Below are positions 1-64,000 of a stretch of DNA of 64,000 nucleotides, in pieces. The notes below the pieces were generated by a model. That model ran no database searches, was not told the origin of the DNA, and was given only the letters and a program-made list of their open reading frames with translations. The stretch is from Escherichia coli. GTDB lineage: Bacteria; Pseudomonadota; Gammaproteobacteria; Enterobacterales; Enterobacteriaceae. The position numbers and the translations under genes are program-made. How positions within the stretch are numbered: position 1 is the first letter of the stretch; every line of letters begins with the position of its first letter. The stretch lies in assembly GCF_013122565.1 (NCBI RefSeq), contig NZ_CP053258.1; one strand, given 5' to 3'.

Positions 1-1
1 T

Positions 2-1261
2 GTGGCGATTGCTGATCCAACCGCGTGGATTGCTGAAGGTAGCAAGCTGGACAAAGCCGCGAAAATTCGCGCATTCACCAACTATCTGCCTGGCTTCAAC
101 ATCCCTATGCTGCCTCGCGAGCTTTCTGACGATCTCTGCTCACTGCGCGCCAATGAAGTCCGCCCGGTACTGGCATGCCGCATGACACTCTCCGCTGATG
201 GCACCATTGAAGATAATATCGAATTCTTTGCCGCCACCATCGAATCCAAAGCGAAGCTGGTGTATGACCAGGTTTCTGACTGGCTGGAAAATACCGGTGA
301 CTGGCAGCCTGAAAGTGAAGCAATTGCCGAACAAGTCCGTTTGTTAGCGCAAATTTGCCAACGCCGCGGCGAGTGGCGTCATAACCACGCACTGGTGTTT
401 AAAGATCGCCCGGATTACCGCTTTATTCTCGGTGAAAAAGGTGAAGTGCTGGATATCGTCGCCGAGCCTCGTCGCATTGCCAACCGTATCGTCGAAGAAG
501 CGATGATTGCCGCTAATATTTGTGCGGCCCGCGTACTGCGCGATAAGCTCGGTTTTGGCATCTATAACGTGCATATGGGCTTTGATCCGGCGAATGCCGA
601 CGCGCTGGCAGCGTTGCTGAAAACGCACGGTCTGCATGTCGATGCCGAAGAAGTGCTTACGCTGGACGGTTTCTGTAAGCTGCGTCGTGAACTGGATGCG
701 CAACCAACTGGTTTCCTCGACAGCCGCATTCGTCGCTTCCAGTCATTTGCTGAAATTAGCACTGAACCCGGTCCTCACTTTGGCCTCGGTCTGGAAGCAT
801 ACGCCACCTGGACTTCGCCGATCCGTAAATATGGCGACATGATCAACCACCGTCTGCTGAAAGCGATTATCAAAGGCGAAACTGCGACGCGTCCACAGGA
901 TGAAATCACTGTCCAAATGGCCGAGCGTCGCCGTCTCAATCGGATGGCAGAACGTGATGTTGGTGACTGGTTATACGCACGCTTCCTGAAAGACAAAGCC
1001 GGGACCGACACCCGTTTCGCGGCGGAAATTGTCGATATCAGCCGTGGCGGCATGCGTGTTCGTTTGGTTGATAACGGCGCTATCGCCTTTATTCCTGCAC
1101 CTTTCTTACACGCTGTGCGCGATGAAATGGTTTGCAGCCAGGAAAACGGCACCGTACAAATTAAAGGTGAAACGGTTTATAAAGTAACTGACGTTATTGA
1201 CGTCACCATTGCCGAAGTCCGCATGGAAACCCGCAGCATTATTGCGCGCCCGGTCGCGTAA
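2..1261 (+). CDS. rnb: Exoribonuclease II, C-terminal 419 codons; 5' end lies outside the window
   Basis: ORF open from the window edge; translation recognised as the RNase II C-terminal region including the S1-like tail; followed by a hairpin terminator. Confidence 0.9.
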
Positions 1262-1270
1262 TCTCCTTTC

Positions 1271-1303
1271 ACGGCCCATTCCTTATGAATGGGCCGTTTA
1301 TTT
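1271..1303 (+). terminator. Intrinsic terminator after rnb
   Basis: Inverted repeat acggcccattc / gaatgggccgt with 5-nt loop followed by a T-rich run. Confidence 0.6.
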
Positions 1304-1494
1304 CCCCGCTCTACCTTCATCATGTCCCGGCAGTTTTTTAACTGACTTTCGTTTGAAAACTGGCGTTTTTCCAAAACTGGATTACAAATAAATATATAAA
1401 AAAACAATGCGTTTAGCCGCCGTTAATTTCATGTAAGTCATGTTGTTCCTTTTATTTAACCGCGGACTCCGCTGTTAACCGGAGGATATGCATC

Positions 1495-3480
1495 ATGAAA
1501 ACCGTTAGGGAGTCCACAACGTTGTACAACTTTCTCGGATCGCACAATTCATACTGGCGGTTGACGGAAAGCAGCGATGTTTTGCGCTTTTCTACCACCG
1601 AAACCACAGAACCTGAACGTATGTTGCAGTTATCTGCCGAACAGGCTGCTCGCATCAGGGAAATGACGGTCATCACCTCCAGCCTGATGATGAGTCTGAC
1701 CGTCGATGAAAGCGATCTTTCTGTGCATCTGGTAGGACGAAAAATCAATAAACGGGAATGGGCTGGCAACGCGTCTGCATGGCATGACACACCGGCGGTT
1801 GCTCGTGATTTATCACACGGGCTTTCCTTTGCTGAGCAGGTAGTTTCTGAAGCACATTCCGCAATAGTCATTCTCGACAGCCGGGGGAATATTCAACGCT
1901 TCAATCGGTTATGTGAAGATTACACAGGGTTGAAAGAACACGACGTCATTGGGCAAAGCGTGTTTAAACTGTTTATGAGCCGTCGTGAAGCTGCGGCATC
2001 CAGGCGCAATAACCGTGTATTTTTTCGAAGCGGCAATGCATATGAAGTCGAACTGTGGATACCAACACGTAAAGGCCAGCGGCTGTTTCTGTTTCGCAAT
2101 AAATTTGTCCACAGCGGCAGTGGCAAAAACGAGATTTTTTTAATCTGTTCAGGCACCGATATTACCGAAGAGCGCCGCGCTCAGGAGCGACTGCGTATTC
2201 TGGCAAATACCGACAGTATCACCGGACTGCCGAATCGTAACGCAATGCAGGAGTTAATCGATCACGCCATTAATCAGGCAGATAACAATAAAGTTGGGGT
2301 TGTGTATCTTGATTTGGATAATTTTAAAAAGGTCAATGACGCCTATGGGCATTTGTTTGGTGACCAGCTATTACGCGACGTGTCATTGGCTATTTTAAGC
2401 TGTCTCGAACATGACCAGGTGTTGGCGCGTCCAGGTGGCGATGAGTTTCTGGTACTCGCATCCAATACCTCACAAAGCGCGCTGGAAGCAATGGCATCAC
2501 GAATTTTGACTCGCTTACGGCTCCCCTTTCGTATTGGTTTAATTGAAGTTTATACCAGCTGTTCAGTAGGTATTTCGCTCTCTCCCGAACATGGTTCGGA
2601 CAGCGCGACTATTATTCGTCACGCCGACACAGCAATGTACACAGCGAAGGAAGGCGGACGAGGACAATTTTGCGTTTTTACTCCAGAAATGAATCAGCGG
2701 GTATTTGAATATCTCTGGCTGGATACCAACTTGCGTAAAGCACTGGAAAACGATCAGTTGGTTATTCACTATCAACCGAAAATCACCTGGCGTGGCGAAG
2801 TGCGCAGTCTGGAAGCACTAGTACGTTGGCAGTCACCTGAACGTGGGTTGATTCCACCGTTGGACTTCATTTCCTACGCCGAAGAGTCAGGGCTAATTGT
2901 GCCTTTAGGCCGTTGGGTGATTCTCGATGTCGTACGCCAGGTGGCAAAGTGGCGGGATAAAGGTATTAACCTGCGAGTGGCGGTAAATATTTCTGCACGT
3001 CAGCTCGCCGATCAAACCATTTTCACCGCCCTGAAACAGGTTCTTCAGGAACTCAATTTTGAATACTGCCCTATCGATGTTGAACTGACAGAGAGTTGTC
3101 TGATTGAGAATGATGAACTGGCACTGTCTGTTATTCAACAATTTAGCCAACTAGGTGCGCAAGTGCATCTGGACGATTTTGGTACCGGCTACTCTTCACT
3201 TTCGCAACTGGCGCGCTTTCCGATCGATGCCATCAAACTTGACCAGGTTTTTGTTCGAGATATTCACAAACAGCCTGTCTCGCAGTCACTGGTCCGGGCG
3301 ATCGTCGCTGTGGCCCAGGCATTGAATCTTCAGGTGATCGCCGAAGGTGTAGAGAGTGCAAAGGAAGATGCTTTTTTAACCAAGAACGGGATCAATGAGC
3401 GGCAAGGATTTTTGTTTGCCAAACCGATGCCCGCCGTCGCCTTCGAACGCTGGTATAAACGCTATCTGAAGCGCGCATAA
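1495..3480 (+). CDS. pdeR: Cyclic-di-GMP phosphodiesterase with PAS, GGDEF and EAL domains
   Basis: 661 aa ORF; GGDEF motif in ARPGGDEFLV and EAL motif in EALVRWQ visible in the translation. Confidence 0.92.
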   Translation: MKTVRESTTLYNFLGSHNSYWRLTESSDVLRFSTTETTEPERMLQLSAEQAARIREMTVITSSLMMSLTVDESDLSVHLVGRKINKREWAGNASAWHDTPAVARDLSHGLSFAEQVVSEAHSAIVILDSRGNIQRFNRLCEDYTGLKEHDVIGQSVFKLFMSRREAAASRRNNRVFFRSGNAYEVELWIPTRKGQRLFLFRNKFVHSGSGKNEIFLICSGTDITEERRAQERLRILANTDSITGLPNRNAMQELIDHAINQADNNKVGVVYLDLDNFKKVNDAYGHLFGDQLLRDVSLAILSCLEHDQVLARPGGDEFLVLASNTSQSALEAMASRILTRLRLPFRIGLIEVYTSCSVGISLSPEHGSDSATIIRHADTAMYTAKEGGRGQFCVFTPEMNQRVFEYLWLDTNLRKALENDQLVIHYQPKITWRGEVRSLEALVRWQSPERGLIPPLDFISYAEESGLIVPLGRWVILDVVRQVAKWRDKGINLRVAVNISARQLADQTIFTALKQVLQELNFEYCPIDVELTESCLIENDELALSVIQQFSQLGAQVHLDDFGTGYSSLSQLARFPIDAIKLDQVFVRDIHKQPVSQSLVRAIVAVAQALNLQVIAEGVESAKEDAFLTKNGINERQGFLFAKPMPAVAFERWYKRYLKRA

Positions 3481-3626
3481 GTAGATGAATATATATACCT
3501 AGCGCTATATCCCGTCATTATATATCGTATTCCTGGATGATAATTAGCCGTTGCTGTTAAACACTTCTCTTTTAGCGGCAATTTTTGCATTATTCATTTT
3601 CCACTTTTGCTATAAGGATGTCCTTG

Positions 3627-3800
3627 ATGTCTGAATTTGATGCCCAGCGCGTTGCCGAACGTATTGATATTGTGTTAGATATCCTTGTGGCAGGCGATTA
3701 CCACTCTGCGATCCATAATCTCGAGATTCTTAAAGCAGAACTCTTGCGCCAGGTTGCTGAATCTACGCCAGACATCCCGAAGGCACCGTGGGAGATTTAA
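3627..3800 (+). CDS. yciZ: Small UPF0509-family protein (57 aa)
   Basis: Internal ATG of the 71-aa ORF gives [16 protein letters not shown]..., matching the remembered YciZ; position between pdeR and yciT. Confidence 0.7.
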
Positions 3801-3890
3801 CAATCGTGCCTTCAGGTTTTCCTATTTGAGGATGCCCGGCGCGTCAGTATTTTTTTTATTTAGTATTATAACGTTATAAGAATTACAGCG

Positions 3891-4640
3891 ATGAATTCCC
3901 GACAACAAACTATTCTACAGATGGTCATTGACCAGGGTCAGGTTAGCGTAACCGATCTGGCAAAAGCCACTGGAGTTTCTGAAGTTACCATTCGCCAGGA
4001 TCTCAACACCCTCGAAAAACTGAATTACCTCCGCCGTGCACATGGTTTTGCAGTTTCGCTTGATAGTGATGACGTCGAAACCCGGATGATGAGCAACTAT
4101 ACGCTGAAGCGTGAACTCGCCGAGTTTGCCGCGTCACTGGTTCAACCGGGCGAAACCATCTTTATCGAAAATGGCAGCAGCAATGCCCTGCTCGCCCGGA
4201 CTCTTGGCGAACAGAAGAAAAATGTCACTATCATCACAGTCAGCAGCTACATTGCGCATTTGCTGAAAGACGCGCCTTGTGAAGTCATTTTGCTCGGTGG
4301 CGTGTACCAGAAAAAAAGCGAAAGTATGGTTGGCCCTTTGACACGCCAGTGCATCCAACAGGTGCATTTCAGCAAAGCATTTATTGGTATTGATGGCTGG
4401 CAACCTGAAACTGGATTTACCGGTCGCGATATGATGCGTACCGATGTGGTCAATGCCGTGCTGGAAAAAGAGTGCGAAGCGATAGTCCTGACTGACAGCT
4501 CGAAATTTGGTGCTGTACATTCATACTCCATCGGCCCCGTTGAGCGATTCAATCGCGTGATTACCGATTCGAAAATACGCGCCAGCGATTTGATGCATCT
4601 TGAGCACAGTAAACTCACCGTTCACGTCGTTGACATTTAA
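3891..4640 (+). CDS. yciT: DeoR-family transcriptional regulator
   Basis: 249 aa; N-terminal HTH ([21 protein letters not shown]) and sugar-binding-type C-terminal domain. Confidence 0.85.
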
Positions 4641-4908
4641 CCATTTCCCTTCTCTACGGATGATTTGCAGTTTGGCAAATCATCCGCTCTAAGATGATTC
4701 CTGGTTGATAATTAAGACTATTTACCTGTCATTAACATTCTCAAGATATAAAATTATTATCAGCGATATAACAGGAAGTCATTATCACCTGCGTGATATA
4801 ACCCTGCGCGCGAGCGGATTTCACGGAATAATTTCACCAGGCTTATTCTTAGCTATTATAGTTATAGAGAGCTTACTTCTGTGAATCATAAATTCAGGAG
4901 AGAGTATT

Positions 4909-5127
4909 ATGTTTGTAACGAGCAAAAAAATGACCGCGGCTGTTCTGGCAATTACCCTGGCAATGTCTCTGAGTGCCTGTTCTAACTGGTCTAAACGGGA
5001 TCGTAACACCGCAATCGGCGCTGGTGCAGGGGCATTAGGCGGTGCAGTACTGACCGATGGCAGTACGTTGGGTACATTAGGTGGTGCAGCTGTCGGTGGT
5101 GTTATTGGTCACCAGGTCGGTAAATAA
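4909..5127 (+). CDS. osmB: Osmotically inducible lipoprotein B
   Basis: 72 aa; signal peptide with lipobox LSAC, Gly-rich mature part; SD upstream of the ATG. Confidence 0.9.
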   Translation: MFVTSKKMTAAVLAITLAMSLSACSNWSKRDRNTAIGAGAGALGGAVLTDGSTLGTLGGAAVGGVIGHQVGK

Positions 5128-5221
5128 TCGTAAATAAATGTCGATTATCGACTCGCAATTATAATACGCTTGATTCTGTTCAGTACGAAATAACTGAATA
5201 ATACACACAGTAAAATATTCG

Positions 5222-5249
5222 AAAGCCACGGATATATCCGTGGCTTTTT
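5222..5249. terminator. Hairpin terminator between convergent osmB and yciH
   Basis: aaagccacgga-tata-tccgtggcttt followed by T-run. Confidence 0.6.
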
Positions 5250-5252
5250 ATG

Positions 5253-5579
5253 TTAACCGCCTGCGAGTTTTACCTTCATCCCTTTCGCTTCAAGCAGTGA
5301 TTTTAATAAATCACGCTTATCGCCCTGGATTTCAATAATTCCGTCTTTAACTGCTCCGCCGCAGCCGCATTTTTTCTTCAGTTCCGCTGCCAGTTTTGTC
5401 AGTTCGGCATCATCGAGATCGACACCGGTAATCAGGCAAACGCCCTTACCTTTACGTCCACTGGTCTGACGCTGAATACGCACCACTCCGTCGCCTTTAG
5501 GGCGTACAGGGGCCGCTTTGGGCTCATCAATACGCCCGGTTTCTGTTGAGTAGACCAGACGGCTGTTGGAATCACTCAT
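5253..5579 (-). CDS. yciH: SUI1/eIF1-like translation initiation factor homologue
   Basis: 108 aa [17 protein letters not shown]...; start overlaps the pyrF stop by 1 nt. Confidence 0.85.
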   Translation of the reverse strand: MSDSNSRLVYSTETGRIDEPKAAPVRPKGDGVVRIQRQTSGRKGKGVCLITGVDLDDAELTKLAAELKKKCGCGGAVKDGIIEIQGDKRDLLKSLLEAKGMKVKLAGG

Positions 5580-6316
5580 CATGCACTCCGCTGTAAAGAG
5601 GCGTTGATCGCTTTCAGCGTCTGCGCTGGATCTACCGATTGCGTTACCGGGCGACCAATCACCATATAATCAACACCAGCCGCCAACGCCTGTTCTGGCG
5701 TCATAATGCGGCGCTGGTCACCAGCATCACTCCCCTGCGGACGAATGCCCGGCGTAACCAGTTTGAACTCCTGACCGAATACCTGTTTGAAACGTACAGC
5801 TTCCTGAGCAGAACACACCACACCATCAAGGCCACATTTTTGCGTCAGTGCCGCCAGACGTTCTGCATAATCTGCAGGTGACAGTGTCACGCCAAGATCG
5901 GTCAGGTCGCTGGCTTCCATGCTGGTCAACACTGTCACAGCAATCAAAAGCGGTGCATCTTTGCCAAACGGAACAAGTGCCTCACGCGCTGCGGTCATCA
6001 TACGCGCCCCACCGGAGGCATGAACATTCACCATCCACACGCCTAAGTCAGCTGCAGCAGCGACAGCGTGTGCTGCAGTGTTGGGAATATCGTGGAATTT
6101 CAGGTCAAGAAAGATATCAAAACCACGCTGTTGAAGTTCGCGCACAAACTGTGGCCCAAACAATGTAAACATCTCTTTGCCGACCTTCAGACGACAATCG
6201 CGTGGGTCGATCTTGTCGACAAAGGCCAGCGCGTCATCACGATTATGATAATCAAGGGCAACAACCACAGGAGAATTCGTAACAGCGCGGGAAGAAGATG
6301 AAGCAGTTAACGTCAT
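5579..6316 (-). CDS. pyrF: Orotidine-5'-phosphate decarboxylase
   Basis: Start taken at internal Met giving 245 aa [23 protein letters not shown]...; the ORF track extends 20 codons further upstream. Confidence 0.93.
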
Positions 6317-6507
6317 GACCAGACCTTCTTGATGATGGGCACCGGAAGTGGCGCGAAACAGGTAAACGGCGAGCATTCTACCCGTGGAAATAAAAAATTA
6401 ACAGTTGCGATTTCTCCCCTGGCAGGCTTTTCTGCGCCGTCGTTGCCGGAGCACAATGGAACATCAATAATTAGTATGTTGTAACTAAAGTCGATTTTTT
6501 TTAAAAA

Positions 6508-7677
6508 TTACAGGCCATCAAGACCGCGAATCGGTTTAATGGTTGACCAGGCCCGACAAGACGGACAATGCCAGTAGAGGGTGTATGCGGTAAAACCACA
6601 TTTCTGGCAGCGATAACGAGGCTTACTACGTACCTTTTCACCAACCATGTCACGCAGCACCATCAGGCTCTCTTTGGCACGCCCTTCTTCCGCTTCATTT
6701 AAGTGGTAATCCATTAGCTTATGGAACACACGCATGGTCGGATGACGCTGAAGCTGGCGCGTAATATAGACCTGTGCGGCCTCACTACCGTCGCGCGCTT
6801 CGATGATATCCGCAAGCATCAATTCAGCATCGGCACCGGTGTTCTCTTCCACCGCGCGCTGTAGGAATTCTGCCCATTCGGCAGTTTTACCCAACTGCTG
6901 ATAGCAGGTTTGCAACATTTCCAGCGTTTCGCTGACCAGTTCTCTGTCCTGGGATATGACACGTTGCAGACTTTCGACGGCTTTGGCGTATTCTCCTTTC
7001 GCCATAAACACGCGTCCCATCATGATGGATACGCGGGCGCTGTTTTTATCTGCCGCCGCCCCTTTTTTTAGCAAGGTCATGGCACGATCGAGATCGTCGC
7101 TGGCCATATGCTGCAGGGCTAACTCACAGTAGAAATGGGCAATTTCGACGCGCTGTTTATCTTTACCCAGCTTCACCAGGCGTTCGGCAACATCAATTGC
7201 TTTCTGCCACTCGCTGGTAGCCTGGTAGATTTGTAGCAACTGTTGCAGAGCGCCAATGCGGAAGTCAGTTTCATCGGTCAGCTGATTGAACATGTCTTCC
7301 GCGCGGTCGTATAACCCGGCGGCCATGTAATCACGCCCCAGTTGTTGAATCGCCAACAGACGCTGTTCATAGGTCAGCGAGGCGCTTTCCATTAGGGTCT
7401 GATGGATGCGAATAGCGCGATCAACTTCGCCACGCGAACGGAACAGGTTTCCGAGCGTAAGGTGGGCTTCAACGGTGCCTGTATCCTCTTTAAGCATATC
7501 GAGAAACAGGTCTACCGCTTTATCCTGTTGATTACTAAGCAGGAAGTTAACCCCCGCTACGTAATCACGCGACAAGCGGTTGGCTTCATCTTGCTTGTTT
7601 TGTTGCGCACTTCTGCGGCCCATATACCAGCCATAGGCAGCGGCTACAGGCAAAAGCAGAAACAACAACTCCAGCAT
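6508..7677 (-). CDS. lapB: LPS assembly protein LapB (TPR repeats plus C-terminal rubredoxin-like metal site)
   Basis: 389 aa; N-terminal TM helix, TPR-like repeats, C-terminal CQKCGF...CPSC. Confidence 0.92.
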   Translation of the reverse strand: MLELLFLLLPVAAAYGWYMGRRSAQQNKQDEANRLSRDYVAGVNFLLSNQQDKAVDLFLDMLKEDTGTVEAHLTLGNLFRSRGEVDRAIRIHQTLMESASLTYEQRLLAIQQLGRDYMAAGLYDRAEDMFNQLTDETDFRIGALQQLLQIYQATSEWQKAIDVAERLVKLGKDKQRVEIAHFYCELALQHMASDDLDRAMTLLKKGAAADKNSARVSIMMGRVFMAKGEYAKAVESLQRVISQDRELVSETLEMLQTCYQQLGKTAEWAEFLQRAVEENTGADAELMLADIIEARDGSEAAQVYITRQLQRHPTMRVFHKLMDYHLNEAEEGRAKESLMVLRDMVGEKVRSKPRYRCQKCGFTAYTLYWHCPSCRAWSTIKPIRGLDGL

Positions 7678-7683
7678 AGAAAG

Positions 7684-7992
7684 TTATTCCTTCGCCGCTG
7701 ACGAGTGCGGCGCTACAGCCACGTCAGTCGCGGGTGAAAGCTGGTTTTCCAGTCGCTTTATTTTACGTTCAGCGCGCGCCAGGGAAACACGAACTCGCAG
7801 CCAGAACAGGCCACAAATCAACCAACCGATAGCAAACCCCGCAGCAAACAATACCGCCAGCAATGTGGAAATACGGTACTCCCCTTGCGCTAACAGATAA
7901 TTAAACGTCACCTGTTGATCGTTCTGCGCACCCAACGTGACCGAAATCACGAAGATCGCTAACACCAGTAAGAAAATGAGTAAATATTTCAC
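7684..7992 (-). CDS. lapA: LPS assembly protein LapA (small membrane protein)
   Basis: 102 aa, two hydrophobic helices; 6 bp upstream of lapB on the same strand. Confidence 0.85.
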   Translation of the reverse strand: MKYLLIFLLVLAIFVISVTLGAQNDQQVTFNYLLAQGEYRISTLLAVLFAAGFAIGWLICGLFWLRVRVSLARAERKIKRLENQLSPATDVAVAPHSSAAKE

Positions 7993-8140
7993 ATTACTTC
8001 CCGTTATGTGGTTAGAGCGAATAAATTATGGTCAACTTACCGCAATAGCCCTTTAAAGTACCATTTTCGCGCCGTCTGCGAAATGGCATCCACGCGCATT
8101 GTTGATGATTTAAGGGCTAAATTCGGAAAATCAACCAGCG

Positions 8141-8905
8141 TTAACTTTCTTGTTCTCGTTGCGCTATTTCGCGATTTTCTTCCGCAGGTGGTGTTAATGG
8201 CCCACAAATTCGTTGCGTAAGCCACGTTGCCACCGCCACCAGCGCCCACGAAATCAACGTAGCTACCACCAGATCGCGTGGCCAATGCATCCCGAGCAGC
8301 AGGCGGCTTCCCATGACTCCCGTTGCCCAGACCAGCAAGATAGCAATGGTTAACGTTCGCCGACGCGGCCACAGCAAACCAACGGCCAGCAGTGCCCAAC
8401 TGGCAGCAAACATCGTGTGACCGGAAGGAAAGGCAAACCCGGTCTCTTTCTGCCAGTGTGAACGCAAATATTGTGGGATATTTATCTCTTCAGCCAACTG
8501 TTCTTTCACTAGATTTCCGCGTTCTGCTCGCTTTAAAGTGTAGAACTCATCAACCGGAATATGATGTGTTTTTTCCAGCCAGATAACAAAAGGTCGTGGT
8601 TCCTGGACTTTGTCTTTGATCCAGGATTTAACGCCTTGTCCCACAAGGATTGCCGCCGCCAGAATGGCAAATAATACAAAGGCAGCCTTAATGCGAAAAC
8701 GCAGACACCAGAGAAACCAGCCGAATAAAATCAAATGTGTAATGACGCCCCAGGGCTGGGTGACAGTTTCAGTAACCCAAAAAGCCGCTTTTAGTAGCCA
8801 ACTTTGTTCTCCAGGTTGCCAACGCCAGCCAGAAATCCATACGGCTACTGGCATAACAAGCAATAGTGCAGCTCCCACTGCGGTACGTCGGGCAATCGAA
8901 CGCAT
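8141..8905 (-). CDS. pgpB: Phosphatidylglycerophosphatase B (PAP2 family)
   Basis: 254 aa polytopic membrane protein with PAP2 PSGH motif (FPSGHTMFA). Confidence 0.9.
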   Translation of the reverse strand: MRSIARRTAVGAALLLVMPVAVWISGWRWQPGEQSWLLKAAFWVTETVTQPWGVITHLILFGWFLWCLRFRIKAAFVLFAILAAAILVGQGVKSWIKDKVQEPRPFVIWLEKTHHIPVDEFYTLKRAERGNLVKEQLAEEINIPQYLRSHWQKETGFAFPSGHTMFAASWALLAVGLLWPRRRTLTIAILLVWATGVMGSRLLLGMHWPRDLVVATLISWALVAVATWLTQRICGPLTPPAEENREIAQREQES

Positions 8906-9074
8906 GGCCTCTCCTTTTTGATAAGTCCCACAATCATAACTGAAAATGCCAGTTCCAGGAAAAATTGACAGATTTGTGCCATTCCGTGAACGATCGACGC
9001 GTCGTGATTAGGTGAACCCCTTCTCGTTATGGCAAAATAAGCCAATACAGAACCAGCATTATCTGGAGAATTTC

Positions 9075-9665
9075 ATGCAGCTTAAACGTGTGGCAGAAGC
9101 CAAACTGCCAACCCCATGGGGCGATTTCCTGATGGTGGGATTTGAAGAACTGGCAACCGGACACGATCATGTCGCGCTAGTCTATGGCGATATTTCCGGG
9201 CATACCCCGGTACTTGCGCGCGTCCATTCCGAATGTCTGACCGGTGACGCTCTGTTCAGCTTGCGCTGCGATTGTGGCTTCCAGCTCGAAGCGGCATTGA
9301 CGCAAATTGCCGAGGAAGGCCGTGGTATTTTGCTGTATCACCGTCAGGAAGGTCGTAACATTGGTCTGCTGAATAAAATCCGCGCTTACGCACTGCAGGA
9401 TCAAGGTTACGATACTGTAGAGGCTAACCACCAGTTAGGCTTCGCCGCTGATGAGCGCGACTTCACTCTTTGCGCTGATATGTTCAAACTCCTTGGCGTC
9501 AATGAAGTCCGCTTGTTAACCAATAACCCGAAAAAAGTCGAAATTCTGACCGAAGCAGGGATTAATATTGTTGAACGCGTACCATTGATTGTAGGTCGTA
9601 ACCCCAATAACGAACATTATCTCGATACCAAAGCCGAGAAAATGGGCCATTTGCTGAACAAATAA
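9075..9665 (+). CDS. ribA: GTP cyclohydrolase II
   Basis: Start at internal ATG giving 196 aa [18 protein letters not shown]...; zinc Cys cluster [15 protein letters not shown]. Confidence 0.93.
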
Positions 9666-9687
9666 CCCTCTTGCATTGTGGAATTCA

Positions 9688-9722
9688 TTTGCTTGCCGGA
9701 AGCAAAATAACCGGCAAGCAAA
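9688..9722. terminator. Bidirectional hairpin between convergent ribA and acnA
   Basis: Perfect 12-bp inverted repeat tttgcttgccgg / ccggcaagcaaa flanking an 11-nt loop. Confidence 0.6.
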
Positions 9723-9728
9723 TACTTG

Positions 9729-12404
9729 TTACTTCAACATATTACGAATGACATAATGCAAAATGCCGTCGTTCTGGTAGTAGGTCAACTCCGTCGCGGT
9801 GTCGATACGACAACGGCAGAGTACGACTTCCTGGCTACCATCCGCGCGCGTAAGCGTCACCGGAACCGTCGCGCCGGGTTGTAGATTTTGCAGATCGCCA
9901 ATATCAATCTTCTCTTCCCCGGTTAGCCCTAACGTTTTACGCGTTACGCCTTGCGGAAATTCCAGCGGCAGGATGCCCATGCCAATTAAATTCGAACGGT
10001 GAATTCGTTCAAACGACTCGGCAATCACCACACGAATTCCAAGCAGACGAGGACCTTTTGCCGCCCAGTCACGGCTGGAGCCTGATCCATACTCTTTCCC
10101 GGCAATCACCGCCAGCGGCGTTTGCTCCTGCTTATAGCGCATCGCAGCATCATAAATAGAGACTACGTCGCTGTCAGGTAAATGCCGCGTCATCCCCCCT
10201 TCAACGCCAGGCACCATTTCATTACGGATGCGAATATTGGCGAAGGTGCCGCGCATCATCACTTCATGGTTACCACGCCGCGAACCGTAGGAGTTAAAGT
10301 CTTTTCGCTCAACACCCCGACCTTGTAGATATCGACCCGCTGGGCTGTCGGGCTTAATACTGCCCGCCGGAGAGATATGGTCAGTGGTGACTGAATCCCC
10401 CAGCATTGCGAGGATCCGCGCACCGTGAATATCTTCCACAGGTGCTGGTGTTGCCTGCATTTCATCAAAGAAAGGCGATAAGCGAATATAGGTTGAATCC
10501 TCCTGCCAACCGTAGGTATCGGATCGTGTGACGTTAATTTCCTTCCACTCTGCTGTGCCTTCAAAAACTTCTGCGTACTCTTTACGGAACATTTCTGTGG
10601 AGACTTGTTCTACCGCACGGGCAATTTCTTGTGCCGATGGCCAGATATCTTTCAGATAAACCGGGTCGCCTTTACGATCATGACCAATAGGCTCAGCAGC
10701 CAGGTTGATATTCATATTTCCCGCCAGCGCATAGGCAACCACCAGCGGCGGCGAGGCCAGCCAGTTGGTTTTAACCAGCGGATGGATACGGCCTTCAAAG
10801 TTACGGTTGCCGGACAGCACTGCACCGACGGTTAAATCGCCTTTTTTGATTGCCGTTTCGATAGGATCGGGCAGCGGCCCAGAGTTACCAATACAGGTGG
10901 TACAACCGTATCCCACAAGGTTAAACCCCAGTTCGTCGAGATACGGTGTCAATTTCGCTTTTGCCAGATAGTCAGAAACAACTTTCGAGCCTGGTGCCAG
11001 CGACGCTTTGACCCACGGTTGCCGCTTGAGGCCAAGAGTTACGGCTTTTTTCGCCAGCAAGCCTGCAGCCATCAGCACACTTGGGTTAGAGGTGTTGGTG
11101 CACGAGGTTATCGCAGCAATGACCACAGCGCCATCCGGTAACTGATACTGATGTCCGTTCATAACATAATCGACCGGCTGGCGATCTTTATGCGTGGCAT
11201 TCACTTCCAGTTCGTTACTGGCGGCAAATGCTTTTGGTACATCGGGCAGTGCAACGCGATCCTGTGGGCGTTTTGGCCCTGCCAGGCTCGCTTCAACGTC
11301 ATTCATATCCAGTTCTAACGTACTGGTAAAAATCGGTTCATCGCCCGGGTTACGCCACATGCCCTGCGCTTTGGCATATTTTTCGACCAACTCGACCTGA
11401 TCTTCGCTGCGCCCGCTTAAACGCATGTAATCGAGGGTTACAGCATCGATTGGGAAGAAGCCACAGGTGGCACCATATTCTGGCGACATATTGGCAATGG
11501 TGGCGCGATCCGCCAACGGTAGTGAATCCAGCCCATCACCATAAAATTCGACGAATTTCCCCACCACGCCATGTTTGCGCAGCATTTGGGTAACGGTGAG
11601 AACCAGGTCTGTGGCGGTAATACCTTCACGTAATTTTCCGGTAAGTTTAAAGCCCACTACGTCCGGGATAAGCATGGAAACCGGCTGGCCTAACATTGCG
11701 GCTTCTGCTTCGATCCCCCCCACGCCCCACCCCAGCACGCCAAGGCCGTTGATCATGGTGGTGTGCGAGTCAGTACCAACGAGTGTATCCGGATAAGCAA
11801 TCCATTCACCGTCCTGCAATTCGCTCCACACTGCTTTGCCGAGATATTCGAGGTTAACCTGATGGCAAATGCCTGTGCCTGGCGGCACGACGCTAAACCG
11901 ACTGAACGCCTGCTTTCCCCATTTCAGGAACACATAACGTTCGTGGTTGCGCTCCATTTCCAGGCGTACGTTTTCTTCAAATGCCTCATCATCACCAAAA
12001 CGATCGACGGTCACCGAGTGGTCAATGACCAGGTCGACCGGTGAGAGCGGATTAACCTTTGCAGTATCGCCACCGAGGCGTTTAACCGCTTCGCGCATTG
12101 CCGCCAGATCAACAACGGCAGGTACGCCGGTAAAGTCCTGCATCAGCACCCTTGCCGGGCGGTAGGCAATTTCACGGTCAGCATGGGCATTTTTCAGCCA
12201 TCCCGCCAGCGCGTGGATATCCTCTTCGGTAACCGAGTTACCATCCTGCCAGCGCAGCAGGTTTTCGAGCAAAACTTTGAGTGACTTGGGCAGACGGGTG
12301 ATATCGCCCAGTGATTTGGCAGCAAGCGGCAGGCTGTAGTAGTGGTAAGTTTTATCTTTGGCCTGCAACGTGTCCTTACTGGCTTCTCGTAGGGTTGACG
12401 ACAT
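9729..12404 (-). CDS. acnA: Aconitate hydratase A
   Basis: 891 aa; aconitase-family Fe-S protein recognised along the full length. Confidence 0.95.
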
Positions 12405-12776
12405 AGCTCCTCCTTAATGACAGGGTTGCGAAGCCCTGATTCTCTTCAGGGTGAGTATTAAAGATAACACAAACATCGCGTAACGATTTGATAACAACCC
12501 AAATTGATAAAAGAGGAGAAACCTTGTGGCAAAGCAAATGAAAACCCCGCCGCAGCGGGGTCAAGGATCAGTGAGTAATGATCCAGAGGAGTTCGGCCCA
12601 GAAGAGCATCGACAGAGAAAATGCACCCATCCAGGACCAATATTTCATATTTGTGTTGATCATAGGCTACACCTTTAACGGTTATTACTTTGTGTTGAGA
12701 TAACTCAACCTGTTATTGCTGTGGTGTATTAAAAGCCCTTTAATTCATTAAAAATGGGTAATAAGAATGATGATAA

Positions 12777-12965
12777 TTATTGTTTCGGCTGTTCATCTTC
12801 AGCAAACAGTTCTATAAAGGCTTGCTGCTGCGATGTTAGTTGCCAGTCGTCTGGAATAATGACGGAACATTCCCGTTTCGTTTCTGGTTCATTATCACTA
12901 TGCTGACATAATGGTGACGACTCCAGTTGCTCCTGACCGACCATAGTTATCCCCACACTTTCCAA
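12777..12965 (-). CDS. yciX: Small protein of unknown function
   Basis: 62-aa ORF in the acnA-cysB spacer, overlapping the 3' end of the ymiA ORF; recalled as a K-12 small gene, weak evidence. Confidence 0.45.
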   Translation of the reverse strand: MESVGITMVGQEQLESSPLCQHSDNEPETKRECSVIIPDDWQLTSQQQAFIELFAEDEQPKQ

Positions 12966-13075
12966 ATCAGCAGTGCGACAACCACCCAGAAAAGTGCAGA
13001 ACCAAGAAAAACCGCCAGCCAGGCTTTACGTTTTAATTCAGGATCGCGGCGGGGTTCCTGATTTCCAGAAGGCAT
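12947..13075 (-). CDS. ymiA: Small membrane protein (42 aa)
   Basis: Hand-translated minus-strand ORF MPSGNQEPRRDPELKRKAWLAVFLGSALFWVVVALLIWKVWG; single TM helix; below the ORF-track size cutoff. Confidence 0.5.
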   Translation of the reverse strand: MPSGNQEPRRDPELKRKAWLAVFLGSALFWVVVALLIWKVWG

Positions 13076-13403
13076 TGCTAACCTCATATAATCGCCATCA
13101 CTTATCAGCAAGACGTTGAACGATTGGTGTAATTAATCATACGATGAGACAAATCCTAAAGAAACTTTAGTCAAAAATCCAGCGAATTTACGAATCGTAT
13201 CCAGTGAATAATTCAATCTTTTGACCTGAAATAGATATTTGAAAACTGGAGTTTGCGAGGCGGGTAATTAGACACTACTTTACAGGTAATTTACCCTATA
13301 AATATGAGGGATAAAATATTGTGCACGATATACAAATAAGTAACAAAGAAAATATATTTCGGCACCTTCGCTACATAAAAGGTGCCGAAAATAACGCAAG
13401 AAA

Positions 13404-14402
<999 letters not shown>

Positions 14403-14534
14403 TCAGAACATCGTTTTTTCGTCACACCTGGCGGGTGACTAATACGATTTAATAATAAAAAAGGTGCTAACTATAACCACTATATCATTTATAGCCTTAG
14501 TGTATAGGTGTGAAGAAAAAATAATATGCAATAA

Positions 14535-14560
14535 AAAAGGGCCGCTTTCGCGACCCTTTG
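14535..14560 (-). terminator. Intrinsic terminator downstream of topA
   Basis: Minus-strand hairpin GGGTCGCG-AAAG-CGGCCC followed by a T6 run, about 28 nt after the topA stop. Confidence 0.5.
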
Positions 14561-14587
14561 TTTATAAAAACCTGACAAAATTAAAGG

Positions 14588-17185
14588 TTATTTTTTCCCT
14601 TCAACCCATTTGCCATCAACATAAAATGCTGACCAGCCAGTCGCCTTTCCGTCTTTTTCCGAAGAGACATATTGCTGTTTGGTTTTACGGCTAAAGCGAA
14701 CCATGGTCTTATTACCTTCCGGATCCTGCTGTGGCGCATCGGCCAGATAACGCAGTTTTTCCGGCAGACGGTCGCGGAAGCGATAAAGCTCTTCCACCAG
14801 TGGCGCACGTGTTTCACGCGATTTCGGGAAAGTGTTGGCAGCCAGGAACACACCGGCAGCACCGTCACGCAGCACGAAATAAGCATCTGATTTTTCGCAC
14901 GGCAGCTCCGGTAATGGCACCGGATCTTCTTTCGGTGGTGCCACTTCGCCGTTACGTAAAATCTTACGTGTGTTTTTACACTCTTCGTTGGTGCAGGCCA
15001 TGTATTTACCGAAACGCCCCATTTTCAGGTGCATTTCAGAGCCACATTTTTCACACTCAACGATCGGGCCGTCATAACCTTTAATGCGGAATTCGCCCTC
15101 TTCGATCTCGTAACCGTCGCAGGTTGGGTTATTACCACAGACATGCAACTTACGTTTCGGATCGATGAGATAGCTGTCCATCGCCGTGCCACATTTCGGG
15201 CAACGACGTTTTGCGCGCAGCGCGTTGGTTTCAGCGTCTTCGCCTTCCAGCACGTTCAGCACTTCGTTTTCCGGCACCAGGTTAATGGTGGTTTTGCAAC
15301 GCTCTTTCGGCGGCAGCGCATAACCAGAACAGCCAAGGAATACCCCAGTGCTCGCTGTGCGAATCCCCATTTTGCGACCACAAGTCGGGCAGTCAATGCT
15401 GGTCAGAACCATCTGGTTCGGGCGCATACCACCCTCTTCCGGATCTTTTTCAGCTTTATCTAACTGCTGGGTGAAATCCGAGAAGAAGTGATCCAGTACA
15501 GCTTTCCACTCTGCTTCGTGATTTGCCACCTGGTCAAGGCTGTTTTCCATCTGCGCGGTGAAGTCGTAGTTCATTAACTCGCGGAAATTTTCTTCAAGAC
15601 GATCGGTGACGATTTCGCCCATTTTTTCCGCATAGAAACGACGGTTTTCTACACGCACATAGCCACGATCCTGAATGGTCGAAATGATCGACGCATAGGT
15701 AGACGGACGACCGATACCGCGTTTTTCAAGCTCTTTAACCAGCGATGCTTCACTGAAACGGGCTGGCGGTTTGGTAAAGTGCTGGGCTGGTGTCAGTTCA
15801 ACGAGCGTCAGAGCATCGCCTTTATCGACTGCCGGTAAGATACGATCTTCATCGCCTTTACGCAGTGCAGGCATCACTTTTGTCCAGCCATCAAAGCGCA
15901 AAATACGACCGCGTGCTTTCAGGCGGAAATCGCCCGCACCAACGGTCAGCGTCGTGGAGTCATATTTCGCCGGGGTCATCTGGCAGGCAACGAACTGACG
16001 CCAGATTAACTGGTACAGTTTCTGCGCATCTGCTTCCATATCCTTCAACGATTCCGCCATCACATTGACGTCAGAAGGACGAATCGCTTCGTGCGCTTCC
16101 TGTGAGTTTTCTTTGCTGGCGTACTGATTCGGACTTTCCGGCAGATATTTCTTACCAAAATTATCGCTGATATAACCGCGAACCATATTTACCGCGTCCT
16201 GACTCAGGTTAGTAGAGTCGGTACGCATGTAAGTGATATAGCCTGCTTCATACAAACGCTGCGCCATCATCATGGTTTTTTTCACGCCAAATCCAAGACG
16301 GGTGCTGGCAGCTTGTTGCAGCGTAGAGGTAATAAAAGGAGCGCCAGGTTTACTGGTTGTCGGTTTGTCTTCACGTTCCAGCACGCTGTAGCGCGCTTTT
16401 TCCAGCAGACTTACCGCAGCCTGAGTTTGTTCTTTGTTGACCGGACGGAACGGTTTGTCGTTCTGATGAGTCACCTGTAACGCCAACGCTTCACCAGATG
16501 GCGTGGTCGTGCTGGCATCGACTTCCCAGAACTCTTCCGGCACGAACGCTTTAATTTCACGCTCACGCTCGACCACCAGGCGAACCGCCACCGACTGCAC
16601 ACGACCGGCAGACAGACCACGAGCGATCTTTTTCCATAGCAGCGGCGAAACCATATACCCCACCACGCGGTCCATAAAGCGACGCGCCTGCTGGGCATTA
16701 ACACGATCAATATTCAGCTCACCCGGTTTGTTAAATGCCTGGCGGATCGCGTTTTTAGTAATTTCGTTAAACACTACTCGGCTATAGCGCGCATCATCAC
16801 CACCAATCACTTCCCGCAGGTGCCATGCAATGGCTTCCCCTTCGCGGTCAAGGTCGGTTGCGAGATAGATGTGGTCGGCTTTTTCAGCCAGTTGTTTCAG
16901 TTCAGAGACGACCTTCTCTTTACCAGGCAACACTTCATAGTGCGCCTCCCAATTGTGCCACGGGTCAACCCCCATACGGTTGACGAGAGCGCCACGTTCA
17001 TCCTTTTTAGGCTTTTTAGCCGTCTTGGTGGAGGTAGAGTCGGCACTCTTTTTGGCAGCTGAGCCACTGGTCGGCAAATCGCGGATGTGACCGACGCTGG
17101 ATTTCACCACGTAGTCACTACCCAGATACTTGTTGATCGTTTTGGCTTTTGCCGGGGACTCAACGATGACAAGAGCTTTACCCAT
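14588..17185 (-). CDS. topA: DNA topoisomerase I
   Basis: Start at internal Met giving 865 aa [16 protein letters not shown]... (Toprim); C-terminal CxxC zinc-ribbon repeats. Confidence 0.95.
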
Positions 17186-17564
17186 ATTCACCTTACCTAA
17201 TTTGATTCTTCCAGGAATGCGTCGCACGTTGATAAACCTTCCACTGGCAACGAGTTACCGATATGGACTCGCTCTCTGCGGATATCAACCCCTTGTCGTG
17301 ACTCTGTTCACGAAAATTCAGGTGACTGAGTTAACAGGTCTTGGCCTACAGGCGCTATAGCACGACGGAATTTTGGTCGAATGTCAAGCAAATCTATTGC
17401 CAGATTGACGAAAGCGTCACACTGTACCTGATAAAATCCGATACGCAACTTTATTAGCATGCAAAATCCAAAGTTACCAGTAAGGCGCTCTTGCCAGCAG
17501 CGTGGTATATTTGTCTGCAAGCCATGCCTGGCGTAGACTAATGTCCTTGTTTAAGGAGTAAATA

Positions 17565-17816
17565 ATGAACAAAGAGACACAACCCATCGACCGCGAAACG
17601 CTGTTGAAAGAGGCCAACAAAATCATTCGTGAGCATGAGGATACGCTCGCAGGGATTGAAGCCACCGGCGTCACGCAGCGTAATGGCGTGCTGGTATTTA
17701 CCGGCGACTACTTTTTAGATGAACAAGGATTGCCAACAGCCAAAAGCACCGCGGTGTTTAATATGTTCAAACACCTGGCCCATGTGCTTTCAGAAAAATA
17801 TCATCTGGTTGATTAA
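17565..17816 (+). CDS. yciN: Small conserved protein YciN
   Basis: 83 aa ORF with SD; position between topA and sohB. Confidence 0.85.
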
Positions 17817-17851
17817 AGCAAAACGCGAGGTCTTAGCCTCGCGTTTGTCTT

Positions 17852-18901
17852 TTACATCAATGGCTTTTGACCCCGCTGCCACCAGCGTAGCAACAATCGA
17901 TCGGCGCTCTCTGCCGCGCTGCCGGTGAATCGGTCAATGAGTCGTTTACGCTGCATATAGCGTACATTGACCACTTCACGGCCTTCCATCAGGCTAAGAA
18001 TAACTTCATCACTGGTGTTGATTTCATCAACCAGGCCTTTCTCTACCGCCTGTTGTCCGTACCAGTGTTCACCCGTTGCCACCTGTTCAATATCCAGAGA
18101 AGGACGCATACGCTTCACAAAATCCTTAAATAACTGATGCGTTTCGTTCAACTCTTCGCGGAATTTCTCCCGCCCTTCTTCGGTATTTTCACCTAGCAAC
18201 GTCAGCGTGCGCTTATACTGCCCGGCAGTGTGCAGTTCAATATCAATATCTTTGCTTTTCAGGAAGCGGTTAAAGTTGGGCATTTGCGCCACCACGCCAA
18301 TGGAACCCACAATAGCAAACGGTGCGGAAACAATTTTGTCCGCCACACAGGCCATCATGTAACCGCCGCTGGCAGCAACTTTGTCTACCGTAACAGTTAA
18401 AGGAATGTTTTTATCACGCAGACGCTGCAGCTGCGAAGCCGCCAACCCGTAACCATGCACCATGCCACCAGGGCTTTCCAGACGGAGCACAACCTGATCC
18501 TGCGGTTTGAATGCTGCGAGTACCGCCGTTATCTCTTCACGTAGCGAGTTCACTTCATGGGCGTCCATGCTGCCTTTAAAATCCAGCACCCAGACGCGGG
18601 GTTTACTGTCAGTTGCCACCTCGCCCAGTTTGGCTTTCGCTTTTGCTGCTTTCGCTTCTTGCTTGTGCTTTTTCTTCTGCGCTTTGTGCCACTGTTTTTG
18701 CTGATGTGAGTCCATCAGCGCCGCGGCCAGTTCTTCTTTCATCTCCTTATACTGTTCGCTGAGATTGTTGACCCGTAACTCGCCACGCTGGCGTTTATTA
18801 CGTTGAGCAACATTGACAATAATGGCGGCAATCGCCGCAATCGCTAGCACAACGGTAACGATTTTCGCCAAAAACAAACCATATTCAGACAACAATTCCA
18901 C
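17852..18901 (-). CDS. sohB: S49-family periplasmic serine peptidase
   Basis: 349 aa; N-terminal TM, Lys-rich linker, ClpP/SppA-like fold. Confidence 0.9.
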   Translation of the reverse strand: MELLSEYGLFLAKIVTVVLAIAAIAAIIVNVAQRNKRQRGELRVNNLSEQYKEMKEELAAALMDSHQQKQWHKAQKKKHKQEAKAAKAKAKLGEVATDSKPRVWVLDFKGSMDAHEVNSLREEITAVLAAFKPQDQVVLRLESPGGMVHGYGLAASQLQRLRDKNIPLTVTVDKVAASGGYMMACVADKIVSAPFAIVGSIGVVAQMPNFNRFLKSKDIDIELHTAGQYKRTLTLLGENTEEGREKFREELNETHQLFKDFVKRMRPSLDIEQVATGEHWYGQQAVEKGLVDEINTSDEVILSLMEGREVVNVRYMQRKRLIDRFTGSAAESADRLLLRWWQRGQKPLM

Positions 18902-19120
18902 GAGTCCCCACCTTGGTTAAACAACGCTTTGGCTCACAGTTTACAACAGGCATGTTAAGCCGTCTCGCAGAGATGTTATTGCAGCGAAAGTATGACAAAG
19001 TATCCATTTTGCGGTGTTATCGCCCCAGGCTGATTGAAATGCCCTTCTGTTTCAGGCATAAAGCCCCAAAGTCATAAAGTACACTGGCAGCGCGACAGAC
19101 AACGTCGTTGAGGAGTAGCC

Positions 19121-19879
19121 ATGCATTACCAGCCAAAACAAGATTTACTCAATGATCGCATTATCCTGGTGACGGGAGCCAGTGATGGTATTGGTCGTGA
19201 AGCCGCGATGACGTATGCACGCTATGGTGCGACAGTGATTCTGTTGGGCCGTAATGAAGAAAAATTACGTCAGGTAGCCAGCCACATAAACGAAGAAACT
19301 GGGCGTCAGCCACAGTGGTTTATTCTCGATTTGCTGACCTGCAGGTCCGAAGATTGCCAACAACTGGCACAGCGCATTGCCGTTAATTATCCGCGTCTGG
19401 ATGGTGTTTTGCATAATGCCGGATTGCTCGGCGATGTTTGTCCAATGAGCGAACAAAATCCACAGGTCTGGCAGGACGTCATACAGGTCAACGTTAATGC
19501 CACCTTTATGCTCACCCAGGCACTGCTTCCTTTATTACTCAAATCGGACGCCGGTTCACTGGTCTTTACTTCATCAAGCGTTGGACGTCAGGGACGAGCC
19601 AACTGGGGCGCATATGCAGCGTCGAAATTTGCCACCGAAGGGATGATGCAGGTACTGGCCGATGAATATCAGCAGCGCCTGCGCGTCAACTGCATTAACC
19701 CAGGCGGTACGCGCACCGCAATGCGGGCCAGCGCCTTCCCGACCGAAGATCCACACAAACTTAAAACCCCCGCTGATATCATGCCGCTATACCTCTGGCT
19801 GATGGGCGATGACAGCCGCCGTAAAACCGGCATGACCTTTGACGCCCAACCGGGCCGTAAACCAGGAATTTCCCAATGA
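19121..19879 (+). CDS. yciK: Short-chain dehydrogenase/reductase family oxidoreductase
   Basis: 252 aa; Rossmann motif TGASDGIG; overlaps the btuR start by 4 nt. Confidence 0.88.
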   Translation: MHYQPKQDLLNDRIILVTGASDGIGREAAMTYARYGATVILLGRNEEKLRQVASHINEETGRQPQWFILDLLTCRSEDCQQLAQRIAVNYPRLDGVLHNAGLLGDVCPMSEQNPQVWQDVIQVNVNATFMLTQALLPLLLKSDAGSLVFTSSSVGRQGRANWGAYAASKFATEGMMQVLADEYQQRLRVNCINPGGTRTAMRASAFPTEDPHKLKTPADIMPLYLWLMGDDSRRKTGMTFDAQPGRKPGISQ

Positions 19880-20466
19880 GTGATGAACGCTACCAACAGC
19901 GTCAGCAGCGAGTGAAAGAAAAAGTAGATGCTCGTGTGGCCCAGGCCCAGGATGAACGCGGTATTATCATCGTCTTTACCGGCAATGGAAAAGGCAAAAC
20001 CACCGCGGCATTTGGTACGGCAACTCGTGCAGTAGGCCATGGCAAAAAAGTGGGTATCGTGCAGTTTATTAAAGGCACCTGGCCTAATGGCGAGCGCAAT
20101 CTACTGGAGCCACATGGCGTTGAGTTTCAGGTGATGGCAACGGGCTTTACCTGGGATACACAAAACCGCGAGTCTGATACCGCCGCCTGCCGCGAAGTCT
20201 GGCAACATGCAAAGCGGATGCTTGCTGATTCCTCACTGGATATGGTTTTGCTTGATGAGCTGACTTATATGGTGGCGTATGACTATTTGCCACTGGAAGA
20301 AGTGGTGCAGGCGTTAAATGAACGTCCACATCAACAGACGGTGATTATCACGGGTCGAGGCTGTCATCGGGATATTCTTGAACTGGCGGATACGGTGAGT
20401 GAATTGCGCCCCATCAAACATGCGTTTGATGCCGGTGTAAAAGCGCAGATAGGGATCGATTATTAA
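19876..20466 (+). CDS. btuR: Cob(I)alamin adenosyltransferase
   Basis: 196 aa; P-loop GNGKGKTT. Confidence 0.9.
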   Translation: MSDERYQQRQQRVKEKVDARVAQAQDERGIIIVFTGNGKGKTTAAFGTATRAVGHGKKVGIVQFIKGTWPNGERNLLEPHGVEFQVMATGFTWDTQNRESDTAACREVWQHAKRMLADSSLDMVLLDELTYMVAYDYLPLEEVVQALNERPHQQTVIITGRGCHRDILELADTVSELRPIKHAFDAGVKAQIGIDY

Positions 20467-20475
20467 TCTGTAAAA

Positions 20476-20503
20476 ATGCCGGATATGACGTCCGGCATAT
20501 TTT
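20476..20503. terminator. Bidirectional hairpin between convergent btuR and rluB
   Basis: atgccgga-tatgacg-tccggcat followed by T-rich run. Confidence 0.6.
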
Positions 20504-20505
20504 GA

Positions 20506-21378
20506 TTAACCGTTATTACGTCCGCCAGAACGACGACCGCCGCTCACCTGACTGTGACGTTTCACCGCACGACGAATCTGATTCGCCTTCATGCGACGAC
20601 GGTCTTTTTCTACAGCGACTTTAGAGCTGGTTTCTGGCGGTAGCTCCACCAGTTCGCGCAGATAGTTAGTCTGGGCGAGGTCCAGCTCCGTCCAGCCACC
20701 GCGTGGCAGACCTTTCGGCAGTGGGATATCACCGTAACGAACACGGATCAGGCGGCTGACCTGCACACCAACCGCTTCCCACAGACGACGAACTTCACGG
20801 TTACGGCCTTCGGTCAGAGTAACGTTGTACCACTGGTTGATCCCTTCGCCGCCGCTGAACTTGATGGTTTTAAAAGCTGCCGGCCCATCTTCCAGCTGCA
20901 CGCCACGACTCAAATCACGCAGTTTCGCGTCGTCAACCTGACCAAATACGCGCACGGCATATTCACGTTCAACTTCACGGCTTGGATGCATTAAACGGTT
21001 TGCCAGTTCACCGTCGGTAGTGAACAGCAACAGACCACAGGTGTTAACGTCCAGACGACCTACAGCAATCCAACGTGCGCCACGCAATTTTGGCAGACGG
21101 TCAAACACCGTTGGACGTCCTTCCGGATCGTTACGGGTACACAACTCACCTTCCGGTTTGTAATAGGCCAGAACGCGACAAATTTGTTCAGCGGACTCAC
21201 GTACCGAAATCAGATGACCATCGATACGAATTTTCAGCCCAGGAGTAACTTCAACGCGATCGCCGAGTTTAGCAATTTTGCCATCAACACTCACTCGACC
21301 GGCTTCAATAATAGATTCGATTTCACGGCGAGAACCGTGGCCGGCACGCGCCAGCACTTTCTGTAGCTTTTCGCTCAT
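20506..21378 (-). CDS. rluB: 23S rRNA pseudouridine synthase B
   Basis: Start at internal Met giving 291 aa [21 protein letters not shown]... (S4 domain); Arg/Gly-rich C-terminal tail. Confidence 0.92.
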
Positions 21379-21478
21379 AGAGCTTCCTTTTGGTGTCGCC
21401 TTCACAGGCGTCGAACAGGAGAATCAATGGCGCCGTATAGCGCCATTTTAAGGCCGCGTAGTATACAGAGTTACGCAC

Positions 21479-22099
21479 TTATAAGAAAGGCTTCACATCA
21501 CCTACGCCTTCACGCAATACGACTGGCGTATCATCGGTAAGATCAATAACCGTTGTTGGTTTCTGCCCGAGATAGCCGCCGTGAATGATCAAATCTACCT
21601 GTTTTTCCAGACGGTCTTTAATTTCTTCCGGATCGGATTCGGTAAATTCGCTGCCTGGCAGCATTAGCGAAGTGGAAAGCATCGGTTCGCCCAGTGCTTC
21701 AAGCAAAGCCTGCGCAATCGGGTTAGAAGGCACACGCATACCGATGGTTTTGCGTTTTTCCTGCAACAGACGGCGTGGCACCTCCTTCGTCCCCTTCAGG
21801 ATGAAGGTATAGTTGCCCGGCGTGTTGTTTTTCATTAAACGAAACGCAACGTTATCGACAAATGAATAGGTCGAGAGTTCAGAAAGATCGCGACACATCA
21901 GGGTAAAGTTGTGACCGTCCGGCAGCTGGCGAATACGACAAATACGCTCCATGGCGTTTTTATCTTCAATTTTACAGCCGAGCGCATAGCCGGAATCAGT
22001 TGGATAAACAATCACCCCGCCTTTACGCACGATCTCCACCGCCTGGTTGATCAGACGTTGCTGCGGGTTATCAGGATGAATATAAAAAAACTGGCTCAT
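21479..22099 (-). CDS. yciO: Sua5/YrdC/YciO-family dsRNA-binding protein
   Basis: Start at internal Met giving 206 aa MSQFFYIHPDNPQQ...; ATG overlaps the trpH stop by 4 nt. Confidence 0.88.
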   Translation of the reverse strand: MSQFFYIHPDNPQQRLINQAVEIVRKGGVIVYPTDSGYALGCKIEDKNAMERICRIRQLPDGHNFTLMCRDLSELSTYSFVDNVAFRLMKNNTPGNYTFILKGTKEVPRRLLQEKRKTIGMRVPSNPIAQALLEALGEPMLSTSLMLPGSEFTESDPEEIKDRLEKQVDLIIHGGYLGQKPTTVIDLTDDTPVVLREGVGDVKPFL

Positions 22100-22977
22100 A
22101 ATTCCCTCTCTGTGGTGTTCTGCGGCTGTTCCCATAGCTGCCAGACGCCTTCAACGCCTGCAGGCAGCCAGAGTTTACGACCCAGTTCGATCCACGGGCA
22201 TGGCTGATGAAAATCAGATCCTTGTGATGCCCATAAATGATGCTGACGCGCAAGGGTCGCCAGCTGGGTACGTTCATTGGGCGATTGCTGGCACTGCGCG
22301 ACTTCCATCGCGTCGCCGTGGTGTTCGGCAAAATGCGCAACCAATCTTTTCAGCCATTTAGCACTAAGATTGTACCGCCCAGGATGAGCTAGCACCGCCT
22401 TACCGCCAGAATGATGAATGACATCAATAGCTTGTTCTATTGTACACCACTGTGGCGGAACGTATCCGGTTTTCCCGCGCGCCAGATACTTTTTAAAGAC
22501 ATCCGCCATTGAACTGGCTTTGCCGCACTCCACAAGGAAACGCGCAAAATGACCGCGCGTCACCGCGCCGCCCTGAGCCAGTCGTTGCGCGCCTTCCAGC
22601 GCCCCAGATATTTGCGCTTTTTCAAGTCTTTCGGCAATGAGCTGCGCCCGCTGATTGCGCCGTTCTGTTTGCTGCGCGAGGAACTCACACATTAGCGGAT
22701 GAGTAATATCAATATTCAGCCCGACAATATGAATTTCATGATTTTCCCAGACCGTGGAAATTTCCACGCCGGGAATAAGATTCAGCGCCAGTCCCGAACG
22801 TGAAATTTCCTCTCTTGCTGGCGCGATTGCAGCTGTGGTGTCATGGTCGGTGATCGCCAGGGTGCCGACGCGCATCTCGACTGCACGGTGCACCAATGCT
22901 TCTGGCGTCAGGCAGCCATCGGAAGCTGTGGTATGGCTGTGCAGGTCGTAAATCACTGCGTAATTCGTGTCGCTCAA
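22096..22977 (-). CDS. trpH: PHP-domain phosphoesterase (RNase AM)
   Basis: 293 aa; PHP His/Asp motifs (YDLHSHTTASDG, ITDHDT). Confidence 0.9.
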   Translation of the reverse strand: MSDTNYAVIYDLHSHTTASDGCLTPEALVHRAVEMRVGTLAITDHDTTAAIAPAREEISRSGLALNLIPGVEISTVWENHEIHIVGLNIDITHPLMCEFLAQQTERRNQRAQLIAERLEKAQISGALEGAQRLAQGGAVTRGHFARFLVECGKASSMADVFKKYLARGKTGYVPPQWCTIEQAIDVIHHSGGKAVLAHPGRYNLSAKWLKRLVAHFAEHHGDAMEVAQCQQSPNERTQLATLARQHHLWASQGSDFHQPCPWIELGRKLWLPAGVEGVWQLWEQPQNTTEREL

Positions 22978-23052
22978 GGCGCACTCCCGTTCTGGATAAT
23001 GTTTTTTGCGCCGACATCATAACGGTTCTGGCAAATATTCTGAAATGAGCTG

Positions 23053-23087
23053 TTGACAATTAATCATCGAACTAGTTAACTAGTACG
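23053..23087 (+). promoter_or_regulatory. trp promoter with overlapping TrpR operator
   Basis: TTGACA at 23053-23058, 17-bp spacer, TTAACT at 23076-23081; palindromic operator cgaactagttaactagtacg spans the -10. Confidence 0.85.
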
Positions 23088-23114
23088 CAAGTTCACGTAA
23101 AAAGGGTATCGACA

Positions 23115-23159
23115 ATGAAAGCAATTTTCGTACTGAAAGGTTGGTGGCGCACTTCCTGA
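23115..23159 (+). CDS. trpL: trp operon leader peptide (14 aa)
   Basis: ATG AAA GCA ATT TTC GTA CTG AAA GGT TGG TGG CGC ACT TCC TGA = [14 protein letters not shown], with tandem Trp codons. Confidence 0.9.
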
Positions 23160-23200
23160 AACGGGCAGTGTATTCACCTTGCGTAAAGCAATCAGATACC

Positions 23201-23229
23201 CAGCCCGCCTAATGAGCGGGCTTTTTTTT
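23201..23229 (+). terminator. trp attenuator (3:4 terminator hairpin)
   Basis: cagcccgcc-taatga-gcgggc followed by T8, about 20 nt upstream of trpE. Confidence 0.85.
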
Positions 23230-23250
23230 GAACAAAATTAGAGAATAACA

Positions 23251-24813
23251 ATGCAAACACAAAAACCGACTCTCGAACTGCTAACCTGCGAAGGCGCTTA
23301 TCGCGACAATCCCACCGCGCTTTTTCACCAGTTGTGTGGGGATCGTCCGGCAACGCTGCTGCTGGAATCCGCAGATATCGACAGCAAAGATGATTTAAAA
23401 AGCCTGCTGCTGGTAGACAGTGCGCTGCGCATCACAGCTTTAGGTGACACTGTCACAATCCAGGCGCTTTCCGGCAATGGTGAAGCCCTGCTGACACTAC
23501 TGGATAACGCCCTGCCTGCGGGTGTGGAAAATGAACAATCACCAAACTGCCGTGTGCTGCGCTTCCCCCCTGTCAGTCCACTGCTGGATGAAGACGCTCG
23601 CTTATGCTCCCTTTCGGTTTTTGACGCTTTCCGCTTATTGCAGAATCTGTTGAATGTACCGAAGGAAGAACGAGAAGCAATGTTCTTCGGCGGCCTGTTC
23701 TCTTATGACCTTGTGGCGGGGTTTGAAGATTTACCGCAACTGTCAGCGGAAAATAACTGCCCTGATTTCTGTTTTTATCTCGCTGAAACGCTGATGGTGA
23801 TTGACCATCAGAAAAAAAGCACCCGCATTCAGGCCAGTCTGTTTGCTCCGAATGAAGAAGAAAAACAACGTCTCACTGCTCGCCTGAACGATCTTCGCCA
23901 GCAACTGACCGAAACCGCGCCACCGCTGCCGGTGGTTTCCGTGCCGCATATGCGTTGTGAATGTAACCAGAGCGATGAAGAGTTCGGTGGCGTAGTGCGT
24001 TTGTTGCAAAAAGCGATTCGCGCCGGAGAAATTTTCCAGGTGGTGCCATCTCGCCGTTTCTCTCTGCCCTGTCCGTCACCGCTGGCGGCCTATTACGTGC
24101 TGAAAAAGAGTAATCCCAGCCCGTACATGTTTTTTATGCAGGATAATGATTTCACCCTGTTTGGCGCGTCGCCGGAAAGTTCGCTCAAGTATGATGCCAC
24201 CAGCCGCCAGATTGAGATCTACCCGATTGCCGGAACACGTCCACGCGGTCGTCGTGCCGATGGTTCACTGGACAGAGACCTCGACAGCCGCATCGAACTG
24301 GAAATGCGTACCGATCATAAAGAGCTTTCTGAACATCTGATGCTGGTGGATCTCGCCCGTAATGATCTGGCACGCATTTGCACCCCCGGCAGCCGCTACG
24401 TCGCCGATCTTACCAAAGTTGACCGTTACTCTTACGTGATGCACCTGGTCTCCCGCGTGGTCGGTGAGCTGCGCCACGATCTCGACGCCCTGCACGCTTA
24501 CCGCGCCTGTATGAATATGGGGACGTTAAGCGGTGCGCCGAAAGTACGCGCTATGCAGTTAATTGCCGAGGCGGAAGGTCGTTGCCGCGGCAGCTACGGC
24601 GGCGCGGTAGGTTATTTCACCGCGCATGGCGATCTCGACACCTGCATTGTGATCCGCTCGGCGCTGGTGGAAAACGGTATCGCCACCGTGCAAGCCGGTG
24701 CTGGCGTAGTCCTTGATTCTGTTCCGCAGTCGGAAGCCGACGAAACCCGTAATAAAGCCCGCGCTGTACTGCGCGCTATTGCCACCGCGCATCATGCACA
24801 GGAGACGTTCTGA
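23251..24813 (+). CDS. trpE: Anthranilate synthase component I
   Basis: 520 aa chorismate-binding enzyme; stop overlaps trpD start. Confidence 0.97.
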
Positions 24814-26408
24814 TGGCTGACATTCTGCTGCTCGATAATATCGACTCTTTTACTTACAACCTGGCAGATCAGTTGCGCAGCAATGGTCATAACGTGGTGA
24901 TTTACCGCAACCATATTCCGGCGCAGACCTTAATTGAACGCCTGGCGACGATGAGCAATCCGGTGCTGATGCTTTCTCCTGGCCCCGGTGTGCCAAGCGA
25001 AGCCGGTTGTATGCCGGAACTTCTCACCCGCCTGCGCGGCAAGCTGCCAATTATTGGTATTTGCCTCGGACATCAGGCGATTGTCGAAGCTTACGGGGGC
25101 TATGTCGGTCAGGCGGGCGAAATTCTACACGGTAAAGCCTCCAGCATTGAACACGACGGTCAGGCGATGTTTGCCGGATTAACAAACCCATTGCCGGTGG
25201 CGCGTTATCACTCGCTGGTTGGCAGTAATATTCCGGCCGGTTTAACCATCAACGCCCATTTTAATGGCATGGTGATGGCGGTGCGTCATGATGCGGATCG
25301 CGTTTGCGGACTCCAGTTCCACCCGGAATCCATTCTTACTACCCAGGGCGCTCGCCTGCTGGAACAAACGCTGGCCTGGGCGCAGCAGAAACTTGAGCCA
25401 ACCAACACGCTGCAACCGATTCTGGAAAAACTGTATCAGGCACAGACGCTTAGCCAACAAGAAAGCCACCAGCTGTTTTCAGCGGTGGTGCGTGGTGAAC
25501 TGAAGCCGGAACAACTGGCGGCGGCGCTGGTGAGCATGAAAATTCGCGGCGAGCACCCGAACGAGATCGCCGGGGCAGCAACCGCACTACTGGAAAATGC
25601 CGCGCCGTTCCCGCGCCCGGATTATCTGTTTGCTGATATCGTCGGGACTGGCGGTGACGGCAGCAACAGCATCAATATTTCCACCGCCAGTGCGTTTGTC
25701 GCCGCGGCCTGTGGGCTGAAAGTGGCGAAACACGGCAACCGTAGCGTCTCCAGTAAATCTGGCTCGTCGGATCTGCTGGCGGCGTTCGGTATTAATCTTG
25801 ATATGAACGCCGATAAATCGCGCCAGGCGCTGGATGAGTTAGGTGTATGTTTCCTCTTTGCACCGAAATATCACACCGGATTTCGCCATGCAATGCCGGT
25901 TCGCCAGCAACTAAAAACCCGCACCCTGTTCAATGTGCTGGGGCCATTGATTAACCCGGCGCATCCGCCGCTGGCGTTAATTGGTGTTTATAGTCCGGAA
26001 CTGGTGCTGCCGATTGCCGAAACCTTGCGCGTGCTGGGGTATCAACGCGCGGCGGTGGTGCACAGCGGCGGGATGGATGAAGTTTCATTACACGCGCCGA
26101 CAATCGTTGCCGAGCTGCATGACGGCGAAATTAAGAGCTATCAATTGACCGCTGAAGATTTTGGCCTGACACCCTACCACCAGGAGCAACTGGCAGGCGG
26201 AACACCGGAAGAAAACCGTGACATTTTAACACGTTTGTTACAAGGTAAAGGCGACGCCGCCCATGAAGCAGCCGTCGCTGCGAACGTCGCCATGTTAATG
26301 CGCCTGCATGGCCATGAAGATCTGCAAGCCAATGCGCAAACCGTTCTTGAGGTACTGCGCAGTGGTTCCGCTTACGACAGAGTCACCGCACTGGCGGCAC
26401 GAGGGTAA
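24813..26408 (+). CDS. trpD: Anthranilate synthase component II / anthranilate phosphoribosyltransferase
   Basis: 531 aa; N-terminal glutamine amidotransferase (catalytic Cys in GICLGHQ) fused to PRT domain. Confidence 0.97.
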
Positions 26409-27770
26409 ATGATGCAAACCGTTTTAGCGAAAATCGTCGCAGACAAGGCGATTTGGGTAGAAGCCCGCAAACAGCAGCAACCGCTGGCCAGTTTTCAGAA
26501 TGAGGTTCAGCCGAGCACGCGACATTTTTATGATGCGCTACAGGGTGCGCGCACGACGTTTATTCTGGAGTGCAAGAAAGCGTCGCCGTCAAAAGGCGTG
26601 ATCCGTGATGATTTCGATCCGGCACGCATTGCTACCGTCTACAGAAATTACGCTTCGGCAATTTCGGTGCTGACTGATGAGAAATATTTTCAGGGGAGCT
26701 TTGATTTCCTCCCCATCGTCAGTCAAATCGCCCCACAGCCGATTTTATGTAAAGACTTCATTATCGACCCTTACCAGATCTATCTGGCGCGCTATTACCA
26801 GGCCGATGCCTGCTTATTAATGCTTTCAGTACTGGATGACGAACAATATCGCCAGCTTGCCGCCGTCGCCCACCGTCTGGAGATGGGTGTGCTGACCGAA
26901 GTCAGTAATGAAGAGGAACTGGAGCGCGCCATTGCATTGGGGGCAAAGGTCGTTGGCATCAACAACCGCGATCTGCGTGATTTGTCGATTGATCTCAACC
27001 GTACCCGCGAGCTTGCGCCGAAACTGGGGCACAACGTGACGGTAATCAGCGAATCCGGCATCAATACTTACGCTCAGGTGCGCGAGTTAAGCCACTTCGC
27101 TAACGGTTTTCTGATTGGTTCGGCGTTGATGGCCCATGACGATTTGCACGCCGCCGTGCGCCGGGTGTTGCTGGGTGAGAATAAAGTATGTGGCCTGACG
27201 CGTGGGCAAGATGCTAAAGCAGCTTATGACGCGGGCGCGATTTACGGTGGGTTGATTTTTGTTGCGACATCACCGCGTTGCGTCAACGTTGAACAGGCGC
27301 AGGAAGTGATGGCTGCGGCACCGTTGCATTATGTTGGCGTGTTCCGCAATCACGATATTGCCGATGTGGTGGACAAAGCTAAGGTGTTATCGCTGGCGGC
27401 AGTGCAACTGCATGGTAATGAAGAACAGCTGTATATCGATACGCTGCGTGAAGCTCTGCCAGCACACGTTGCCATCTGGAAAGCATTAAGCGTCGGTGAA
27501 ACCCTGCCCGCCCGCGAGCTTCAGCACGTTGATAAATATGTTTTAGACAACGGCCAGGGTGGAAGCGGGCAACGTTTCGACTGGTCACTGTTAAACGGTC
27601 AATCGCTTGGCAACGTTCTGCTGGCGGGGGGATTAGGCGCAGATAACTGCGTGGAAGCGGCACAAACCGGCTGCGCCGGACTTGATTTTAATTCTGCTGT
27701 AGAGTCGCAACCGGGCATCAAAGACGCACGTCTTTTGGCCTCGGTTTTCCAGACGCTGCGCGCATATTAA
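26409..27770 (+). CDS. trpC: Bifunctional indole-3-glycerol-phosphate synthase / phosphoribosylanthranilate isomerase
   Basis: 453-codon ORF starting immediately after the trpD stop; two TIM-barrel halves. Confidence 0.97.
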
Positions 27771-27781
27771 GGAAAGGAACA

Positions 27782-28975
27782 ATGACAACATTACTTAACC
27801 CCTATTTTGGTGAGTTTGGCGGCATGTACGTGCCACAAATCCTGATGCCTGCTCTGCGCCAGCTGGAAGAAGCTTTTGTCAGTGCGCAAAAAGATCCTGA
27901 ATTTCAGGCTCAGTTCAACGACCTGCTGAAAAACTATGCCGGGCGTCCAACCGCGCTGACCAAATGCCAGAACATTACGGCTGGCACGAACACCACGCTG
28001 TATCTGAAGCGCGAAGATTTGCTGCACGGCGGCGCGCATAAAACTAACCAGGTGCTGGGCCAGGCTTTACTGGCGAAGCGAATGGGTAAAACTGAAATTA
28101 TTGCCGAAACCGGAGCCGGTCAGCATGGCGTGGCGTCGGCCCTTGCCAGCGCCCTGCTCGGCCTGAAATGCCGTATTTATATGGGGGCCAAAGACGTTGA
28201 ACGCCAGTCGCCTAACGTTTTTCGTATGCGTTTAATGGGTGCGGAAGTGATCCCGGTGCATAGCGGTTCCGCGACGCTGAAAGATGCCTGTAACGAGGCG
28301 CTGCGCGACTGGTCCGGCAGTTATGAAACCGCGCACTATATGCTGGGCACCGCAGCTGGCCCACATCCTTATCCGACCATTGTCCGTGAGTTTCAGCGGA
28401 TGATTGGCGAAGAAACCAAAGCACAGATTCTGGAAAGAGAAGGTCGCCTGCCGGATGCCGTTATCGCCTGTGTTGGCGGCGGTTCGAATGCCATCGGCAT
28501 GTTTGCAGATTTCATCAACGAAACCAACGTCGGCCTGATTGGTGTGGAGCCTGGCGGTCACGGTATTGAAACTGGCGAGCACGGCGCACCGCTAAAACAT
28601 GGTCGCGTGGGCATCTATTTCGGTATGAAAGCGCCGATGATGCAAACCGAAGACGGGCAGATTGAAGAATCTTACTCCATCTCCGCCGGACTGGATTTCC
28701 CGTCCGTCGGCCCGCAACACGCGTATCTTAACAGCACTGGACGCGCTGATTATGTATCAATTACCGATGATGAAGCACTGGACGCCTTCAAAACGCTGTG
28801 CCTGCATGAAGGGATTATCCCGGCGCTGGAATCCTCCCACGCGCTGGCCCATGCGCTGAAAATGATGCGCGAAAACCCGGAAAAAGAGCAGCTACTGGTG
28901 GTTAACCTTTCCGGTCGCGGCGATAAAGACATCTTCACCGTTCACGATATTTTGAAAGCACGAGGGGAAATCTGA
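27782..28975 (+). CDS. trpB: Tryptophan synthase beta chain
   Basis: 397 aa; PLP-lysine region HGGAHKTN. Confidence 0.97.
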
Positions 28976-29781
28976 TGGAACGCTACGAATCTCTGTTTGC
29001 CCAGTTGAAGGAGCGCAAAGAAGGCGCATTCGTTCCTTTCGTCACGCTCGGTGATCCGGGCATTGAGCAGTCGCTGAAAATTATCGATGCGCTAATTGAA
29101 GCCGGTGCTGACGCGCTTGAGTTAGGCATCCCCTTCTCCGACCCACTGGCAGATGGCCCGACGATTCAAAACGCCACACTGCGTGCCTTTGCGGCAGGTG
29201 TGACCCCGGCTCAGTGCTTTGAGATGCTGGCACTCATTCGCCAGAAACACCCTACCATTCCCATTGGCCTGCTGATGTATGCCAACCTGGTGTTTAACAA
29301 AGGCATTGATGAGTTTTATGCCGCGTGCGAGAAAGTCGGCGTCGATTCGGTGCTGGTTGCCGATGTGCCAGTAGAAGAATCCGCGCCTTTCCGTCAGGCC
29401 GCGTTGCGTCATAATGTCGCACCTATCTTCATCTGCCCGCCAAATGCCGATGACGACCTGCTGCGCCAGATAGCCTCTTATGGTCGTGGTTACACCTATT
29501 TATTGTCGCGTGCGGGCGTGACCGGCGCAGAAAACCGCGCCGCGTTACCCCTCAATCATCTGGTTGCGAAGCTGAAAGAGTACAACGCTGCACCTCCATT
29601 GCAGGGATTTGGTATTTCCGCCCCGGATCAGGTAAAAGCAGCGATTGACGCAGGAGCTGCGGGCGCGATTTCTGGTTCAGCCATTGTTAAAATCATCGAG
29701 CAACATATTAATGAGCCAGAGAAAATGCTGGCGGCACTGAAAGTTTTTGTACAACCGATGAAAGCAGCGACGCGCAGTTAA
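28975..29781 (+). CDS. trpA: Tryptophan synthase alpha chain
   Basis: 268 aa; ATG overlaps the trpB stop (TGATGG). Confidence 0.97.
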
Positions 29782-29786
29782 TCCCC

Positions 29787-29815
29787 CAGCCGCCAGTTCC
29801 GCTGGCGGCATTTTA
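29787..29815 (+). terminator. trp operon terminator
   Basis: gccgccag-ttcc-gctggcggc followed by ATTTT, immediately after the trpA stop. Confidence 0.75.
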
Positions 29816-30161
29816 ACTTTCTTTAACGAAGCCGGAAAAATCCTAAATTCATTTATTATTTATTTTTTTACCGTTTCGCTTACCCCTGTCGAACGTCAAC
29901 TTACGTCATTTTTCCGCCCAACAGTAATATAATCAAACAAATTAGTCCCGCAACATAACACCAGTAAAATCAATAATTTTCTCTAAGTCACTTATTCTTC
30001 AGACAATTGTTAATATATCAAGAAGGTTCCTCATAATATATTTTCCCACTTTCTTCTCGTTACGCTTAATTTGACTAATTTTCATTAGCGACTAATTTTA
30101 ATGAGTGTCGACACACAACACTCATATTAATGAAACAATGCAACGCAACGGGAGAAATAAC

Positions 30162-30341
30162 ATGACCGAACATCGTGGTGGTTCAGGAAATTTCGCCGAA
30201 GACCGTGAGAAGGCATCCGACGCAGGCCGTAAAGGCGGTCAGCATAGCGGCGGTAATTTTAAAAATGATCCGCAACGCGCATCTGAAGCGGGTAAAAAAG
30301 GCGGTCAACAAAGCGGTGGTAATAAATCAGGCAAGTCCTGA
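30162..30341 (+). CDS. yciG: Small Gly/Lys-rich stress-type protein (59 aa)
   Basis: Internal ATG with SD ggagaaataac gives MTEHRGGSGNFAEDREKASDAGRKGGQHSGGN...; repeated KGGQxSGGN units. Confidence 0.85.
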   Translation: MTEHRGGSGNFAEDREKASDAGRKGGQHSGGNFKNDPQRASEAGKKGGQQSGGNKSGKS

Positions 30342-30426
30342 TTCACCGTTAATTATTAATATCAGCTGATAAAGATAATTGCATCTGCGGGCCGTATGGC
30401 TCGCAGTGATTTCATTGGAGAAAAAT

Positions 30427-30927
30427 ATGAATATGAAGACCATTGAAGATGTATTTATTCACCTGCTTTCAGATACCTACAGCGCAGAAAAACAATTAAC
30501 CCGTGCACTGGCAAAACTCGCTAGAGCAACATCAAACGAAAAATTAAGTCAGGCTTTTCATGCGCACCTCGAGGAAACTCATGGACAGATTGAACGAATT
30601 GATCAAGTTGTGGAATCTGAATCGAACCTGAAAATTAAGCGCATGAAATGTGTGGCAATGGAAGGTCTCATTGAAGAAGCTAATGAGGTCATCGAAAGCA
30701 CCGAGAAAAACGAAGTGCGTGATGCCGCACTGATTGCCGCTGCACAGAAAGTCGAGCACTATGAGATCGCCAGTTACGGGACCTTAGCGACGCTGGCTGA
30801 ACAATTAGGTTACCGTAAAGCAGCTAAACTTCTGAAAGAAACTCTTGAAGAAGAAAAGGCTACCGACATCAAACTGACTGATCTGGCCCTTAATAACGTA
30901 AATAAGAAAGCCGAAAATAAAGCCTGA
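30427..30927 (+). CDS. yciF: Ferritin-like DUF892-family stress protein
   Basis: Start at MNMKTIEDV (166 aa); helical ferritin-like sequence; first of the yciF-yciE pair. Confidence 0.88.
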   Translation: MNMKTIEDVFIHLLSDTYSAEKQLTRALAKLARATSNEKLSQAFHAHLEETHGQIERIDQVVESESNLKIKRMKCVAMEGLIEEANEVIESTEKNEVRDAALIAAAQKVEHYEIASYGTLATLAEQLGYRKAAKLLKETLEEEKATDIKLTDLALNNVNKKAENKA

Positions 30928-30972
30928 AATATGAACTTTAACTTTTAGTCATTTTATAAAGAGGACATTTTC

Positions 30973-31479
30973 ATGAATCGTATTGAACATTATCATGACT
31001 GGTTACGTGACGCCCACGCAATGGAAAAGCAAGCCGAATCAATGCTTGAATCCATGGCCAGCCGTATAGATAATTATCCTGAACTACGCGCTCGTATCGA
31101 ACAACATCTTAGTGAAACCAAAAACCAGATTGTTCAACTGGAAACTATTCTTGATCGTAATGACATTTCACGTTCAGTCATTAAAGATTCCATGAGTAAA
31201 ATGGCTGCGCTTGGGCAGTCAATCGGTGGTATCTTCCCTTCTGATGAAATAGTTAAAGGCTCTATTAGCGGATATGTCTTCGAGCAATTTGAAATCGCCT
31301 GTTACACCTCACTATTAGCAGCAGCAAAAAATGCCGGTGATACAGCTTCAATTCCAACCATCGAAGCGATTTTAAATGAGGAAAAGCAAATGGCCGACTG
31401 GCTGATTCAGCATATTCCGCAAACAACTGAGAAATTTTTAATTCGCTCTGAAACTGAAGGCGTAGAAGCGAAGAAATAA
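30973..31479 (+). CDS. yciE: Ferritin-like DUF892-family stress protein
   Basis: 168 aa, paralogous in character to yciF. Confidence 0.88.
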   Translation: MNRIEHYHDWLRDAHAMEKQAESMLESMASRIDNYPELRARIEQHLSETKNQIVQLETILDRNDISRSVIKDSMSKMAALGQSIGGIFPSDEIVKGSISGYVFEQFEIACYTSLLAAAKNAGDTASIPTIEAILNEEKQMADWLIQHIPQTTEKFLIRSETEGVEAKK

Positions 31480-31503
31480 TACCCTTTATGCCATGTCCTT
31501 ATT

Positions 31504-31530
31504 GACCCCGTATATTACGGGGTCGTTTTT
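31504..31530 (+). terminator. Intrinsic terminator after yciE
   Basis: gaccccgta-tat-tacggggtc followed by GTTTTT. Confidence 0.65.
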
Positions 31531-31538
31531 GTGCGGAA

Positions 31539-32177
31539 TTAAAAACGATATCCTGCTGAGAACATAAACACCCACGGATCGAGGCGTACGCTATCATGTT
31601 GCTGTGCACCGCCCAGCTTATAATTGGCGGTGGTATCGATATCCATGTACCAGACTGACATGTTAACCAACCAGTCACGGTTAATCAGATAATCAACCCC
31701 CACCTGCCCGGCAGCTCCCCAGGAATCTTTCAGACTGAGATCGGAAAGCCCCGCCTCTTTGCCATGATCGTTAAATCCATTATCAAAGAAGGTGGTGTAG
31801 TTAATACCTGCCCCAACGTAAGGACGGAATTTGCTGCTGGCATCACCAAAATACCACTGCGCCATCAGTGTTGGCGGCAGATGATGAACGGTTGCAATAT
31901 CGCCGGTCGCCCGGGTGCCGATTTTATGGCGGAACGGCGTCGCTGCCAGTAATTCCACACCAATGTTGTCGGTCGCCATATAAGTAAACGTCAAGCCCAG
32001 TTGCGTGTTATTGGTCACGCTGAATCCACCCAGACTTCCTAACGTACCACCAGCACCTTCTGTTGGACGTACGGTTGCAGACCCTGCACGCATAAAAAAT
32101 TCGCCTGCTTCATGCGCATAGGCACTGCCAGAGAGAAGAGTTGTTACTGCCAAAGCCGCCACTGTTAACTTTTTCAT
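31539..32177 (-). CDS. ompW: Outer-membrane protein W
   Basis: 212 aa; signal peptide ending AYA, beta-barrel alternation, C-terminal aromatic residue. Confidence 0.93.
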   Translation of the reverse strand: MKKLTVAALAVTTLLSGSAYAHEAGEFFMRAGSATVRPTEGAGGTLGSLGGFSVTNNTQLGLTFTYMATDNIGVELLAATPFRHKIGTRATGDIATVHHLPPTLMAQWYFGDASSKFRPYVGAGINYTTFFDNGFNDHGKEAGLSDLSLKDSWGAAGQVGVDYLINRDWLVNMSVWYMDIDTTANYKLGGAQQHDSVRLDPWVFMFSAGYRF

Positions 32178-32533
32178 ATCCGCTCCGTCGTTATGGTTAT
32201 AAAAACGTGACGAATATACCTACATTGGAGTAACAAATGATCCTACATAGATCACATTACATATGATAATTCACCCTTTATTGATCTGGATTAATTTAGA
32301 AGTTGTATTGAAAATCCTGGTTAATGTGATTTAAATCAATTTTTAAATATTTTCGCTACGCAAATATTAACTCGCTCGCCACTTGCCGCGGTTCGCCCAC
32401 GCCTGAAGGCCAGCAATTACCTCCGCTTTACAAAGATATGCTTTTCCATACAAGACCTGATGCTGCCACCCGAGGCTTAACCAGGGTACAATTGCCCGCT
32501 AATTAACACCTGCATAAAACTCAAGGAGAGTGC

Positions 32534-33277
32534 ATGTCTATCACGGCGCAGTCCGTATACCGTGACACCGGAAATTTCTTCCGTAATCAATTTATGACCA
32601 TTCTGTTGGTATCGTTGCTATGTGCGTTTATCACAGTGGTGTTAGGGCATGTTTTCTCACCCAGTGATGCACAGCTTGCGCAGCTCAATGACGGCGTGCC
32701 CGTTAGCGGCAGTAGTGGGTTGTTCGACCTGGTTCAGAATATGTCACCGGAACAGCAACAAATTTTGCTGCAGGCTTCAGCGGCGTCCACTTTTTCAGGA
32801 TTAATCGGTAACGCCATTCTCGCCGGAGGCGTAATATTAATTATCCAGCTGGTGTCTGCGGGTCAGAGAGTCAGTGCGCTGCGAGCTATTGGTGCCAGTG
32901 CGCCGATATTGCCAAAGTTATTTATTCTGATTTTTCTGACTACCCTTTTAGTACAGATTGGCATCATGCTGGTGGTCGTTCCGGGAATTATCATGGCCAT
33001 TTTACTGGCTCTGGCACCGGTGATGTTGGTACAGGACAAAATGGGCATTTTTGCCTCGATGCGTAGCAGTATGCGACTGACATGGGCGAATATGCGTCTG
33101 GTGGCGCCCGCAGTACTGAGCTGGTTGCTGGCAAAAACACTGTTGCTGCTTTTTGCCTCTTCTTTTGCCGCATTAACCCCGGAAATTGGTGCCGTACTGG
33201 CGAACACCTTGAGCAACCTGATCTCAGCCGTATTGCTCATCTATCTGTTCCGTCTGTATATGTTGATTCGCCAATAA
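32534..33277 (+). CDS. yciC: UPF0259-family inner-membrane protein
   Basis: 247 aa polytopic membrane protein. Confidence 0.85.
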
Positions 33278-33306
33278 CCTTAAGCATTTGATTACGGAAT
33301 CGTAAA

Positions 33307-33846
33307 ATGAAGCAGTTTCTTGATTTTTTACCGCTGGTTGTCTTTTTCGCGTTTTACAAAATTTATGACATCTATGCGGCTACTGCGGCGCTGATCGTCG
33401 CCACGGCGATTGTGCTTATCTATAGCTGGGTTCGCTTTCGTAAGGTTGAGAAGATGGCCCTGATCACTTTTGTTCTGGTGGTCGTCTTCGGTGGCTTGAC
33501 GCTGTTCTTCCACAATGATGAGTTTATTAAATGGAAGGTTACAGTCATTTATGCTCTGTTTGCGGGAGCCCTGTTAGTCAGCCAATGGGTGATGAAAAAG
33601 CCGCTAATTCAGCGGATGCTGGGTAAAGAACTCACGCTGCCGCAACCGGTATGGTCGAAGCTAAATCTGGCCTGGGCTGTTTTCTTTATCCTTTGCGGTC
33701 TGGCAAACATCTACATCGCATTCTGGCTGCCGCAAAATATTTGGGTCAACTTTAAAGTCTTTGGCCTGACCGCCCTTACCTTAATCTTCACATTGTTAAG
33801 CGGTATCTATATCTACCGCCACATGCCGCAGGAAGATAAATCCTAA
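33307..33846 (+). CDS. yciB: Inner-membrane protein YciB (intracellular septation protein family)
   Basis: 179 aa, five predicted TM helices. Confidence 0.88.
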
Positions 33847-33950
33847 CCAGACTGCCAGTCCTTCGGGGCTGGCGCTGTATCTCCTCTGTTCTCCTCAGGA
33901 AAATCATAGTAGCATCGCGCCTGTGATTTTCCTTTTAAGTCGGTTTTACC

Positions 33951-34349
33951 ATGTCTACAACACATAACGTCCCTCAGGGCGATCTTGTTTTACGTACTTT
34001 AGCCATGCCCGCCGATACCAATGCCAATGGTGACATCTTTGGTGGTTGGTTAATGTCACAAATGGATATTGGCGGCGCTATTCTGGCGAAAGAAATTGCC
34101 CACGGTCGCGTAGTGACTGTGCGGGTTGAAGGAATGACTTTCTTACGGCCGGTTGCGGTCGGCGATGTGGTGTGCTGCTATGCACGCTGTGTCCAGAAAG
34201 GGACGACATCGGTCAGCATTAATATTGAAGTGTGGGTGAAAAAAGTAGCGTCTGAACCAATCGGGCAACGCTATAAAGCGACAGAAGCATTATTTAAGTA
34301 TGTCGCGGTTGATCCTGAAGGAAAACCTCGCGCCTTACCTGTTGAGTAA
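33951..34349 (+). CDS. yciA: Acyl-CoA thioesterase (hotdog fold)
   Basis: 132 aa. Confidence 0.88.
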   Translation: MSTTHNVPQGDLVLRTLAMPADTNANGDIFGGWLMSQMDIGGAILAKEIAHGRVVTVRVEGMTFLRPVAVGDVVCCYARCVQKGTTSVSINIEVWVKKVASEPIGQRYKATEALFKYVAVDPEGKPRALPVE

Positions 34350-34354
34350 TAATC

Positions 34355-34378
34355 AAAAGCCTCCGGTCGGAGGCTTTT
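34355..34378. terminator. Bidirectional hairpin between convergent yciA and tonB
   Basis: aaaagcctcc-ggtc-ggaggctttt, perfect 10-bp stem. Confidence 0.65.
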
Positions 34379-34388
34379 GACTTTCTGC

Positions 34389-35108
34389 TTACTGAATTTC
34401 GGTGGTGCCGTTAATTTTAAACAGGATATTCACCACAATCCCACTGCCTGGCTTACCCGGCTCATAACGCCATCTGCGCATCGCATTTTTCACCTCACGC
34501 TCAAACATGTTCGCAGGCTTGGCTGAGAGGATTTGCACGTTATCCACGCGACCATCCGGCGTGACATCAAATTTAACTTTAACCTGCCCTTCAATGCGCA
34601 ATGCCTGTGCTCGTGCCGGATACTGCGGCTGATTACGGCTTAATGCGCGTGGTCCTGAAGCCACACTGGTAACCGGCTTGCTGGTTGCAGCCGTTGCCGT
34701 ACTTGATGTAGGGCGCGCGGGTGCCGTATTTTCAAACGGTGATGCCGGACGCGACTCTACGGGTTTGACATCGCGTTTTGGCTGCTCCTGTACCTTTTTC
34801 ACCGGCTTCGGTTTTGGCTTAGGTTTCGGCTTCGGCTTTTCAATGACCACCGGTGCTTCTTTTGGCGGTTCAGGAATCGGCTCAGGTTCCGGTTCTGGCT
34901 CTACCACCGGCTCCGGTGGCGGCTGAACGGCTTGTGGCGGTTCGAGATCAGCAGGCGCAACCATCGTAACAGAAATCGGCTGCGCAGGCGCAGGTAGTTC
35001 AATAACCTGATGTACCGAGGTATAGAGCAGACCCGCCACAACAGCACCATGAATGCAGACCGAAAGTAACGTCGGCCAGGGGAAGCGGCGAGGTAAATCA
35101 AGGGTCAT
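34389..35108 (-). CDS. tonB: Energy transducer TonB
   Basis: Start at internal Met giving 239 aa [11 protein letters not shown]...; (EP)n and (KP)n proline-rich spacer; C-terminal TonB domain. Confidence 0.93.
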
Positions 35109-35331
35109 TGAAGTCATAATCATTTCAGCAGAAAAACCAGGCCTCGATTTTAAATGCAAATAGCAATCATATTCAATAAGGCAAGACGATCAGGATCAGT
35201 GAAAATGTCATTTTTGGCGTAATTGACCTTACTTTATGCATGGTCTTAACAAAGACATCATCTTTCCGTTGCAGATCTTCGCCCTTTCAAATAACGTACT
35301 TTACAACTTTCCCGAACAAGGAGTTGTGCCC

Positions 35332-35628
35332 GTGTTGTATGTTATTTACGCTCAAGACAAAGCTGATAGCCTCGAAAAACGCCTTTCCGTTCGTCCGGCA
35401 CATTTAGCACGTTTACAGTTACTGCATGATGAAGGTCGTTTGTTGACAGCTGGTCCAATGCCAGCGGTAGACAGTAACGATCCAGGGGCTGCGGGATTTA
35501 CTGGCTCAACCGTTATTGCTGAATTTGAATCGCTGGAAGCAGCTCAGGCCTGGGCCGATGCTGACCCGTACGTAGCGGCAGGTGTCTATGAACACGTTTC
35601 AGTGAAACCATTTAAGAAAGTGTTCTGA
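35332..35628 (+). CDS. yciI: YciI-like small protein (98 aa)
   Basis: GTG start preceded by SD aaggag gives (M)[17 protein letters not shown]...; the ORF track extends further upstream. Confidence 0.85.
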
Positions 35629-35927
35629 GTAGAGATCCAATATTTAAGGGCACGGTTTTTGCAACCGTGTTCTTGTTTGGCCTTTCCTTATAGCCGGTCA
35701 GTGCATTCACCACCACAAGCAGATAATAACTTTATCTGTATTTCTTTATATGATGTGAGCATATTCAGGAAAAATGACCTTTCCTGAGGTACAGTTGCTC
35801 GCTCAAAACCTTTGATTACTGCGGATAAAGTCATCTACTATTGTTTAACACATTCACGCGCTGCATGTATGTTCGGAAAATGTGCACGCTAAGATAATTA
35901 AACAAAATTGTGGTTACAGAGGTATCA

Positions 35928-37181
35928 GTGAGTCACTGGGCTACATTCAAACAAACAGCAACAAATTTATGGGTGACCCTACGGCACGACATGCTCGCGC
36001 TGGCCGTCTTTTTAAATGGATTGCTTATTTTTAAAACAATCTATGGTATGTCGGTCAATTTGCTTGATATTTTCCATATTAAAGCATTTTCAGAGCTGGA
36101 TCTCTCCTTGCTGGCAAACGCCCCACTATTTATGCTCGGCGTATTTCTTGTCCTGAACTCCATTGGCTTACTGTTCCGGGCAAAGCTCGCATGGGCAATC
36201 AGTATCATTTTGTTGTTGATAGCGCTAATTTACACCCTGCATTTTTATCCGTGGCTGAAATTCAGTATTGGATTTTGCATTTTTACGCTGGTGTTTTTGC
36301 TGATACTGCGCAAAGACTTCTCCCACAGTAGCGCCGCAGCCGGGACAATTTTCGCATTTATTAGTTTCACGACGTTACTGTTTTACTCCACCTACGGTGC
36401 GCTTTATTTAAGCGAAGGTTTTAATCCGCGAATAGAAAGTTTGATGACCGCGTTCTATTTTTCAATAGAAACCATGTCAACCGTCGGCTATGGCGATATT
36501 GTCCCTGTTTCTGAGTCAGCACGATTGTTCACTATTTCGGTCATTATTTCCGGCATTACCGTTTTTGCCACCTCTATGACCTCAATTTTTGGTCCGCTTA
36601 TCCGCGGGGGATTCAACAAACTTGTAAAAGGAAACAATCATACAATGCATCGTAAAGATCATTTTATTGTTTGCGGGCATTCGATTCTCGCCATCAATAC
36701 GATTCTGCAACTGAATCAACGCGGACAAAACGTAACGGTTATCAGCAACTTGCCTGAAGATGATATCAAGCAACTTGAGCAACGCTTAGGCGATAACGCT
36801 GATGTTATCCCCGGTGACAGTAATGACAGTTCAGTATTAAAGAAAGCGGGAATCGATCGTTGCCGGGCCATTCTGGCGCTGAGTGATAACGATGCAGATA
36901 ACGCGTTTGTTGTACTCTCGGCAAAAGATATGAGCAGTGATGTTAAAACAGTTCTCGCCGTCAGTGATAGCAAAAACCTGAATAAGATTAAGATGGTACA
37001 TCCGGATATCATTCTCTCACCGCAACTGTTTGGCAGCGAAATTCTGGCGCGAGTTTTAAATGGTGAAGAGATTAATAATGATATGCTCGTTTCAATGTTG
37101 TTGAACTCCGGTCATGGCATTTTCAGCGATAACGATGAACAAGAAACGAAAGCTGACAGTAAAGAATCGGCGCAAAAATAG
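35928..37181 (+). CDS. kch: Six-TM K+ channel homologue with cytoplasmic RCK domain
   Basis: GTG start giving (M)SHWATFKQT... (417 aa); selectivity filter TVGYGD in TMSTVGYGDIVP; C-terminal Rossmann-type RCK domain (HFIVCGHS...). Confidence 0.9.
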   Translation: MSHWATFKQTATNLWVTLRHDMLALAVFLNGLLIFKTIYGMSVNLLDIFHIKAFSELDLSLLANAPLFMLGVFLVLNSIGLLFRAKLAWAISIILLLIALIYTLHFYPWLKFSIGFCIFTLVFLLILRKDFSHSSAAAGTIFAFISFTTLLFYSTYGALYLSEGFNPRIESLMTAFYFSIETMSTVGYGDIVPVSESARLFTISVIISGITVFATSMTSIFGPLIRGGFNKLVKGNNHTMHRKDHFIVCGHSILAINTILQLNQRGQNVTVISNLPEDDIKQLEQRLGDNADVIPGDSNDSSVLKKAGIDRCRAILALSDNDADNAFVVLSAKDMSSDVKTVLAVSDSKNLNKIKMVHPDIILSPQLFGSEILARVLNGEEINNDMLVSMLLNSGHGIFSDNDEQETKADSKESAQK

Positions 37182-37235
37182 AGTTTAAAGACGGAAGAGT
37201 AAACTTATTGGGCACCGCAATGGTGCCCAGTACAT

Positions 37236-37409
37236 TTAGATATTGTAGATCGCAAACAATAACGAGTTACGCTGTTTGTTTAGAATGCACTTCCTGATGC
37301 TGTGGATACGCATATTTCGGCGCGATTGCCCCTCAAGCCAACGCGATTTACGTCGGCTAGCCTGACGCTGCATGCGCCAGCGCCCCACTTCCGTTCTACT
37401 CCGCTTCAT
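37236..37409 (-). CDS. yciY: Small Arg-rich protein (57 aa)
   Basis: Internal Met of the 94-aa ORF gives MKRSRTEVGRWRMQRQASRRKSRWLEGQSRRNMRIHSIRK...; assignment from memory of a small gene between kch and cls. Confidence 0.5.
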   Translation of the reverse strand: MKRSRTEVGRWRMQRQASRRKSRWLEGQSRRNMRIHSIRKCILNKQRNSLLFAIYNI

Positions 37410-37551
37410 GTTAACTACTCTATGCAATAACAGAATGGTCATTATACCCCCGCCCCCGACGCTGACCAGTGCTTTTCCCGCGTTTTTATTTGCCAGATGA
37501 ATCCATATGCGTAAACTCATAACAATGCGCTTTCAAAAGGATTTCTAATCT

Positions 37552-39376
<1,825 letters not shown>

Positions 39377-39387
39377 CGCTTGCAATC

Positions 39388-39413
39388 GGATGTGACGCAG
39401 CTGCGTCACATCC
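39388..39413. terminator. Perfect 26-bp palindrome between convergent yciU and the channel ORF
   Basis: ggatgtgacgcag / ctgcgtcacatcc, exact reverse complements; starts 12 nt after the yciU stop and contains the TGA stop of the minus-strand channel ORF; no T-run on either side, so terminator function is inferred. Confidence 0.5.
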
Positions 39414-40275
39414 GCTCTTCATTTTCCACATCTACCTTTTCCCTCCCCAGTTCATTGCCACAAATACGACAATACTTCGCATCCTGTGCATGATTTTGGG
39501 TATTGCATTTAGGACAACAGAGAAGTTTTTTAGTCTGTTCAAGTTCGCTGGTGAGTTGCGCAGTAATAATCCCCGTCGGAATTGCAATGACTGAGTAGCC
39601 AATTAAGATTAATACTGAGGCCACCATCCTTCCTGCCTCTGTATGCGGCGTAATATCCCCATATCCAACGGTAGTCACAGTCACTATCGCCCAGTAAACC
39701 GCTGTACCCAACGAGTTAAATCCGTTTGATGCGCCTTCTATAGCGTACATTAACGCCCCAGCGACGATCATCACAATTGCAATAAATGCATAAAAAAGAA
39801 TCAACTGATGTCGGGCATTTTTTATCGCCCGCCATAAACTGTTTAAGGCAGGCATAAAGCGAAGCAGGCGCAAAATTCGCAACGCGCGAATAGCTCTCAT
39901 CGCTCGCCAGGCAAATAAATAAGTAAAACCAATTTCAGGCCATAGCCACATAACATACAGCGGCAAAATGGTGGTCAGATCGATAATTCCCCAAAAGCTA
40001 AAAACATAACTTACCGGATTCGGCCAGCTTAATATCCGCAGGAAATACTCGATGGTGAAAATTAAGGTAAAGAAGAGTTCCACCCAGACAAAGATATGCC
40101 ATTCGTCGTAGGTTAACTGAAATTGCGATCCAATACCGGATTCTATGAAAACAACGCCAACACTTAACAATGCGAGAAAACCAAACAGCGCCTCGCATCG
40201 TCTACCGGTTTTTGTATGCCGATCAAAAAGAAAATGATAAAACCGCTGACGATAGCCTGAAAGTTGTCCTGTCAC
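39406..40275 (-). CDS. Kv-type voltage-gated K+ channel homologue (6 TM, charged S4, TVGYGD filter) with C-terminal Cys4 zinc-ribbon tail
   Basis: 289 aa; GTG start 5 nt after SD GGGAGG; S4 segment RAMRAIRALRILRLLRF with Arg at every third position; acidic countercharges in S2 and S3; pore AIVTVTTVGYGDITP; tail CCPKC...CRIC; not remembered at this position in K-12. Confidence 0.8.
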   Translation of the reverse strand: MTGQLSGYRQRFYHFLFDRHTKTGRRCEALFGFLALLSVGVVFIESGIGSQFQLTYDEWHIFVWVELFFTLIFTIEYFLRILSWPNPVSYVFSFWGIIDLTTILPLYVMWLWPEIGFTYLFAWRAMRAIRALRILRLLRFMPALNSLWRAIKNARHQLILFYAFIAIVMIVAGALMYAIEGASNGFNSLGTAVYWAIVTVTTVGYGDITPHTEAGRMVASVLILIGYSVIAIPTGIITAQLTSELEQTKKLLCCPKCNTQNHAQDAKYCRICGNELGREKVDVENEERM

Positions 40276-40286
40276 CTGCGCCTCCC

Positions 40287-40317
40287 ATGAAAAAGGGCCG
40301 GCAATTGACCAGCCCTT
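40287..40317 (-). terminator. Intrinsic terminator after oppF
   Basis: Minus-strand hairpin AAGGGCTGG-TCAATTG-CCGGCCCTT followed by TTTTT, 8 nt after the oppF stop and directly abutting the SD of the channel ORF. Confidence 0.6.
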
Positions 40318-40324
40318 AACCGCT

Positions 40325-41329
40325 TTATAACGGATCGACTTTCAGGCAAGAAACGGCGTGTCTGAAACTCCCCTCCAGCACAGGACGTGTTTTGGCACAC
40401 TCCGGACCGGCAATCGGGCAACGGGTACGGAAAACACAACCGGAAGGCGGGTTGATCGGCGACGGTAATTCCCCTTCCAGTAACTGGATGGTTTTGTTCT
40501 TCTCCAGATCCGGATCAGGTATGGGGACTGCCGACATCAATGCCCGGGTGTAAGGATGTAGTGGATTGTGGTAGACCTCATCATAGGTCCCCAGTTCTAC
40601 CGCATGGCCGAGATACATCACTAACACACGATCGGAAATGTGTTTTACCACGGCCAGGTCGTGAGCGATAAAAATTAATGACAATCCCATCTCACGTTGC
40701 AACTGCTGGAGCAGGTTGACCACCTGCGCCTGAATTGACACGTCCAGCGCCGACACCGGCTCATCACAGATAATCAGCTTCGGTTCAAGAATAAGAGCAC
40801 GAGCAATCCCGATACGCTGGCACTGCCCACCGGAAAATTCATGCGGATAGCGGTTAATCAGGTTAGGCAATAACCCGACTTTCAGCATCATCGCCTTCAC
40901 GCGCTCGCGAACTTCCTGGCGTGACATTTTCGGATGATAGGTACGCAGCGGTTCAGCGATAATCTCACCGATGGTCATACGCGGGTTTAGTGATGCTAAC
41001 GGATCCTGGAAAATCATCTGAATATCACTGCGAACGGCACGCCATTCATCGGGCTTCATGCCCAGCAACTCTTTACCTAACCAAGCAACATGACCGTCGG
41101 TCGCCTTGACCAAACCGATGATGGCGCGAGCAAAGGTGGACTTACCGCATCCCGATTCCCCTACCACACCTAATGTTTCCCCTTCATACAGGCGAAGAGT
41201 GACACCATCGACGGCTTTGAGCGTTTTCGGCGGTTGCCAGAACCACTGCTTGCCATCTTTGATTTCAAAGTGCACTTTTAGATCGGCGATTTCGAGGAGG
41301 ACTTTTCTTCCTTCGGTTACAGCATTCAT
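40325..41329 (-). CDS. oppF: Oligopeptide ABC transporter ATP-binding protein
   Basis: 334 aa; Walker A GESGCGKST; ABC signature and C-terminal oligopeptide-type extension. Confidence 0.95.
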   Translation of the reverse strand: MNAVTEGRKVLLEIADLKVHFEIKDGKQWFWQPPKTLKAVDGVTLRLYEGETLGVVGESGCGKSTFARAIIGLVKATDGHVAWLGKELLGMKPDEWRAVRSDIQMIFQDPLASLNPRMTIGEIIAEPLRTYHPKMSRQEVRERVKAMMLKVGLLPNLINRYPHEFSGGQCQRIGIARALILEPKLIICDEPVSALDVSIQAQVVNLLQQLQREMGLSLIFIAHDLAVVKHISDRVLVMYLGHAVELGTYDEVYHNPLHPYTRALMSAVPIPDPDLEKNKTIQLLEGELPSPINPPSGCVFRTRCPIAGPECAKTRPVLEGSFRHAVSCLKVDPL

Positions 41330-42339
41330 AACAGTTCCTCCACCGGTTTAAAGCAAGCACGCAGACGGCCAGGCGTAAACTCTTCCAGTGGCGGTGCGCT
41401 ACTACAAATTTCCATCGCATGTGGACAACGTGGCTGGAACGGGCAACCTTTCGGTAATCGCAGCAAGTTTGGTGGATTACCCGGGATGGTCAACATTGTT
41501 TCACCTTCCGCATCGAGACGCGGCACCGCGTTGAGCAAACCGATAGAATAAGGATGAACGGGTTGATAAAAGACATCGCGCGCGTTGCCATATTCCATCG
41601 TGCGCCCGGCATACATTACCAGCACTTTGTCGCAGATCCCCGCCACCACGCCAAGATCGTGGGTGATCATTATGATGGCGGTATTAAATTCCCGCTTCAG
41701 TTCATTCAATAGCGTCATGATCTGCGCCTGTACGGTGACGTCCAGCGCAGTAGTGGGTTCATCCGCAATCAGCAGCTTAGGTCGACATAGCAATGCCATC
41801 GCAATCATGACTCGCTGACGCATGCCGCCAGAAAATTCGTGCGGGTACATTTTCATGCGTTTACGCGCTTCCGGCATTTTTACCGCATCGAGCATCCGCA
41901 CCGACTCTTCAAACGCCTCAGCTTTGCTCATGTTCTTATGCAGCATCAGCACTTCCATTAACTGCTCACCGACACGCATATAGGGATTCAACGAAGTCAT
42001 TGGGTCCTGAAAAATCATTGAGATTTGTTCAGCGCGCAGTTTATTGAGTTCATGCTCTGGCAAATTGAGGATTTCACGCCCATTGAAGGTTGCCGAACCG
42101 CCAATACGTCCGTTGGCAGCCAACAGGCCCATCAACGCAAATGCAGTTTGCGATTTACCCGAACCAGACTCACCTACAATGCCCAACGTTTCTCCGGCTC
42201 GTAGGGAAAAATTCAAATCATTGACCGCCGTGACGTCGCCGTCCGGGGTACTAAAGGTGACACGCAAATCTTTCACGTTCAGCAGTGCGTCAGCCTGTTG
42301 TTGTGCGAGCGGCACAGTTGCAGTTTCAATTACGCTCAT
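41326..42339 (-). CDS. oppD: Oligopeptide ABC transporter ATP-binding protein
   Basis: 337 aa; Walker A GESGSGKSQT; overlaps oppF start by 4 nt. Confidence 0.95.
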   Translation of the reverse strand: MSVIETATVPLAQQQADALLNVKDLRVTFSTPDGDVTAVNDLNFSLRAGETLGIVGESGSGKSQTAFALMGLLAANGRIGGSATFNGREILNLPEHELNKLRAEQISMIFQDPMTSLNPYMRVGEQLMEVLMLHKNMSKAEAFEESVRMLDAVKMPEARKRMKMYPHEFSGGMRQRVMIAMALLCRPKLLIADEPTTALDVTVQAQIMTLLNELKREFNTAIIMITHDLGVVAGICDKVLVMYAGRTMEYGNARDVFYQPVHPYSIGLLNAVPRLDAEGETMLTIPGNPPNLLRLPKGCPFQPRCPHAMEICSSAPPLEEFTPGRLRACFKPVEELL

Positions 42340-42350
42340 GGCTGCACTCC

Positions 42351-43259
42351 TTAACGATCTTTCGGGTCGAGGGCATCACGCAAGCCATCGCCGATAAAGT
42401 TGAAACAAAACAGCGTCACCACGAGGAATCCCGCTGGGAACAACAGTAACCATGGAGAGACTTCCATCGAGTTCGCGCCATCACTCAGCAATGCACCCCA
42501 GCTGCTTAACGGCTCTTGCGTACCCAACCCCAGAAAGCTAAGGAAAGATTCAAAGAGGATCATGCTGGGCACCAGAAGTGATGCGTAGACCACCACCACA
42601 CCGAGTACATTCGGCACAATGTGGCGAATAACAATGCCCGACGTCGATACACCGCCAACTTGTGCCGCCTCAATAAACTCTTTGCGCTTCAGACTCAGGG
42701 TTTGCCCACGCACAATACGAGCCATATCCAGCCAGGAAACCATGCCTATCGCCACGAAAATCAGCAGGATGTTTTGACCGAAAAAGGTCACCAGCAAAAT
42801 GACGAAGAACATGAATGGGAAGGAGTTGAGGATTTCCAGCAGACGCATCATTACCGAATCCACTTTACCGCCCAGATAACCGGAAAGCGAACCATAAAGT
42901 GTCCCGACGACCACTGCCACCAGTGCCGCAGCAACACCAACCATGAGTGAGATACGCCCGCCAATCGCAACGCGCACAAGCAGGTCGCGACCGGATGAGT
43001 CAGTACCAAAGTAGTGACCGGACTCCATATCCGGGGCGCTGGACATCATCGCCCAGTCAGTATCATCATAGGCAAACTGCGAAAGCATCGGTGCCAGGAT
43101 TACAAATAACGCGATCAGCACCAGCACTATCAGACTGGCAACGGCCGCACGGTTATGCATAAAACGTCGACGTGCGTCCTGCCACAAGCTGCGCCCTTCG
43201 ACCTCCAGCTTTTCACTGAAATTTTCCAGCGTCTCGCTGTTTTTCTTACTTAACATCAT
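42351..43259 (-). CDS. oppC: Oligopeptide ABC transporter permease
   Basis: 302 aa polytopic permease. Confidence 0.95.
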   Translation of the reverse strand: MMLSKKNSETLENFSEKLEVEGRSLWQDARRRFMHNRAAVASLIVLVLIALFVILAPMLSQFAYDDTDWAMMSSAPDMESGHYFGTDSSGRDLLVRVAIGGRISLMVGVAAALVAVVVGTLYGSLSGYLGGKVDSVMMRLLEILNSFPFMFFVILLVTFFGQNILLIFVAIGMVSWLDMARIVRGQTLSLKRKEFIEAAQVGGVSTSGIVIRHIVPNVLGVVVVYASLLVPSMILFESFLSFLGLGTQEPLSSWGALLSDGANSMEVSPWLLLFPAGFLVVTLFCFNFIGDGLRDALDPKDR

Positions 43260-43273
43260 CGCGAGCTCCAGTA

Positions 43274-44194
43274 TCAGTAACGGATTTTCGGGTCGATAAC
43301 CGCATATAGCACATCGACAATGGCATTAAACAAAATGGTTAACGCGCCAACCAGAATGGTCAGACTTAACACTAAGGAATAGTCACGGTTCAATGCGCCA
43401 TTAACGAACAATTGTCCAATCCCCGGCAAACCATAAATGGTTTCGATGACCATAGAACCGGTAATAATGCCGACAAATGCGGGGCCCATATAGGAGAGCA
43501 CGGGTAACAGAGCAGGTTTTAAAGCGTGGCGTAAAATGATCCGCCGCATAGGTAACCCTTTCGCCCGGGCAGTGCGAATAAAGTTGGAGTGCAATACTTC
43601 AATCATAGAGCCACGGGTAATACGCGCAATACTGGCGATATAGGCGAGTGACAACGCCACCATTGGCAGTATCATGAATTTAAGCGCACCACCATTCCAG
43701 CCACCGCCCGGCAGCCAATGCAAAATGATCGCAAATATCATGACTAATAATGGCGCAACCACAAAACTGGGGATAACAACCCCGGTCATTGCCAGCCCCA
43801 TCACGGTATAGTCCCATTTGGTGTTTTGTTTTAATGCGGCAATAACGCCAGCACTAACACCCAGTATTACCGCAAGGAAAAATGCTGCGGCTCCCAGTTT
43901 GGCAGAAACGGGAAAACTGGATGCAACCAGGTCATTGACCGAATAATCTTTATATTTAAACGATGGACCGAAATCGCCATGCGCCAGTTGTTTCAGGTAG
44001 CTGAAATACTGTGTCATGATCGGATCATTAAGATGATATTTCGCTTCGATATTGGCCATTACTTCCGGTGGTAAAGTACGTTCGCCGGTAAAAGGGCTTC
44101 CCGGCGCGAGGCGCATCATAAAGAACGAAATAGTAATAAGAATAAATAGCGTCGGAATCGCTTCCAGACAGCGACGTAGAATAAATTTTAACAT
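43274..44194 (-). CDS. oppB: Oligopeptide ABC transporter permease
   Basis: 306 aa polytopic permease. Confidence 0.95.
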   Translation of the reverse strand: MLKFILRRCLEAIPTLFILITISFFMMRLAPGSPFTGERTLPPEVMANIEAKYHLNDPIMTQYFSYLKQLAHGDFGPSFKYKDYSVNDLVASSFPVSAKLGAAAFFLAVILGVSAGVIAALKQNTKWDYTVMGLAMTGVVIPSFVVAPLLVMIFAIILHWLPGGGWNGGALKFMILPMVALSLAYIASIARITRGSMIEVLHSNFIRTARAKGLPMRRIILRHALKPALLPVLSYMGPAFVGIITGSMVIETIYGLPGIGQLFVNGALNRDYSLVLSLTILVGALTILFNAIVDVLYAVIDPKIRY

Positions 44195-44279
44195 TGCCCT
44201 ACCTTCTGGCCTGTGCCTTCTGTAATGCGATAAAAATCAGACACCGTGGAGCAGGACACTCCTGCCCCACGTATTGCCA

Positions 44280-45911
44280 TTAGTGCTTCACAATGTACAT
44301 ATTCCGGGTGTAGGTATTATCCAGCGGATCTTTGCCGGTATAGCCACCAACCCACGGTTTCACCAGACGCGCATTCACGTAGTAATAAACAGGAACAATG
44401 GCCGAATCCTTATCCAGCTGTTGTTCTGCTTTAGTGTACAGAGCTGTGCGCTGCGCCTCGTCAGTCACTTTCAGCGTTTCCGCCATAATGCTGTCAAAGG
44501 CCGGGCTCTTATAATGCGCGGTATTCATCGAGCTGTTCGACAGCATGGTGTTCAGGAAGGAAGTTGGTTCGTTATAGTCTGCACACCAGCCTGCACGGGC
44601 CACATCAAAAGTGCCCTGATGACGGGTGTCGAGGAACGTTTTCCACTCCTGGTTAACCAGTTTGACGTTTACACCAATGTTTTTCTTCCACAATGAAGAG
44701 GCAGCAATCGCCAGCTTTTTATGCAGATCGGAGGTGTTATACAACAGGTTGATGGTCAACGGTTTGTCTGCGGTATAACCCGCTTCAGCCAGCAGTTTTT
44801 TTGCTTCTTCGTTACGTTTTTCCTGGCTCCAGCCAAACCATTCCGGCTGAGTCAATTTTGCGCCATCAGTATACGGTGGAGTGTAACCATAGGCGGGCAT
44901 GTCGCCCTGTGCTTTCACTTTATTAACAATGATATCGCGGTCCATACCCAGTTTCAGTGCGGTACGCACACGCACATCGTTGAATGGCGGTTTCTGGTTG
45001 TTAATTTCGTAATAGTAAGTGCACAGGTATGGATCAACGTGAACTTCGTCCGGGATCTCTTTTTTCAGCTTCTGGAACAATTCGATCGGCATATTGTTAT
45101 ACGTCATGTCGATTTCACCACTACGGTAGCGGTTGACATCAGTAACTTCAGAAGCAATAGGCAAATAGGTTACCTGGTTAATAACGGTTTTCGCGTTGTT
45201 CCAGTAGGTCGGGCTGCGTTCAAGAACGATTCGTTCGTTTACGACCCAATCTTTTAAGGTATAGGCACCGTTGGTGACGATATTACCAGGCTGGGTCCAT
45301 TTTTCGCCGAATTTCTCGATAGCGGCTTTTGGCACCGGTGAAGTTGATGGGTGAACAAGTAATTTATAGAAGTACGGAACGGGTTCACTTAAGGTGACTT
45401 CTAATGTGTGATCATCAATAGCTTTCACGCCGAGATCGGTAATCGGTTTTTTCCCTTCAAGAATTTCATCAATACCGGCGATATGCCCATATTGCAGATA
45501 ACTGGCATACGGAGAAGCGGTGTTTGGATCAACAGAACGTTGCCAGCTATACACAAAGTCTTGTGCTGTGACTGGCGTGCCATCAGACCATTTCGCATCT
45601 TTACGCAAATGGAAGGTCCAGACTTTCGCGTCTTTATTATCCCAGGATTCAGCGACGCCAGGTGCCGGATGACCGTCAAGGTCGCTGACCAGTAAGCCTT
45701 CAAACAGGTCCCGGCTGATATTAGACTCCGGCACACCTTCAATTTTGTGCGGATCTAATGACTGAACTTCTGAACCATTGTTACGTACCAGCGTTTGTTT
45801 TTCCGCCAGTGTGACGCCTGCGGGTACATCAGCTGCCAGCGCGACATTCCCTGCCATTAGCGCAGCCAGAACGCCAGCTGCTACTAAACTTCTCTTGGTG
45901 ATGTTGGTCAT
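44280..45911 (-). CDS. oppA: Periplasmic oligopeptide-binding protein
   Basis: Start at internal Met giving 543 aa MTNITKRSLVAAGVLAALMAGNVALA... (signal peptide); family 5 solute-binding protein. Confidence 0.95.
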   Translation of the reverse strand: MTNITKRSLVAAGVLAALMAGNVALAADVPAGVTLAEKQTLVRNNGSEVQSLDPHKIEGVPESNISRDLFEGLLVSDLDGHPAPGVAESWDNKDAKVWTFHLRKDAKWSDGTPVTAQDFVYSWQRSVDPNTASPYASYLQYGHIAGIDEILEGKKPITDLGVKAIDDHTLEVTLSEPVPYFYKLLVHPSTSPVPKAAIEKFGEKWTQPGNIVTNGAYTLKDWVVNERIVLERSPTYWNNAKTVINQVTYLPIASEVTDVNRYRSGEIDMTYNNMPIELFQKLKKEIPDEVHVDPYLCTYYYEINNQKPPFNDVRVRTALKLGMDRDIIVNKVKAQGDMPAYGYTPPYTDGAKLTQPEWFGWSQEKRNEEAKKLLAEAGYTADKPLTINLLYNTSDLHKKLAIAASSLWKKNIGVNVKLVNQEWKTFLDTRHQGTFDVARAGWCADYNEPTSFLNTMLSNSSMNTAHYKSPAFDSIMAETLKVTDEAQRTALYTKAEQQLDKDSAIVPVYYYVNARLVKPWVGGYTGKDPLDNTYTRNMYIVKH

Positions 45912-46647
45912 TGTTTTTTGGACTCCCTCATTATAATTACTGGTAGTAACCAGCATGTGTAATCCCGGATTGGGACCCTGTACAGGCTCGGAGACTTTCT
46001 GCTGTCAGGTTACTTTATCGTTACGGATTGCTATCACCGACTTTATTTATTCTGGTGATTCAGACGATCACCTTATGTCGATTCGTACTGTGTCTCCCCT
46101 GTCGAGACACATTATTCTTTCGCGACGCTCTTTAATTGTTAATTATTCTCATTACCAATAAAAATCGTCTGGCGGTTGCCCGGAAAGTACCAAATGCGCT
46201 TCTTGCTCGCCAATACATTTTGCAAAATTGTTAAGCAATTCTCTTTTATTGACCGCAGCAGAATCTATAGCTTGCATCCATGTCTTAACAAACATCTTTC
46301 AATTCAATCAAATAGAGATTGGTTAAGCATGTCTATCTTTTCTGATTACAGTTCCCGTAGTGAAATGCACAATAATTTAACAATTGATTATTATTTAGCA
46401 CTTTCCTCTGCCAAAGGCAGTGGAATTACTAATATCATTTCAATTATTCTTCAGCAAGCCCAGGATTATGATGTGGTGAAAATAACATGATGGTGAGGAG
46501 AAGCAGTTAAGGAAATCCTTATAACTAACTGTAATTTGAGAAGAATATTTTTACCTATTCCTTTTGCTTTTGATAACTGCGTAGGAACAAAGTAAAAATA
46601 ATGACGAAGTAAACGGAGCATGGCGGCTCCGTTTCATTTGAAAGGAA

Positions 46648-47295
46648 TTAATTAAGCAGGCCGGGGAAAATCCCCTTAATACCAGTAACGATAAATTCAA
46701 TCCCCAATGCCATCAGCAATAGCCCCATAATACGCGTAATCACGTTGATGCCGGTCTGGCGTAAAACCCGTACCAGCCACGGTGCCATGCGGAACAATCC
46801 CCAGCAACATAAAGCGAACAACGCAATAGCCACAAAGAAACCAAACAGATAGCTAATGCTGTGATAACGCGTACCCCAGACGATGGTAGAACTGATCGCC
46901 CCTGGCCCCGCCATCAACGGCAACGCCAATGGCACCACACCAATGCTTTCACGTACCGCGGTTTCTGATTTTTCTTGCTTGTTCTGTTTATCCTCACCAA
47001 GCTTGCCGCTGATCATCGACATCGCTATTGTCACCACCAGGATGCCACCGGCGATACGGAATGAATCAATTGATATACCAAAAAGTTGTAGAATCGTGTC
47101 GCCGAGAAAAAGCGAGATCCACAAGATAATGGCCACAGACAGGTTGGCTGTAAGGTTAGTTTTGTTTCGCGCTGCCGCTGTCTGATAACTGGTCATGCTG
47201 ATAAAGACGGGAATAATCCCTACCGGGTTGACCAGCGCAAATAACCCGATGAAAAATTTGAAGTAAACGGGAAAATCAAAAAGGGTCTGAATCAC
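46648..47295 (-). CDS. ychE: MarC-family inner-membrane protein
   Basis: 215 aa, six predicted TM helices. Confidence 0.88.
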   Translation of the reverse strand: MIQTLFDFPVYFKFFIGLFALVNPVGIIPVFISMTSYQTAAARNKTNLTANLSVAIILWISLFLGDTILQLFGISIDSFRIAGGILVVTIAMSMISGKLGEDKQNKQEKSETAVRESIGVVPLALPLMAGPGAISSTIVWGTRYHSISYLFGFFVAIALFALCCWGLFRMAPWLVRVLRQTGINVITRIMGLLLMALGIEFIVTGIKGIFPGLLN

Positions 47296-47772
47296 GGTTA
47301 GCTCCGAAGCAAAAGCCGGATAATGTTAGCCATAAATAAGGTTGAAAAGACGCGCTGACAATACGCCTTTTGACGGCATTTTTCACCTCCTAACTACTTA
47401 AAATTGCTATCATTCGTTATTGTTATCTGGTTGTGCAAAACATGCTAATGTAGCCACCAAATCATACTACAATTTATTAACTGTTAGCTATAATGGCGAA
47501 AAGCGATGCTGAAAGGTGTCAGCTTTGCAAAAATTTGATTTGGATCACGTAATAAGTACCCAGAAGTGAGTAATCTTGCTTACGCCACCAGGAAGTGACG
47601 CATTAGAGATAAATAGCTCTAATGTTTAAACTCTTTTAGTAAATCACAGCGAGTGTGAGCGCGAGTAAGCTTTTGATTTTCATTGGTTAAGCAAATCATC
47701 ACCGCACTGACTATACTCTCGTATTCGAGCAGATGATTTACTAAAAAAGTTTAACATTATCAGGAGAGCATT

Positions 47773-50448
47773 ATGGCTGTTACTAATGTCGCTGAACTTA
47801 ACGCACTCGTAGAGCGTGTAAAAAAAGCCCAGCGTGAATATGCCAGTTTCACTCAAGAGCAAGTAGACAAAATCTTCCGCGCCGCCGCTCTGGCTGCTGC
47901 AGATGCTCGAATCCCACTCGCGAAAATGGCCGTTGCCGAATCCGGCATGGGTATCGTCGAAGATAAAGTGATCAAAAACCACTTTGCTTCTGAATATATC
48001 TACAACGCCTATAAAGATGAAAAAACCTGTGGTGTTCTGTCTGAAGACGACACTTTTGGTACCATCACTATCGCTGAACCAATCGGTATTATTTGCGGTA
48101 TCGTTCCGACCACTAACCCGACTTCAACTGCTATCTTCAAATCGCTGATCAGCCTGAAGACCCGTAACGCCATTATCTTCTCCCCGCACCCGCGTGCAAA
48201 AGATGCAACCAACAAAGCGGCTGATATCGTTCTGCAGGCTGCTATCGCTGCCGGTGCTCCGAAAGATCTGATCGGCTGGATCGATCAACCTTCTGTTGAA
48301 CTGTCTAACGCACTGATGCACCACCCAGACATCAACCTGATCCTCGCGACTGGTGGTCCGGGCATGGTTAAAGCCGCATACAGCTCCGGTAAACCAGCTA
48401 TCGGCGTAGGCGCGGGTAACACTCCGGTTGTTATCGATGAAACTGCTGATATCAAACGTGCAGTTGCATCTGTACTGATGTCCAAAACCTTCGACAACGG
48501 CGTAATCTGTGCTTCTGAACAGTCTGTTGTTGTTGTTGACTCTGTTTATGACGCAGTACGTGAACGTTTTGCAACCCACGGCGGCTATCTGTTGCAGGGT
48601 AAAGAGCTGAAAGCTGTTCAGGATGTTATCCTGAAAAACGGTGCGCTGAACGCGGCTATCGTTGGTCAGCCAGCCTATAAAATTGCTGAACTGGCAGGCT
48701 TCTCTGTACCAGAAAACACCAAGATTCTGATCGGTGAAGTGACCGTTGTTGATGAAAGCGAACCGTTCGCACATGAAAAACTGTCCCCGACTCTGGCAAT
48801 GTACCGTGCTAAAGATTTCGAAGACGCGGTAGAAAAAGCAGAGAAACTGGTTGCTATGGGTGGTATCGGTCATACCTCTTGCCTGTACACTGACCAGGAT
48901 AACCAACCGGCTCGCGTTTCTTACTTCGGTCAGAAAATGAAAACGGCTCGTATCCTGATTAACACCCCGGCTTCTCAGGGTGGTATCGGTGACCTGTATA
49001 ACTTCAAACTCGCACCTTCCCTGACTCTGGGTTGTGGTTCTTGGGGTGGTAACTCCATCTCTGAAAACGTTGGTCCGAAACACCTGATCAACAAGAAAAC
49101 CGTTGCTAAGCGAGCTGAAAACATGTTGTGGCACAAACTTCCGAAATCTATCTACTTCCGCCGTGGCTCCCTGCCAATCGCGCTGGATGAAGTGATTACT
49201 GATGGCCACAAACGTGCGCTCATCGTGACTGACCGCTTCCTGTTCAACAATGGTTATGCTGATCAGATCACTTCCGTACTGAAAGCAGCAGGCGTTGAAA
49301 CTGAAGTCTTCTTCGAAGTAGAAGCGGACCCGACCCTGAGCATCGTTCGTAAAGGTGCAGAACTGGCAAACTCCTTCAAACCAGACGTGATTATCGCGCT
49401 GGGTGGTGGTTCCCCGATGGACGCCGCGAAGATCATGTGGGTTATGTACGAACATCCGGAAACTCACTTCGAAGAGCTGGCGCTGCGCTTTATGGATATC
49501 CGTAAACGTATCTACAAGTTCCCGAAAATGGGCGTGAAAGCGAAAATGATCGCTGTCACCACCACTTCTGGTACAGGTTCTGAAGTCACTCCGTTTGCGG
49601 TTGTAACTGACGACGCTACTGGTCAGAAATATCCGCTGGCAGACTATGCGCTGACTCCGGATATGGCGATTGTCGACGCCAACCTGGTTATGGACATGCC
49701 GAAGTCCCTGTGTGCTTTCGGTGGTCTGGACGCAGTAACTCACGCCATGGAAGCTTATGTTTCTGTACTGGCATCTGAGTTCTCTGATGGTCAGGCTCTG
49801 CAGGCACTGAAACTGCTGAAAGAATATCTGCCAGCGTCCTACCACGAAGGGTCTAAAAATCCGGTAGCGCGTGAACGTGTTCACAGTGCAGCGACTATCG
49901 CGGGTATCGCGTTTGCGAACGCCTTCCTGGGTGTATGTCACTCAATGGCGCACAAACTGGGTTCCCAGTTCCATATTCCGCACGGTCTGGCAAACGCCCT
50001 GCTGATTTGTAACGTTATTCGCTACAACGCGAACGACAACCCGACCAAGCAGACTGCATTCAGCCAGTATGACCGTCCGCAGGCTCGCCGTCGTTATGCT
50101 GAAATTGCTGACCACCTGGGTCTGAGCGCACCGGGCGACCGTACTGCTGCTAAGATCGAGAAACTGCTGGCATGGCTGGAAACGCTGAAAGCTGAACTGG
50201 GTATTCCGAAATCTATCCGTGAAGCTGGCGTTCAGGAAGCAGACTTCCTGGCGAATGTGGATAAACTGTCTGAAGATGCATTCGATGACCAGTGCACTGG
50301 CGCTAACCCGCGTTACCCGCTGATCTCCGAGCTGAAACAGATTCTGCTGGATACCTACTACGGTCGTGATTATGTAGAAGGCGAAACTGCAGCGAAGAAA
50401 GAAGCTGCTCCGGCTAAAGCTGAGAAAAAAGCGAAAAAATCCGCTTAA
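47773..50448 (+). CDS. adhE: Bifunctional acetaldehyde-CoA / alcohol dehydrogenase
   Basis: 891 aa; N-terminal aldehyde dehydrogenase half, C-terminal Fe-alcohol dehydrogenase half, Lys/Ala-rich tail. Confidence 0.97.
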
Positions 50449-50571
50449 TCAGTAACGCTGTCTGGCAACATAAACGGCCACTTCTGGGCAATGCCGATCA
50501 GTTAAGGATTAGTTGACCGATCCTTAAACTGCGGCACTATAACGGCTTCCACAACAGGGAGCCGTTTTCTT

Positions 50572-51468
50572 ATGCCACTTCTCAATGATCTGCTCGATTT
50601 CAGTGACCATCCGCTTATGCCTCCGCCCTCTGCACAACTGTTTGCAGAACACCTTCCCACCGAGTGGATACAACACTGCCTGACGCTTTCTGCTCATGCG
50701 ACCGTTCGCCGCCGTCGTTTACCGGGGGACATGGTTATCTGGATGGTGGTGCAATGAGCCAATTACCGATGTTGTTCGCCGTCTGAACCTGAGCGCGGAT
50801 GGCGAAGCGGGGATGAACCTGCTGGTCCGCAGCGCTGTCACCCAGGCGCGTCAGCGCGTGGGGGCCGCCCCGGTGGAATGGCTCTTCCGCCAGACCGCAC
50901 AGACAGGGGCGCGGAACGTTACCTGAAGGATGACTGGCACGGCCTGCAACTTTTTGCCATTGATGGCGCACAGTTCAGGACACCTGATGAACCCGAGCTG
51001 CGTGAATATTATGGGTCTGCCAACACATCCACTAAGCGGCAGAGCGCCTACCCGGTTATGCGTCTGGTGGCCTTAATGAACCTGGGAAGTCACATTCTGC
51101 TGAATGCCGTGACCGCACCTTACCGGCAGAGCGAAACTGTGCTGGCCCACTCCATGCTCGCCACCATCCCGGATAACTCTATTACGTTGTTTGATAAGCT
51201 TTTTTACAGCGAAGACCTGCTGCTGACGCTGAACCAGAAGGGTTGTAACCGCCACTGGCTACTGCCTGCGTGGAAGAATATCGCATCAGAAATGATAGTG
51301 CTGGGAAACACGGCGTCACCAGGGACCATCCCGAAACGACTGGAGCATCTTCGGGGTGCTCTGGAAGTGGTGTTCATAACAAAACGCCCCCGACCATCAA
51401 GGCCGAGGGCGGTTAAGATATCAAAAACCCGTTATCCTGTGAAACATAGTGCCGCTCCTCTTAAGTGA
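50572..51468 (+). pseudogene. insZ: Degraded IS4-family transposase remnant (insZ-like)
   Basis: Three consecutive plus-strand ORFs of 61, 76 and 196 aa in different frames read as one interrupted transposase-like sequence; no flanking inverted repeats noticed. Confidence 0.65.
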
Positions 51469-51747
51469 ACGGCATTGCCCTTCTGGGACCGTTTTTTGTT
51501 TACCCAAAGCAACTTTTCCATAAACCGACAGCATTAGCCTTCATCATATTTGCGACGATGTATAACGCCTACACACAGCGATATTGTACTTTACAGGTCA
51601 CAAGTCAATGTCGGTGTATAAGCGCTCTGGGAGGCGTATAGCGGCGTTAAAAAACTGCCGAGAAGGGTGTATAGCCCGGAAGAAGTGCGTAAAACGAACT
51701 GACAGGATAAAAGCGCCCTGCTCACCCTGTCAGTAAAAAAATTCTTA

Positions 51748-52365
51748 TTAATCGTGGCGATGCCTTTCCTGAATAGCCGTTAATGAGCCGACTTCTAACG
51801 CCTCTTTATAGTGTTTACGGCATACAGAAACGTAGCGTTCATTACCACCAATAACCACCTGCTCACCTTCGTTATAAGGTCTGCCTGCTTGATCAAGACG
51901 CAGCACCATGCTTGCTTTACGGCCACAAAAACAGATGGTTTTTAATTCAACCAGTTTGTCGGACCATGCCAGTAAGTATTGGCTGCCAATAAATAATTCA
52001 CCTCGAAAATCGGTACGTAAACCATAACAAAGTACGGGTATATCGAGTTGATCGACAACCTCCGATAATTCATATACTTGTTGTCTGGTTAAAAACTGGC
52101 ATTCATCAACCAGTACGCAATGAATTGCCTGCTGTTCATGTTCCGCACGAATCTCATCAAATAATGATGAATTTTGGTTAAATAATTTTGCAGGCGATGA
52201 CAAACCTATACGCGAGCTGACTTTCCCGGCACCAAAGCGATCATCAATTTCTGCCGTATATACGACAGTGCTCATGCCGCGTTCCTGGTAATTGTATGAA
52301 GATTGCAACAATGCTGTAGACTTACCCGCATTCATTGCGGAATAGTAGAAATATAGCTGTGCCAT
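51748..52365 (-). CDS. tdk: Thymidine kinase
   Basis: 205 aa; P-loop [10 protein letters not shown]; C-terminal zinc-binding Cys pairs. Confidence 0.93.
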
Positions 52366-52968
52366 CAGCCACAGGCCCTCAATGATATGAAATAAAGTTG
52401 GCTGGAGTTTATCATAATTCGTCAGTTTTTCAGCTCAACAGTATGCACAGAAGTGGTATATGCGTTCTCCCTTACGAAGCCTTGCATAATCCTTCTGAGC
52501 TATCATTACAACTGCCTCGCTTGTTATAAGCGGGTAAATGACTGCTGGTAACTATTCACAATCTTTAACCTGTTGCGCAAGTAATAGCCCTCTGTTGATC
52601 TCCAGGAGATAGTGCAATACTAAGTCCCTGCTCTTATTGCGACTGTTCTACTTTTCATCATTCGCTTAATAGGGAATTCTCGTAAACACGACTAATACAG
52701 AAGACTGAAAGGTCGTCAGTCTACGATAATCTCCCCATAAAATGTGACATGAATCAGGAAGTTTTAACCTCACGAGCTGCGAAATCATCGGTGCAAATAG
52801 GGCTATATGCCGCGTCTTTTCTGGCTAATTTTATGAAAAGATATTTATTGGCGGCACAAAATAAAGAACAATTTTGAATTCCTTACATTCCTGGCTATTG
52901 CACAACTGAATTTAAGGCTCTATTATTACCTCAACAAACCACCCCAATATAAGTTTGAGATTACTACA

Positions 52969-53382
52969 ATGAGCGAAGCACTTAAAATTCTGAACAACAT
53001 CCGTACTCTTCGTGCGCAGGCAAGAGAATGTACACTTGAAACGCTGGAAGAAATGCTGGAAAAATTAGAAGTTGTTGTTAACGAACGTCGCGAAGAAGAA
53101 AGCGCGGCTGCTGCTGAAGTTGAAGAGCGCACTCGTAAACTGCAGCAATATCGCGAAATGCTGATCGCTGACGGTATTGACCCGAACGAACTGCTGAATA
53201 GCCTTGCTGCCGTTAAATCTGGCACCAAAGCTAAACGTGCTCAGCGTCCGGCAAAATATAGCTACGTTGACGAAAACGGCGAAACTAAAACCTGGACTGG
53301 CCAGGGCCGTACTCCAGCTGTAATCAAAAAAGCAATGGATGAGCAAGGTAAATCCCTCGACGATTTCCTGATCAAGCAATAA
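52969..53382 (+). CDS. hns: Nucleoid-associated protein H-NS
   Basis: 137 aa [41 protein letters not shown]...; C-terminal DNA-binding motif TWTGQGRTP. Confidence 0.97.
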
Positions 53383-53406
53383 TCTTTTGTAGATTGCACT
53401 TGCTTA

Positions 53407-53432
53407 AAATCCCGCCATCGGCGGGATTTTTT
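53407..53432 (+). terminator. Intrinsic terminator after hns
   Basis: aaatcccgcc-atc-ggcgggattt followed by TTT. Confidence 0.7.
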
Positions 53433-53474
53433 ATTGTCCGGTTTAAGACAATTTAATAAGAATAAGCTATAAAA

Positions 53475-53502
53475 AAACGGCGTCGATTGCTCAACGCCGT
53501 TT
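53475..53502 (-). terminator. Intrinsic terminator after galU
   Basis: Inverted repeat aaacggcgt / acgccgttt with 10-nt loop; T-run on the minus strand. Confidence 0.6.
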
Positions 53503-53525
53503 CGTGGATAACACCGATATGGATG

Positions 53526-54434
53526 TTACTTCTTAATGCCCATCTCTTCTTCAAGCCAGGCTTTAAATTCCGTGCCAAGGGTGTTATGACGAATACCGTA
53601 TTCAACGAAGGCCTGCATGTAACCTAATTTATTACCGCAGTCATGGCTCTTCCCTTTCATATGATAGGCTTCAACCGTTTCTTTTTCGATCAGCATATCA
53701 ATTGCGTCGGTGAGCTGAATTTCATCACCAGCTCCCGGAGGTGTTTTTGCCAGCAACGGCCAAATATCCGCGCTAAGTACGTAACGACCCACGATAGCGA
53801 GATTAGACGGCGCAACATCCGCTTTTGGTTTTTCAACCACGCCAACCATAGGTACGCTTTCACCCGGCGCTAATTCAACGCCTTTGCAATCCACAACGCC
53901 ATATGCGGTCACATCAGCAACCGGTTCAACCATGATCTGGCTATGACCCGTTTCATCAAAGCGGCGGATCATCTCTGCCAGGTTATCCTGTGACAAATCG
54001 GATTCATATTCATCCAGAATAACGTCAGGCAAAATAACAGCCACAGGTTCATCACCCACTACCGGGTGAGCACACAATACCGCGTGTCCCAGGCCTTTCG
54101 CCAGCCCCTGACGAACTTGCATAATAGTCACGTGCGGCGGACAAATAGACTGCACTTCATCAAGCAGTTGACGTTTTACACGTTTTTCCAGCATTGCTTC
54201 CAGTTCAAAACTGGTATCAAAGTGGTTTTCAATCGAGTTTTTAGATGAGTGCGTAACCAGCACAATTTCAGTAATGCCAGCCGCAATACATTCATTCACG
54301 ACGTATTGAATTAATGGCTTATCGACAAGTGGCAGCATCTCTTTCGGGATGGCTTTCGTCGCCGGCAACATCCTGGTTCCTAATCCCGCAACGGGGATAA
54401 CGGCTTTTTTGACTTTCGTATTAATGGCAGCCAT
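53526..54434 (-). CDS. galU: UTP-glucose-1-phosphate uridylyltransferase
   Basis: 302 aa; N-terminal nucleotidyltransferase motif [22 protein letters not shown]. Confidence 0.95.
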
Positions 54435-54635
54435 TTAAATTCTCCTGGACTGTTCGTGTTTTGAACGTGTTCATATTTCTGTATCGCATCCCAGTATATC
54501 AGCACCCCGAAGGGGCTAAGTTCTGAAAAGGATGCGAGTTAGCATAATTAAGACAATTACTTATACGAATGGCGACGATAGTACCACCAGCCGACATTAG
54601 CAGGTAATGCAAATTTAGCCCGCGTTATCGTTTGC

Positions 54636-55649
54636 TCATTCTGCAGACAACATCAAGCGCAGCCGACCACCGGTTCCCCATATTTGGCATTGCCAGGCAT
54701 CGCATCGCTGGCTAAATTGATTCAAATAAGCGTTACCTAAAGTGCCTAACGGAACACCATTACTGATTTGCACCTGGTGTTCGCCGGTATTTAACGTCGC
54801 ATTCAGACCCGCAGAAACCAGAATGAGATTTTTCAGTTCGCGATGATAATAGCCAACTAATAGCGGAAACTGCCCCGGCAGATTGGCCTGACGGAGTAAA
54901 TGGTTTACCTGCTTCAATAACGCGCCCAACTCTGGCAACCGTTGATTTTGGTGTGCAAGCTGTTCCTGTAATAATCCGTTAAACAATGCGCGTAATAACA
55001 AGGCAGCAAGTACGCCATTATGTCCAGCTCGGGTGACATCAAGGCAATAAAATGCCAGATCGTTTTCCGAAAGTGCGGCAATATCAAGCACCAGGCCGGG
55101 TTTGTCCGCGGCAACCAATTGACGATAATTAACCCGGCAATGGGAAATCACCTGCTGAACCGGCGGTTGTAGTTCCTGTAATAATTTCGCCGCTGCGGCA
55201 GGGTTATCAACCATTGCATCCCAGTCGCGAAAAAGTCTTTCCTCTTCCTCAACGCGGGAATTAAACATACTGGGATAGAGACAGGCAAAAACCATCTCGC
55301 GCAAGCGATTCAGATCTTTAACTGGTTTCAGCAAAACATCTTCAACGCCCAGACGTAACGCTTTGGCAATATCTGCCATATTTTCGGTGGCAGATATCAC
55401 CAGAACCGGTGTCTGGTCACCTCTGTTGCGTATATGTTCCAGCAGTTTAAGCCCGTTCATTCGTGGCATCGCGATATCACATATCATCAGGTCTGGAGTG
55501 AAACCTCCCAGCAACTCAAGGGCATCCACCCCATCAGCCGCCAGTACCGTTGTCGCTCCCAATGAGGAAAACCACGAATCCAGAAGCGAGCGAAATACCT
55601 GCTCATCTTCAACAATGAGAATCTGTTTTCCGACCAATGGCTGCGTCAT
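54636..55649 (-). CDS. rssB: RpoS-degradation adaptor response regulator
   Basis: 337 aa; N-terminal receiver domain with PP2C-like C-terminal domain. Confidence 0.93.
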   Translation of the reverse strand: MTQPLVGKQILIVEDEQVFRSLLDSWFSSLGATTVLAADGVDALELLGGFTPDLMICDIAMPRMNGLKLLEHIRNRGDQTPVLVISATENMADIAKALRLGVEDVLLKPVKDLNRLREMVFACLYPSMFNSRVEEEERLFRDWDAMVDNPAAAAKLLQELQPPVQQVISHCRVNYRQLVAADKPGLVLDIAALSENDLAFYCLDVTRAGHNGVLAALLLRALFNGLLQEQLAHQNQRLPELGALLKQVNHLLRQANLPGQFPLLVGYYHRELKNLILVSAGLNATLNTGEHQVQISNGVPLGTLGNAYLNQFSQRCDAWQCQIWGTGGRLRLMLSAE

Positions 55650-55740
55650 GTTCTCTCCCCTGACTGGCTTTACTCAATAGTGGCATGCTATTGCCACCTG
55701 CGCCTGTCAGAATTAACTTAAGTGTAGATAAAAATTCTGG

Positions 55741-56646
55741 TCAAATGTTGGTGCGTACCAACGGCAAAAGTTCGTCTATTTTCTTTTCCACTGCCAGCTG
55801 CCCGGCCGCAATGGCAGCGTGCGCGCGATGGAAATCAAGCGTAGATATTTGCGGGCAAACAGGTTGAATCAGAATATCGGGCGGATCACCTGCCATGCGG
55901 TTCCTTTTAAGGCGGTTCTCCAGCACCTGGATAGAAGTGGTCATAATCTCTGTTGCCGTTGGCGCTGTCACCGCCCGACGTGTTGTTATGCTGCCTAACC
56001 TTTCTTTCAGACGCGCATGCCACGGCAAAGATTCACCATTCTCGCTATTTTCTTCACTGACATTAAAGGAGAGCAAATCTTGTTGCATCAAATGAGCATC
56101 GTGCTGCAGGTCGACCGCTATCACAATATCAGCCCCCAATGCACGCGTGAGGGAAATAGGAATTGGGTTAACTACTGCTCCATCAACCAGCCAGTAGCCG
56201 TTATGTGCAACAGGTGCCATGAGTCCTGGAATACTGCATGATGCGCGAATAGCAAGATGGAGATCGCCTTCAGTAAACCATAATTCACGTCCCGTACTTA
56301 AATTGGTGGCAACAGCCGCAAAGCGACGGGAACAATTTTCGATCTCTGTTTCCGGCATTATTTCGCGGTATTGATTGAAGACACGCTCGCCGCGCAGTAA
56401 CCCACCGCGCTGCCAGGAGAGATCCATCAGGCGTAAAACATCCCAATAACTGAAAGAGGTCACCCAATCTTCCAGCGCAGATAATCGATCGCATGCATAG
56501 GCAGCGCCCACCAGCGAACCAATTGAACATCCTGCAACGATATCAATTTCAATACCCACTTTTTTTAGCGCATTAATAACGCCAATATGCGACCAACCTC
56601 TTGCCGCGCCAGATCCCAGCGCCAGCCCTATTTTTATCTTTCTCAT
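55741..56646 (-). CDS. rssA: Patatin-like phospholipase
   Basis: Start at internal Met giving 301 aa MRKIKIGLALGSGAARGWSH...; GxSxG nucleophile motif in AGCSIGSLVGA. Confidence 0.88.
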   Translation of the reverse strand: MRKIKIGLALGSGAARGWSHIGVINALKKVGIEIDIVAGCSIGSLVGAAYACDRLSALEDWVTSFSYWDVLRLMDLSWQRGGLLRGERVFNQYREIMPETEIENCSRRFAAVATNLSTGRELWFTEGDLHLAIRASCSIPGLMAPVAHNGYWLVDGAVVNPIPISLTRALGADIVIAVDLQHDAHLMQQDLLSFNVSEENSENGESLPWHARLKERLGSITTRRAVTAPTATEIMTTSIQVLENRLKRNRMAGDPPDILIQPVCPQISTLDFHRAHAAIAAGQLAVEKKIDELLPLVRTNI

Positions 56647-56758
56647 TATTCCCGCAAGATTCCCCTGGAATGCAATCGTAGCCACATCGCTACTGCTCGG
56701 TTAACATAGTGCTACTCAGGCGGTTAATACGCCGTTATTGTTTCCAGGGAGATTATTT

Positions 56759-57217
56759 GTGTCTCAGCTTTGTCCCTGTGGTAGTGCTGTCGAGTATAGC
56801 CTATGTTGCCACCCTTATGTGTCTGGTGAAAAGGTTGCACCTGATCCAGAACATCTCATGCGTTCGCGTTACTGCGCTTTTGTGATGCAAGACGCAGATT
56901 ATTTAATAAAGACCTGGCATCCATCTTGTGGAGCAGCGGCGTTACGTGCCGAATTGATTGCCGGATTTGCGCATACTGAATGGTTGGGATTGACCGTATT
57001 TGAACATTGTTGGCAGGACGCCGACAATATCGGATTTGTCAGTTTTGTTGCTCGATTTACCGAAGGTGGCAAAACAGGTGCAATAATTGAACGTTCGCGA
57101 TTTTTGAAAGAAAACGGTCAATGGTACTATATTGACGGTACACGTCCGCAGTTTGGCCGCAACGATCCCTGCCCTTGTGGTTCAGGTAAAAAATTTAAAA
57201 AGTGCTGCGGCCAATAA
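56759..57217 (+). CDS. ychJ: SEC-C motif protein (UPF0225 family)
   Basis: GTG start after SD agggaga giving (M)SQLCPCGS... (152 aa); N- and C-terminal CPCGSG metal motifs. Confidence 0.85.
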
Positions 57218-57266
57218 TGGTTGACGGTACGGTTTAGCAAACACTCTCAACAAGGTTTTTCCAGCA

Positions 57267-58109
57267 ATGCATTCACTCCAACGTAAAGTTCTGCGTACTA
57301 TTTGTCCGGACCAAAAAGGTCTGATCGCACGTATTACCAATATTTGCTACAAGCACGAGTTAAATATCGTACAGAACAATGAATTTGTTGATCACCGTAC
57401 CGGGCGCTTTTTTATGCGCACGGAACTGGAAGGGATTTTTAATGATTCCACCCTGCTGGCGGATCTCGATAGCGCATTGCCAGAAGGCTCCGTGCGTGAG
57501 CTGAATCCTGCCGGTCGTCGCCGGATAGTGATTCTGGTCACTAAAGAAGCGCATTGCCTTGGCGATTTGTTGATGAAAGCCAATTATGGCGGCCTGGATG
57601 TCGAAATCGCGGCAGTGATTGGTAACCACGATACTTTACGTTCTCTGGTTGAGCGTTTTGATATACCGTTTGAGCTGGTAAGCCATGAAGGGTTAAGCCG
57701 CAACGAGCACGATCAAAAGATGGCGGATGCCATTGATGCTTATCAACCTGACTACGTGGTGCTGGCGAAGTATATGCGGGTATTAACACCGGAATTTGTG
57801 TCACGCTTCCCGAATAAAATCATCAATATTCACCATTCCTTCCTGCCAGCGTTTATCGGCGCACGTCCTTATCACCAGGCCTATGAACGTGGCGTGAAGA
57901 TTATTGGCGCAACCGCTCACTATGTGAATGACAATCTGGACGAAGGCCCAATCATCATGCAGGACGTTATTCATGTCGATCATACCTACACAGCTGAAGA
58001 TATGATGCGCGCAGGTCGTGACGTCGAGAAAAACGTCTTAAGTCGTGCGCTTTACAAAGTACTGGCGCAGCGCGTCTTTGTTTACGGTAATCGCACGATT
58101 ATTCTTTAA
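57267..58109 (+). CDS. purU: Formyltetrahydrofolate deformylase
   Basis: 280 aa; N-terminal ACT domain and C-terminal formyltransferase fold. Confidence 0.95.
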   Translation: MHSLQRKVLRTICPDQKGLIARITNICYKHELNIVQNNEFVDHRTGRFFMRTELEGIFNDSTLLADLDSALPEGSVRELNPAGRRRIVILVTKEAHCLGDLLMKANYGGLDVEIAAVIGNHDTLRSLVERFDIPFELVSHEGLSRNEHDQKMADAIDAYQPDYVVLAKYMRVLTPEFVSRFPNKIINIHHSFLPAFIGARPYHQAYERGVKIIGATAHYVNDNLDEGPIIMQDVIHVDHTYTAEDMMRAGRDVEKNVLSRALYKVLAQRVFVYGNRTIIL

Positions 58110-58190
58110 TCACCAGCAAAAATAACTGGTTACCTTTAATCCGTTACGGCTGAAAATTACGCAACCAGTTCATTTTTCTCAACGTAACAC

Positions 58191-58218
58191 TTTACAGCGG
58201 CGCGTCATTTGATATGAT
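58191..58218 (+). promoter_or_regulatory. tRNA-Tyr promoter with GC-rich discriminator
   Basis: TTTACA at 58191-58196, 16-bp spacer, TATGAT at 58213-58218, then cgccccgcttcc; about 41 nt upstream of the mature tRNA 5' end. Confidence 0.7.
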
Positions 58219-58268
58219 GCGCCCCGCTTCCCGATAAGGGAGCAGGCCAGTAAAAAGCATTACCCCGT

Positions 58269-58353
<85 letters not shown>

Positions 58354-58531
58354 TCACTTTCAAAAGTTCCTGAACTCTCAAGCGAATCCGCAATTAAATA
58401 TTCTGCCCAAGCGGTGAAGGATGAGAAGATTCGACCAAGGTTCGACTCGAGCGTCAGCGAGAGAGCGTTGCCGCAGGCAACGACCCGAAGGGCGAAGCGC
58501 GCAGCGCTAGTAATCCTTCCCCCACCACCAT
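58354..58531 (+). repeat. tRNA-distal repeat unit ending in a copy of the last 19 nt of tRNA-Tyr
   Basis: aatccttcccccaccacca recurs at 58512-58530, about 177 nt after the tRNA 3' end; partial similarity continues after it; resembles the 178-bp repeats of the K-12 tyrT operon. Confidence 0.6.
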
Positions 58532-58668
58532 TACTTCCTGAAATACTCAAACCCTGTTACTCCGAGCTAATTCTGCCCGATGGCACCGCGTTTACCGGAC
58601 CTAAAATATCCTCCCCTGAAGTTCGGATAAGCGAAGCGCATCCGACAACTCACCCCGCACCGTGCCCA

Positions 58669-58693
58669 TAAAAAAACCCCGCCGAAGCAGGGT
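58669..58693 (-). terminator. Intrinsic terminator after narI
   Basis: Minus-strand RNA CCCUGC-UUCG-GCGGGG (one G-U pair, UUCG tetraloop) followed by U7, about 20 nt after the narI stop. Confidence 0.6.
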
Positions 58694-58713
58694 CTATGTG
58701 AACTAAAATTCGC

Positions 58714-59391
58714 TTAGTGACGGGCGCGCACCAGCTGATACTTACGTGTCAGATACTCCACCGGGACGCTCCAGATGTGCACCAGACGCGAGAACGGGAA
58801 CAGCAGGAATAACGTCATCCCCAGCACCAGGTGCAGACGGAAGATAAACGCCACGCCATCAAGATGTTGAGAAGCACCACCGTGGAAGGTCACTACCGAC
58901 TGCGCCCAGCCAACCAGTTTCATCATCTCGCTACCGTCCATATGTTGGGCGGAGAACGGAATGGTCAACAGGCCCAGCGCGCACTGGATAACGAGCAGCG
59001 ACAGGATCAGGATATCCGCTCCGGTAGTGGTTGCACGCACGCGTGGGCTGAACAGACGACGCTTCAGCAACAGCACGCCGCCAATCAGACACAGCACACC
59101 GCTGGCACCACCAGCAAACATCGCCATTTTCTGTTTCACTTCAATCGGCAGCCAGGCTTCATACATCCAGTGCGGCGTCAGCATACCGAAGAAGTGACCA
59201 ACAAAAATCCCCAGAATCCCGATATGGAACAGGTTCGACGCCAGGTTCATCCCTTTGCGATCCAGCATCTGGCTGGACGCCGCGCGCCAGGTGTACTGCC
59301 CGTAGTCATAACGCAGCCAGCTACCAATCAGGAAGACCGCTCCGGCTATGTACGGGTAGATATCAAAGAAGAACATATTCAGGAATTGCAT
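58714..59391 (-). CDS. narI: Respiratory nitrate reductase gamma subunit (cytochrome b)
   Basis: 225 aa, five TM helices with conserved His. Confidence 0.95.
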
Positions 59392-60101
59392 TAGTGCTGT
59401 CCTCCGGTGGTGATATTCAGATATTGCGGCGCGACGGCACCGGCAAAGCGACGCTGATGAGCAGTGATTGCTGAATCACCGCAGCCTTTGTCAGCAAAGA
59501 ATTTAACCTGCTCTTCTTCCCAGACGGCATCCAGCGCCTGCGGCGTATCGTCGCGTGCTTCGTCGGCAATTTTTTCCGCCACTTTGTCGCTGTCGATAGC
59601 GGTATTCGCCAGTTTCAGCAGCAGATCAAACAGCACGGCATAACGGCTTTCACGCTGTTGCAGACGCGCACTCAGCAATGCCAGAATCGGCGCAATATCT
59701 TTCAAACCCTCCACGGCTTCGCTTTGCGGCAGCTGCGCCAGGTACTCCAGATACAGCGGCAGATGGTCCGGCAATTCGCGGCTGTTTAACTGCAAGCCGT
59801 GCTGCTCATACTGCGCCAGCAGGTCCACCATCGCCTGACCGCGGTCGCGGGATTCGCCGTGCACATGTTCAAACAGCAACAACGACGTGGCGCGGCCACG
59901 GTCGAACAGTTCGCTGTACTGCGCCTGGGCATCGAGCGGATCCATCGTCGTTAAATCGCGCAGGAAAATGCCCAGCGCATGGGCATCCTCTTTTGGCAGA
60001 TTTTTCGACGCGGCAATCGCCTCAAACATCTCTTGTTGATGCTGCCATAAGGCAGCATCCGGATATTCAAGGAGACGCGATACAATCACGAGTTCGATCA
60101 T
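59391..60101 (-). CDS. narJ: Nitrate reductase assembly chaperone
   Basis: 236 aa; overlaps the narI start by 1 nt. Confidence 0.93.
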
Positions 60102-61636
60102 GGATGCGGCTCCGTTTTGCTGGTCACATCGATGGCATCGATACGACGGCTGTTGAACAGATTGAATTTGGTATCTGAACCGTGGCAGCCATCACCAAAG
60201 GTAAAGCCGCAGCCATTTTTCTCCGGGAAGGCTTCCCGTGCCAGTTCACGATGACTACTCGGCACCACAAAGCGATCTTCGTAGTTAGCAATCGCCAGAT
60301 AACGGTACATCTCCTGTGCCTGGGCTTCGGTCAGACCGACCTCTTCCAGCGCACGGGTATCAACTTTACCGTCAACGGTTTCAGCACGTTTGTAATGACG
60401 CATCGCCAGCATACGTTTCAGCGCGCGCAGTACCGGTTTGGTATCACCGGCGGTCAGCAGATTCGCCAGATACTGTACCGGAATACGCAGGCTTTCGACG
60501 TCTGGCAGAATGCCGTTGCTGCCCAGCTCACCCGCATCTGCTGCAGACTGAATCGGAGACAGAGGCGGCACGTACCAGACCATCGGCAGTGTGCGATATT
60601 CTGGATGCAGCGGCAGCGCCAGTTTCCATTCCATTGCCATTTTATAAACCGGCGACTGCTGTGCGGCTTCAATAACGCTCAGCGGAATACCGTCTTTAAT
60701 CGCCTGCTCGATGACTTTCGGATCGTTCGGATCGAGGAACACGTCCAGCTGACGCTGGTAAAGATCTTTCTCGTTCTCGGTGCTGGCTGCACGTTCAATC
60801 GCGTCGGCATCGTATAACAGCACGCCGAGATAACGGATACGACCGACACAGGTTTCTGAGCACACGGTCGGCTGACCCGCTTCAATACGCGGATAGCAGA
60901 AGATGCACTTCTCAGACTTACCGCTCTTCCAGTTGAAGTAGATTTTTTTGTACGGGCATCCAGTGATGCACATACGCCAGCCACGGCATTTATCCTGGTC
61001 GATCAGGACGATGCCATCTTCTTCACGCTTGTAAATCGCACCGCTCGGGCAGGTCGCCACACATGCCGGGTTCAGGCAGTGTTCGCACAGGCGCGGCAAA
61101 TACATCATGAAGGTGTTTTCGAACTGGCTATACATCGCCTTCTGGATGTTGTCGAAGTTCTTGTCTTTCGCCAGTTTGTCAAACTCACCGCCCAGGTCAT
61201 CTTCCCAGTTCGGCCCTTTTTCGATTTTTGCCATCCGTTCGCCGGTAATCAGCGAACGCGGACGGGCAATCGGCTGCGCTTTGCTGCCTTCCGGCGCGGT
61301 ATGCAGGTTCTGATAATCAAAATCGAACGGCTCGTAATAATCGTCGATCCCCGGCAGATGCGGGTTAGCAAAGATTTTACCCAGCAGCATGGCTCGGTTA
61401 CCCATGCGCGGTTGCAGTTTGCCATTGATTTTACGGATCCAGCCGCCTTTGTATTTTTCCTGGTTTTCCCAGTCAGTCGGGAAGCCCTGGCCCGGCTTGG
61501 TTTCCACGTTGTTGAACCACGCGTATTCCACGCCTTCACGGCTGGTCCAGACGTTTTTACAGGTAACTGAACAGGTGTGGCAGCCGATGCACTTATCGAG
61601 ATTCAGCACCATGCCGACTTGTGAACGAATTTTCAT
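60098..61636 (-). CDS. narH: Respiratory nitrate reductase beta subunit (Fe-S)
   Basis: 512 aa; multiple ferredoxin-type Cys clusters (CIGCHTCSVTC, CEHCLNPACVATCP, CRGWRMCITGCP). Confidence 0.95.
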   Translation of the reverse strand: MKIRSQVGMVLNLDKCIGCHTCSVTCKNVWTSREGVEYAWFNNVETKPGQGFPTDWENQEKYKGGWIRKINGKLQPRMGNRAMLLGKIFANPHLPGIDDYYEPFDFDYQNLHTAPEGSKAQPIARPRSLITGERMAKIEKGPNWEDDLGGEFDKLAKDKNFDNIQKAMYSQFENTFMMYLPRLCEHCLNPACVATCPSGAIYKREEDGIVLIDQDKCRGWRMCITGCPYKKIYFNWKSGKSEKCIFCYPRIEAGQPTVCSETCVGRIRYLGVLLYDADAIERAASTENEKDLYQRQLDVFLDPNDPKVIEQAIKDGIPLSVIEAAQQSPVYKMAMEWKLALPLHPEYRTLPMVWYVPPLSPIQSAADAGELGSNGILPDVESLRIPVQYLANLLTAGDTKPVLRALKRMLAMRHYKRAETVDGKVDTRALEEVGLTEAQAQEMYRYLAIANYEDRFVVPSSHRELAREAFPEKNGCGFTFGDGCHGSDTKFNLFNSRRIDAIDVTSKTEPHP

Positions 61637-64000
61637 TTTACGCTCTCCTGTACCTGGTCATTGCCTTCGCCATCTAACCAGTCAATGTTCTTCATCTTAC
61701 GCACTACAACAAACTCATCGCGGTTAGAACCTACGGTGCCGTAGTAGTTAAAGCCGTATGCCAGATGGGCATAGCCGCCGATCATATGCGTCGGTTTCGG
61801 CGTGATACGGGTGACCGAGTTATGGATACCACCACGCTGTTGGGTAATTTCCGAACCAGGCAGGTTAACGATACGTTCCTGCGCGTGGTACATCATGGTC
61901 ATCCCTGCCGGAACACGCTGGCTGACAACCGCACGGGCAGTCAGAGCACCGTTGCTGTTGAATACTTCAATCCAGTCGTTATCGGCGATACCCAGATCTT
62001 TGGCATCGGCTTCACTCAACCAGACCACCGGACCACCGCGACCTAAAGTTAGCATCAGCAGGTTGTCGCTGTAGGTGGAGTGGATACCCCACTTCTGGTG
62101 CGGCGTCAGGAAGTTGAGCGCTTTTTCCGGGTTGCCGTTGGATTTCTGGCCCATCACTTCTTTCACCGAACGGGTGTCGATCGGCGGACGATAAACCAGC
62201 AAGCTTTCACCGAAATCACGCATCCACTGGTGATCCTGATACAGTTGCTGACGGCCCGAGAGCGTACGCCACGGGATCAGCTCGTGAACGTTGGTGTAAC
62301 CGGCGTTGTAAGAAACGTGTTCATCTTCAAGGCCAGACCAGGTCGGGCTGGAGATAATTTTGCGCGGCTGTGCCTGAATATCGCGGAAGCGAATCTTCTC
62401 GTCTTCTTTATTCAGCGCCAGATGCGTATGGTCACGACCGGTAAACTCGCTCAGGGCAGCCCAGGCTTTCACGGCTACCTGACCGTTGGTTTCCGGTGCC
62501 AGCGTCAGGATCATGTCTGCCGCATCAATTGCGGTGTTCAGCATGGGCTGGCCTTTTGCCGGACCTTCCGCTTTGGTGTAGTTGAGCTTACGCAGCAGAT
62601 CCATCTCGCTCTGGGTGTTCCAGGCAATCCCTTTACCGCCATTACCTATTTTCTCCATCAGCGGGCCGATAGAGGTAAAGCGTTCGTAAGTCGCCGGATA
62701 ATCGCGCTCTACGACCATAATGTGTGGCGCGGTTTTACCTGGGATCAGGTCGCACTCGCCTTTTTTCCAGTCTTTCACATCCAGCGGCTGCGCCAGTTCA
62801 GCGGCAGAGTCGTGCTGGATAGGCAGCGTGACGATGTCGGTTTCTTTACCCAGATGACCGACGCACACTTCGGAGAATTTCCTGGCAATGGCTTTGTAGA
62901 TTTCCCAGTCGCTTTTCGCTTCCCAGGCCGGATCGACCGCCGCAGACAGCGGGTGAATAAACGGATGCATATCCGAAGTATTCATGTCGTCTTTTTCGTA
63001 CCAGGTCGCCGTCGGCAAAATGATGTCGGAATAGAGACAGGTGCTCGACAGACGGAAGTCCAGCGTCACCACCAGATCCAGCTTGCCTTCCAAACCATTG
63101 TCCTGCCAGTCCACTTCTTCCGGCTTCACGCCGCCCTGCTGCCCCAGATCTTTACCCTGGATACCGTGCTCCGTCCCCAGCAGGTACTTGAGCATAAACT
63201 CATGACCTTTACCGGAAGAACCGAGCAGGTTAGAACGCCAGATGAACAGGTTGCGCGGGTGGTTTTTACCGTTTTCTGGTTGTTCTGCCGCAAAACGGAT
63301 GGAACCCTCTTTCAGGGATTTCACCGTATAGTCCACCGGATTCATCCCGGCTTTTTCCGCTTCTCCAGCGATAGTCAGCGGGTTAGTGCCTAACTGCGGT
63401 GCAGACGGCAGCCAGCCCATGCGTTCTGCACGGACGTTAAAGTCGATCAGGTGTCCGGTATAACGGGATTTATCCGCCATCGGCGACAGCAACTCTTCCG
63501 CAGTCACGGTTTCATAACGCCACTGGCTGGAGTGGTTATAGAAATAAGAAGTGCTGTTCATGTGACGCGCCGGACGCTGCCAGTCAAGGGCAAACGCCAG
63601 CGGCTGCCAGCCGGTTTGCGGACGCAGTTTTTCCTGACCTACATAGTGCGCCCAGCCGCCCCCGCTCTGACCGACACAGCCGCAGAAAATCAGCATGTTG
63701 ATCAGACCACGATAGTTCATATCGAGGTGATACCAGTGGTTCAGCCCCGCACCGACGATAATCATCGAACGACCGTGCGTTTTATCAGCGTTATCGGCAA
63801 ATTCACGGGCGATGCGAATAATCTGGCTGCGAGAAACGCCGGTAATCTGCTCGGCCCAGGCCGGGGTATAAGCTTTCACATCGTCATAGCTGGTTGCACA
63901 GTTAACGTCGTTCAGGCCACGTTCCAGACCATAGTTTGCCAGCGTCAGATCATAAACGGTGGTCACCAGGGCGGTGCTGCCATCAGCCAGTTGCAGGCGT
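61633..64000 (-). CDS. narG: Respiratory nitrate reductase alpha subunit, C-terminal part; 5' end lies beyond the window
   Basis: Minus-strand reading frame open to the window edge; molybdopterin-oxidoreductase sequence; overlaps narH start by 4 nt. Confidence 0.95.
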   Translation of the reverse strand, partial: RLQLADGSTALVTTVYDLTLANYGLERGLNDVNCATSYDDVKAYTPAWAEQITGVSRSQIIRIAREFADNADKTHGRSMIIVGAGLNHWYHLDMNYRGLINMLIFCGCVGQSGGGWAHYVGQEKLRPQTGWQPLAFALDWQRPARHMNSTSYFYNHSSQWRYETVTAEELLSPMADKSRYTGHLIDFNVRAERMGWLPSAPQLGTNPLTIAGEAEKAGMNPVDYTVKSLKEGSIRFAAEQPENGKNHPRNLFIWRSNLLGSSGKGHEFMLKYLLGTEHGIQGKDLGQQGGVKPEEVDWQDNGLEGKLDLVVTLDFRLSSTCLYSDIILPTATWYEKDDMNTSDMHPFIHPLSAAVDPAWEAKSDWEIYKAIARKFSEVCVGHLGKETDIVTLPIQHDSAAELAQPLDVKDWKKGECDLIPGKTAPHIMVVERDYPATYERFTSIGPLMEKIGNGGKGIAWNTQSEMDLLRKLNYTKAEGPAKGQPMLNTAIDAADMILTLAPETNGQVAVKAWAALSEFTGRDHTHLALNKEDEKIRFRDIQAQPRKIISSPTWSGLEDEHVSYNAGYTNVHELIPWRTLSGRQQLYQDHQWMRDFGESLLVYRPPIDTRSVKEVMGQKSNGNPEKALNFLTPHQKWGIHSTYSDNLLMLTLGRGGPVVWLSEADAKDLGIADNDWIEVFNSNGALTARAVVSQRVPAGMTMMYHAQERIVNLPGSEITQQRGGIHNSVTRITPKPTHMIGGYAHLAYGFNYYGTVGSNRDEFVVVRKMKNIDWLDGEGNDQVQESVK

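Follow-up and report, generated by a model that had tools for sequence, protein, structure and literature searches.

Two small genes between cysB and acnA of Escherichia coli very probably belong to the known ymiA-yciX-ymiC operon and meet at a conserved stop-start junction

The two small open reading frames (ORFs) that lie on the minus strand between cysB and acnA in the Escherichia coli DNA studied here are ymiA and yciX, genes that are already known and annotated, and together with a third gene they very probably represent the known E. coli small-protein operon ymiA-yciX-ymiC. The window, by which we mean the whole 64,000-nucleotide stretch of contig NZ_CP053258.1 (RefSeq assembly GCF_013122565.1) that was analyzed, had been the subject of an original prediction, made from the letters alone, which placed a pair of same-strand small ORFs in the acnA-cysB spacer; both are present there. 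The pair is not an unrecognized feature, being covered by existing annotation and by published ribosome-profiling, mass-spectrometric, GFP-localization and reporter data. The co-oriented small-protein genes are conserved; the third gene, ymiC, and the terminator that follows it had been missed.

The spacer measures 999 bp from the acnA start at 12404 to the cysB stop at 13404, topA is likewise on the minus strand, and ribA lies past acnA on the plus strand (ORF list). RefSeq places five features under the region, namely acnA, ymiC, yciX, ymiA and cysB (Table 1). Megablast located positions 12400-13420 in 5,421 of 5,426 complete E. coli genomes; searched separately, ymiA and yciX were each found in 5,404-5,408 of them, with ymiA occupying a median of one place per genome. 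The counterparts in K-12 MG1655 are b4522 (ymiA), b4523 (yciX) and b4741 (ymiC), the order cysB-ymiA-yciX-ymiC-acnA is common to both strains, and the gene boundaries agree with RefSeq. YmiA is identical to its K-12 counterpart (46/46, 100%), YciX matches at 52 of 55 residues (95%), with T20P, V29I and D51E relative to K-12 as the only substitutions, and YmiC is identical to the sequence published in PMC6001520. Seven other ORFs of 40-62 codons occur in the same spacer on both strands (ORF list), so ORF length alone is no evidence for genes; what sets ymiA and yciX apart is their conservation and their ratio of nonsynonymous to synonymous change (dN/dS).

Table 1. Positions in the window of the genes and sequence elements discussed in the text
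Feature	Positions	Strand	Basis
acnA	9729-12404	-	ORF list
Intrinsic-terminator-like hairpin GACCCCGCTGCGGCGGGGTT followed by TTCATTT, closing ymiA-yciX-ymiC	12543-12562	-	Terminator scan
ymiC CDS, 31 aa, third gene of the unit	12568-12663	-	RefSeq annotation
yciX CDS, 55 aa	12777-12944	-	RefSeq annotation, best-match coordinates
ymiA/yciX junction GGGGA-TAA-CT-ATG	12942-12954	-	Read from the sequence
ymiA CDS, 46 aa	12947-13087	-	RefSeq annotation, best-match coordinates
Invariant block GAGGTTAGCAATG, with GAGG Shine-Dalgarno-like motif and ATG of the MPSG start	13073-13085	-	Cross-species alignment
Conserved regulatory region upstream of ymiA	13088-13300	-	Cross-genus alignment, many columns more than 90% conserved
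cysB terminator, 13-bp stem then T-run, upstream boundary of the ymiA unit	13357-13390	-	Terminator scan
cysB	13404-14378	-	ORF list

Using the 54-aa longest-ORF translation of ymiA as the query, we collected 80 loci from different species that carry a YmiA ORF, so that the comparisons below take in 81 sequences, one per species, from genera that include Escherichia, Citrobacter, Enterobacter, Kosakonia, Salmonella, Leclercia, Lelliottia, Trabulsiella, Yokenella, Cedecea and Phytobacter. The gene order cysB-ymiA-yciX-(ymiC)-acnA is maintained in the 80 species. Here, as in K-12, ymiA lies immediately downstream of cysB, and cysB is found upstream of ymiA in 79/81 loci, the remaining two ending short of cysB. 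The order topA-cysB-ymiA-yciX also recurs in three distant relatives that were found through a YciX profile, where the ymiA-yciX junctions measure -1, +13 and -4 nt. By synteny, then, ymiA and yciX remain neighbors downstream of cysB across Enterobacteriaceae. Across species, dN/dS calculated by the Nei-Gojobori method was 0.12 for the YmiA core, against 1.3 and 2.5 for the same core read in two shifted frames, and 0.32 for YciX overall, with 0.63 in its N-terminal half and 0.22 in its C-terminal half; the shifted frames gave values of more than 1. Judged by these ratios, both genes are under purifying selection.

Taken with the published data, the sequence describes a single transcription unit, which begins in the conserved region upstream of ymiA, is activated via PhoQ/PhoP when Mg2+ is limiting, and stops at the hairpin after ymiC. 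A terminator scan found no terminator-like site on the minus strand between ymiA and ymiC, and the closing hairpin sits at the 3′ end of a match to Rfam family RF02079, STnc180 (12534-12736, minus strand, 199 bits). A 3′ end downstream of ymiC has been reported (PMC7815308). The third gene encodes a small membrane protein that matches NCBIfam NF041484 and Pfam PF23694 and that was detected in 65 of the 81 species; the literature describes ymiC as lying inside the yciX 3′ UTR, without its own promoter. In K-12, ribosome profiling and RNA-seq showed ymiA and ymiC to be induced at low Mg2+, a YFP reporter of the region upstream of ymiA was PhoQ-dependent when the wild type was compared with a phoQ deletion, the region just upstream of ymiC gave no PhoQ-dependent reporter activity, and GFP-YmiC was seen at the membrane (PMC11429745). 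The literature also counts yciX in the Salmonella Cpx regulon. The acnA promoter P1 may lie about 407 bp upstream of acnA, which would put it inside yciX; the literature search gave no usable position for it.

The 200 bp upstream of ymiA are conserved across genera beyond the level of synonymous sites inside genes, and they hold a -10-like TATGAT (13141-13136) and the palindrome CTAAAGTTTCTTTAG (13170-13156). No canonical PhoP box, (T/G)GTTTA-N5-(T/G)GTTTA at the -35 position, was found at the ymiA promoter, where the best sites carry 3 mismatches (13146-13162 and 13157-13173 on the minus strand). Such 3-mismatch matches number 201 in the window versus 148 expected by chance and so carry no information on this promoter; control by PhoP could be indirect. 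RNAalifold returned only a trivial 3-bp stem for the ymiA leader, with no covariation, and a candidate leader pairing of C(A/G)AT(T/C)G with CGATTG was dropped as it had no support from the same program. Polymorphisms in the cysB/ymiA intergenic region described in a silver-nanoparticle paper also occur in that paper's control populations, and they were set aside as irrelevant.

The same arrangement of terminator and genes can be read differently. The small ORFs, ymiC especially, might serve as cis-acting leaders or upstream ORFs (uORFs) that control read-through of the hairpin at 12543-12562 into acnA, which, if true, would link PhoPQ to aconitase A. The hairpin does separate ymiC from acnA, whose start follows about 140 nt later. 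Adams et al. list ymiC-acnA as a candidate uORF-dependent case in which a 3′ end lies within 200 nt on the downstream side, and probes for STnc180 saw RNAs of 500-2000 nt in Salmonella. A purely cis-acting role, however, would not need the purifying selection that acts on the amino-acid sequences of YmiA and YciX, ymiC was not detected in 16/81 species, most of which keep ymiA, yciX and acnA at the locus, and no read-through experiment was found in the literature. On balance, we regard control of acnA as an improbable purpose of these genes, and we retain the reading of ymiA, yciX and ymiC as a small-protein operon.

The reading frame of ymiA offers three possible starts, a TTG at 13111 (54 aa, the longest), an ATG at 13087 (46 aa) and an ATG at 13075 (42 aa). 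Three annotations of the gene are on record in the literature. The 42-codon form given in the original prediction runs from ATG 13075 to the stop at 12949-12947 and encodes MPSGNQEPRRDPELKRKAWLAVFLGSALFWVVVALLIWKVWG; it corresponds to the 2006 annotation, which has been superseded, the annotated protein now being the 46-aa MRLAMPSGNQEPRRDPELKRKAWLAVFLGSALFWVVVALLIWKVWG. Initiation profiling by TetRP places the start at MRLAMPSG, so that the protein begins 12 nt earlier than in the 2006 model, and the Onc112/retapamulin profiling of Weaver et al. arrives at the same 46-aa start. In addition, the tryptic peptide LAMPSGNQEPR has been published for YmiA, which means that this product did not begin at MPSG. 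Profiling and peptide together support the 46-aa form from ATG 13087.

The cross-species alignment qualifies this picture. The ATG of MPSG is found in 81/81 species within the almost invariant block GAGGTTAGCAATG, the start codon of MRLA is ATG in only 58/81, and 71/81 have a further ATG, 11 codons ahead of MPSG (MISDVDC...), where Escherichia has CTG. The 11-codon upstream extension contains no stop codon in any of the 81 species, and its dN/dS is 0.28-0.38, with a low dS of 0.34-0.5 versus 1.05 in the core. From this pattern, most other genera probably make a 53-aa YmiA, and Escherichia has probably moved to a downstream start. The Escherichia protein may have been shortened from an ancestral 53-aa form (MISDVDC...) by loss of the upstream ATG, in which case it would illustrate how the start codon of a small protein can migrate.

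At the other end of ymiA, the last Trp-Gly codons supply a Shine-Dalgarno-like GGGGA (12954-12950), which is followed by the TAA stop (12949-12947), the dinucleotide CT and the ATG of yciX (12944-12942), such that the annotated yciX start, in RefSeq as in K-12, lies 2 nt past the ymiA stop. In 79/81 species, an ATG located between -4 and +4 nt from the ymiA stop begins an ORF of 40 codons or more, with spacers of 2 nt (n=47), 1 nt (n=13), 0 nt (n=4), 3 nt (n=7), 4 nt (n=3) and -1 or -4 nt (n=5). Both exceptions are Salmonella loci, that of S. enterica subsp. diarizonae having a GTG directly after the TAA and that of arizonae carrying a deletion in yciX. Ahead of the 79 ATG codons, within the last two codons of ymiA, the tetramer is GGGG in 76 and GGAG in 3, the latter being Cedecea and Dryocola loci and one Enterobacter isolate in which YmiA ends in Trp-Ser and not in Trp-Gly. 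GGGG thus turns into GGAG together with the change from terminal Gly to Ser, and the motif behaves like a Shine-Dalgarno sequence supplied by the final codons of YmiA.

This junction replaces the overlap that the original prediction had described, in which the 42-codon ORF shares 19 nt with a 62-codon ORF that runs in another frame from TTG 12965 to 12777, and in which the shared stretch would mediate coupling. Mechanically the overlap is there: both ORFs occur in the ORF list, positions 12947-12965 belong to both, and the TTG is found at that position in Escherichia species. It hinges on that one codon, though, which is TTG in only 8/81 species, CTG in 69, GTG in 3 and ATG in 1; the annotated start is ATG 12944. 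Relative to ymiA, yciX is read in frame +2 in 52 species, in the same frame (0) in 11 and in frame +1 in 16, and this variation between genera means that an N-terminal extension of yciX overlapping ymiA cannot be conserved. The upstream member fares no better, since profiling and the peptide put its start at MRLAMP rather than at MPSG, even if the ATG of MPSG and its GAGG do not vary among the 81 species and may support some initiation. Coupling through a 19-nt overlap is accordingly very improbable. Longest-ORF calling misplaced both starts and so created the apparent overlap, which, in light of the alignment, is an artefact of that procedure. Conservation had been named as a check on the prediction: the frames are conserved and under purifying selection, but the overlap is not conserved in the 81 species.

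Even with the overlap gone, coupling of yciX to ymiA has a plausible basis in the stop-start junction itself. The two genes are on the same strand, in 79/81 species the step from stop to start is a gap of 0-4 nt or an overlap of 1 or 4 nt, and the downstream ribosome-binding site, Shine-Dalgarno-like, is inside the upstream CDS, features which make translational coupling reasonable. In such a scheme, the terminal Trp-Gly codons of ymiA (TGG GGN) would double as the yciX ribosome-binding site, and ribosomes finishing ymiA would reinitiate on yciX, so that both proteins would be made together. At the junction, no conserved RNA fold that could hide the yciX start was found, and the single-sequence fold scored z = 0.1; unmasking of a hairpin is thus unlikely, and any coupling would work by reinitiation or proximity only.

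The downstream product, YciX, is identified by its match to the K-12 protein encoded at the same place in the gene order and carries the RefSeq name “protein YciX”. It is a 55-aa soluble protein, predicted to be largely disordered, with one short conserved helix near the C-terminus, IPxSWxLTxxQQxFI, which AF2 places at residues 38-48 (mean pLDDT 68; 83-89 over residues 31-50). In the alignment, the motif reads IPxSWxL(T/S)xxQ(Q/R)xFI(D/E), and seven positions are invariant (M1, P31, W34, L36, Q40, F43 and I44). The acidity that the original prediction attributed to the 62-codon ORF holds for this allele, with a pI of 4.05 and 12 D/E versus 3 K/R, but not for the family, in which only 25/78 orthologues have a pI below 6, around a median of 8.9. 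Among 1.84 billion representative proteins, a profile search picked up only 78 relatives, mostly of 40-100 aa, and the three distant ones that were checked all lie at the same genomic position. The family is narrow, its members of examined source being from Enterobacteriaceae or at the same locus. YciX has no match in Pfam or NCBIfam; these libraries appear to hold no model for the family, for which reason the missing match is no argument against orthology. A profile search of the PDB likewise found no relative, with matches at chance level (E 0.6 or higher).

These properties leave little room for the possibility that only ymiA codes and that yciX is a non-functional ORF in the ymiA 3′ UTR or in a long acnA 5′ region. 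Several observations lean that way, namely the missing Pfam or NCBIfam family, the low AF2 confidence outside the one helix, the fast-evolving N-terminal half (dN/dS 0.63), the internal deletion in yciX of S. enterica subsp. arizonae, which implies that the ymiA-yciX pair is not indispensable, and the fact that direct detection of the YciX protein was not found in the literature surveyed. They are outweighed by a start conserved in 79/81 species, with a GTG in S. diarizonae, by an ORF that stays open over 49-59 codons despite its frame shifts relative to ymiA, by the C-terminal dN/dS of 0.22 and the seven invariant positions, and by 78 representative homologues, the three distant ones checked being at the same genomic position. 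A non-coding yciX is therefore scarcely probable, and we continue to treat it as a gene.

YmiA, for its part, is a tail-anchored inner-membrane protein whose basic N-terminus is cytoplasmic and which crosses the membrane once, by a C-terminal helix. The hydrophobic stretch AWLAVFLGSALFWVVVALLIW follows KRK, and AF2 places a helix at residues 16-45 (pLDDT 85-92), which bears out the single-helix peptide of the original prediction. The protein scores 96.8 bits against NCBIfam NF000536, the YmiA equivalog (cut-off 30), and 125.9 bits against Pfam PF22868, YmiA (cut-off 27), the latter covering residues 1-46 of 46. Together with the AF2 model, the literature supports membrane localization behind a basic cytoplasmic segment, GFP-YmiA having been observed at the cell periphery/membrane (PMC11429745). 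In the same work, deletion of ymiA had no phenotype, and overexpression of YmiA led to a prolonged lag and longer cells (PMC11429745). Targeted PRM-MS measured “YmiA (46 aa)” at 1,000-3,000 copies per cell.

As a small single-helix membrane peptide whose overexpression prolongs lag and lengthens cells, YmiA might be taken for a toxin in a module of the type I toxin-antitoxin kind and not for a regulator, a reading that is hardly credible. Type I toxins often occur in several copies or at variable loci, whereas ymiA is present in single copy at a fixed chromosomal position across many genera, and YmiA is made at 1,000-3,000 copies per cell without harm. The non-toxins MgrB, MgtS and PmrR also prolonged the lag when overexpressed (PMC11429745), and Rfam, which covers described families only, showed no antisense RNA family at ymiA.

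By analogy with MgrB, MgtS and PmrR, YmiA, with YciX as a cytosolic partner, could modulate a larger envelope or membrane protein in Mg2+ or envelope stress. A stricter version of this idea, which we offer as a tentative and rather unlikely proposal, is that YmiA and YciX depend on each other as the two parts of one module, with reinitiation fixing the ratio in which they are made, and that in this module the YciX helix would dock on the YmiA tail or on a shared target. AF2 returned no confident prediction of a YmiA-YciX complex when the two were modeled as a YmiA-(GGGGS)6-YciX fusion, for which sequences of 40 species were aligned in pairs (pTM 0.24). Seen in terms of parts, YmiA would provide the tail anchor in the membrane and YciX would be the disordered cytosolic partner, acting under PhoPQ or Cpx envelope stress. 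The surfaces that would meet are the IPxSWxLTxxQQxFI helix and either the conserved YmiA cytoplasmic tail, MPSGxxEPxRDPxLKRKAW, or a target common to both proteins.

As a discovery, the pair carries little weight, its annotation, the evidence for its translation and its regulation by PhoQ/PhoP having already been published. Its value is corrective: what evolution has kept is a stop and a start about 2 nt apart, with a ribosome-binding site drawn from the terminal Trp-Gly codons of YmiA. Besides, the strict co-occurrence of ymiA and yciX, the YciX motif and the strongly conserved promoter region provide handles for work on small proteins in Mg2+ and envelope stress.

Three known systems can be set beside this operon. 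The first is STnc180, which is filed as an sRNA in Rfam and which covers the 3′ part of the unit, where it contains the ymiC CDS, without covering ymiA or yciX; its discoverers, who observed the RNAs of 500-2000 nt on probing in Salmonella, considered it a likely processed mRNA.

The second is the group formed by MgrB, MgtS and PmrR, which resemble YmiA in their size of 50 aa or fewer, in their single transmembrane helix and in their PhoQ-dependent induction at low Mg2+. The targets of these proteins are PhoQ for MgrB, MgtA and PitA for MgtS, and LpxT for PmrR. YmiA differs from them in being encoded alongside the gene of a soluble partner and in the lack of a canonical PhoP box among the sites found at its promoter. 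The lag that follows overexpression of MgrB, MgtS or PmrR, as it does that of YmiA, comes from the same study (PMC11429745).

The third comparison concerns the arrangement of the genes themselves. Like ymiA-yciX, the pairs mgtS-mgtT and yriA-yriB consist of adjacent small ORFs in a PhoQP-dependent operon with a very tight stop-start arrangement. The latter two truly overlap out of frame, either as a stop/start overlap or over about 60%, whereas ymiA and yciX stand 2 nt apart in E. coli and between -4 and +4 nt elsewhere.

In Escherichia coli, the two small ORFs that the original prediction placed between acnA and cysB are ymiA and yciX, the leading members of a ymiA-yciX-ymiC operon on the minus strand, and they have diverged at very different rates. 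Relative to the window, 3,927 E. coli genomes carry a ymiA with 99% identity or more, while yciX reaches 99% in no genome and falls between 95 and 99% in 5,414. The same holds between Escherichia species, where YciX identity is 67-80% versus 96-98% for YmiA; therefore, yciX is evolving much faster than its neighbor. Within Salmonella enterica, an internal deletion in yciX of subsp. arizonae (locus L047, about 2660-2760) leaves only short fragments, and in subsp. diarizonae (locus L034, about 2224-2397) the gene is intact, with a GTG start immediately after the ymiA TAA. Separately, 6 of the 5,451 places matching this chromosomal region in complete E. coli assemblies lie in records labelled as plasmids, which could be mislabelled replicons or captured chromosomal segments.

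The third member, ymiC, was absent from the original prediction. A match to the Rfam family STnc180, filed as an sRNA, spans ymiC together with the terminator; what this family models is thus not an independent sRNA but the 3' portion of an mRNA, coding sequence included. Across the 81 species compared, ymiC was undetected in 16, comprising the Citrobacter freundii group and Pseudescherichia (loci listed: L041-L045, L050, L051, L057, L058, L061, L064, L067, L069, L072, and L074; also L011 and L020). Since all 16 nevertheless keep both ymiA and yciX, and acnA is missing only where one locus is truncated, no other gene of the unit is as dispensable as ymiC.

Features of the ymiA-yciX-ymiC region (window coordinates)
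Feature	Position	Strand	Remark
ymiA	12947-13087	-	
yciX	12777-12944	-	
ymiC	12568-12663	-	31-aa membrane protein, between yciX and acnA
STnc180 match (RF02079)	12534-12736	-	199 bits
Upstream codons of ymiA	13106-13111	-	CTG 11 codon positions 5' of the MPSG Met, and the TTG before it
Conserved region 5' of ymiA	13088-13300	-	~200 bp
Perfect palindrome CTAAAGTTTCTTTAG	13170-13156	-	among the conserved blocks
Sigma-70-like site	12920-12891	-	inside yciX; promoter scan
acnA P1, presumed location	about 12800-12925	-	3' part of yciX

Comparison of the window with loci L006-L081 from related species revealed an ATG 11 codons before the MPSG Met of YmiA in 71 of 81 species, which would yield a 53-aa protein beginning MISDVDCMRLAMPSG. 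Escherichia, by contrast, carries CTG at this position and TTG one codon further upstream, suggesting that the YmiA start has moved downstream in this genus. The intervening 11-codon stretch contains a stop codon in no species, and its dN/dS is ~0.3, with low dS.

An alignment of 78 loci showed that the region 5' of ymiA is more conserved across genera than synonymous sites in the genes of this unit. Besides the palindrome, its conserved blocks include GTCAAAAGATTGAAT and GTAAATTCxCTGGATTTT. PhoP, CpxR, and YjjQ are each mentioned in the literature as candidate regulators; neither a canonical PhoP box nor a conserved RNA structure accounting for the conservation was found in this region.

Downstream, the distal acnA promoter P1 reportedly lies ~407 bp upstream of acnA (Cunningham, Gruer and Guest 1997) and, at that distance, would presumably fall within yciX, which also contains a sigma-70-like site. 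If P1 does lie there, transcription of a long acnA leader would take in ymiC as well.

Follow-up and report, generated by a model that had tools for sequence, protein, structure and literature searches.

A native Escherichia coli trp operon control region carrying a rare base substitution at the foot of its leader pause hairpin

The leaders hisL, leuL, pheL and thrL follow the same logic as the trp leader: each encodes a leader peptide with sensing codons, has a hairpin pause that NusA enhances, and folds into either an antiterminator or a terminator (PMC9291695, PMC1183508). In such ribosome-mediated amino-acid attenuators the hairpin pause synchronises the ribosome and the RNA polymerase (PMC9291695, PMC1183508). 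These leaders differ from trp in their regulatory codons and sequences and in being without a TrpR operator. The trp leader of Bacillus subtilis likewise chooses between an antiterminator and a terminator and shows NusA-stimulated pausing (PMC12288461), but there the sensor is the TRAP protein on (G/U)AG repeats and not a translating ribosome, and the sequence is unrelated. The locus described here, at positions 23053-23229 of the window (the whole stretch of 64,000 nucleotides of E. coli DNA that was analysed), is not a member of the TRAP system.

The locus shares its promoter, operator, leader open reading frame (ORF), segments 1-4, U-run and genomic context with the trp region of E. coli K-12 (Rfam RF00513), the system of the Yanofsky attenuation model. 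It differs from K-12 by a T in place of an A at 23179, with the predicted loss of the closing pair U54-A91. More distant leaders, from Erwinia, Pantoea, Serratia, Sodalis, Rahnella, Pectobacterium, other Enterobacterales and Vibrio, have a common layout in which the leader ORF contains UGGUGGCGCAC, a pyrimidine-G step directly follows the 1:2 hairpin, and a U-run comes after a GCCCGC...GCGGGC terminator. Between the 1:2 hairpin and the terminator their sequences vary widely, and the base corresponding to RNA position +91 is A, C or G, as opposed to U in the locus described here. These relatives were collected with a degenerate leader pattern that gave 78 loci, mostly from Vibrio and distant Enterobacterales and none from Escherichia.

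We conclude that 23053-23229 is very probably the native, functional control region of an E. coli trpLEDCBA operon working in the textbook mode, and that the substitution at RNA position +91 (A91U) is most likely nearly neutral. None of the results speaks against the identity of the element. The region is an already known textbook element to which the single base difference adds a minor footnote, and no new mechanism is suggested. The elements of the locus and its neighbours are as follows.

22096-22977, minus strand: rnm (yciV/trpH), the divergent upstream neighbour, marking the native chromosomal context
23053-23058, plus strand: trp promoter -35 hexamer TTGACA, read directly from the sequence, same in K-12
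23068-23087: TrpR operator palindrome, CGAACTAGTT followed by AACTAGTACG, an inverted repeat of 10+10 nt with 90% complementarity, identical to K-12
23076-23081, plus strand: trp promoter -10 hexamer TTAACT, 17 bp from the -35, same in K-12
23089, plus strand: leader transcription start (+1), placed by identity to K-12 and K-12 numbering
23115-23159, plus strand: trpL leader peptide ORF, 14 codons plus stop, with ATG at 23115 and stop at 23157-23159
23142-23147, plus strand: tandem Trp codons TGG TGG, the sensing codons, trpL codons 10-11
23143-23178, plus strand: hairpin 1:2, the pause and anti-antiterminator hairpin, RNA +55 to +90, from the ViennaRNA minimum free energy (MFE) fold and pair probabilities; first Rfam helix
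23162-23207, plus strand: predicted antiterminator 2:3, RNA +74-78 and following paired with +115-119, from folding with segment 1 masked
23179, plus strand: the single substitution A91U, in the 2:3 loop and at the hairpin 1:2 foot, coinciding with or adjoining the pause site
23202-23229, plus strand: attenuator terminator 3:4, stem at 23202-23222 and T8 at 23222-23229, from a terminator scan; second Rfam helix, same as K-12
23251-29781, plus strand: the regulated structural genes trpE, trpD, trpC(F), trpB and trpA, from the ORF list, with K-12 lengths and no internal stops

Alignment of window positions 23030-23260 to a K-12-type chromosome (L001) gave 230 identical positions out of 231, the sole difference being the T at 23179. 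Over the entire 273-bp rnm-trpE intergenic region this position is likewise the only one that differs from K-12. The neighbouring genes have diverged much further, with 48 differences in the 1563 nucleotides of trpE, 50 in the 1596 of trpD and 12 in the 882 of rnm. One change in 273 bp, where trpE and trpD have diverged by about 3%, points to purifying selection, with a much stronger constraint on the intergenic control region than on its neighbours, and it is the comparison with these two genes that brings out how strongly the control region is conserved. The divergence in the flanks looks natural, being concentrated at third codon positions.

A preliminary description of this DNA had named a -35/-10 promoter with a palindromic TrpR operator over the -10, a 14-codon leader with tandem TGG codons and a terminator hairpin with T8; all of these are present at the positions given above, and the bounds that it chose run exactly from the start of the -35 hexamer to the end of the T8. 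It also regarded the region as well known and not novel, in agreement with the Rfam match, the RefSeq annotation in more than 5,400 genomes and the exact alignment. Its proposal to look for mutations in the leader Trp codons or the terminator stem by alignment to K-12 turned up none, both being identical to K-12. Its statement that the regulatory region is unaltered holds for every element it named but fails at 23179, which lies outside those elements; the same alignment that bore out the canonical region thus revealed one substitution that had been missed. The record is thereby corrected: the control region is not base-for-base identical to that of K-12.

The promoter consists of TTGACA, a 17-bp spacer and TTAACT as in the TrpR-repressed promoter of K-12. 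The operator is a near-perfect palindrome with CTAG half-site cores and lies over the -10, its axis falling between 23077 and 23078, that is between -12 and -11 relative to the start at 23089. On the strength of established knowledge, TrpR is expected to bind at 23068-23087; its gene, trpR, occupies another chromosomal site in K-12. RNA positions are converted to window positions by adding 23088, with the K-12 numbering that puts the AUG at +27-29, the Trp codons at +54-59 and the end of the leader near +141. The reported length of the attenuated trp transcript, about 141 nt, is consistent with a start at 23089 (PMC1183508).

A generic sigma-70 scan did not return the trp promoter, because its rule demands an A as the second base of the -10, which TTAACT lacks. 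We therefore treat the miss as a limit of the scan rule and reject it as evidence against the promoter. Just upstream of the trp -35, the minus strand carries a promoter-like TTCAGA-17-TATGAT at 23016-23044 (9 of 12 matches) that points towards rnm. It could be the divergent rnm promoter, although 0.8 such matches are expected by chance in the stretch. A 12-nt inverted repeat (23082-23093 with 23123-23134, 83% complementary) pairs the start region with trpL codons 3-7 and is also found, with identical sequence, in K-12.

The trpL ORF has the same coordinates as the annotated trpL of the K-12-type chromosome, none of its 45 nucleotides differs from K-12 and the peptide is identical. This short ORF with its tandem Trp codons overlaps segment 1. 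Rfam RF00513 (Trp_leader) matches 23136-23229 with 93.5 bits, where the gathering score is 41 (E = 3.4e-20), covering the full model 1-100 and not truncated, so that a chance resemblance is excluded. The terminator hairpin at 23202-23222, AGCCCGCC-TAAT-GAGCGGGCT, has 7 pairs of which 6 are G-C, and with the T8 that ends at 23229 it forms a G+C-rich hairpin and U-run immediately upstream of trpE, whose ATG is at 23251.

Folding predictions are in keeping with this layout. The 141-nt leader has a predicted energy of -46.6 kcal/mol compared to -33.6 +/- 3.7 kcal/mol for dinucleotide shuffles (z = -3.5), and none of 200 shuffles was as stable. The predicted MFE fold of the free RNA contains both the 1:2 and the 3:4 hairpins, whereas 2:3 is predicted to be mutually exclusive with each of them. 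We mimicked a ribosome stalled on the UGG codons by masking nucleotides 1-70, and a ribosome at the stop codon by masking nucleotides 1-83. With 1-70 masked and a transcript length of 122, before segment 4 exists, the 2:3 pairs are predicted with a probability of 1.0.

From established knowledge of repression, pausing and attenuation, the locus would be expected to work as follows. Trp-bound TrpR on the palindromic operator would block initiation over the -10, and the transcripts that escape would carry the 14-codon trpL. RNA polymerase would pause near +91/92, where hairpin 1:2 has its 3' foot, and move on once the ribosome translating trpL frees it. With little charged tRNA-Trp available, the ribosome would stall on the two UGG codons and cover segment 1, so that the 2:3 antiterminator pairs and transcription continues into trpE. 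With ample Trp, the ribosome would reach the UGA, 2:3 could not form, and 3:4 with the U8 would stop transcription near +141. The A to T change at 23179 would leave this scheme of repression and attenuation intact.

The structural genes trpE, D, C, B and A lie directly downstream of the leader, all intact, with trpE at 23251-24813 and trpA ending at 29781. Of 5,426 complete E. coli genomes, 5,421 carry a homologous stretch of 261 bp, which RefSeq annotates as 'trpL / Trp leader region / trpE'. NCBI lists a protein with exactly this TrpE sequence under WP_171459454.1 / QJU24415.1, with the name Escherichia coli. E. coli chromosomes are collinear with the window over its first 24 kb, and the best identity over this length to any of the 5,426 complete genomes is 98.7%, so that the strain represents a lineage seldom sampled by complete genomes. 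A Shigella origin, which this modest identity had brought to mind, was set aside in view of the E. coli name of the identical TrpE.

A 61-nt query centred on 23179 had no perfect match among 5,422 records and showed 98.4% identity, that is exactly one mismatch, in 56 of 60 evenly spaced rows of the result. The T allele at +91 is found in 0 of the 5,421 complete genomes carrying the region, all of which have A there. A 33-mer with the T allele, GTGTATTCACCTTGCGTAAAGCAATCAGATACC, likewise had 0 matches in the metagenome collection, compared to at least 120 for the corresponding A-allele 33-mer, and we take the T allele to be rare on this ground. The same T is carried by two independently assembled sequencing runs, SRR11451197 (L002) and SRR11451224 (L003), whose flanks are near-identical but not identical to the window; L002 differs from it at 6 other sites in 7.5 kb. 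A91U is a rare, lineage-specific natural polymorphism. Other rare single-base leader variants were found at -24, -21, -16, +45, +52 and +123 in 110 metagenomic copies, which makes the occurrence of one rare variant unremarkable. Other Enterobacterales leaders, with A, C or G at the position homologous to +91, keep the Y-G-C that follows.

Neither the Trp codons nor the 2:3 stem nor the terminator includes position +91. The paused trp leader transcript is reported to be 91 nt long (PMC1183508), so that +91 is at or adjoining its 3' end. In our sequence the upper 1:2 hairpin and the pyrimidine-G step U92-G93 are conserved and the +91 base is changed, the position of the pause being taken from the literature. 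Work by Landick and Yanofsky is said to put the paused transcript at 92 nt. ViennaRNA predicts that U91 weakens hairpin 1:2 from -17.5 to -16.4 kcal/mol with loss of the closing pair U54-A91, and that it strengthens the 2:3 region from -15.6 to -16.8 kcal/mol through a new U91-A103 pair that extends a mini-hairpin in the loop. Hairpin 3:4 is predicted at -14.0 kcal/mol with either allele. The predicted effects are therefore about 1 kcal/mol each way and the architecture is unchanged. In the full transcript the predicted probability of hairpin 1:2 is at least 0.99 and the hallmark pair probabilities are essentially unaffected by A91U. With nucleotides 1-70 masked the 2:3 probability is 1.0 in both alleles, and with 1-83 masked only 3:4 forms, again in both. 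Only in an isolated fragment, 50-122, does the predicted MFE structure flip from 1:2 to 2:3 with U91, and no such flip is seen in the full transcript.

A base that differs from all 5,421 complete genomes could in principle be a sequencing or assembly error in a region truly identical to K-12. Its presence in two runs that were assembled independently effectively refutes this explanation, and we conclude that the T at 23179 is almost certainly not an error. We give equally little credence to an engineered or ectopic copy, such as a vector insert carrying a trp promoter/leader cassette or the deregulated locus of a Trp-producer strain. The trp promoter is common in vectors, and 9 plasmid places were among the matches to the homologous stretch in the collection, but the order btuR-rluB-yciO-rnm on one side and trpLEDCBA-yciGFE-ompW on the other is the full native synteny, collinear with E. 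coli chromosomes, the flanks have diverged in a natural manner mostly at third codon positions, and the attenuator carries no deletion. The differences of TrpE from K-12 (A82T, S94N, E214D, A222T and R445C) are ordinary polymorphisms, distinct from S40F and M293T, which we take to be feedback-resistance changes. Taken together, the synteny, the natural divergence, the intact attenuator and the ordinary TrpE polymorphisms rule out a cassette or producer strain.

Another explanation, with the element itself still canonical, is that A91U is a functional tuning allele of a rare E. coli lineage, one that measurably alters pause duration and/or makes attenuation slightly leakier by raising basal read-through. 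It would act through the altered base at -1 or -2 of the pause site, a weaker 1:2 foot and a more stable 2:3 region. Besides the invariance of +91 in complete genomes and the absence of the T allele from metagenomes, this explanation has in its favour the location of +91 at the pause site, a predicted shift of about 2.3 kcal/mol from 1:2 towards 2:3 and the predicted flip in the fold of the 50-122 fragment. Mutations around the trpL pause hairpin are moreover known to abolish pausing in vitro (PMC9291695). Yet hairpin 1:2 remains the predicted structure of the full-length leader, the 2:3 and 3:4 folds under ribosome masking do not change, and A91U alters neither the upper pause hairpin nor the U92-G93 step. 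Hairpin 1:2 also forms co-transcriptionally, before segment 3 exists, so that a shift in the 1:2/2:3 equilibrium should matter little. The homologous base varies between A, C and G among Enterobacterales, and other natural leaders carry rare variants of their own. We therefore consider a tuning allele unlikely, with a small but appreciable chance that A91U measurably affects pausing or basal read-through, and prefer the view that the substitution is probably nearly neutral.

It is conceivable, though unlikely, that A91U retunes the synchronisation of ribosome and polymerase or the basal trp read-through in this rare lineage, or that it alters the pairing repertoire of rnTrpL. The mRNA of dnaA is among those on which this released attenuator RNA reportedly acts in trans (PMC12612679). 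The rare +91 allele would be a convenient natural variant for work on which sequences the trp pause site requires.

The substitution also turns a presumably untranslated leader-internal AUG (+91-93) into UUG. The frame opened by this AUG runs for about 20 codons and has no obvious Shine-Dalgarno sequence, and we know of no evidence for its translation.

Further differences from K-12 were seen elsewhere in the window. TrpC (trpC at 26409-27770) has 11 amino-acid differences, of which several cluster at residues 76-80, for 25 nucleotide differences, compared to 5 amino-acid differences for 48 nucleotide differences in TrpE; the non-synonymous share is unusually high in TrpC. The gene yciQ, which in K-12 occupies about 2.1 kb between yciO and rluB, is absent, its flanks lying 66 bp apart at 21413-21478. 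The same arrangement without yciQ is found in L002, L003 and many E. coli genomes. Between yciU and oppF the window carries a segment of 913 bp (39375-40287) that is absent from K-12. An ORF on the minus strand of this segment, at 39406-40275, encodes a protein of 289 amino acids that matches Pfam Ion_trans (E = 9.5e-32) and Ion_trans_2, with a TVGYGD potassium-selectivity motif and a weak zinc-ribbon match at its C-terminus.

Follow-up and report, generated by a model that had tools for sequence, protein, structure and literature searches.

Rare whole-unit length alleles in the X-Pro repeats of the Escherichia coli tonB spacer, probably produced by recurrent slippage

The two dipeptide repeats in the proline-rich spacer of E. 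coli TonB differ in copy number between strains by whole units, all multiples of 6 bp: the basic tract occurs as (KP)2, (KP)4, (KP)5, (KP)6, and (KP)7, and the acidic tract as (EP)4 and (EP)5. This variation is rare, seen in 2.4% of the records surveyed for KP and in 1 of 5,423 for EP, and conservation of (EP)4/(KP)6 dominates. We consider it highly probable that the spacer acts as a rod, that its repeats gain and lose units by recurrent slippage, and that the resulting changes in length are near-neutral. Such variation is ordinary, already-known biology, to which the allele frequencies for E. coli add a little descriptive detail.

The gene was studied in a window of 64 kb, the whole stretch of 64,000 nucleotides of E. 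coli DNA (contig NZ_CP053258.1) that was analysed. It begins with the ATG at 35108, encodes 239 aa plus the stop, and lies inside a minus-strand open reading frame (ORF) of 34389..35159. Its product matched the curated NCBIfam equivalog NF008083 (‘TonB system transport protein TonB’) from end to end (positions 1–239 of 239) and above the cutoff (E = 1.1e-162; 539.5 bits against 448 bits). A match to the ‘polyproline region’ of TonB, Pfam PF16031 (TonB_N, E = 1.3e-37), together with (EP)4-IPEPP and (KP)6 in the translation, indicates that the proline-rich domain II with its acidic and basic X-Pro segments is present. A C-terminal TonB domain was recognised by both Pfam PF03544 (TonB_C, E = 5.8e-20) and TIGR01352 (73.4 bits against a cutoff of 27.1 bits), and on these family matches it would be the Ton box-binding TonB domain. 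The N-terminal signal anchor carries the SHLS motif (...LLS16VCIH20GAVVAGL27LYTS31...), corresponding to the S16/H20/L27/S31 motif given for the TonB anchor in PMC12204202. The features referred to below are as follows, in window positions.

34389..35108, minus strand: tonB coding sequence, with N-terminal membrane anchor, proline-rich spacer, and C-terminal domain (ORF list, NF008083, Pfam TonB_N and TonB_C).
34878..34901, minus strand: (EP)4 tract, aa 70–77, GAG CCA GAA CCG GAA CCT GAG CCG (translation; lag-6 identity).
34885..34895, minus strand: GAACCGGAACC, the longest perfect period-6 stretch of the EP tract, 11 bp, and the site of the sole EP expansion seen (+GAACCG).
34863..34877, minus strand: IPEPP, aa 78–82, continuing the acidic X-Pro segment (translation).
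34839..34862, minus strand: KEAPVVIE linker, aa 83–90, between the acidic and basic X-Pro segments (translation).
34803..34838, minus strand: (KP)6 tract, aa 91–102, AAG CCG AAG CCG AAA CCT AAG CCA AAA CCG AAG CCG (Tandem Repeats Finder).
34825..34838, minus strand: AAGCCGAAGCCGAA, the sole perfect tandem in the KP tract, 14 bp with period 6, and the site of the +1 ((KP)7) and −1 ((KP)5) changes.
34678..34926, plus strand: Gly/Ser/Phe-rich ORF of 82 aa with a TTG start (ORF list), an antisense by-product of the tonB Pro/Glu/Lys codons.

Matching E. coli records annotate the gene as tonB, and its neighbours (yciB, yciA, yciI, and kch) agree with those on annotated E. coli chromosomes; the K-12 genomic order yciA-tonB-yciI-kch is retained in the window. 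K-12 TonB differs from the window protein at two residues (A51T and P133L in K-12), and the DNA of the two is 97.3% identical across 301 bp around the tracts, the differences being synonymous and a few replacement SNPs. The spacer described for E. coli K-12 and Salmonella TonB, (EP)4-IPEPP ... (KP)6, is the same as that of the window, with no structural difference. Among 5,426 complete RefSeq genomes, the best E. coli match to positions 30000..40000 of the window was 98.7% identical over these 10 kb and none was identical; at least 80% of this interval was covered in one place by only 3,112 of them, and the window would accordingly stem from a somewhat divergent E. coli or Shigella-group strain outside this set. 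The closest complete RefSeq E. coli match to the 301 bp around the tracts reached 99.3%. Upstream of the ATG, the tonB frame stays open (35109..35159, minus strand) to a TTG at 35159, which corresponds to 256 aa, and some public gene calls (P0004) use an upstream start that gives a TonB of 244 aa.

The first-pass annotation, made from the sequence of the window, had placed (EP)n and (KP)n tracts encoded by short tandem DNA repeats at 34795–34905, and this was confirmed, the interval bracketing both tracts and the KEAPVVIE linker. Tandem Repeats Finder reported the KP tract at 34803–34838 with a period of 6, 6.0 copies, 76% matches, and a score of 44, whereas the EP tract was not reported at a minimum score of 30. 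The lag-6 identity of the KP tract, 0.767, was the top value of all 36-bp windows in the 64 kb (mean 0.264, sd 0.086), and that of the EP tract, 0.722, was reached by 17 of the 63,976 24-bp windows. Both tracts therefore consist of head-to-tail repeated DNA units, as judged by Tandem Repeats Finder for KP and by lag-6 identity alone for EP, and both are far above chance yet imperfect. Between them, the IPEPP segment showed synonymous SNPs only (ATT/ATC, CCT/CCC) among alleles, and the length of the KEAPVVIE linker was constant in all aligned alleles.

The imperfection of the repeats lies in their mixed synonymous codons. We compared the observed tracts with codon-randomised versions, using an approximate E. 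coli codon usage (our own figures). Lag-6 identity was at or below the observed value in 21% of the simulations for KP and 17% for EP, and the longest perfect stretch was no longer than the observed one in 51% and 46%, respectively. Relative to random synonymous codon choice, perfect repeats are thus neither avoided nor enriched in the EP and KP tracts. The idea that mixed codons had been selected to suppress slippage was rejected, because random choice gives similar values.

The repeats also leave a trace on the opposite strand, in the form of the 82-aa ORF, which the first-pass annotation had regarded as an artefact. That this ORF is a real overlapping gene is extremely improbable. In all orthologs examined from other species, the plus-strand frame had no stop over the tract, which might speak for a gene; however, this frame shares its third codon positions with tonB and reads CCN, GAR, and AAR from the complementary strand as Gly, Phe, Leu, and Ser, so that stops cannot arise over the tract and the openness is explained by the antisense of the tonB codons. 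The ORF had no Pfam or NCBIfam match, its start codon (TTG, GTG, ATG, or none), start position, and length (0–130 aa) were not conserved across species, its product is of low complexity, and tract indels alter its length freely. A real antisense gene was rejected on the missing family match and the unconserved start and length, and the artefact reading was borne out.

Tract length was surveyed in 5,423 E. coli complete-genome records (5,422 genomes). The queries were 76–106 bp long, sized so that one 6-bp unit shifts identity across the 95% band; a 301-bp megablast query was dropped because its identity bands cannot tell 6-bp indels from SNPs. A 100-bp query with the (KP)6 length of the window matched 5,302 records at 95% or more (7 of these partially) and 121 records at 90–95%. 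The natural (KP)7 query matched 118 records at 99% or more, the synthetic (KP)5 query found 3 full-length carriers, and the natural (KP)2 and synthetic (KP)4 queries found 5 and 2 carriers, respectively. These counts reconcile exactly (118 + 3 = 121; 5 + 2 = 7) and give the following length classes.

(KP)2: 5 of 5,423 records.
(KP)4: 2 of 5,423 records.
(KP)5: 3 of 5,423 records.
(KP)6: about 5,295 of 5,423 records (97.6%).
(KP)7: 118 of 5,423 records (2.2%).

KP alleles longer than (KP)7 were not detected with these queries; the 80–90% band of the (KP)6 query was empty, and all seven partial matches were (KP)2 or (KP)4. With the EP query, 7 of the 5,423 records fell in the 90–95% band. One of them, strain KE48, carries (EP)5, the only such record among the 5,423, and the other six probably represent (EP)4 alleles that have diverged in sequence. 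No carrier of (EP)3 was found among the 5,423 E. coli records with a synthetic query. The first-pass annotation had suggested that the tracts could vary in length between strains and had proposed that repeat number be compared across strains. With that comparison made, five KP length classes and one (EP)5 in 5,423 records support the suggestion, and tract length is not identical in all related genomes. The match lists for (KP)7 and (KP)2 showed no visible association with host or source.

Ten TonB variants were also looked up by exact protein match in a larger public collection. The (KP)2, (KP)5, and (KP)4 proteins were found there on 180, 60, and 43 contigs, respectively, and the other seven variants were absent, leaving these three counts alone as usable. 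The 244-aa upstream start in public gene calls may be the reason why exact look-ups of 239-aa proteins failed. It is hardly credible that mistakes in the sequencing or assembly of a low-complexity region account for the length variants. Repeats are error-prone on some long-read platforms, and odd assemblies occur among the records, such as that of KE48 with its tonB on a 385-kb plasmid-labelled record; against this, every variant is a change of exactly 6 bp or a multiple of it and leaves the frame intact, laboratories in different countries have assembled the same alleles independently, and exact variant proteins lie on 43–180 contigs. Plasmid-labelled records accounted for 13 tonB matches in the collection of complete-genome records. 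The record with the KE48 (EP)5 allele (NZ_CP141085.1, ‘plasmid unnamed1’, 385,579 bp) bears the chromosomal block kch-yciI-tonB-yciA-yciB, and the plasmid-labelled tonB records are probably mislabelled or misassembled chromosomal DNA.

Codon-level allele alignments placed the indels within the tracts. The (KP)7 allele has a third AAGCCG copy at the sole perfect tandem of the KP tract, AAGCCGAAGCCG, and in (KP)5, of which there are two kinds, this tandem is shorter by one AAGCCG; one of the two kinds lies on a background without Q107 and has an additional CCT>CCA change. The 24 bp missing from the (KP)2 allele were lost between a pair of CCGAAGCCG direct repeats. The two (KP)4 alleles have unlike internal sequences (...AAA CCG AAG CCG versus ...AAA CCT AAG CCG) and therefore go back to two distinct deletions of 12 bp, each between AAACC or AAGCC repeats. 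The (EP)5 allele of KE48 has gained one GAACCG at GAACCGGAACC and reads GAA CCG GAA CCG GAA CCT. All 17 alleles examined are intact ORFs of 231–241 aa, and slippage appears to be confined to short perfect stretches.

Other length differences in TonB were seen beside these. One 240-aa E. coli TonB (P0013), found on one contig only, has a single-residue insertion in the basic tract, a non-unit change. Just downstream of the KP tract, at 34789..34791 (V106/Q107), a polymorphism replaces GTA CAG GAG with GTG GAG and yields a TonB of 238 aa. This shorter span lacking Q107 was present in 12 of 60 evenly spaced matches, or roughly a fifth of E. coli genomes, and the window carries the long form. In strain M1/5, 36 bp are absent at 34716..34751 (aa 120–131), which gives a TonB of 226 aa that is annotated as intact; as read from the alignment, this deletion sits between the imperfect direct repeats CGCGTCCGGCATCA and CGCGCCCGACATCA. 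The 3-bp Q107 difference and the 36-bp M1/5 difference were rejected as dipeptide-repeat events, since both fall outside the tracts.

To follow the alleles on their backgrounds, haplotypes were compared over about 1.1 kb (tonB and flanks) in 6 of the 118 (KP)7 carriers, picked for diverse sources. The six carriers fell into five haplotypes, 8–18 SNPs apart over about 1.1 kb. The LHM10-1 (KP)7 allele and the K-12 (KP)6 allele differ by 1 SNP, compared with 16 SNPs between LHM10-1 and the common (KP)7 haplotype. The (KP)7 allele of CFS3313 is 3 SNPs from a haplotype that also bears (KP)5 (CAU16175, PEC240) and (KP)2 (7_33_46A), these three strains being identical to one another outside the tract. 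A single SNP separates the (EP)5 allele from a normal (EP)4 allele, and further (KP)5 and (KP)4 backgrounds were present among protein cluster members. Length change thus appears to have recurred independently (homoplasy), with (KP)7 on five SNP haplotypes and two structures each of (KP)5 and (KP)4. As 6 of the 118 (KP)7 carriers were haplotyped, most of the carriers could belong to one clone.

The tracts had been described by the first-pass annotation as prone to slippage, and the whole 6-bp changes at the perfect tandem or at short direct repeats, together with the several SNP backgrounds of (KP)7, lend support to this as a reading of the sequences. The occurrence of (KP)7 on several backgrounds, one of them a single SNP from K-12 (KP)6, suggests that slippage recurs. 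We infer slippage as the mutational mechanism from the indel pattern, short-patch recombination being the alternative. In its full form, this alternative holds that each length variant arose once and then spread by homologous recombination, the tract itself not being mutable. It would fit the identical tract sequence in all (KP)7 alleles examined, although slippage at one perfect tandem would always give the same sequence, and it would also fit the strong intragenic recombination in K. pneumoniae tonB described in a passage of PMC2656620 and the small share of (KP)7 carriers haplotyped (6/118). We nevertheless regard it as unlikely. At least nine structurally or contextually distinct events are on hand (two (KP)5, two (KP)4, (KP)2, (EP)5, and (KP)7 on five haplotypes), and, with LHM10-1 only 1 SNP from K-12 in 1.1 kb, an imported patch would have to be very short, under about 215 bp as set by the nearest distinguishing SNPs.

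Recurrent slippage would operate in the following way. In the proline-rich spacer of TonB, the oppositely charged (EP)4-IPEPP and (KP)6 segments would form an extended rod that allows the C-terminal domain to reach outer-membrane transporters. With a 6-bp unit for each dipeptide, the DNA would take the form of an imperfect tandem repeat, and replication slippage would now and then add or remove one unit where neighbouring units share their codons, at AAGCCGAAGCCG in KP and at GAACCGGAACC in EP. Short direct repeats in the tract (CCGAAGCCG, AAACC, AAGCC) may mediate the rarer 12- and 24-bp deletions. The changes that survive would be in-frame whole dipeptides that recur on different strain backgrounds and are still rare; their rarity may result from the very short perfect repeats, from weak stabilising selection on spacer length, or from both.

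A polyproline-II helix rises by about 0.31 nm per residue. At this value, the gain or loss of one KP unit would amount to about 0.6 nm of rod, and the rod of (KP)2, the natural allele furthest from (KP)6, would be about 2.5 nm shorter. In excerpts of PMC5413942, PMC9022066, and PMC12204202, the spacer is presented as an extended polyproline-II rod with which the C-terminal domain can span the distance to the outer membrane. According to the passage of PMC3005593 on this region, TonB residues 66–100 can be deleted with little effect, activity being kept unless the periplasm is expanded. The first-pass annotation had proposed that a change in tract length alters the periplasmic span of TonB. This stands geometrically; an effect on function of gaining or losing 1 to 4 units is unlikely, because the whole 66–100 region is, in that account, dispensable unless the periplasm is expanded. 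Natural length variants are most likely near-neutral for TonB function.

It is very unlikely, by contrast, that the variants are adaptive, with the reach of TonB tuned to envelope geometry or with resistance gained to TonB-dependent colicins or phages. Persistence and clonal spread of the variants might be read in this way, given (KP)7 in 2.2% of complete genomes and the (KP)2 protein on 180 contigs, as might the wide variation of domain II length across Proteobacteria, which may track periplasm width (PMC12204202), and the effect that loss of region 66–100 has once the periplasm is expanded (passage in PMC3005593). Yet the same passage reports whole-region deletion to be without effect in normal conditions, the changes amount to 2–8 residues of a spacer put at roughly 118 residues in an excerpt of PMC5413942, the (KP)7 and (KP)2 match lists lack any host or source association, and 97.6% of records keep (KP)6. 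With as little probability, spacer length might be a weakly selected, lineage-specific trait, (KP)7 and (KP)2 tuning the reach or stiffness of the transducer to envelope width or cutting colicin or phage killing. If that were true, the near-universal (KP)6 would reflect stabilising selection and not low mutability.

Beyond E. coli, 26 Enterobacterales orthologs had a longest EP run of 2–6 units and a longest KP run of 3–8 units in proteins of 236–245 aa. Three Citrobacter species have exactly (EP)4/(KP)6, and E. albertii has (EP)3/(KP)6. Spacer length drifts by units between genera and is nearly constant within and near E. coli. The exact (EP)4/(KP)6 from E. coli through Citrobacter could mean that length is selected, in which case the variants would perhaps not be neutral. 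In SCPM-O-B-8794 (NZ_JAATUR010000049.1, labelled E. coli), tonB differs from that of the window at 54 of 720 sites (7.5%), (EP)4/(KP)6 is kept, and the protein is nearly identical; this strain might be a member of a cryptic Escherichia lineage.

The X-Pro repeats of E. coli and Salmonella TonB were described in 1986–1990 (Evans et al., 1986; Brewer et al., 1990; also Kohler et al., 2010; as cited in passages of PMC6821194, PMC12204202, and PMC5413942). In a survey of 235 K. pneumoniae isolates (Brisse et al., 2009; PMC2656620), the portion of the paper on tonB records one 2-codon insertion, two 2-codon deletions, and one 4-codon deletion, and the corresponding passage reports no indels in six other K. 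pneumoniae MLST genes. These sizes (+2, −2, and −4 codons) match those of the E. coli events (+2, −2, −4, and −8 codons); the indels are from another species, and we place them in the X-Pro repeats by inference. VNTR-like intragenic repeats (Verstrepen et al., 2005, as cited in a passage of PMC6821194) likewise gain and lose whole units in frame, as the tonB repeats do on independent backgrounds and with a change in spacer length. Unlike them, the E. coli tonB repeats are imperfect and very short (no more than 2.3 perfect units), their variation is about 2% and narrow in range, and there is no evidence of functional variability.

With the phase-variable contingency loci of Haemophilus and Neisseria, tonB would have in common slipped-strand mispairing at short repeats in a coding region. 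It differs from them in that its unit is 6 bp, the frame never shifts, and long perfect arrays are absent. On/off switching by a shift of frame or promoter spacing was not found, the variant alleles all being full-length ORFs of 231–241 aa, and phase variation was rejected on the 6-bp unit and the in-frame state of all alleles.

The significance of these findings is small, as the X-Pro repeats and their structural role have been known since the 1980s, Klebsiella indels are on record, and the region is dispensable under normal conditions, according to the source passages cited above. For practical purposes, E. coli tonB has in-frame length alleles, and typing schemes, aligners, and annotation pipelines should expect proteins of 231–241 aa and not flag them as errors. 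The natural series from (KP)2 to (KP)7 is a ready allelic set for in vivo tests of spacer length. That the events fall exactly on very short perfect repeats suggests that the heterogeneity of synonymous codons, which does not exceed that expected from random codon choice, limits slippage in dipeptide tracts.

Follow-up and report, generated by a model that had tools for sequence, protein, structure and literature searches.

YciY, an arginine-rich small protein encoded divergently from the cardiolipin synthase gene of enteric bacteria, is under protein-level purifying selection

Introduction

The closest described system to the gene analyzed here is the YciY family itself (NF033701/PF26518), of which it is the Escherichia coli member, located at the same position between kch and cls and showing no difference from the family. 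Outside the family, comparison can be drawn with the arginine-rich-motif (ARM) RNA-binding peptides, such as lambda and P22 N, HIV-1 Rev and Tat and BIV Tat, which are Arg-rich helical segments with Trp, Gln and Asn residues. YciY is likewise a highly positive, predicted Arg-rich helix in which Trp, Gln and Asn stand among the arginines (RWRMxRQ, QSRRN) and which probably folds only on binding, but it has no homology to these peptides, it is a free-standing protein of 57 amino acids whereas an ARM is a motif within a larger protein, and its binding of RNA is putative. The small basic ribosome-associated proteins (Sra/bS22-type, bL34, bS21) offer a match in size (45-70 aa), isoelectric point (~12) and helicity, and YciY shares with them conservation on all sides, a pattern expected of proteins embedded in RNA, and a G+C-rich promoter discriminator as in translation-gene promoters. 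It has no sequence or profile similarity to these proteins, however, its rare codons suggest low expression, and we know of no report of YciY in ribosome structures.

A further group of candidates for comparison comprises the small membrane regulators MgtS, AcrZ, PmrR and MgrB and the YmdB-ClsC pair. YciY is similarly small and encoded beside a membrane-enzyme gene, and the conservation of its linkage to cls would be in keeping with a dedicated modulator. MgtS, AcrZ, PmrR and MgrB, however, each consist of one transmembrane helix, while YciY lacks any hydrophobic segment, and YmdB is a macrodomain protein encoded in an operon with ClsC, unlike the divergent mini-gene yciY. In this work we analyze the identity, conservation, transcription and genomic context of yciY in a 64,000-nt stretch of E. 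coli DNA (hereafter, the window), following up a preliminary description that had singled out a highly basic 57-codon open reading frame (ORF) between kch and clsA.

Materials and methods

Relatives of yciY were sampled by scanning one genome per species with tblastn, which returned a match in 318 species. The best 80 of these 318 loci, from approximately 25 genera, were fetched for comparison, so that decayed yciY copies are under-sampled.

Results and discussion

Identity and annotation

Translation of the window from 37409 to 37236 on the minus strand yields 57 codons plus a stop, encoding the peptide MKRSRTEVGRWRMQRQASRRKSRWLEGQSRRNMRIHSIRKCILNKQRNSLLFAIYNI. The yciY coding sequence (37236..37409, minus strand) opens with an ATG at 37409-37407, closes with a TAA stop and is flanked by kch (plus strand, ending at 37181) and cls/clsA (plus strand, starting at 37552), which reproduces the position and length originally noted for the ORF. 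The content of about 30% Arg/Lys given for the peptide agrees with the count of 17 Lys and Arg among 57 residues (29.8%; 14 Arg and 3 Lys), which with 2 Asp and Glu residues corresponds to a net charge of +15 and an isoelectric point of 12.0. The same 5 kb contains 49 ORFs that reach 30 aa or more, including many spurious frames of 50-107 aa inside real genes; length by itself does not raise the yciY ORF over chance, and conservation does. A 94-aa version of the ORF, with its ATG at 37520, was rejected: the upstream extension runs into stops at varying places in other genera, and its start would precede the gene’s own predicted promoter.

The yciY region was found in 5419 of 5426 complete E. 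coli genomes, and the RefSeq label lying under the match was ‘yciY: YciY family protein’ in all 15 E. coli records sampled, 14 of which span the whole query while the remaining one is split by an IS element and keeps yciY. All 57 residues of the window peptide are identical to those of WP_001309467.1, the RefSeq E. coli yciY product. The NCBIfam model NF033701 (‘yciY_fam’, of class ‘hypoth_equivalog’) scores the peptide at 109.8 bits against a cut-off of 30, with residues 1-55 aligned to positions 1-55 of the 56 in the profile, and PF26518 (YciY) is precomputed on all homologues, including the cluster P0001, which has 100% identity to the query over its full length. A Pfam-A scan returned no family for YciY, the Pfam copy used being probably older than the PF26518 model. 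The flagged ORF is almost certainly yciY, an already known and annotated gene that genuinely codes for a protein. Of the two options that the preliminary description had put forward, a genuine small protein or a by-product of a regulatory RNA, it is the first that annotation, published translation data and purifying selection at the codon level all endorse.

Evidence of translation

Ribosome profiling had been proposed as a check on the ORF, and published TetRP and Ribo-RET data, together with reporter fusions, show that yciY is translated. Its start site was detected by Nakahigashi et al. in 2016 via tetracycline-inhibited ribosome profiling (TetRP), with a chromosomal yciY-Venus fusion serving as positive control in both LB and minimal medium (PMC4909307). 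A PIRT-Seq study also detected yciY, through in-frame transposon reporter fusions and Ribo-RET, and lists it as absent from the MS proteome set (PMC12350097 Table S1). The latter absence counts little, because trypsin would leave very short peptides from YciY, where a basic residue occurs at every third position. The supplements of the Salmonella small-protein census make no mention of yciY.

Codon usage within the gene shows two local peculiarities. Rare Arg codons are kept at two sites, with AGA at codon 5 in 70 of 78 distinct sequences and AGA or AGG at codon 39 (37293-37295) in 71 of 78, while the other Arg codons vary freely. In addition, synonymous variation is lowered over the first 11 codons (codons 2-11, 37377-37406). 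Together, low early-codon variation and kept rare Arg codons may represent a translation-initiation constraint or a pause site.

Frame conservation and selection

All of the 80 fetched loci (the best 80 of 318) are open from the same ATG, over 57-59 codons. Frame-disrupting indels in relatives, the observation that the preliminary description had named as speaking against a real protein, were sought in 84 loci and none was found. Third codon positions vary in 53 of the 57 codons across 78 distinct sequences, and the four that do not vary all belong to ATG (Met1, Met13) or TGG (Trp11, Trp24) codons. The codon-position entropy is 1.08 bits at the third position, versus 0.37 at the first and 0.23 at the second. 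Mean pS reaches 0.62, which is near saturation, while mean pN is 0.11. The median dN/dS, computed with dS near saturation and on sequence pairs that are phylogenetically non-independent, is 0.083 overall, 0.048 over codons 1-40 and 0.18 over codons 41-57; the remaining five frames of the same DNA give values of 0.27-2.7. The proposed comparison of frame and nucleotide conservation among relatives thus falls on the side of the frame, which is kept in 80 of 80 loci with varying third positions and low dN/dS. Purifying selection on the 57-aa product of yciY is strong and acts at the protein level, most intensely in residues 1-40.

The alternative that the ORF is incidental, and that what matters is the transcript or the divergent transcription itself (a regulatory RNA, promoter interference or supercoiling coupling with cls), draws on the stability of the E. 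coli transcript, which exceeds that of its shuffles (z = -3.45), on the tight packing of the two promoters around a shared A/T-rich segment and on the reduced synonymous variation of codons 2-11. These observations are set against a strong asymmetry among codon positions and a dN/dS of 0.08 confined to the yciY frame, with synonymous sites otherwise near saturation, against conservative amino acid replacements and against translation shown experimentally. No Rfam family matches yciY, a permissive E-value yielding a chance CRISPR-DR35 inside kch only (E = 0.28), and RNAalifold on 28 whole transcripts identified no covarying structure within the ORF (covariation term -0.4). The codon statistics, the missing Rfam match and the lack of covariation therefore locate the constraint on the protein, so that the option of a regulatory RNA by-product is rejected, and we regard an incidental ORF as highly improbable.

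The YciY protein and its predicted structure

In the alignment of YciY sequences, the N-terminal two thirds are almost invariant, following the pattern M[KR]RSRxEVGRWRMxRQxxRRKxRWLExQSRRNMRI, whereas variation is greater toward the C-terminus, where an LLF patch is nevertheless retained. The substitutions are of a conservative kind (K/R, S/A, G/A/S). Glu7, Trp11, Gln16, Gln28 and Ser29 are invariant, and Trp24, Glu26 and Asn32 are present in at least 90% of sequences. Using the family alignment, AlphaFold2 predicts one continuous helix spanning residues 5-56 with a mean pLDDT of 90, although the single predicted helix of so charged a peptide may be disordered when alone. Conservation is equal (0.85-0.90) over all six 60-degree sectors of the helix and arginines occur on every side, which speaks against an interface with a membrane or protein on one side only and in favor of a partner that surrounds the helix, as would be expected of a helix enclosed by a polyanion. 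Helical-wheel analysis found no hydrophobic stretch, with a top 18-residue mean hydrophobicity of 0.04 and a hydrophobic moment (muH) of at most 0.53. With the low muH, the strongly negative mean hydrophobicity and the even conservation, neither a transmembrane nor an amphipathic membrane helix is supported, and YciY does not resemble small membrane proteins or type I toxins in this respect.

A profile search of the PDB detected no similarity to ribosomal or RNA-binding proteins, its sole match being mitochondrial uS14 with E = 0.22; homology to uS14 was discarded after hhalign against E. coli uS14 returned a probability of 0.2%. In the searchable literature we found no experiment on YciY function. 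The preliminary description had remarked on a resemblance to nucleic-acid-binding mini-proteins; the likeness is one of composition only, and the suggestion is plausible. We tentatively favor a reading in which YciY would be a free-standing, Arg-rich single alpha-helix that folds upon contact with a nucleic acid, a polyanionic partner that surrounds it. Its most likely target would be a structured RNA, either rRNA in the ribosome or a specific mRNA, and YciY would then act in the manner of ARM peptides and small basic ribosome-associated proteins, though without homology to them.

Promoters, leader and transcript

A consensus scan upstream of yciY predicts a -10 element TATAAT (37441..37446, minus strand) and a -35 element TGGTCA (37463..37468, minus strand), separated by a 16-nt spacer and together giving 10 of 12 matches. 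Every one of the 80 aligned intergenic regions (best 80 of 318) contains TATAAT, and the commonest form of the -35 across genera is CTGGTC. Alignment composition further delineates a G+C-rich discriminator after the -10, GACCAT in the window (37435..37440, minus strand); over 80 sequences these six nucleotides average 78% GC versus 36% in the rest of the leader, and it is their composition that is kept while their sequence varies. G+C-rich discriminators are typical of promoters inhibited by ppGpp/DksA, such as those of rRNA and ribosomal-protein genes. The discriminator hints at a stringent-type, growth-rate-linked (ppGpp/DksA) control of yciY like that of translation genes. The leader also carries a weak Shine-Dalgarno-like AGAG (37418..37421, minus strand), located 8 nt before the ATG and at least 90% conserved in the intergenic alignment.

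Back to back with this promoter lies the predicted cls (clsA) promoter (37490..37517, plus strand), with a -35 TTGCCA at 37490-37495 and a -10 TAAACT at 37512-37517, and both of its hexamers are also conserved across genera. The ORF had been described as antisense-adjacent to the cls promoter region; this wording is imprecise, as the gene is divergent and the predicted transcripts do not overlap. The only overlap of yciY with a neighboring transcript is at its 3' end, in the terminator common to kch. The inferred transcript is monocistronic and approximately 230 nt long (37205..37434, minus strand), with both ends approximate: the 5' end derives from the promoter prediction, and the 3' end was transferred from MG1655 Term-seq via a 29-nt spacing. 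These features show yciY to be a monocistronic gene with its own sigma-70-type promoter, ending at a hairpin terminator.

The small size of the ORF and its rare Arg codons at positions 5 and 39 might also suggest a leader peptide or upstream ORF controlling a downstream gene in cis. The terminator is located 7 nt past the stop codon, however, with a mapped 3' end there, and most genera have a convergent gene next to yciY, namely yciI in 46 of 86 loci and kch in Escherichia. With amino acid conservation over the full length far above what is usual for leader peptides, this explanation is barely credible.

The terminator hairpin

The hairpin GGGCACC-ATTGC-GGTGCCC follows the yciY stop at 37210..37228 and can be read on both strands; the near-identical hairpins of two E. 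coli loci (L002 and L077) have a computed dG of -13.4 kcal/mol. In MG1655, Term-seq maps the ‘primary’ 3' end of yciY 29 nt from a 3' end on the opposite strand, in the kch direction (PMC7815308 supplementary file 1), and by transfer to the window we infer that these ends sit ~5-6 nt beyond either side of the hairpin. The presence of Term-seq ends on both sides therefore identifies a bidirectional terminator and a monocistronic yciY mRNA of ~230 nt. The same dataset records a weak internal 3' end in yciY (MG1655 1308845, plus strand; score 937 vs 14252 for the primary end; PMC7815308), which falls ~57 nt into the ORF, at roughly window position 37352.

The terminator is common to kch in the window and to yciI in most other genera. 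Its seven core stem pairs are 92-100% identical among 79 distinct sequences from ~25 genera, with few compensatory or wobble changes, while the loop (4-8 nt) and both flanks vary freely in the same set. The pattern occurs once in the 64-kb window; in 513 kb of fetched loci it was counted 77 times, 76 of them at the yciY site. In the yciU terminator of the same genomes, by contrast, the stem sequence shifts freely through compensatory substitutions, and the distant YciY loci carry ordinary terminators unrelated to GGGCACC/GGTGCCC. Use of both strands may slow compensatory change, because a G-U intermediate in one strand corresponds to an A-C mismatch in the opposite one, but it falls short as a full explanation: in E. 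coli the yciU terminator is likewise flanked by convergent genes.

The terminator of yciI in the window, GGGCACGGTT-TTTGC-AACCGTGTTC at 35648-35672, opens with the same GGGCAC as the yciY hairpin and may be a remnant of an ancestral shared hairpin that was split at the insertion of kch. A Term-seq 3' end is recorded at the yciI terminator in MG1655 (PMC7815308).

A further alternative would be that YciY, as a mini-protein dedicated to nucleic-acid binding, has its specific target within the yciY locus itself, either the 3' hairpin or the cls/yciY region. In the first version, YciY would recognize GGGCACC/GGTGCCC in its own mRNA and in the convergent yciI or kch mRNA, resulting in autoregulation or in the control of bidirectional termination; in the second, it would act on the shared cls/yciY control region. 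The invariant 3' hairpin is the only candidate RNA element seen for YciY, and its assignment as a target is pure conjecture. We consider an own-locus target improbable; if true, YciY would represent a novel type of very small regulator with a link to cardiolipin synthase.

Gene neighborhood and distribution

Wherever the upstream flank is available (84 loci), yciY is oriented divergently from cls-yciU; this holds for 80 of 80 fetched loci and 4 of 4 distant members, and in the 80 Enterobacteriaceae loci the start-to-start distance between yciY and cls is held at 136-146 bp. In the four distant members, yciY is divergent from a gene for a 486-aa PLD-type cardiolipin synthase, followed by DUF440/yciU, and the downstream neighbors all differ: an MCP, yciI, an Rce1-like protein and an unknown protein. 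Among the 80 fetched loci (best 80 of 318), kch adjoins yciY in Escherichia only. A convergent yciI is adjacent in 46 of 86 loci (computed gap below 120 nt, with 33-66 nt between stops in nearly all), and in the remainder of this 86-locus set yciI is farther off or outside the fetched DNA, with other genes following the hairpin. Convergent yciI is the ancestral downstream neighbor of yciY.

The spot between the yciY hairpin and yciI (window 37182-37235) is a recurrent insertion site, holding kch in Escherichia and various unrelated genes in other genera. In E. coli strain TBE6, an IS5-like element of the ISKpn26 family occupies it and yciY is intact. In a 2025 preprint, the gap between kch and yciY serves as a neutral site for integration.

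Strict adjacency to cls-yciU sits outside what a general RNA-binding role explains, and it is the main ground for an alternative in which YciY is tied to cardiolipin synthesis, either modulating the activity or localization of ClsA or binding cardiolipin or phosphatidylglycerol at the membrane surface. Contact with the lipid would be made through Arg and Trp residues and the conserved C-terminal LLF patch, and the divergent promoter would keep yciY co-regulated with cls. The divergence from cls-yciU is kept in all 84 loci with an upstream flank while the downstream neighbor changes repeatedly, and promoter spacing is fixed in the Enterobacteriaceae loci. Arg/Trp-rich peptides are binders of anionic lipids, and YmdB, as an accessory protein of the cardiolipin synthase ClsC, provides a precedent. 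Against such a role, YciY has neither a transmembrane segment nor an amphipathic face, its conservation is equal on all helix faces, and no literature connects yciY and cls. Moreover, the adjacency could persist without a functional link, because both promoters lie in the short intergenic region, which offers rearrangement only a small target. We place a role in cardiolipin synthesis as unlikely, though it is the main rival of the nucleic-acid-binding reading that we tentatively favor.

The neighborhood also supplies a potential protein partner in YciU, a very acidic dsDNA mimic encoded in the cls-yciU operon across the shared promoter region, of which YciY (+15) might be the natural ligand or by which it might be buffered. 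The charges are complementary, with 30 Asp and Glu against 7 Lys and Arg in YciU, and yciU (DUF440/HI1450 family) lies downstream of cls in every locus with that flank. An AlphaFold2 prediction of a YciY-(GGGGS)6-YciU fusion on a paired 26-row alignment gave, however, a pTM of 0.50 and no confident docking, and the confidence of YciY per 10-residue block dropped from 89-97 to 54-89 in the fusion, an indirect test that is read from pTM and per-block confidence without a contact map or PAE. YciU homologues also extend well past the taxa with YciY, and we judge this pairing very improbable.

An exhaustive profile search of 1.84 billion representatives returned 38 matches at E <=0.001 and no tie to a larger family. 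Thirty-seven of them are short proteins aligned to the whole YciY profile or to a shortened stretch of it, and all of the 16 that were read are YciY-like; the remaining match, an 819-aa protein, covers profile positions 7-20 only (14 positions). Named members belong to Enterobacteriaceae and Rouxiella, with a distant match in Proteus. The YciY family is small and, within the searches made, found only in Enterobacterales. A phage search detected no YciY homologue, and in a plasmid search at least the three multi-megabase ‘plasmid’ records were mislabelled chromosomes. Scans with PHROGs and PADLOC returned nothing meaningful, the SspF hit (E = 0.0094, 12.4 bits) concerning one distant member only.

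The window carries a further gene of restricted distribution, which encodes a 289-aa ion transporter (K+ channel-like, TVGYGD) between yciU and oppF (39406-40275, minus strand). It is present in 3 of 5426 complete E. coli genomes, from pigeon and frog isolates, and several Citrobacter loci have a K+ channel-like sequence beyond cls/yciU that is 28-39% identical to part of Kch. Either the window therefore derives from an E. coli lineage that is unusual, or most E. coli have lost the gene.

Conclusion

The preliminary description picked out yciY correctly from sequence alone, but this is no discovery, as the gene is annotated, covered by curated family models and backed by published translation evidence. 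The remaining interest in yciY is modest and lies in its uncharacterised function. Among the uncharacterised small proteins of enteric bacteria, YciY, with a dN/dS of ~0.05 over 40 residues, is one of the more strongly constrained, and the combination of this constraint with unbroken adjacency to cls and an unusually invariant hairpin makes the locus relevant to studies of small proteins and of membrane-lipid regulation.

Follow-up and report, generated by a model that had tools for sequence, protein, structure and literature searches.

A perfect palindrome between yciU and a convergent K+ channel gene of Escherichia is probably a 3'-end hairpin common to two transcripts

Introduction

REPs are partly Rho-dependent terminators as well as stabilisers of mRNA, and a dual terminator/stabiliser role has been described for REP325 (bioRxiv 10.64898/2026.03.23.713779). 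About 60% of REPs are located between convergent genes, 78 of them fall within 306 predicted bidirectional terminators, and a mismatched bulge is named as a defining trait of the element; their effects depend on context, and terminal REPs do not lengthen mRNA half-life globally (10.64898/2026.03.23.713779). The other systems that come close to the locus described here are bidirectional Rho-independent terminators, in which an A-tract, a hairpin and a T-tract follow one another.

Here, we compare with these systems a perfect palindrome found in a 64-kb stretch of E. coli DNA (the window), in which the gene order is kch-yciY-cls-yciU-[channel]-oppF-oppD. The palindrome lies where yciU meets a convergent gene for a K+ channel. 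The original prediction placed it at the edge of a possibly acquired gene and proposed that it could be a convergent terminator, a protein-binding site or a recombination site marking one boundary of an insertion.

Results

Anatomy of the palindrome

Rereading of the sequence confirms that the arms ggatgtgacgcag (39388-39400) and ctgcgtcacatcc (39401-39413) are exact reverse complements with zero spacer, as first described. One extra complementary pair, formed by C39387 and G39414, extends the perfect loopless palindrome to 28 bp, CGGATGTGACGCAG|CTGCGTCACATCCG (39387-39414, arms 39387-39400 and 39401-39414, no strand assigned), a result of sequence reading, inverted-repeat search and folding. 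The 26-bp form does begin at the 12th nucleotide after the yciU stop, but the start coordinate first assigned to the element, 39374, is that of the yciU stop codon; from this stop to the 28-bp palindrome the gap is 10 nt, so that the DNA at about 39.4 kb reads ...GGAATGA CGCTTGCAAT CGGATGTGACGCAG CTGCGTCACATCCG CTCTTCATTTTCC... Among the loopless palindromes of the window this is the longest. Arms of at least 14 nt have an analytic expectation of 2.4e-4 per 64-kb window, and the longest arm in 100 shuffles was 12; the element is far beyond random expectation and is not due to chance. In RNA of either strand the element forms a 12-bp stem (39387-39398 / 39403-39414), with eight G-C among its 12 pairs, closed by a 4-nt loop (39399-39402). 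Folded by itself, the hairpin has an energy of about -22 to -23 kcal/mol on either strand, and z is about -4 in a 76-nt context.

The flanking genes and the channel stop codon

On the plus strand, yciU (DUF440, 109 aa; 39047..39376) ends with a TGA at 39374-39376, 10 nt before the foot of the hairpin. On the minus strand, the channel gene (39406..40275) codes for a 6-TM K+ channel of 289 aa with Ion_trans and Ion_trans_2 domains, a TVGYGD filter and a weak C-terminal zinc ribbon, and its TGA stop (39406-39408) is located in the right arm of the palindrome. That the channel stop lies inside the palindrome, as originally noted, holds for the window allele but not as a general trait, because PT62, LP5-1 and ET201 stop at a TAA outside the element. 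The usual stop position is 39424..39426 (minus strand), which is TAA in these three strains and in CP057162 and GAA in the window; the stop-loss change from TAA to GAA adds six codons (ENEERM) and carries translation into the hairpin. On the plus strand, the equivalent of 39424-39426 is TTA in all other Escherichia copies and TTC in the window, and the TTA-encoded stop is used by all of those copies except E1130, which reads on to a TAG. Thus, the common channel allele, of 283 aa, stops 9 nt outside the palindrome, whereas the 289-aa ORF of the window overlaps it by 9 nt. Database records list the 289-aa protein (WP_171459460.1) on 2 contigs and the 283-aa form on 114. From this comparison of alleles, the overlap between stop codon and palindrome is a rare derived allele and not a design feature of the element.

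The window carries two K+ channel genes within 4.4 kb, kch (35910-37181) and the 6-TM Kv-like channel gene (39406-40275), the product of which has a conserved CPxC...CxxCG zinc ribbon at its C terminus. The Kv-like channel gene starts with a GTG (40275) preceded by GGGAGG, at a distance of only about 20 nt from the oppF terminator hairpin upstream of it (40276-40324 region). A scan of 38900-40500 found no sigma-70-like promoter, and expression of the channel may come from transcription that reads through from the opp operon. Within the channel ORF, a sub-threshold Rfam match to K_chan_RES, a eukaryotic potassium-channel RNA editing signal (39555-39669, minus strand; 23.4 bits, gathering score 51), is most probably due to coding similarity or to chance.

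The channel gene across enterobacterial genomes

The stretch of about 900 bp between yciU and oppF is kept in three of the 5426 complete E. coli genomes (PT62, LP5-1 and ET201), and the flanks were matched in 5422 of them. The segment absent from the other 5423, about 39382..40285 in the window (no strand assigned), comprises the palindrome and the channel gene. In the comparison with channel-less genomes recommended in the original prediction, the palindrome, whose presence there was to count against that prediction, is absent; only the three channel-bearing genomes have it. Channel-less genomes have a yciU-oppF spacer of 52 bp with a single hairpin, AAAAAGGGCTGACAACTGTCAGCCCTTATT. The homologue of this hairpin in the window is the intrinsic terminator of oppF, AAAAA-GGGCCGGCAATTGACCAGCCC-TT (40290..40317, minus strand), which is conserved across Enterobacteriaceae and separates the oppF stop from the start codon of the channel gene; E. 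coli without the channel have no other hairpin between oppF and yciU.

Homologues of the channel protein number in the thousands, and the order oppF-channel-yciU-cls was found in every enterobacterial locus fetched. These loci came from CP057162, Escherichia sp. E1130 and two strains of E. albertii, from two Kluyvera, four Citrobacter, Raoultella, Cronobacter, Enterobacter sp. Ag1, E. cloacae, Pseudocitrobacter and Superficieibacter, and from 'Escherichia sp. ESNIH1'. A scan of genome contigs had at least 10 enterobacterial loci among the matches listed, the others listed being distant homologues (36-44%). CP057162 and E1130 represent two cryptic Escherichia lineages, and identical copies of the former occur in E. 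coli-labelled assemblies and in read sets. CP057162.1 bears the label E. coli, but the identity of its cls, yciU, oppF and oppD genes to those of the window and of typical E. coli is no more than 91-94%, and the genome probably belongs to a cryptic Escherichia clade and was deposited as E. coli. The gene is therefore syntenic across E. albertii, the cryptic clades and other genera, which argues that it is ancestral and gives the indel the polarity of a deletion. Moreover, the window shares 97-99% identity with K-12 in its flanks, the channel gene is 91-92% identical to the cryptic-clade copies, the flanks of which are at 88-94%, and E. albertii is further away in both channel and flanks; the divergence of the channel matches that of the flanks, and gene and flanks therefore diverged together. 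These comparisons indicate that channel and hairpin are ancestral and that one deletion of about 900 bp removed both in most E. coli. The palindrome would be absent from channel-less genomes because that deletion took it together with the channel, and not because the two had arrived jointly.

An origin of the channel gene from a plasmid or phage was also considered and rejected. No close copy was found on either: phage matches were zero, and plasmid matches were only 68-70% identical, in a few Klebsiella/Salmonella 'plasmid' records, some of which are chromosome-sized. The GC content of the channel gene (about 45%) is below that of its flanks (about 52%), as could be expected of an acquired gene, but the neighbouring kch is equally low. 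Among the window ORFs there is no integrase, transposase or recombinase, and the repeat search found no direct repeats flanking the gene.

The deletion junction of channel-less E. coli reads CGCTT-TCGG-CGTGAAAAAGGG (window 39377-39390 against L002, a channel-less locus, 1978-1995, and K-12), and on the right it directly adjoins the A-tract that belongs to the oppF terminator. Speculatively, the TCGG may be what remains of the palindrome's left arm, namely its first bases, in which case both endpoints of the deletion would be at the feet of hairpins.

The yciU-channel spacer in other lineages

All 20 channel-bearing loci examined have a stable hairpin in the spacer between yciU and the channel gene (-14 to -23 kcal/mol), a spacer that is 24-74 bp long in 19 surveyed loci and 183 bp long in L101, a lineage from Logan ERR14866129 with a channel that is 80% identical. 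In 13 other Enterobacteriaceae loci the hairpin between the two stops is mostly a canonical bidirectional terminator, and terminators with the A-tract/hairpin/T-tract arrangement are found in Kluyvera, Citrobacter, Raoultella, E. cloacae, Pseudocitrobacter and Superficieibacter (for example, AAAAAAGGGCAGCTTAGCTGCCCTTTTTT). The 'convergent terminator' of the original prediction survives this comparison, a hairpin being present at the same spot in those 13 loci. The Escherichia hairpin, CGGATG...CATCCG, differs in sequence from those outside the genus and has no flanking A/T tracts. It is perfect in the window and in PT62 (CGGATGTGACGCAG/CTGCGTCACATCCG); E1130 has the window version with one C to T change, giving a G.U pair on the plus-strand transcript, and CP057162 has CGGATGGTGACGCAA/CTGCGTCTCATCCG, with one bulge and one mismatch. 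The hairpin of E. albertii is CGGATGGTG GCG TTAT CGA CACCATCCG, with a lower stem (CGGATGGTG/CACCATCCG) that has one more G:C pair than that of the window (CGGATGTG/CACATCCG), a two-sided difference. The metagenomic lineage L100 (84% identity) has a shortened GAGGATGC/GCATCCTC version, AAGAGGATGC-TGCT-GCATCCTCTT. With five to six distinct variants, the Escherichia hairpins are too few for covariation statistics, and the shortened version of L100 cannot be aligned by MAFFT. In L101, the spacer (2350-2532) holds a different perfect palindrome, of 24 bp (AATGAGCAGCATATGCTGCTCATT), 4 nt after the yciU stop, together with two bona fide REPs in inverted orientation, i.e., a BIME; REPs can thus land in this spacer. 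Across these loci, the position and stability of the hairpin are conserved and its sequence turns over, which is the behaviour expected of an RNA 3'-end structure and not of a sequence-specific protein site.

Terminator features of the hairpin

The palindrome is a stable GC-rich stem-loop, with 10 nt between it and the yciU stop on one side and 9 nt between it and the usual channel stop on the other. A simple terminator scan flagged it on the plus strand only (12 pairs, eight of them G-C, tail CTCTTCATTT), which also favours the terminator option. Both the scan and folding place a T-rich tail with a weak U-tract, CTCTTCATTTTCC, at 39415..39427 in the yciU sense; CTCTTCATTT has T at four of its first 8 nt, within the loose criterion of the scan, and the run is interrupted. 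In the channel sense there is no U-tract on the minus strand: the tail, ATTGCAAG, has T at two of eight positions, and the scan left this strand unflagged. By these features, the palindrome would be at best a weak intrinsic terminator for yciU and would not be a canonical one for the channel gene.

A second loopless perfect palindrome, of 26 bp, is found at 5222-5247 of the window (AAAGCCACGGATATATCCGTGGCTTT, followed by more T's), where it abuts the end of a minus-strand ORF (5253..5582); by its sequence, it resembles a textbook intrinsic terminator of the bidirectional kind.

Relationship to REPs

When the palindrome is scored against the Z-type REP consensus, it matches at 24 of 32 positions, the best of all window positions on both strands, and this score was reached by only two of 20,000 composition-matched random palindromes (P about 1e-4). 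Among 4227 Rfam models, the top match at the locus is naRNA4, which is derived from REP325 and the Z hairpin of which aligns on the palindrome; this match (24.4 bits, E 0.011 in 181 nt) falls short of the gathering score, 59.5, and no Rfam model reached its gathering score at the palindrome locus. A short-query blastn of all E. coli genomes returned, besides the three true copies, a match at 31 of 37 positions in about 1000 B2-type genomes, which is the REP of the tktB-ypfG spacer (GTCGGATGTGACGCTGGTGCGTCTTATCCGGTCTAC). In PT62 (NZ_CP090448.1), two places were reported by blastn, the second presumably being a weak REP-like match. The palindrome also has the extragenic location of REPs between convergent genes, since it lies between convergent stops in the common 283-aa allele.

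Membership of the REP family was nevertheless rejected. An nhmmer profile of 22 REPs, found by pattern in four regions of K-12 for which the RefSeq annotation listed zero REP features, did not recover the palindrome even at E<=100, yet it recovered the tktB-ypfG REP of B2 genomes (E 3.8e-5), and the covariance model score is far below gathering. The REP bulge is absent: the palindrome is perfect (14/14), and the positions that are G.T and C.T in REPs are G-C and T-A here. In place of the GGCCTAC tail (GTAG on the other strand) there is CTCTTCA. Finally, the element is single-copy and not dispersed as REPs are, the full sequence being found at one place, in three of 5426 E. coli genomes, and no canonical REP was found in the window, including by a search for TATC[CA]GGCCTAC-type tails. 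The stem is REP-like all the same, and it may well derive from a REP.

Another hairpin of the window, CGGATGATTTGC-agtttg-GCAAATCATCCG (4657-4686, followed by CTCT), lies 17 nt after the stop of a plus-strand ORF (3891..4640) and has the foot and tail CGGATG...CATCCGCTCT in common with the palindrome. The window has two occurrences of the arrangement CGGATG-N14-24-CATCCG, against 0.07 expected.

Discussion

The palindrome is probably an RNA hairpin common to the 3' ends of two convergent transcripts, acting on both as a terminator and as a barrier to exonucleases. This is the ordinary explanation, the palindrome being a familiar type of 3'-end hairpin. The two transcripts would be that of yciU (and cls-yciU), on the plus strand, and that of the channel gene, on the minus strand, and in Escherichia a REP-like hairpin (CGGATG..GACGC / GCGTC..CATCCG) without A/T tracts would have replaced a bidirectional Rho-independent terminator. 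Its likeliest action, as for REP-type hairpins in 3'-UTRs, would be to pause RNA polymerase or to terminate it in part. On the yciU side, termination would be weakly intrinsic, owing to the CUCUUCAUUUU tail after the hairpin; on the channel side, it would probably be assisted by Rho. By blocking 3'->5' exonucleases, the hairpin would define and stabilise both mRNA 3' ends, and it would limit convergent read-through. Following the deletion of about 900 bp, the oppF terminator would have been left to serve both sides. Some observations do not fit this explanation easily. There is no U-tract in the channel sense and only a weak one in the yciU sense, and the perfect symmetry could have arisen mutationally, by template switching within a quasipalindrome, without selection. 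Moreover, ribosomes translating the window allele have to open the 5' arm, which would hinder formation of the hairpin on the channel mRNA.

It is also conceivable, although we consider it unlikely, that the palindrome is a neutral relic with no present function, i.e., a decayed solo REP or other hairpin, the symmetry of which was produced by intrastrand template switching of a quasipalindrome during replication. In agreement with this, the element resembles a REP in its stem but has lost the features that RAYT recognition requires, and it is perfect only in the lineage of the window and PT62, with one mismatch in E1130 and a bulge and a mismatch in CP057162; the three differences from CP057162 are all toward symmetry. 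In addition, most E. coli have lost the element without obvious cost. However, a strong hairpin occupies this spot in every channel-bearing lineage despite unrelated sequences, and the fact that a hairpin is always kept in these lineages argues for a maintained function of some hairpin there. In E. coli, the hairpin was lost along with one of the two genes that it served, and its place was taken by the oppF terminator next to it.

Less probable still is a role of the hairpin at translation termination, instead of or besides transcription. The hairpin is at most 10 nt from both stop codons, and in the window allele the channel stop is enclosed in it; terminating ribosomes would need to melt the stem, which could lead to stalling and tmRNA tagging. 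Stalling and tmRNA tagging reportedly occur at REPs located within about 15 nt of a stop codon. If the hairpin acted in this manner, the rare 289-aa and the common 283-aa alleles would constitute a natural experiment in the interference between ribosome and hairpin, and the level of a K+ channel no longer present in most E. coli would be tuned by them.

We regard it as very unlikely that the palindrome is a binding site at the DNA level, for a dimeric regulator or a nucleoid protein on inverted half-sites (TGTGACGCAG), as the 'protein-binding site' of the original prediction would have it. The dyad symmetry is perfect and TGTGA...TCACA are the half-site words of CRP; in the CRP consensus, however, TGTGA and TCACA are spaced by 6 bp, and here they are 10 bp apart (TGTGA-N10-TCACA). 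Stop codons flank the site on both sides, 38900-40500 contains no promoter-like sequence, and a CRP-type operator was rejected on account of the N10 spacing and of this lack of a promoter nearby. No second copy of the palindrome is found in the window, in which the half-site recurs at chance level (7 matches against 5.8 expected, at <=3 mismatches). Relatives keep the pairing and not the sequence, a sign of RNA or DNA structure and not of an operator. Lastly, a recombination or attachment site at one boundary of a horizontally inserted channel cassette is extremely improbable, for although the palindrome strictly co-occurs with the channel in E. coli (3/5426 genomes) and the low GC content of the gene could speak for such an insertion, the gene order is the same in at least 10 other genera or lineages, the outgroups all carrying the gene at this site, the channel is as divergent as its flanks, there is neither a recombinase nor direct repeats that would betray an att site or the inverted repeat of a mobile element, and the other edge is the conserved oppF terminator.

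If the palindrome is indeed such a 3'-end hairpin, its importance hardly goes further than correct annotation, and its evolutionary context is the more useful result. A second K+ channel of the voltage-gated type, with a C-terminal zinc ribbon, appears to be ancestral at the oppF/yciU site in Enterobacteriaceae and to have been deleted in nearly all E. coli. In the convergent spacer, types of terminator turn over, from canonical terminators to REP-like hairpins and to other perfect palindromes with or without REPs, and a hairpin is always kept. The spacer is thus a small, clean example for the study of how REP-like hairpins substitute for intrinsic terminators.

In relation to known systems, the palindrome resembles bidirectional Rho-independent terminators in consisting of one GC-rich hairpin located no more than about 10 nt from either stop, and it is the positional equivalent of the canonical terminators at the yciU/channel junction of Kluyvera, Citrobacter, Raoultella and E. 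cloacae. It differs from them in having no upstream A-tract, a broken T-rich tail (CTCTTCATTTT) and, in the channel sense, the tail AUUGCAAG; its 12-bp stem is also longer than that of typical intrinsic terminators. The oppF terminator of K-12-type E. coli plays the same role, the hairpin AAAAAGGGCTGACAACTGTCAGCCCTTATT serving the convergent oppF and yciU genes, but it is unrelated to the palindrome in sequence. With Z-type REPs, the stem shares the words CGGATG.GACGC / GCGTC..ATCCG, and, like REPs and the BIMEs that they form, the palindrome is located in a convergent 3'-3' spacer, the commonest location of a REP.

Follow-up and report, generated by a model that had tools for sequence, protein, structure and literature searches.

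Introduction

Bacterial electrical signalling has been studied mainly via Kch in Escherichia coli and YugO in Bacillus, and to our knowledge neither of the two is a canonical voltage-gated channel. Among the prokaryotic voltage-gated K+ (Kv) channels, KvAP is activated by depolarisation. The archaeal MVP has a similar S4 and is activated by hyperpolarisation; the S4 sequence alone does not set the polarity of gating. Activation by depolarisation has also been described for KvLm (PMC2151562). SynK has been assayed by complementation of K+ uptake in a kdp trk kup triple mutant (PMC2853561).

Here we analysed a stretch of 64,000 nucleotides of E. coli DNA (GCF_013122565.1, NZ_CP053258.1; hereafter the window), which carries a gene for a predicted Kv-type K+ channel subunit between yciU and oppF. 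We put at roughly 80% the probability of the combined reading that this gene encodes a Shaker-type voltage-gated K+ channel, was inherited vertically in the oppF-yciU slot, has been deleted in E. coli and is expressed by read-through.

Results

The yciU-oppF interval of the window

In the window, yciU (39047..39376, plus strand; ORF list and RefSeq annotation of homologous loci) and oppF, the final gene of the oppABCDF operon (40325..41329, minus strand; ORF list and RefSeq annotation), are separated by a spacer of 948 bp (39377..40324), counted from the yciU stop at 39376 to the oppF stop at 40325. According to the ORF list, the spacer holds the channel coding sequence on the minus strand (39406..40275), which encodes 289 aa, starts with GTG and ends with a TGA that lies within a downstream palindrome. 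It is convergent with yciU, and oppF is located directly upstream of it on the same strand. The corresponding spacer of a K-12-lineage genome and of MG1655 measures 52 bp, a net difference of 896 bp, and the gene is absent there. A preliminary description of this DNA had reported an interval of about 950 bp with a 289-codon minus-strand ORF between two genes that are nearly adjacent in K-12, and these coordinates bear it out in both respects. A known E. coli K+ channel gene, kch, coding for a protein with six transmembrane helices (6TM) and an RCK domain, is found 2.2 kb away (35928..37181, plus strand; ORF list and RefSeq annotation) and belongs to a different family.

The GC content of the channel gene is 43.9%, compared with 51-52% for oppF, oppD and clsA, 42.8% for kch and 49.6% for the whole window; the slightly low GC noticed earlier was thus real. 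The window's ORF list shows no transposase or integrase around the channel gene, and a repeat search revealed just short two-copy matches at chance level around its borders, which agrees with the earlier statement that the borders lack transposase, integrase and direct repeats. Marks of a mobile island (integrase or transposase, flanking direct repeats, a variable insertion site) were not found, and the locus was constant in every genus examined. RefSeq labels the orthologue from E. coli PT62 (WP_047667023.1; 99.9% DNA identity to the window gene) as 'ion transporter'. A full-text literature search, with most subscription journals outside its coverage, found no experimental paper on the enterobacterial channel, in line with its earlier description as a candidate for an accessory or uncharacterised gene. 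An Rfam scan of the spacer gave sub-threshold matches only, to naRNA4 (24 bits) and K_chan_RES (23 bits), the latter falling within the S6 coding region of the channel gene.

Family, voltage sensor and pore

Pfam searches with the 289-aa protein detected Ion_trans (PF00520; residues 30-247) far above chance level (1.2e-31) as well as Ion_trans_2 (4.9e-18), with no match to the TrkA_N domain. PF00520 was matched by 58/58 diverse relatives of the protein. The best NCBIfam match was the MVP model NF040645 with 60.5 bits (1.9e-16), below its curated cut-off of 300, and the Kch model (NF007828 / PRK10537) reached 51.4 bits in the pore only, below its cut-off of 425 bits. Because both scores are far under the curated cut-offs, we assign the protein, as judged from its sequence, to neither the MVP nor the Kch family.

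The translated S4 (residues 120-139; 39859..39918, minus strand) has the sequence RAMRAIRALRILRLLR, with six arginines (R) at every third position (124, 127, 130, 133, 136 and 139). In a HMMER alignment to Kv4.2 they fall on the Shaker positions R1-R6. The acidic residues E66 and E76 are found in S2 together with F73, and D99 in S3; the same alignment places E66, F73 and E76 at the outer acidic, Phe and inner Glu positions of S2 and D99 at the Asp position of S3. In 20 enterobacterial orthologues, R124, R127, R130, R133 and R139 are invariant, with R or K at position 136. E66, F73, E76 and D99 are invariant in these orthologues, and F73 and D99 also in the 58 relatives. The K+ selectivity filter T202-V-G-Y-G-D207 (39655..39672, minus strand), found by reading the sequence, is invariant in both alignments (20 orthologues, 58 relatives), as are G226 and P233-T-G235 in the 20 orthologues. 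Across the 58 diverse relatives the functional residues are nearly invariant. All elements of the canonical Kv architecture that the preliminary description had named, the six S4 arginines, the S2 and S3 countercharges and TVGYGD, were therefore found. The gene is under purifying selection, with dN/dS values of 0.07-0.11 against the orthologues and 0.09-0.11 against the closest of them.

Structural relatives and predicted fold

A sequence search of the PDB with the single protein revealed Kv4.2, the Kv1.2-2.1 chimera, Kv2.1, Kv1.3 and Shaker as best matches (1e-23 to 1e-20). With a profile of the 58 relatives, Kv2.1 was matched at 2e-54, and the 60 best chains were all eukaryotic (60/60).

The AlphaFold2 model, a monomer built on the 58-sequence alignment, has a mean pLDDT of 88.9 and a Kv fold. 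Its helices comprise S1 (residues 22-51), S2 (56-83), S3 (94-111), S4 (120-134), an S4-S5 linker of 17 residues (137-153), S5 (155-180), the pore helix (189-200) and a long S6 (213-251). Foldseek comparison of the model with the PDB gave Kv4.2, Kv3.1, Kv1.2, Kv1.2-2.1, Kv1.3, Shaker and Kv2.1 as top matches, with TM-scores of 0.5-0.66 when normalised to the query and up to 0.75 when normalised to the target. The best fold matches of the monomer model are domain-swapped Kv1-4 channels, and no HCN-type channel was found among the best 50. Taken together, the Pfam and PDB matches, the aligned sensor and filter residues and the fold model argue that the protein is a complete Shaker-type Kv subunit that lacks a T1 domain. 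The length of the linker and the matching structures suggest that the subunits would form a homotetramer with domain swapping.

A predicted zinc ribbon at the C-terminus

After S6 the protein continues into a predicted four-cysteine zinc ribbon (CPKC-x11-CRICG, residues 254-276; 39448..39516, minus strand), which was recognised by its invariant cysteines and by weak Pfam matches. All four cysteines (C254-P-K-C257-x11-C269-R-I-C272-G) are invariant in the 58 relatives. Zn_Ribbon_1 (PF13240) gave a weak match for the channel protein itself (i-Evalue 0.0014); DZR (PF12773) was detected in 41/58 members at E<=0.1 and in 5/58 at E<=0.001, with 7.7e-07 for the best family member. The model has a pLDDT of about 87 over the ribbon region, and in the comparison of the profile with the PDB none of the solved Kv chains aligned with it.

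Searching 1.84 billion cluster representatives exhaustively with phmmer, we found 25,341 relatives at E<=1e-3. Among the 150 best of these (50%-identity cluster representatives), 100 show a K+ filter followed by CxxC-x(10-11)-CxxC. The spacing between filter and ribbon in these 100 representatives is 46-142 residues, mostly 49-60, and named members include Planctomycetes and one DPANN archaeon. No paper linking a zinc ribbon with a voltage-gated K+ channel was found in a full-text literature search that left most subscription journals outside its coverage. The tail would presumably bind Zn2+, and its position directly under the gate suggests a role in assembly or regulation. Neither the zinc ribbon nor the lack of a separate promoter (see below) had been mentioned in the preliminary description.

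Orthologues in the oppF-yciU slot

Orthologues of the channel are present throughout Enterobacteriaceae at 63-80% identity, and every context that we fetched showed the order oppABCDF > channel < yciU < cls. The same oppF-yciU slot is occupied in E. albertii, E. fergusonii, Escherichia sp. E1130, Kluyvera cryocrescens, Raoultella, Citrobacter amalonaticus, K. pneumoniae and CP057162, a genome with cryptic-clade-level divergence. Nucleotide identities to the window were 91-92% for the channel gene and 87-94% for the flanking genes in cryptic Escherichia, 75% and 86-90% in E. albertii, 74.5% and 82-87% in E. fergusonii, and 70-72% and 79-86% in the other genera. The channel gene and its neighbours hence diverge in one common lineage order, the channel gene faster. 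In E. fergusonii, Kluyvera, Raoultella, Klebsiella and C. amalonaticus, kch is not located between cls and yciI.

We also considered carriage of the gene by plasmids and phages. The plasmid matches extend over entire blocks of the chromosome (ychE-opp-channel-yciU-cls) and seem to be chromosomal DNA that was either captured or misassigned; phage matches do not exceed about 30% identity, save one partial match of 52% over 21% of the query. Neither kind of carriage was retained. The shared slot, the lineage-ordered divergence and the dN/dS values point to an ancestral, vertically inherited occupant of the oppF-yciU slot across Enterobacteriaceae, and to a deletion of this gene in mainstream E. 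coli.

Absence of the gene from most E. coli genomes

A megablast search with positions 38900-40800 against 5,426 complete E. coli genomes detected the flanks in 5,422 of them and the whole interval in three, so that 5,423 of the 5,426 (about 99.9%) are without the channel gene. All listed gene-lacking genomes with both flanks intact gave a two-piece alignment over 1,003-1,005 bp with the same net difference of 896 bp. A sensitive blastn search with the spacer revealed only PT62 (pigeon), LP5-1 (pigeon) and ET201 (frog) as carriers, all 99.9% identical; the alleles of the window and of these three strains differ by one base in 948. PT62 and LP5-1 are probably one clone because their records are equal in length. 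At the K-12 junction the oppF hairpin and T-run are kept, and everything behind them is lost apart from about 16 nt next to the yciU stop.

These alignments indicate that mainstream E. coli carries an 896-bp deletion of the ancestral gene. The earlier view of an extra or accessory gene holds with regard to its rarity in E. coli (3/5,426, and absent from K-12); it does not hold with regard to its origin, since the gene appears not to have been added but to be an ancestral occupant of the slot that has since been deleted. The gene is accessory solely by its frequency within E. coli.

Sequence surroundings of the intact allele

E. coli MB53 is without the channel gene and has the K-12-type junction of 52 bp. 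PT62 and MB53 have a common SNP pattern relative to the window over 36-47 kb, except for a tract in which MB53 has K-12 alleles. From the SNPs between PT62 and MB53, the minimal recombination tract with the intact allele spans 39139..40838, with a maximal extent of 38407-40966. Identity of the tract flanks to K-12 is 97.1-97.9%, compared with 98-100% just outside. The tract and the channel gene show 89-92% identity to cryptic Escherichia clades. In sliding windows, the window sequence is 99.1-100% identical to PT62 and ET201 only over about 37-50 kb; elsewhere identity is 96-99%, no closer than K-12. No complete genome, PT62 and ET201 included, has an identity of 99% or more to positions 1-20000 of the window, nor was any found for positions 40325-60000 among the complete genomes covering their full length.

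The SNP comparison of PT62 with MB53 and the identities of the tract flanks suggest that whether an E. coli strain has the channel depends on a homologous-recombination tract of 1.7-2.6 kb. In the PT62/MB53 background, either the intact allele or the deletion would have been gained by recombination, in either direction. The intact allele itself is old, with E. coli-level divergence, and was not imported recently from any of the sister species sampled; for the sampled cryptic Escherichia clades, an identity of only 89-92% in tract and gene led us to reject a recent transfer. Retention of the gene by an early-branching E. coli lineage was likewise dismissed as the whole story: PT62 is reported to belong to ST6775 and phylogroup B1 (PMC9045152), the likeness of the window to PT62 and ET201 is local, and MB53 has the same background and is gene-free.

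Expression signals

Between oppF and the channel gene we found a predicted oppF terminator on the minus strand (40290..40317), composed of a GC-rich hairpin (40295-40317; RNAfold -20.1 kcal/mol) and a T5 run (40290-40294). The layout of hairpin and T-run is kept in E. fergusonii, E. albertii, cryptic Escherichia, Kluyvera, Raoultella and C. amalonaticus, and also in K-12. A Shine-Dalgarno sequence GGGAGG (40281..40286, minus strand) lies 5 nt ahead of the GTG, and GAGG or GGAGG occurs at the same place in all orthologous loci. The order of hairpin, T-run, Shine-Dalgarno sequence and start is common to all seven other loci compared. At the other end of the gene, a perfect palindrome of 14+14 nt (39387..39414; 100% complementary) overlaps the channel stop; it was also detected by a terminator scan on the plus strand and has RNAfold energies of -23.6 and -25.1 kcal/mol on its two strands. 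Lying between the convergent yciU and channel genes, it is likely to be a bidirectional terminator.

A crude scan, confined to the sigma-70 consensus, revealed no promoter in the 1.1 kb ahead of the channel gene on the minus strand. Because the T-run is only 14 nt from the start codon and no sigma-70 site was seen within these 1.1 kb, transcription most likely reaches the gene through the opp terminator, or starts at a promoter invisible to the scan. Expression by read-through would be low, which is plausible for a channel; the strong upstream terminator could also leave the gene barely expressed.

Discussion

Proposed mechanism

Architecture, fold, conservation, purifying selection and evolutionary history of the channel gene have been established above, and we propose the following mechanism. 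The six S4 arginines of the S1-S4 sensor would pass a charge-transfer centre of F73, E76 and D99, and the 17-residue helical S4-S5 linker would tie this sensor to the S5-pore-S6 part with its TVGYGD filter, G226 hinge and P233-T-G235 gate motif. S6 would extend as a cytoplasmic helix into the four-cysteine zinc ribbon. The subunits presumably assemble as a homotetramer, so that four zinc ribbons would come to lie beneath the gate and may serve assembly or regulation. Shut at a very negative resting potential, the channel would open on depolarisation, and the exit of K+ would pull the membrane potential back towards E_K after a depolarising stress. It would be made in small amounts through read-through of the oppF terminator. 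The 896-bp deletion took the gene from nearly all E. coli, and the rare intact allele passes between backgrounds by homologous recombination.

Alternative readings

The presence of the gene in just 3 of 5,426 complete E. coli genomes, its GC content of 43.9% below that of its neighbours and its horizontal movement within E. coli on a short tract common to different backgrounds could also be expected of an accessory gene acquired horizontally, a small island from an unrelated donor that entered between yciU and oppF in a handful of E. coli strains. The synteny largely refutes such an origin, as at least eight further enterobacterial lineages carry this gene in the same slot. Relative to cryptic Escherichia, its identity (91-92%) is on a par with that of the flanking core genes (89-94%). 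The locus showed neither integrase nor transposase nor direct repeats at its borders, the plasmid copies are chromosomal blocks and the phage matches distant. Moreover, K-12 retains the upstream terminator as a deletion scar, and the resident kch is equally low in GC; acquisition from outside is therefore very unlikely. Nor does the gene look like a functionless relic that decays in E. coli and will disappear as it has elsewhere in the species. In favour of decay, nearly all E. coli have the deletion allele, a terminator lies directly upstream of the gene and a separate promoter was not found, and a changed stop codon lengthens the window allele by six residues. Yet the frame is intact with every family-invariant residue kept, dN/dS against the closest orthologues is about 0.09-0.11, the four alleles (window, PT62, LP5-1 and ET201) differ by that single base, and the six-residue extension comes after the zinc ribbon, where the tail varies in length. 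We consider decay hardly credible, and retain the reading of an ancestral channel gene deleted from mainstream E. coli.

The polarity of gating is a separate matter. Comparison with known channels makes activation by depolarisation probable, and we favour it because all closest solved relatives are of that type. If the channel instead opened on hyperpolarisation like MVP or HCN channels, it would mediate K+ uptake at potentials more negative than E_K. In bacteria the resting potential often lies on the negative side of E_K, and an inward K+ path would be physiologically useful under such conditions. The best NCBIfam match is the MVP model NF040645 (1.9e-16), and the S4 sequence alone leaves the polarity unset. 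The MVP match reaches, however, only 60.5 bits against the curated cut-off of 300, the closest solved relatives by sequence and fold, the Kv1-Kv4 channels, open on depolarisation and have a long helical S4-S5 linker, and HCN-type channels are missing from the best 50 fold matches. Opening on hyperpolarisation thus appears unlikely.

Possible roles of the zinc ribbon and of the deletion

Two functions are conceivable for the tail: the ribbon could make voltage gating responsive to the redox state of the cytoplasm, to Zn2+ or to a partner molecule, or it could stand in for the eukaryotic T1 domain as a tetramerisation device. The near-fixed 896-bp deletion may reflect selection once Escherichia had gained Kch, with one K+ channel replacing another. 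That the ribbon is an unrecognised regulatory module of a very large bacterial Kv clade and, jointly, that the deletion reflects replacement by Kch is a doubtful proposition at present.

Significance

The 'ion transporter' annotation in RefSeq and the superfamily as such are already known. Four points may be modestly claimed as new: the recognition of a canonical Shaker-type Kv channel at a single locus conserved in Enterobacteriaceae, the loss of its gene by deletion from almost all E. coli, the short recombination tract in the rare carriers, and the widespread zinc-ribbon tail, for which no paper was found. Enterobacteriaceae, including the important pathogen Klebsiella pneumoniae, are predicted to carry a full Shaker-style Kv channel, a gene that was overlooked because it has been all but lost from the laboratory species E. 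coli. The rare E. coli with the intact allele provide a natural knockout comparison with at least one otherwise matching background that is without it, and the near-isogenic pair PT62 (present) and MB53 (absent) would make the role of an enterobacterial Kv channel directly testable. Since the full eukaryotic sensor charge set is contained in 289 residues, the channel could serve as a compact model for Kv gating.

Comparison with known channels

By sequence and fold the new protein resembles most the Kv1-Kv4 channels (Shaker, Kv1.2, Kv2.1, Kv3.1, Kv4.2), with which it shares the 6TM topology, the R1-R6 charges, the centre of S2 Phe/Glu and S3 Asp, a long S4-S5 linker that is helical in the model, the TVGYGD filter and the glycine hinge. 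Identity to these channels is, however, just 20-28%. Further differences are the lack of an N-terminal T1 domain, the cytoplasmic N-terminus comprising about 21 residues, the gate motif, which is P-T-G in the new protein and P-V-P in the eukaryotic channels, and the C-terminal zinc ribbon, which aligns to no solved Kv chain.

KvAP (Aeropyrum pernix) and KvLm (Listeria monocytogenes) are likewise small prokaryotic 6TM Kv channels without a T1 domain; in contrast to the eukaryotic channels, neither of them is among the 60 best PDB sequence matches of the new protein, and we know of no zinc ribbon in either. Kch has the same TVGYGD filter and is encoded in the same neighbourhood, with 42% identity over 77 aa confined to the pore, but it differs in its C-terminal RCK/TrkA_N domain, in the lack of a visible S4-like run of basic residues at every third position in its translation, and in a gene distribution across enterobacterial genera unlike that of the channel gene. 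MVP (Methanocaldococcus, NF040645) is also a prokaryotic 6TM voltage-gated K+ channel and the best NCBIfam match, whereas the new protein with 60.5 versus 300 bits is not a member of its family and probably has the opposite polarity. The C-terminal module corresponds to stand-alone bacterial zinc ribbons (PF13240, PF12773) in its CxxC-x(10-11)-CxxCG pattern and its length of about 23 residues, with matches that are weak and recurrent in the family; in contrast to these, it is fused to the C-terminus of a channel, right after the S6 gate helix.

Sequence variation and relatives of the channel gene

The Kv gene of the window (39406..40275, minus strand) lies in the 948-bp spacer between yciU and oppF, which differs from that of PT62, one of the rare E. 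coli genomes that also carry the gene, only at codon 284 (39424-39426). This codon reads GAA in the window versus TAA in PT62, and the channel proteins are accordingly 289 and 283 aa long, the former ending in ENEERM. The C-terminal extension lies beyond the zinc ribbon; P0001, an orthologue labelled E. coli, also stops at residue 283.

A few distant relatives of the channel (P0181, P0191 and P0202) have a degenerate filter, as exemplified by ...SKLTVMDGGGIE in P0181 and GVGYGD in P0202. Retention of the CxxC...CxxC tail in P0181 and P0202 despite this degeneration suggests, at the level of sequence, that the same clade includes derivatives that would be non-conducting or differently selective.

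K_chan_RES is an RNA-editing signal of eukaryotic Kv. An Rfam match to it within the S6-coding region (39555-39669, minus strand) was below threshold (23.4 bits, E=0.13; gathering threshold 51), and we read it as an echo of the likeness of the coding sequence to eukaryotic Kv genes, not as a functional element.

Genomic background of the window

None of the 5,426 complete RefSeq E. coli genomes matched window positions 1-20000 at 99% identity or more (best 98.8%), and the segments 20000-39376 and 40325-60000 found no full-coverage match at 99% identity in this genome set. The source strain seems to represent a lineage, or a mosaic, that is missing from the complete genomes.

The window also differs from K-12 at other positions. 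The yciQ gene (DUF2207, about 1.9 kb), placed between yciO and rluB in K-12, is absent at 21412-21479 of the window and likewise from PT62 and ET201, the latter another rare Kv gene carrier; it is a further presence/absence polymorphism in the same region as the Kv gene. The alignment with K-12 breaks at about 46395, between ychE and oppA, at the site of an IS5 element that K-12 MG1655 carries upstream of oppA and the window does not. Between adhE and tdk (about 50490-51460) lies a stretch similar to an IS4-family transposase (insG, a pseudogene with a frameshift in both K-12 and MB53, an E. coli without the Kv gene); alignments with these two genomes are interrupted here.

Distribution of the Kv gene and kch

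Several PLSDB 'plasmid' records contain the whole chromosomal block ychE-oppABCDF-channel-yciU-cls-tonB, among them K. pneumoniae plasmid p3 (L019; NZ_CP132641.1), Salmonella pIndS104-CTX (L020; CP101356.1) and CP125156.1. One record with the channel block is 5.37 Mb long; these records appear to be pieces of chromosome that were captured, or replicons assigned wrongly.

Comparison of the window's kch (35928-37181), the known 6TM + RCK K+ channel gene of E. coli, with loci L004-L009, L013 and L019 showed a distribution partly complementary to that of the Kv gene. In the compared loci of Kluyvera, Raoultella, Klebsiella, C. amalonaticus and E. fergusonii, the Kv gene is present and kch is missing between cls and yciI, whereas mainstream E. 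coli has kch and no Kv gene. Both genes occur together in E. albertii, cryptic Escherichia and the window. One K+ channel may have been replaced by the other.
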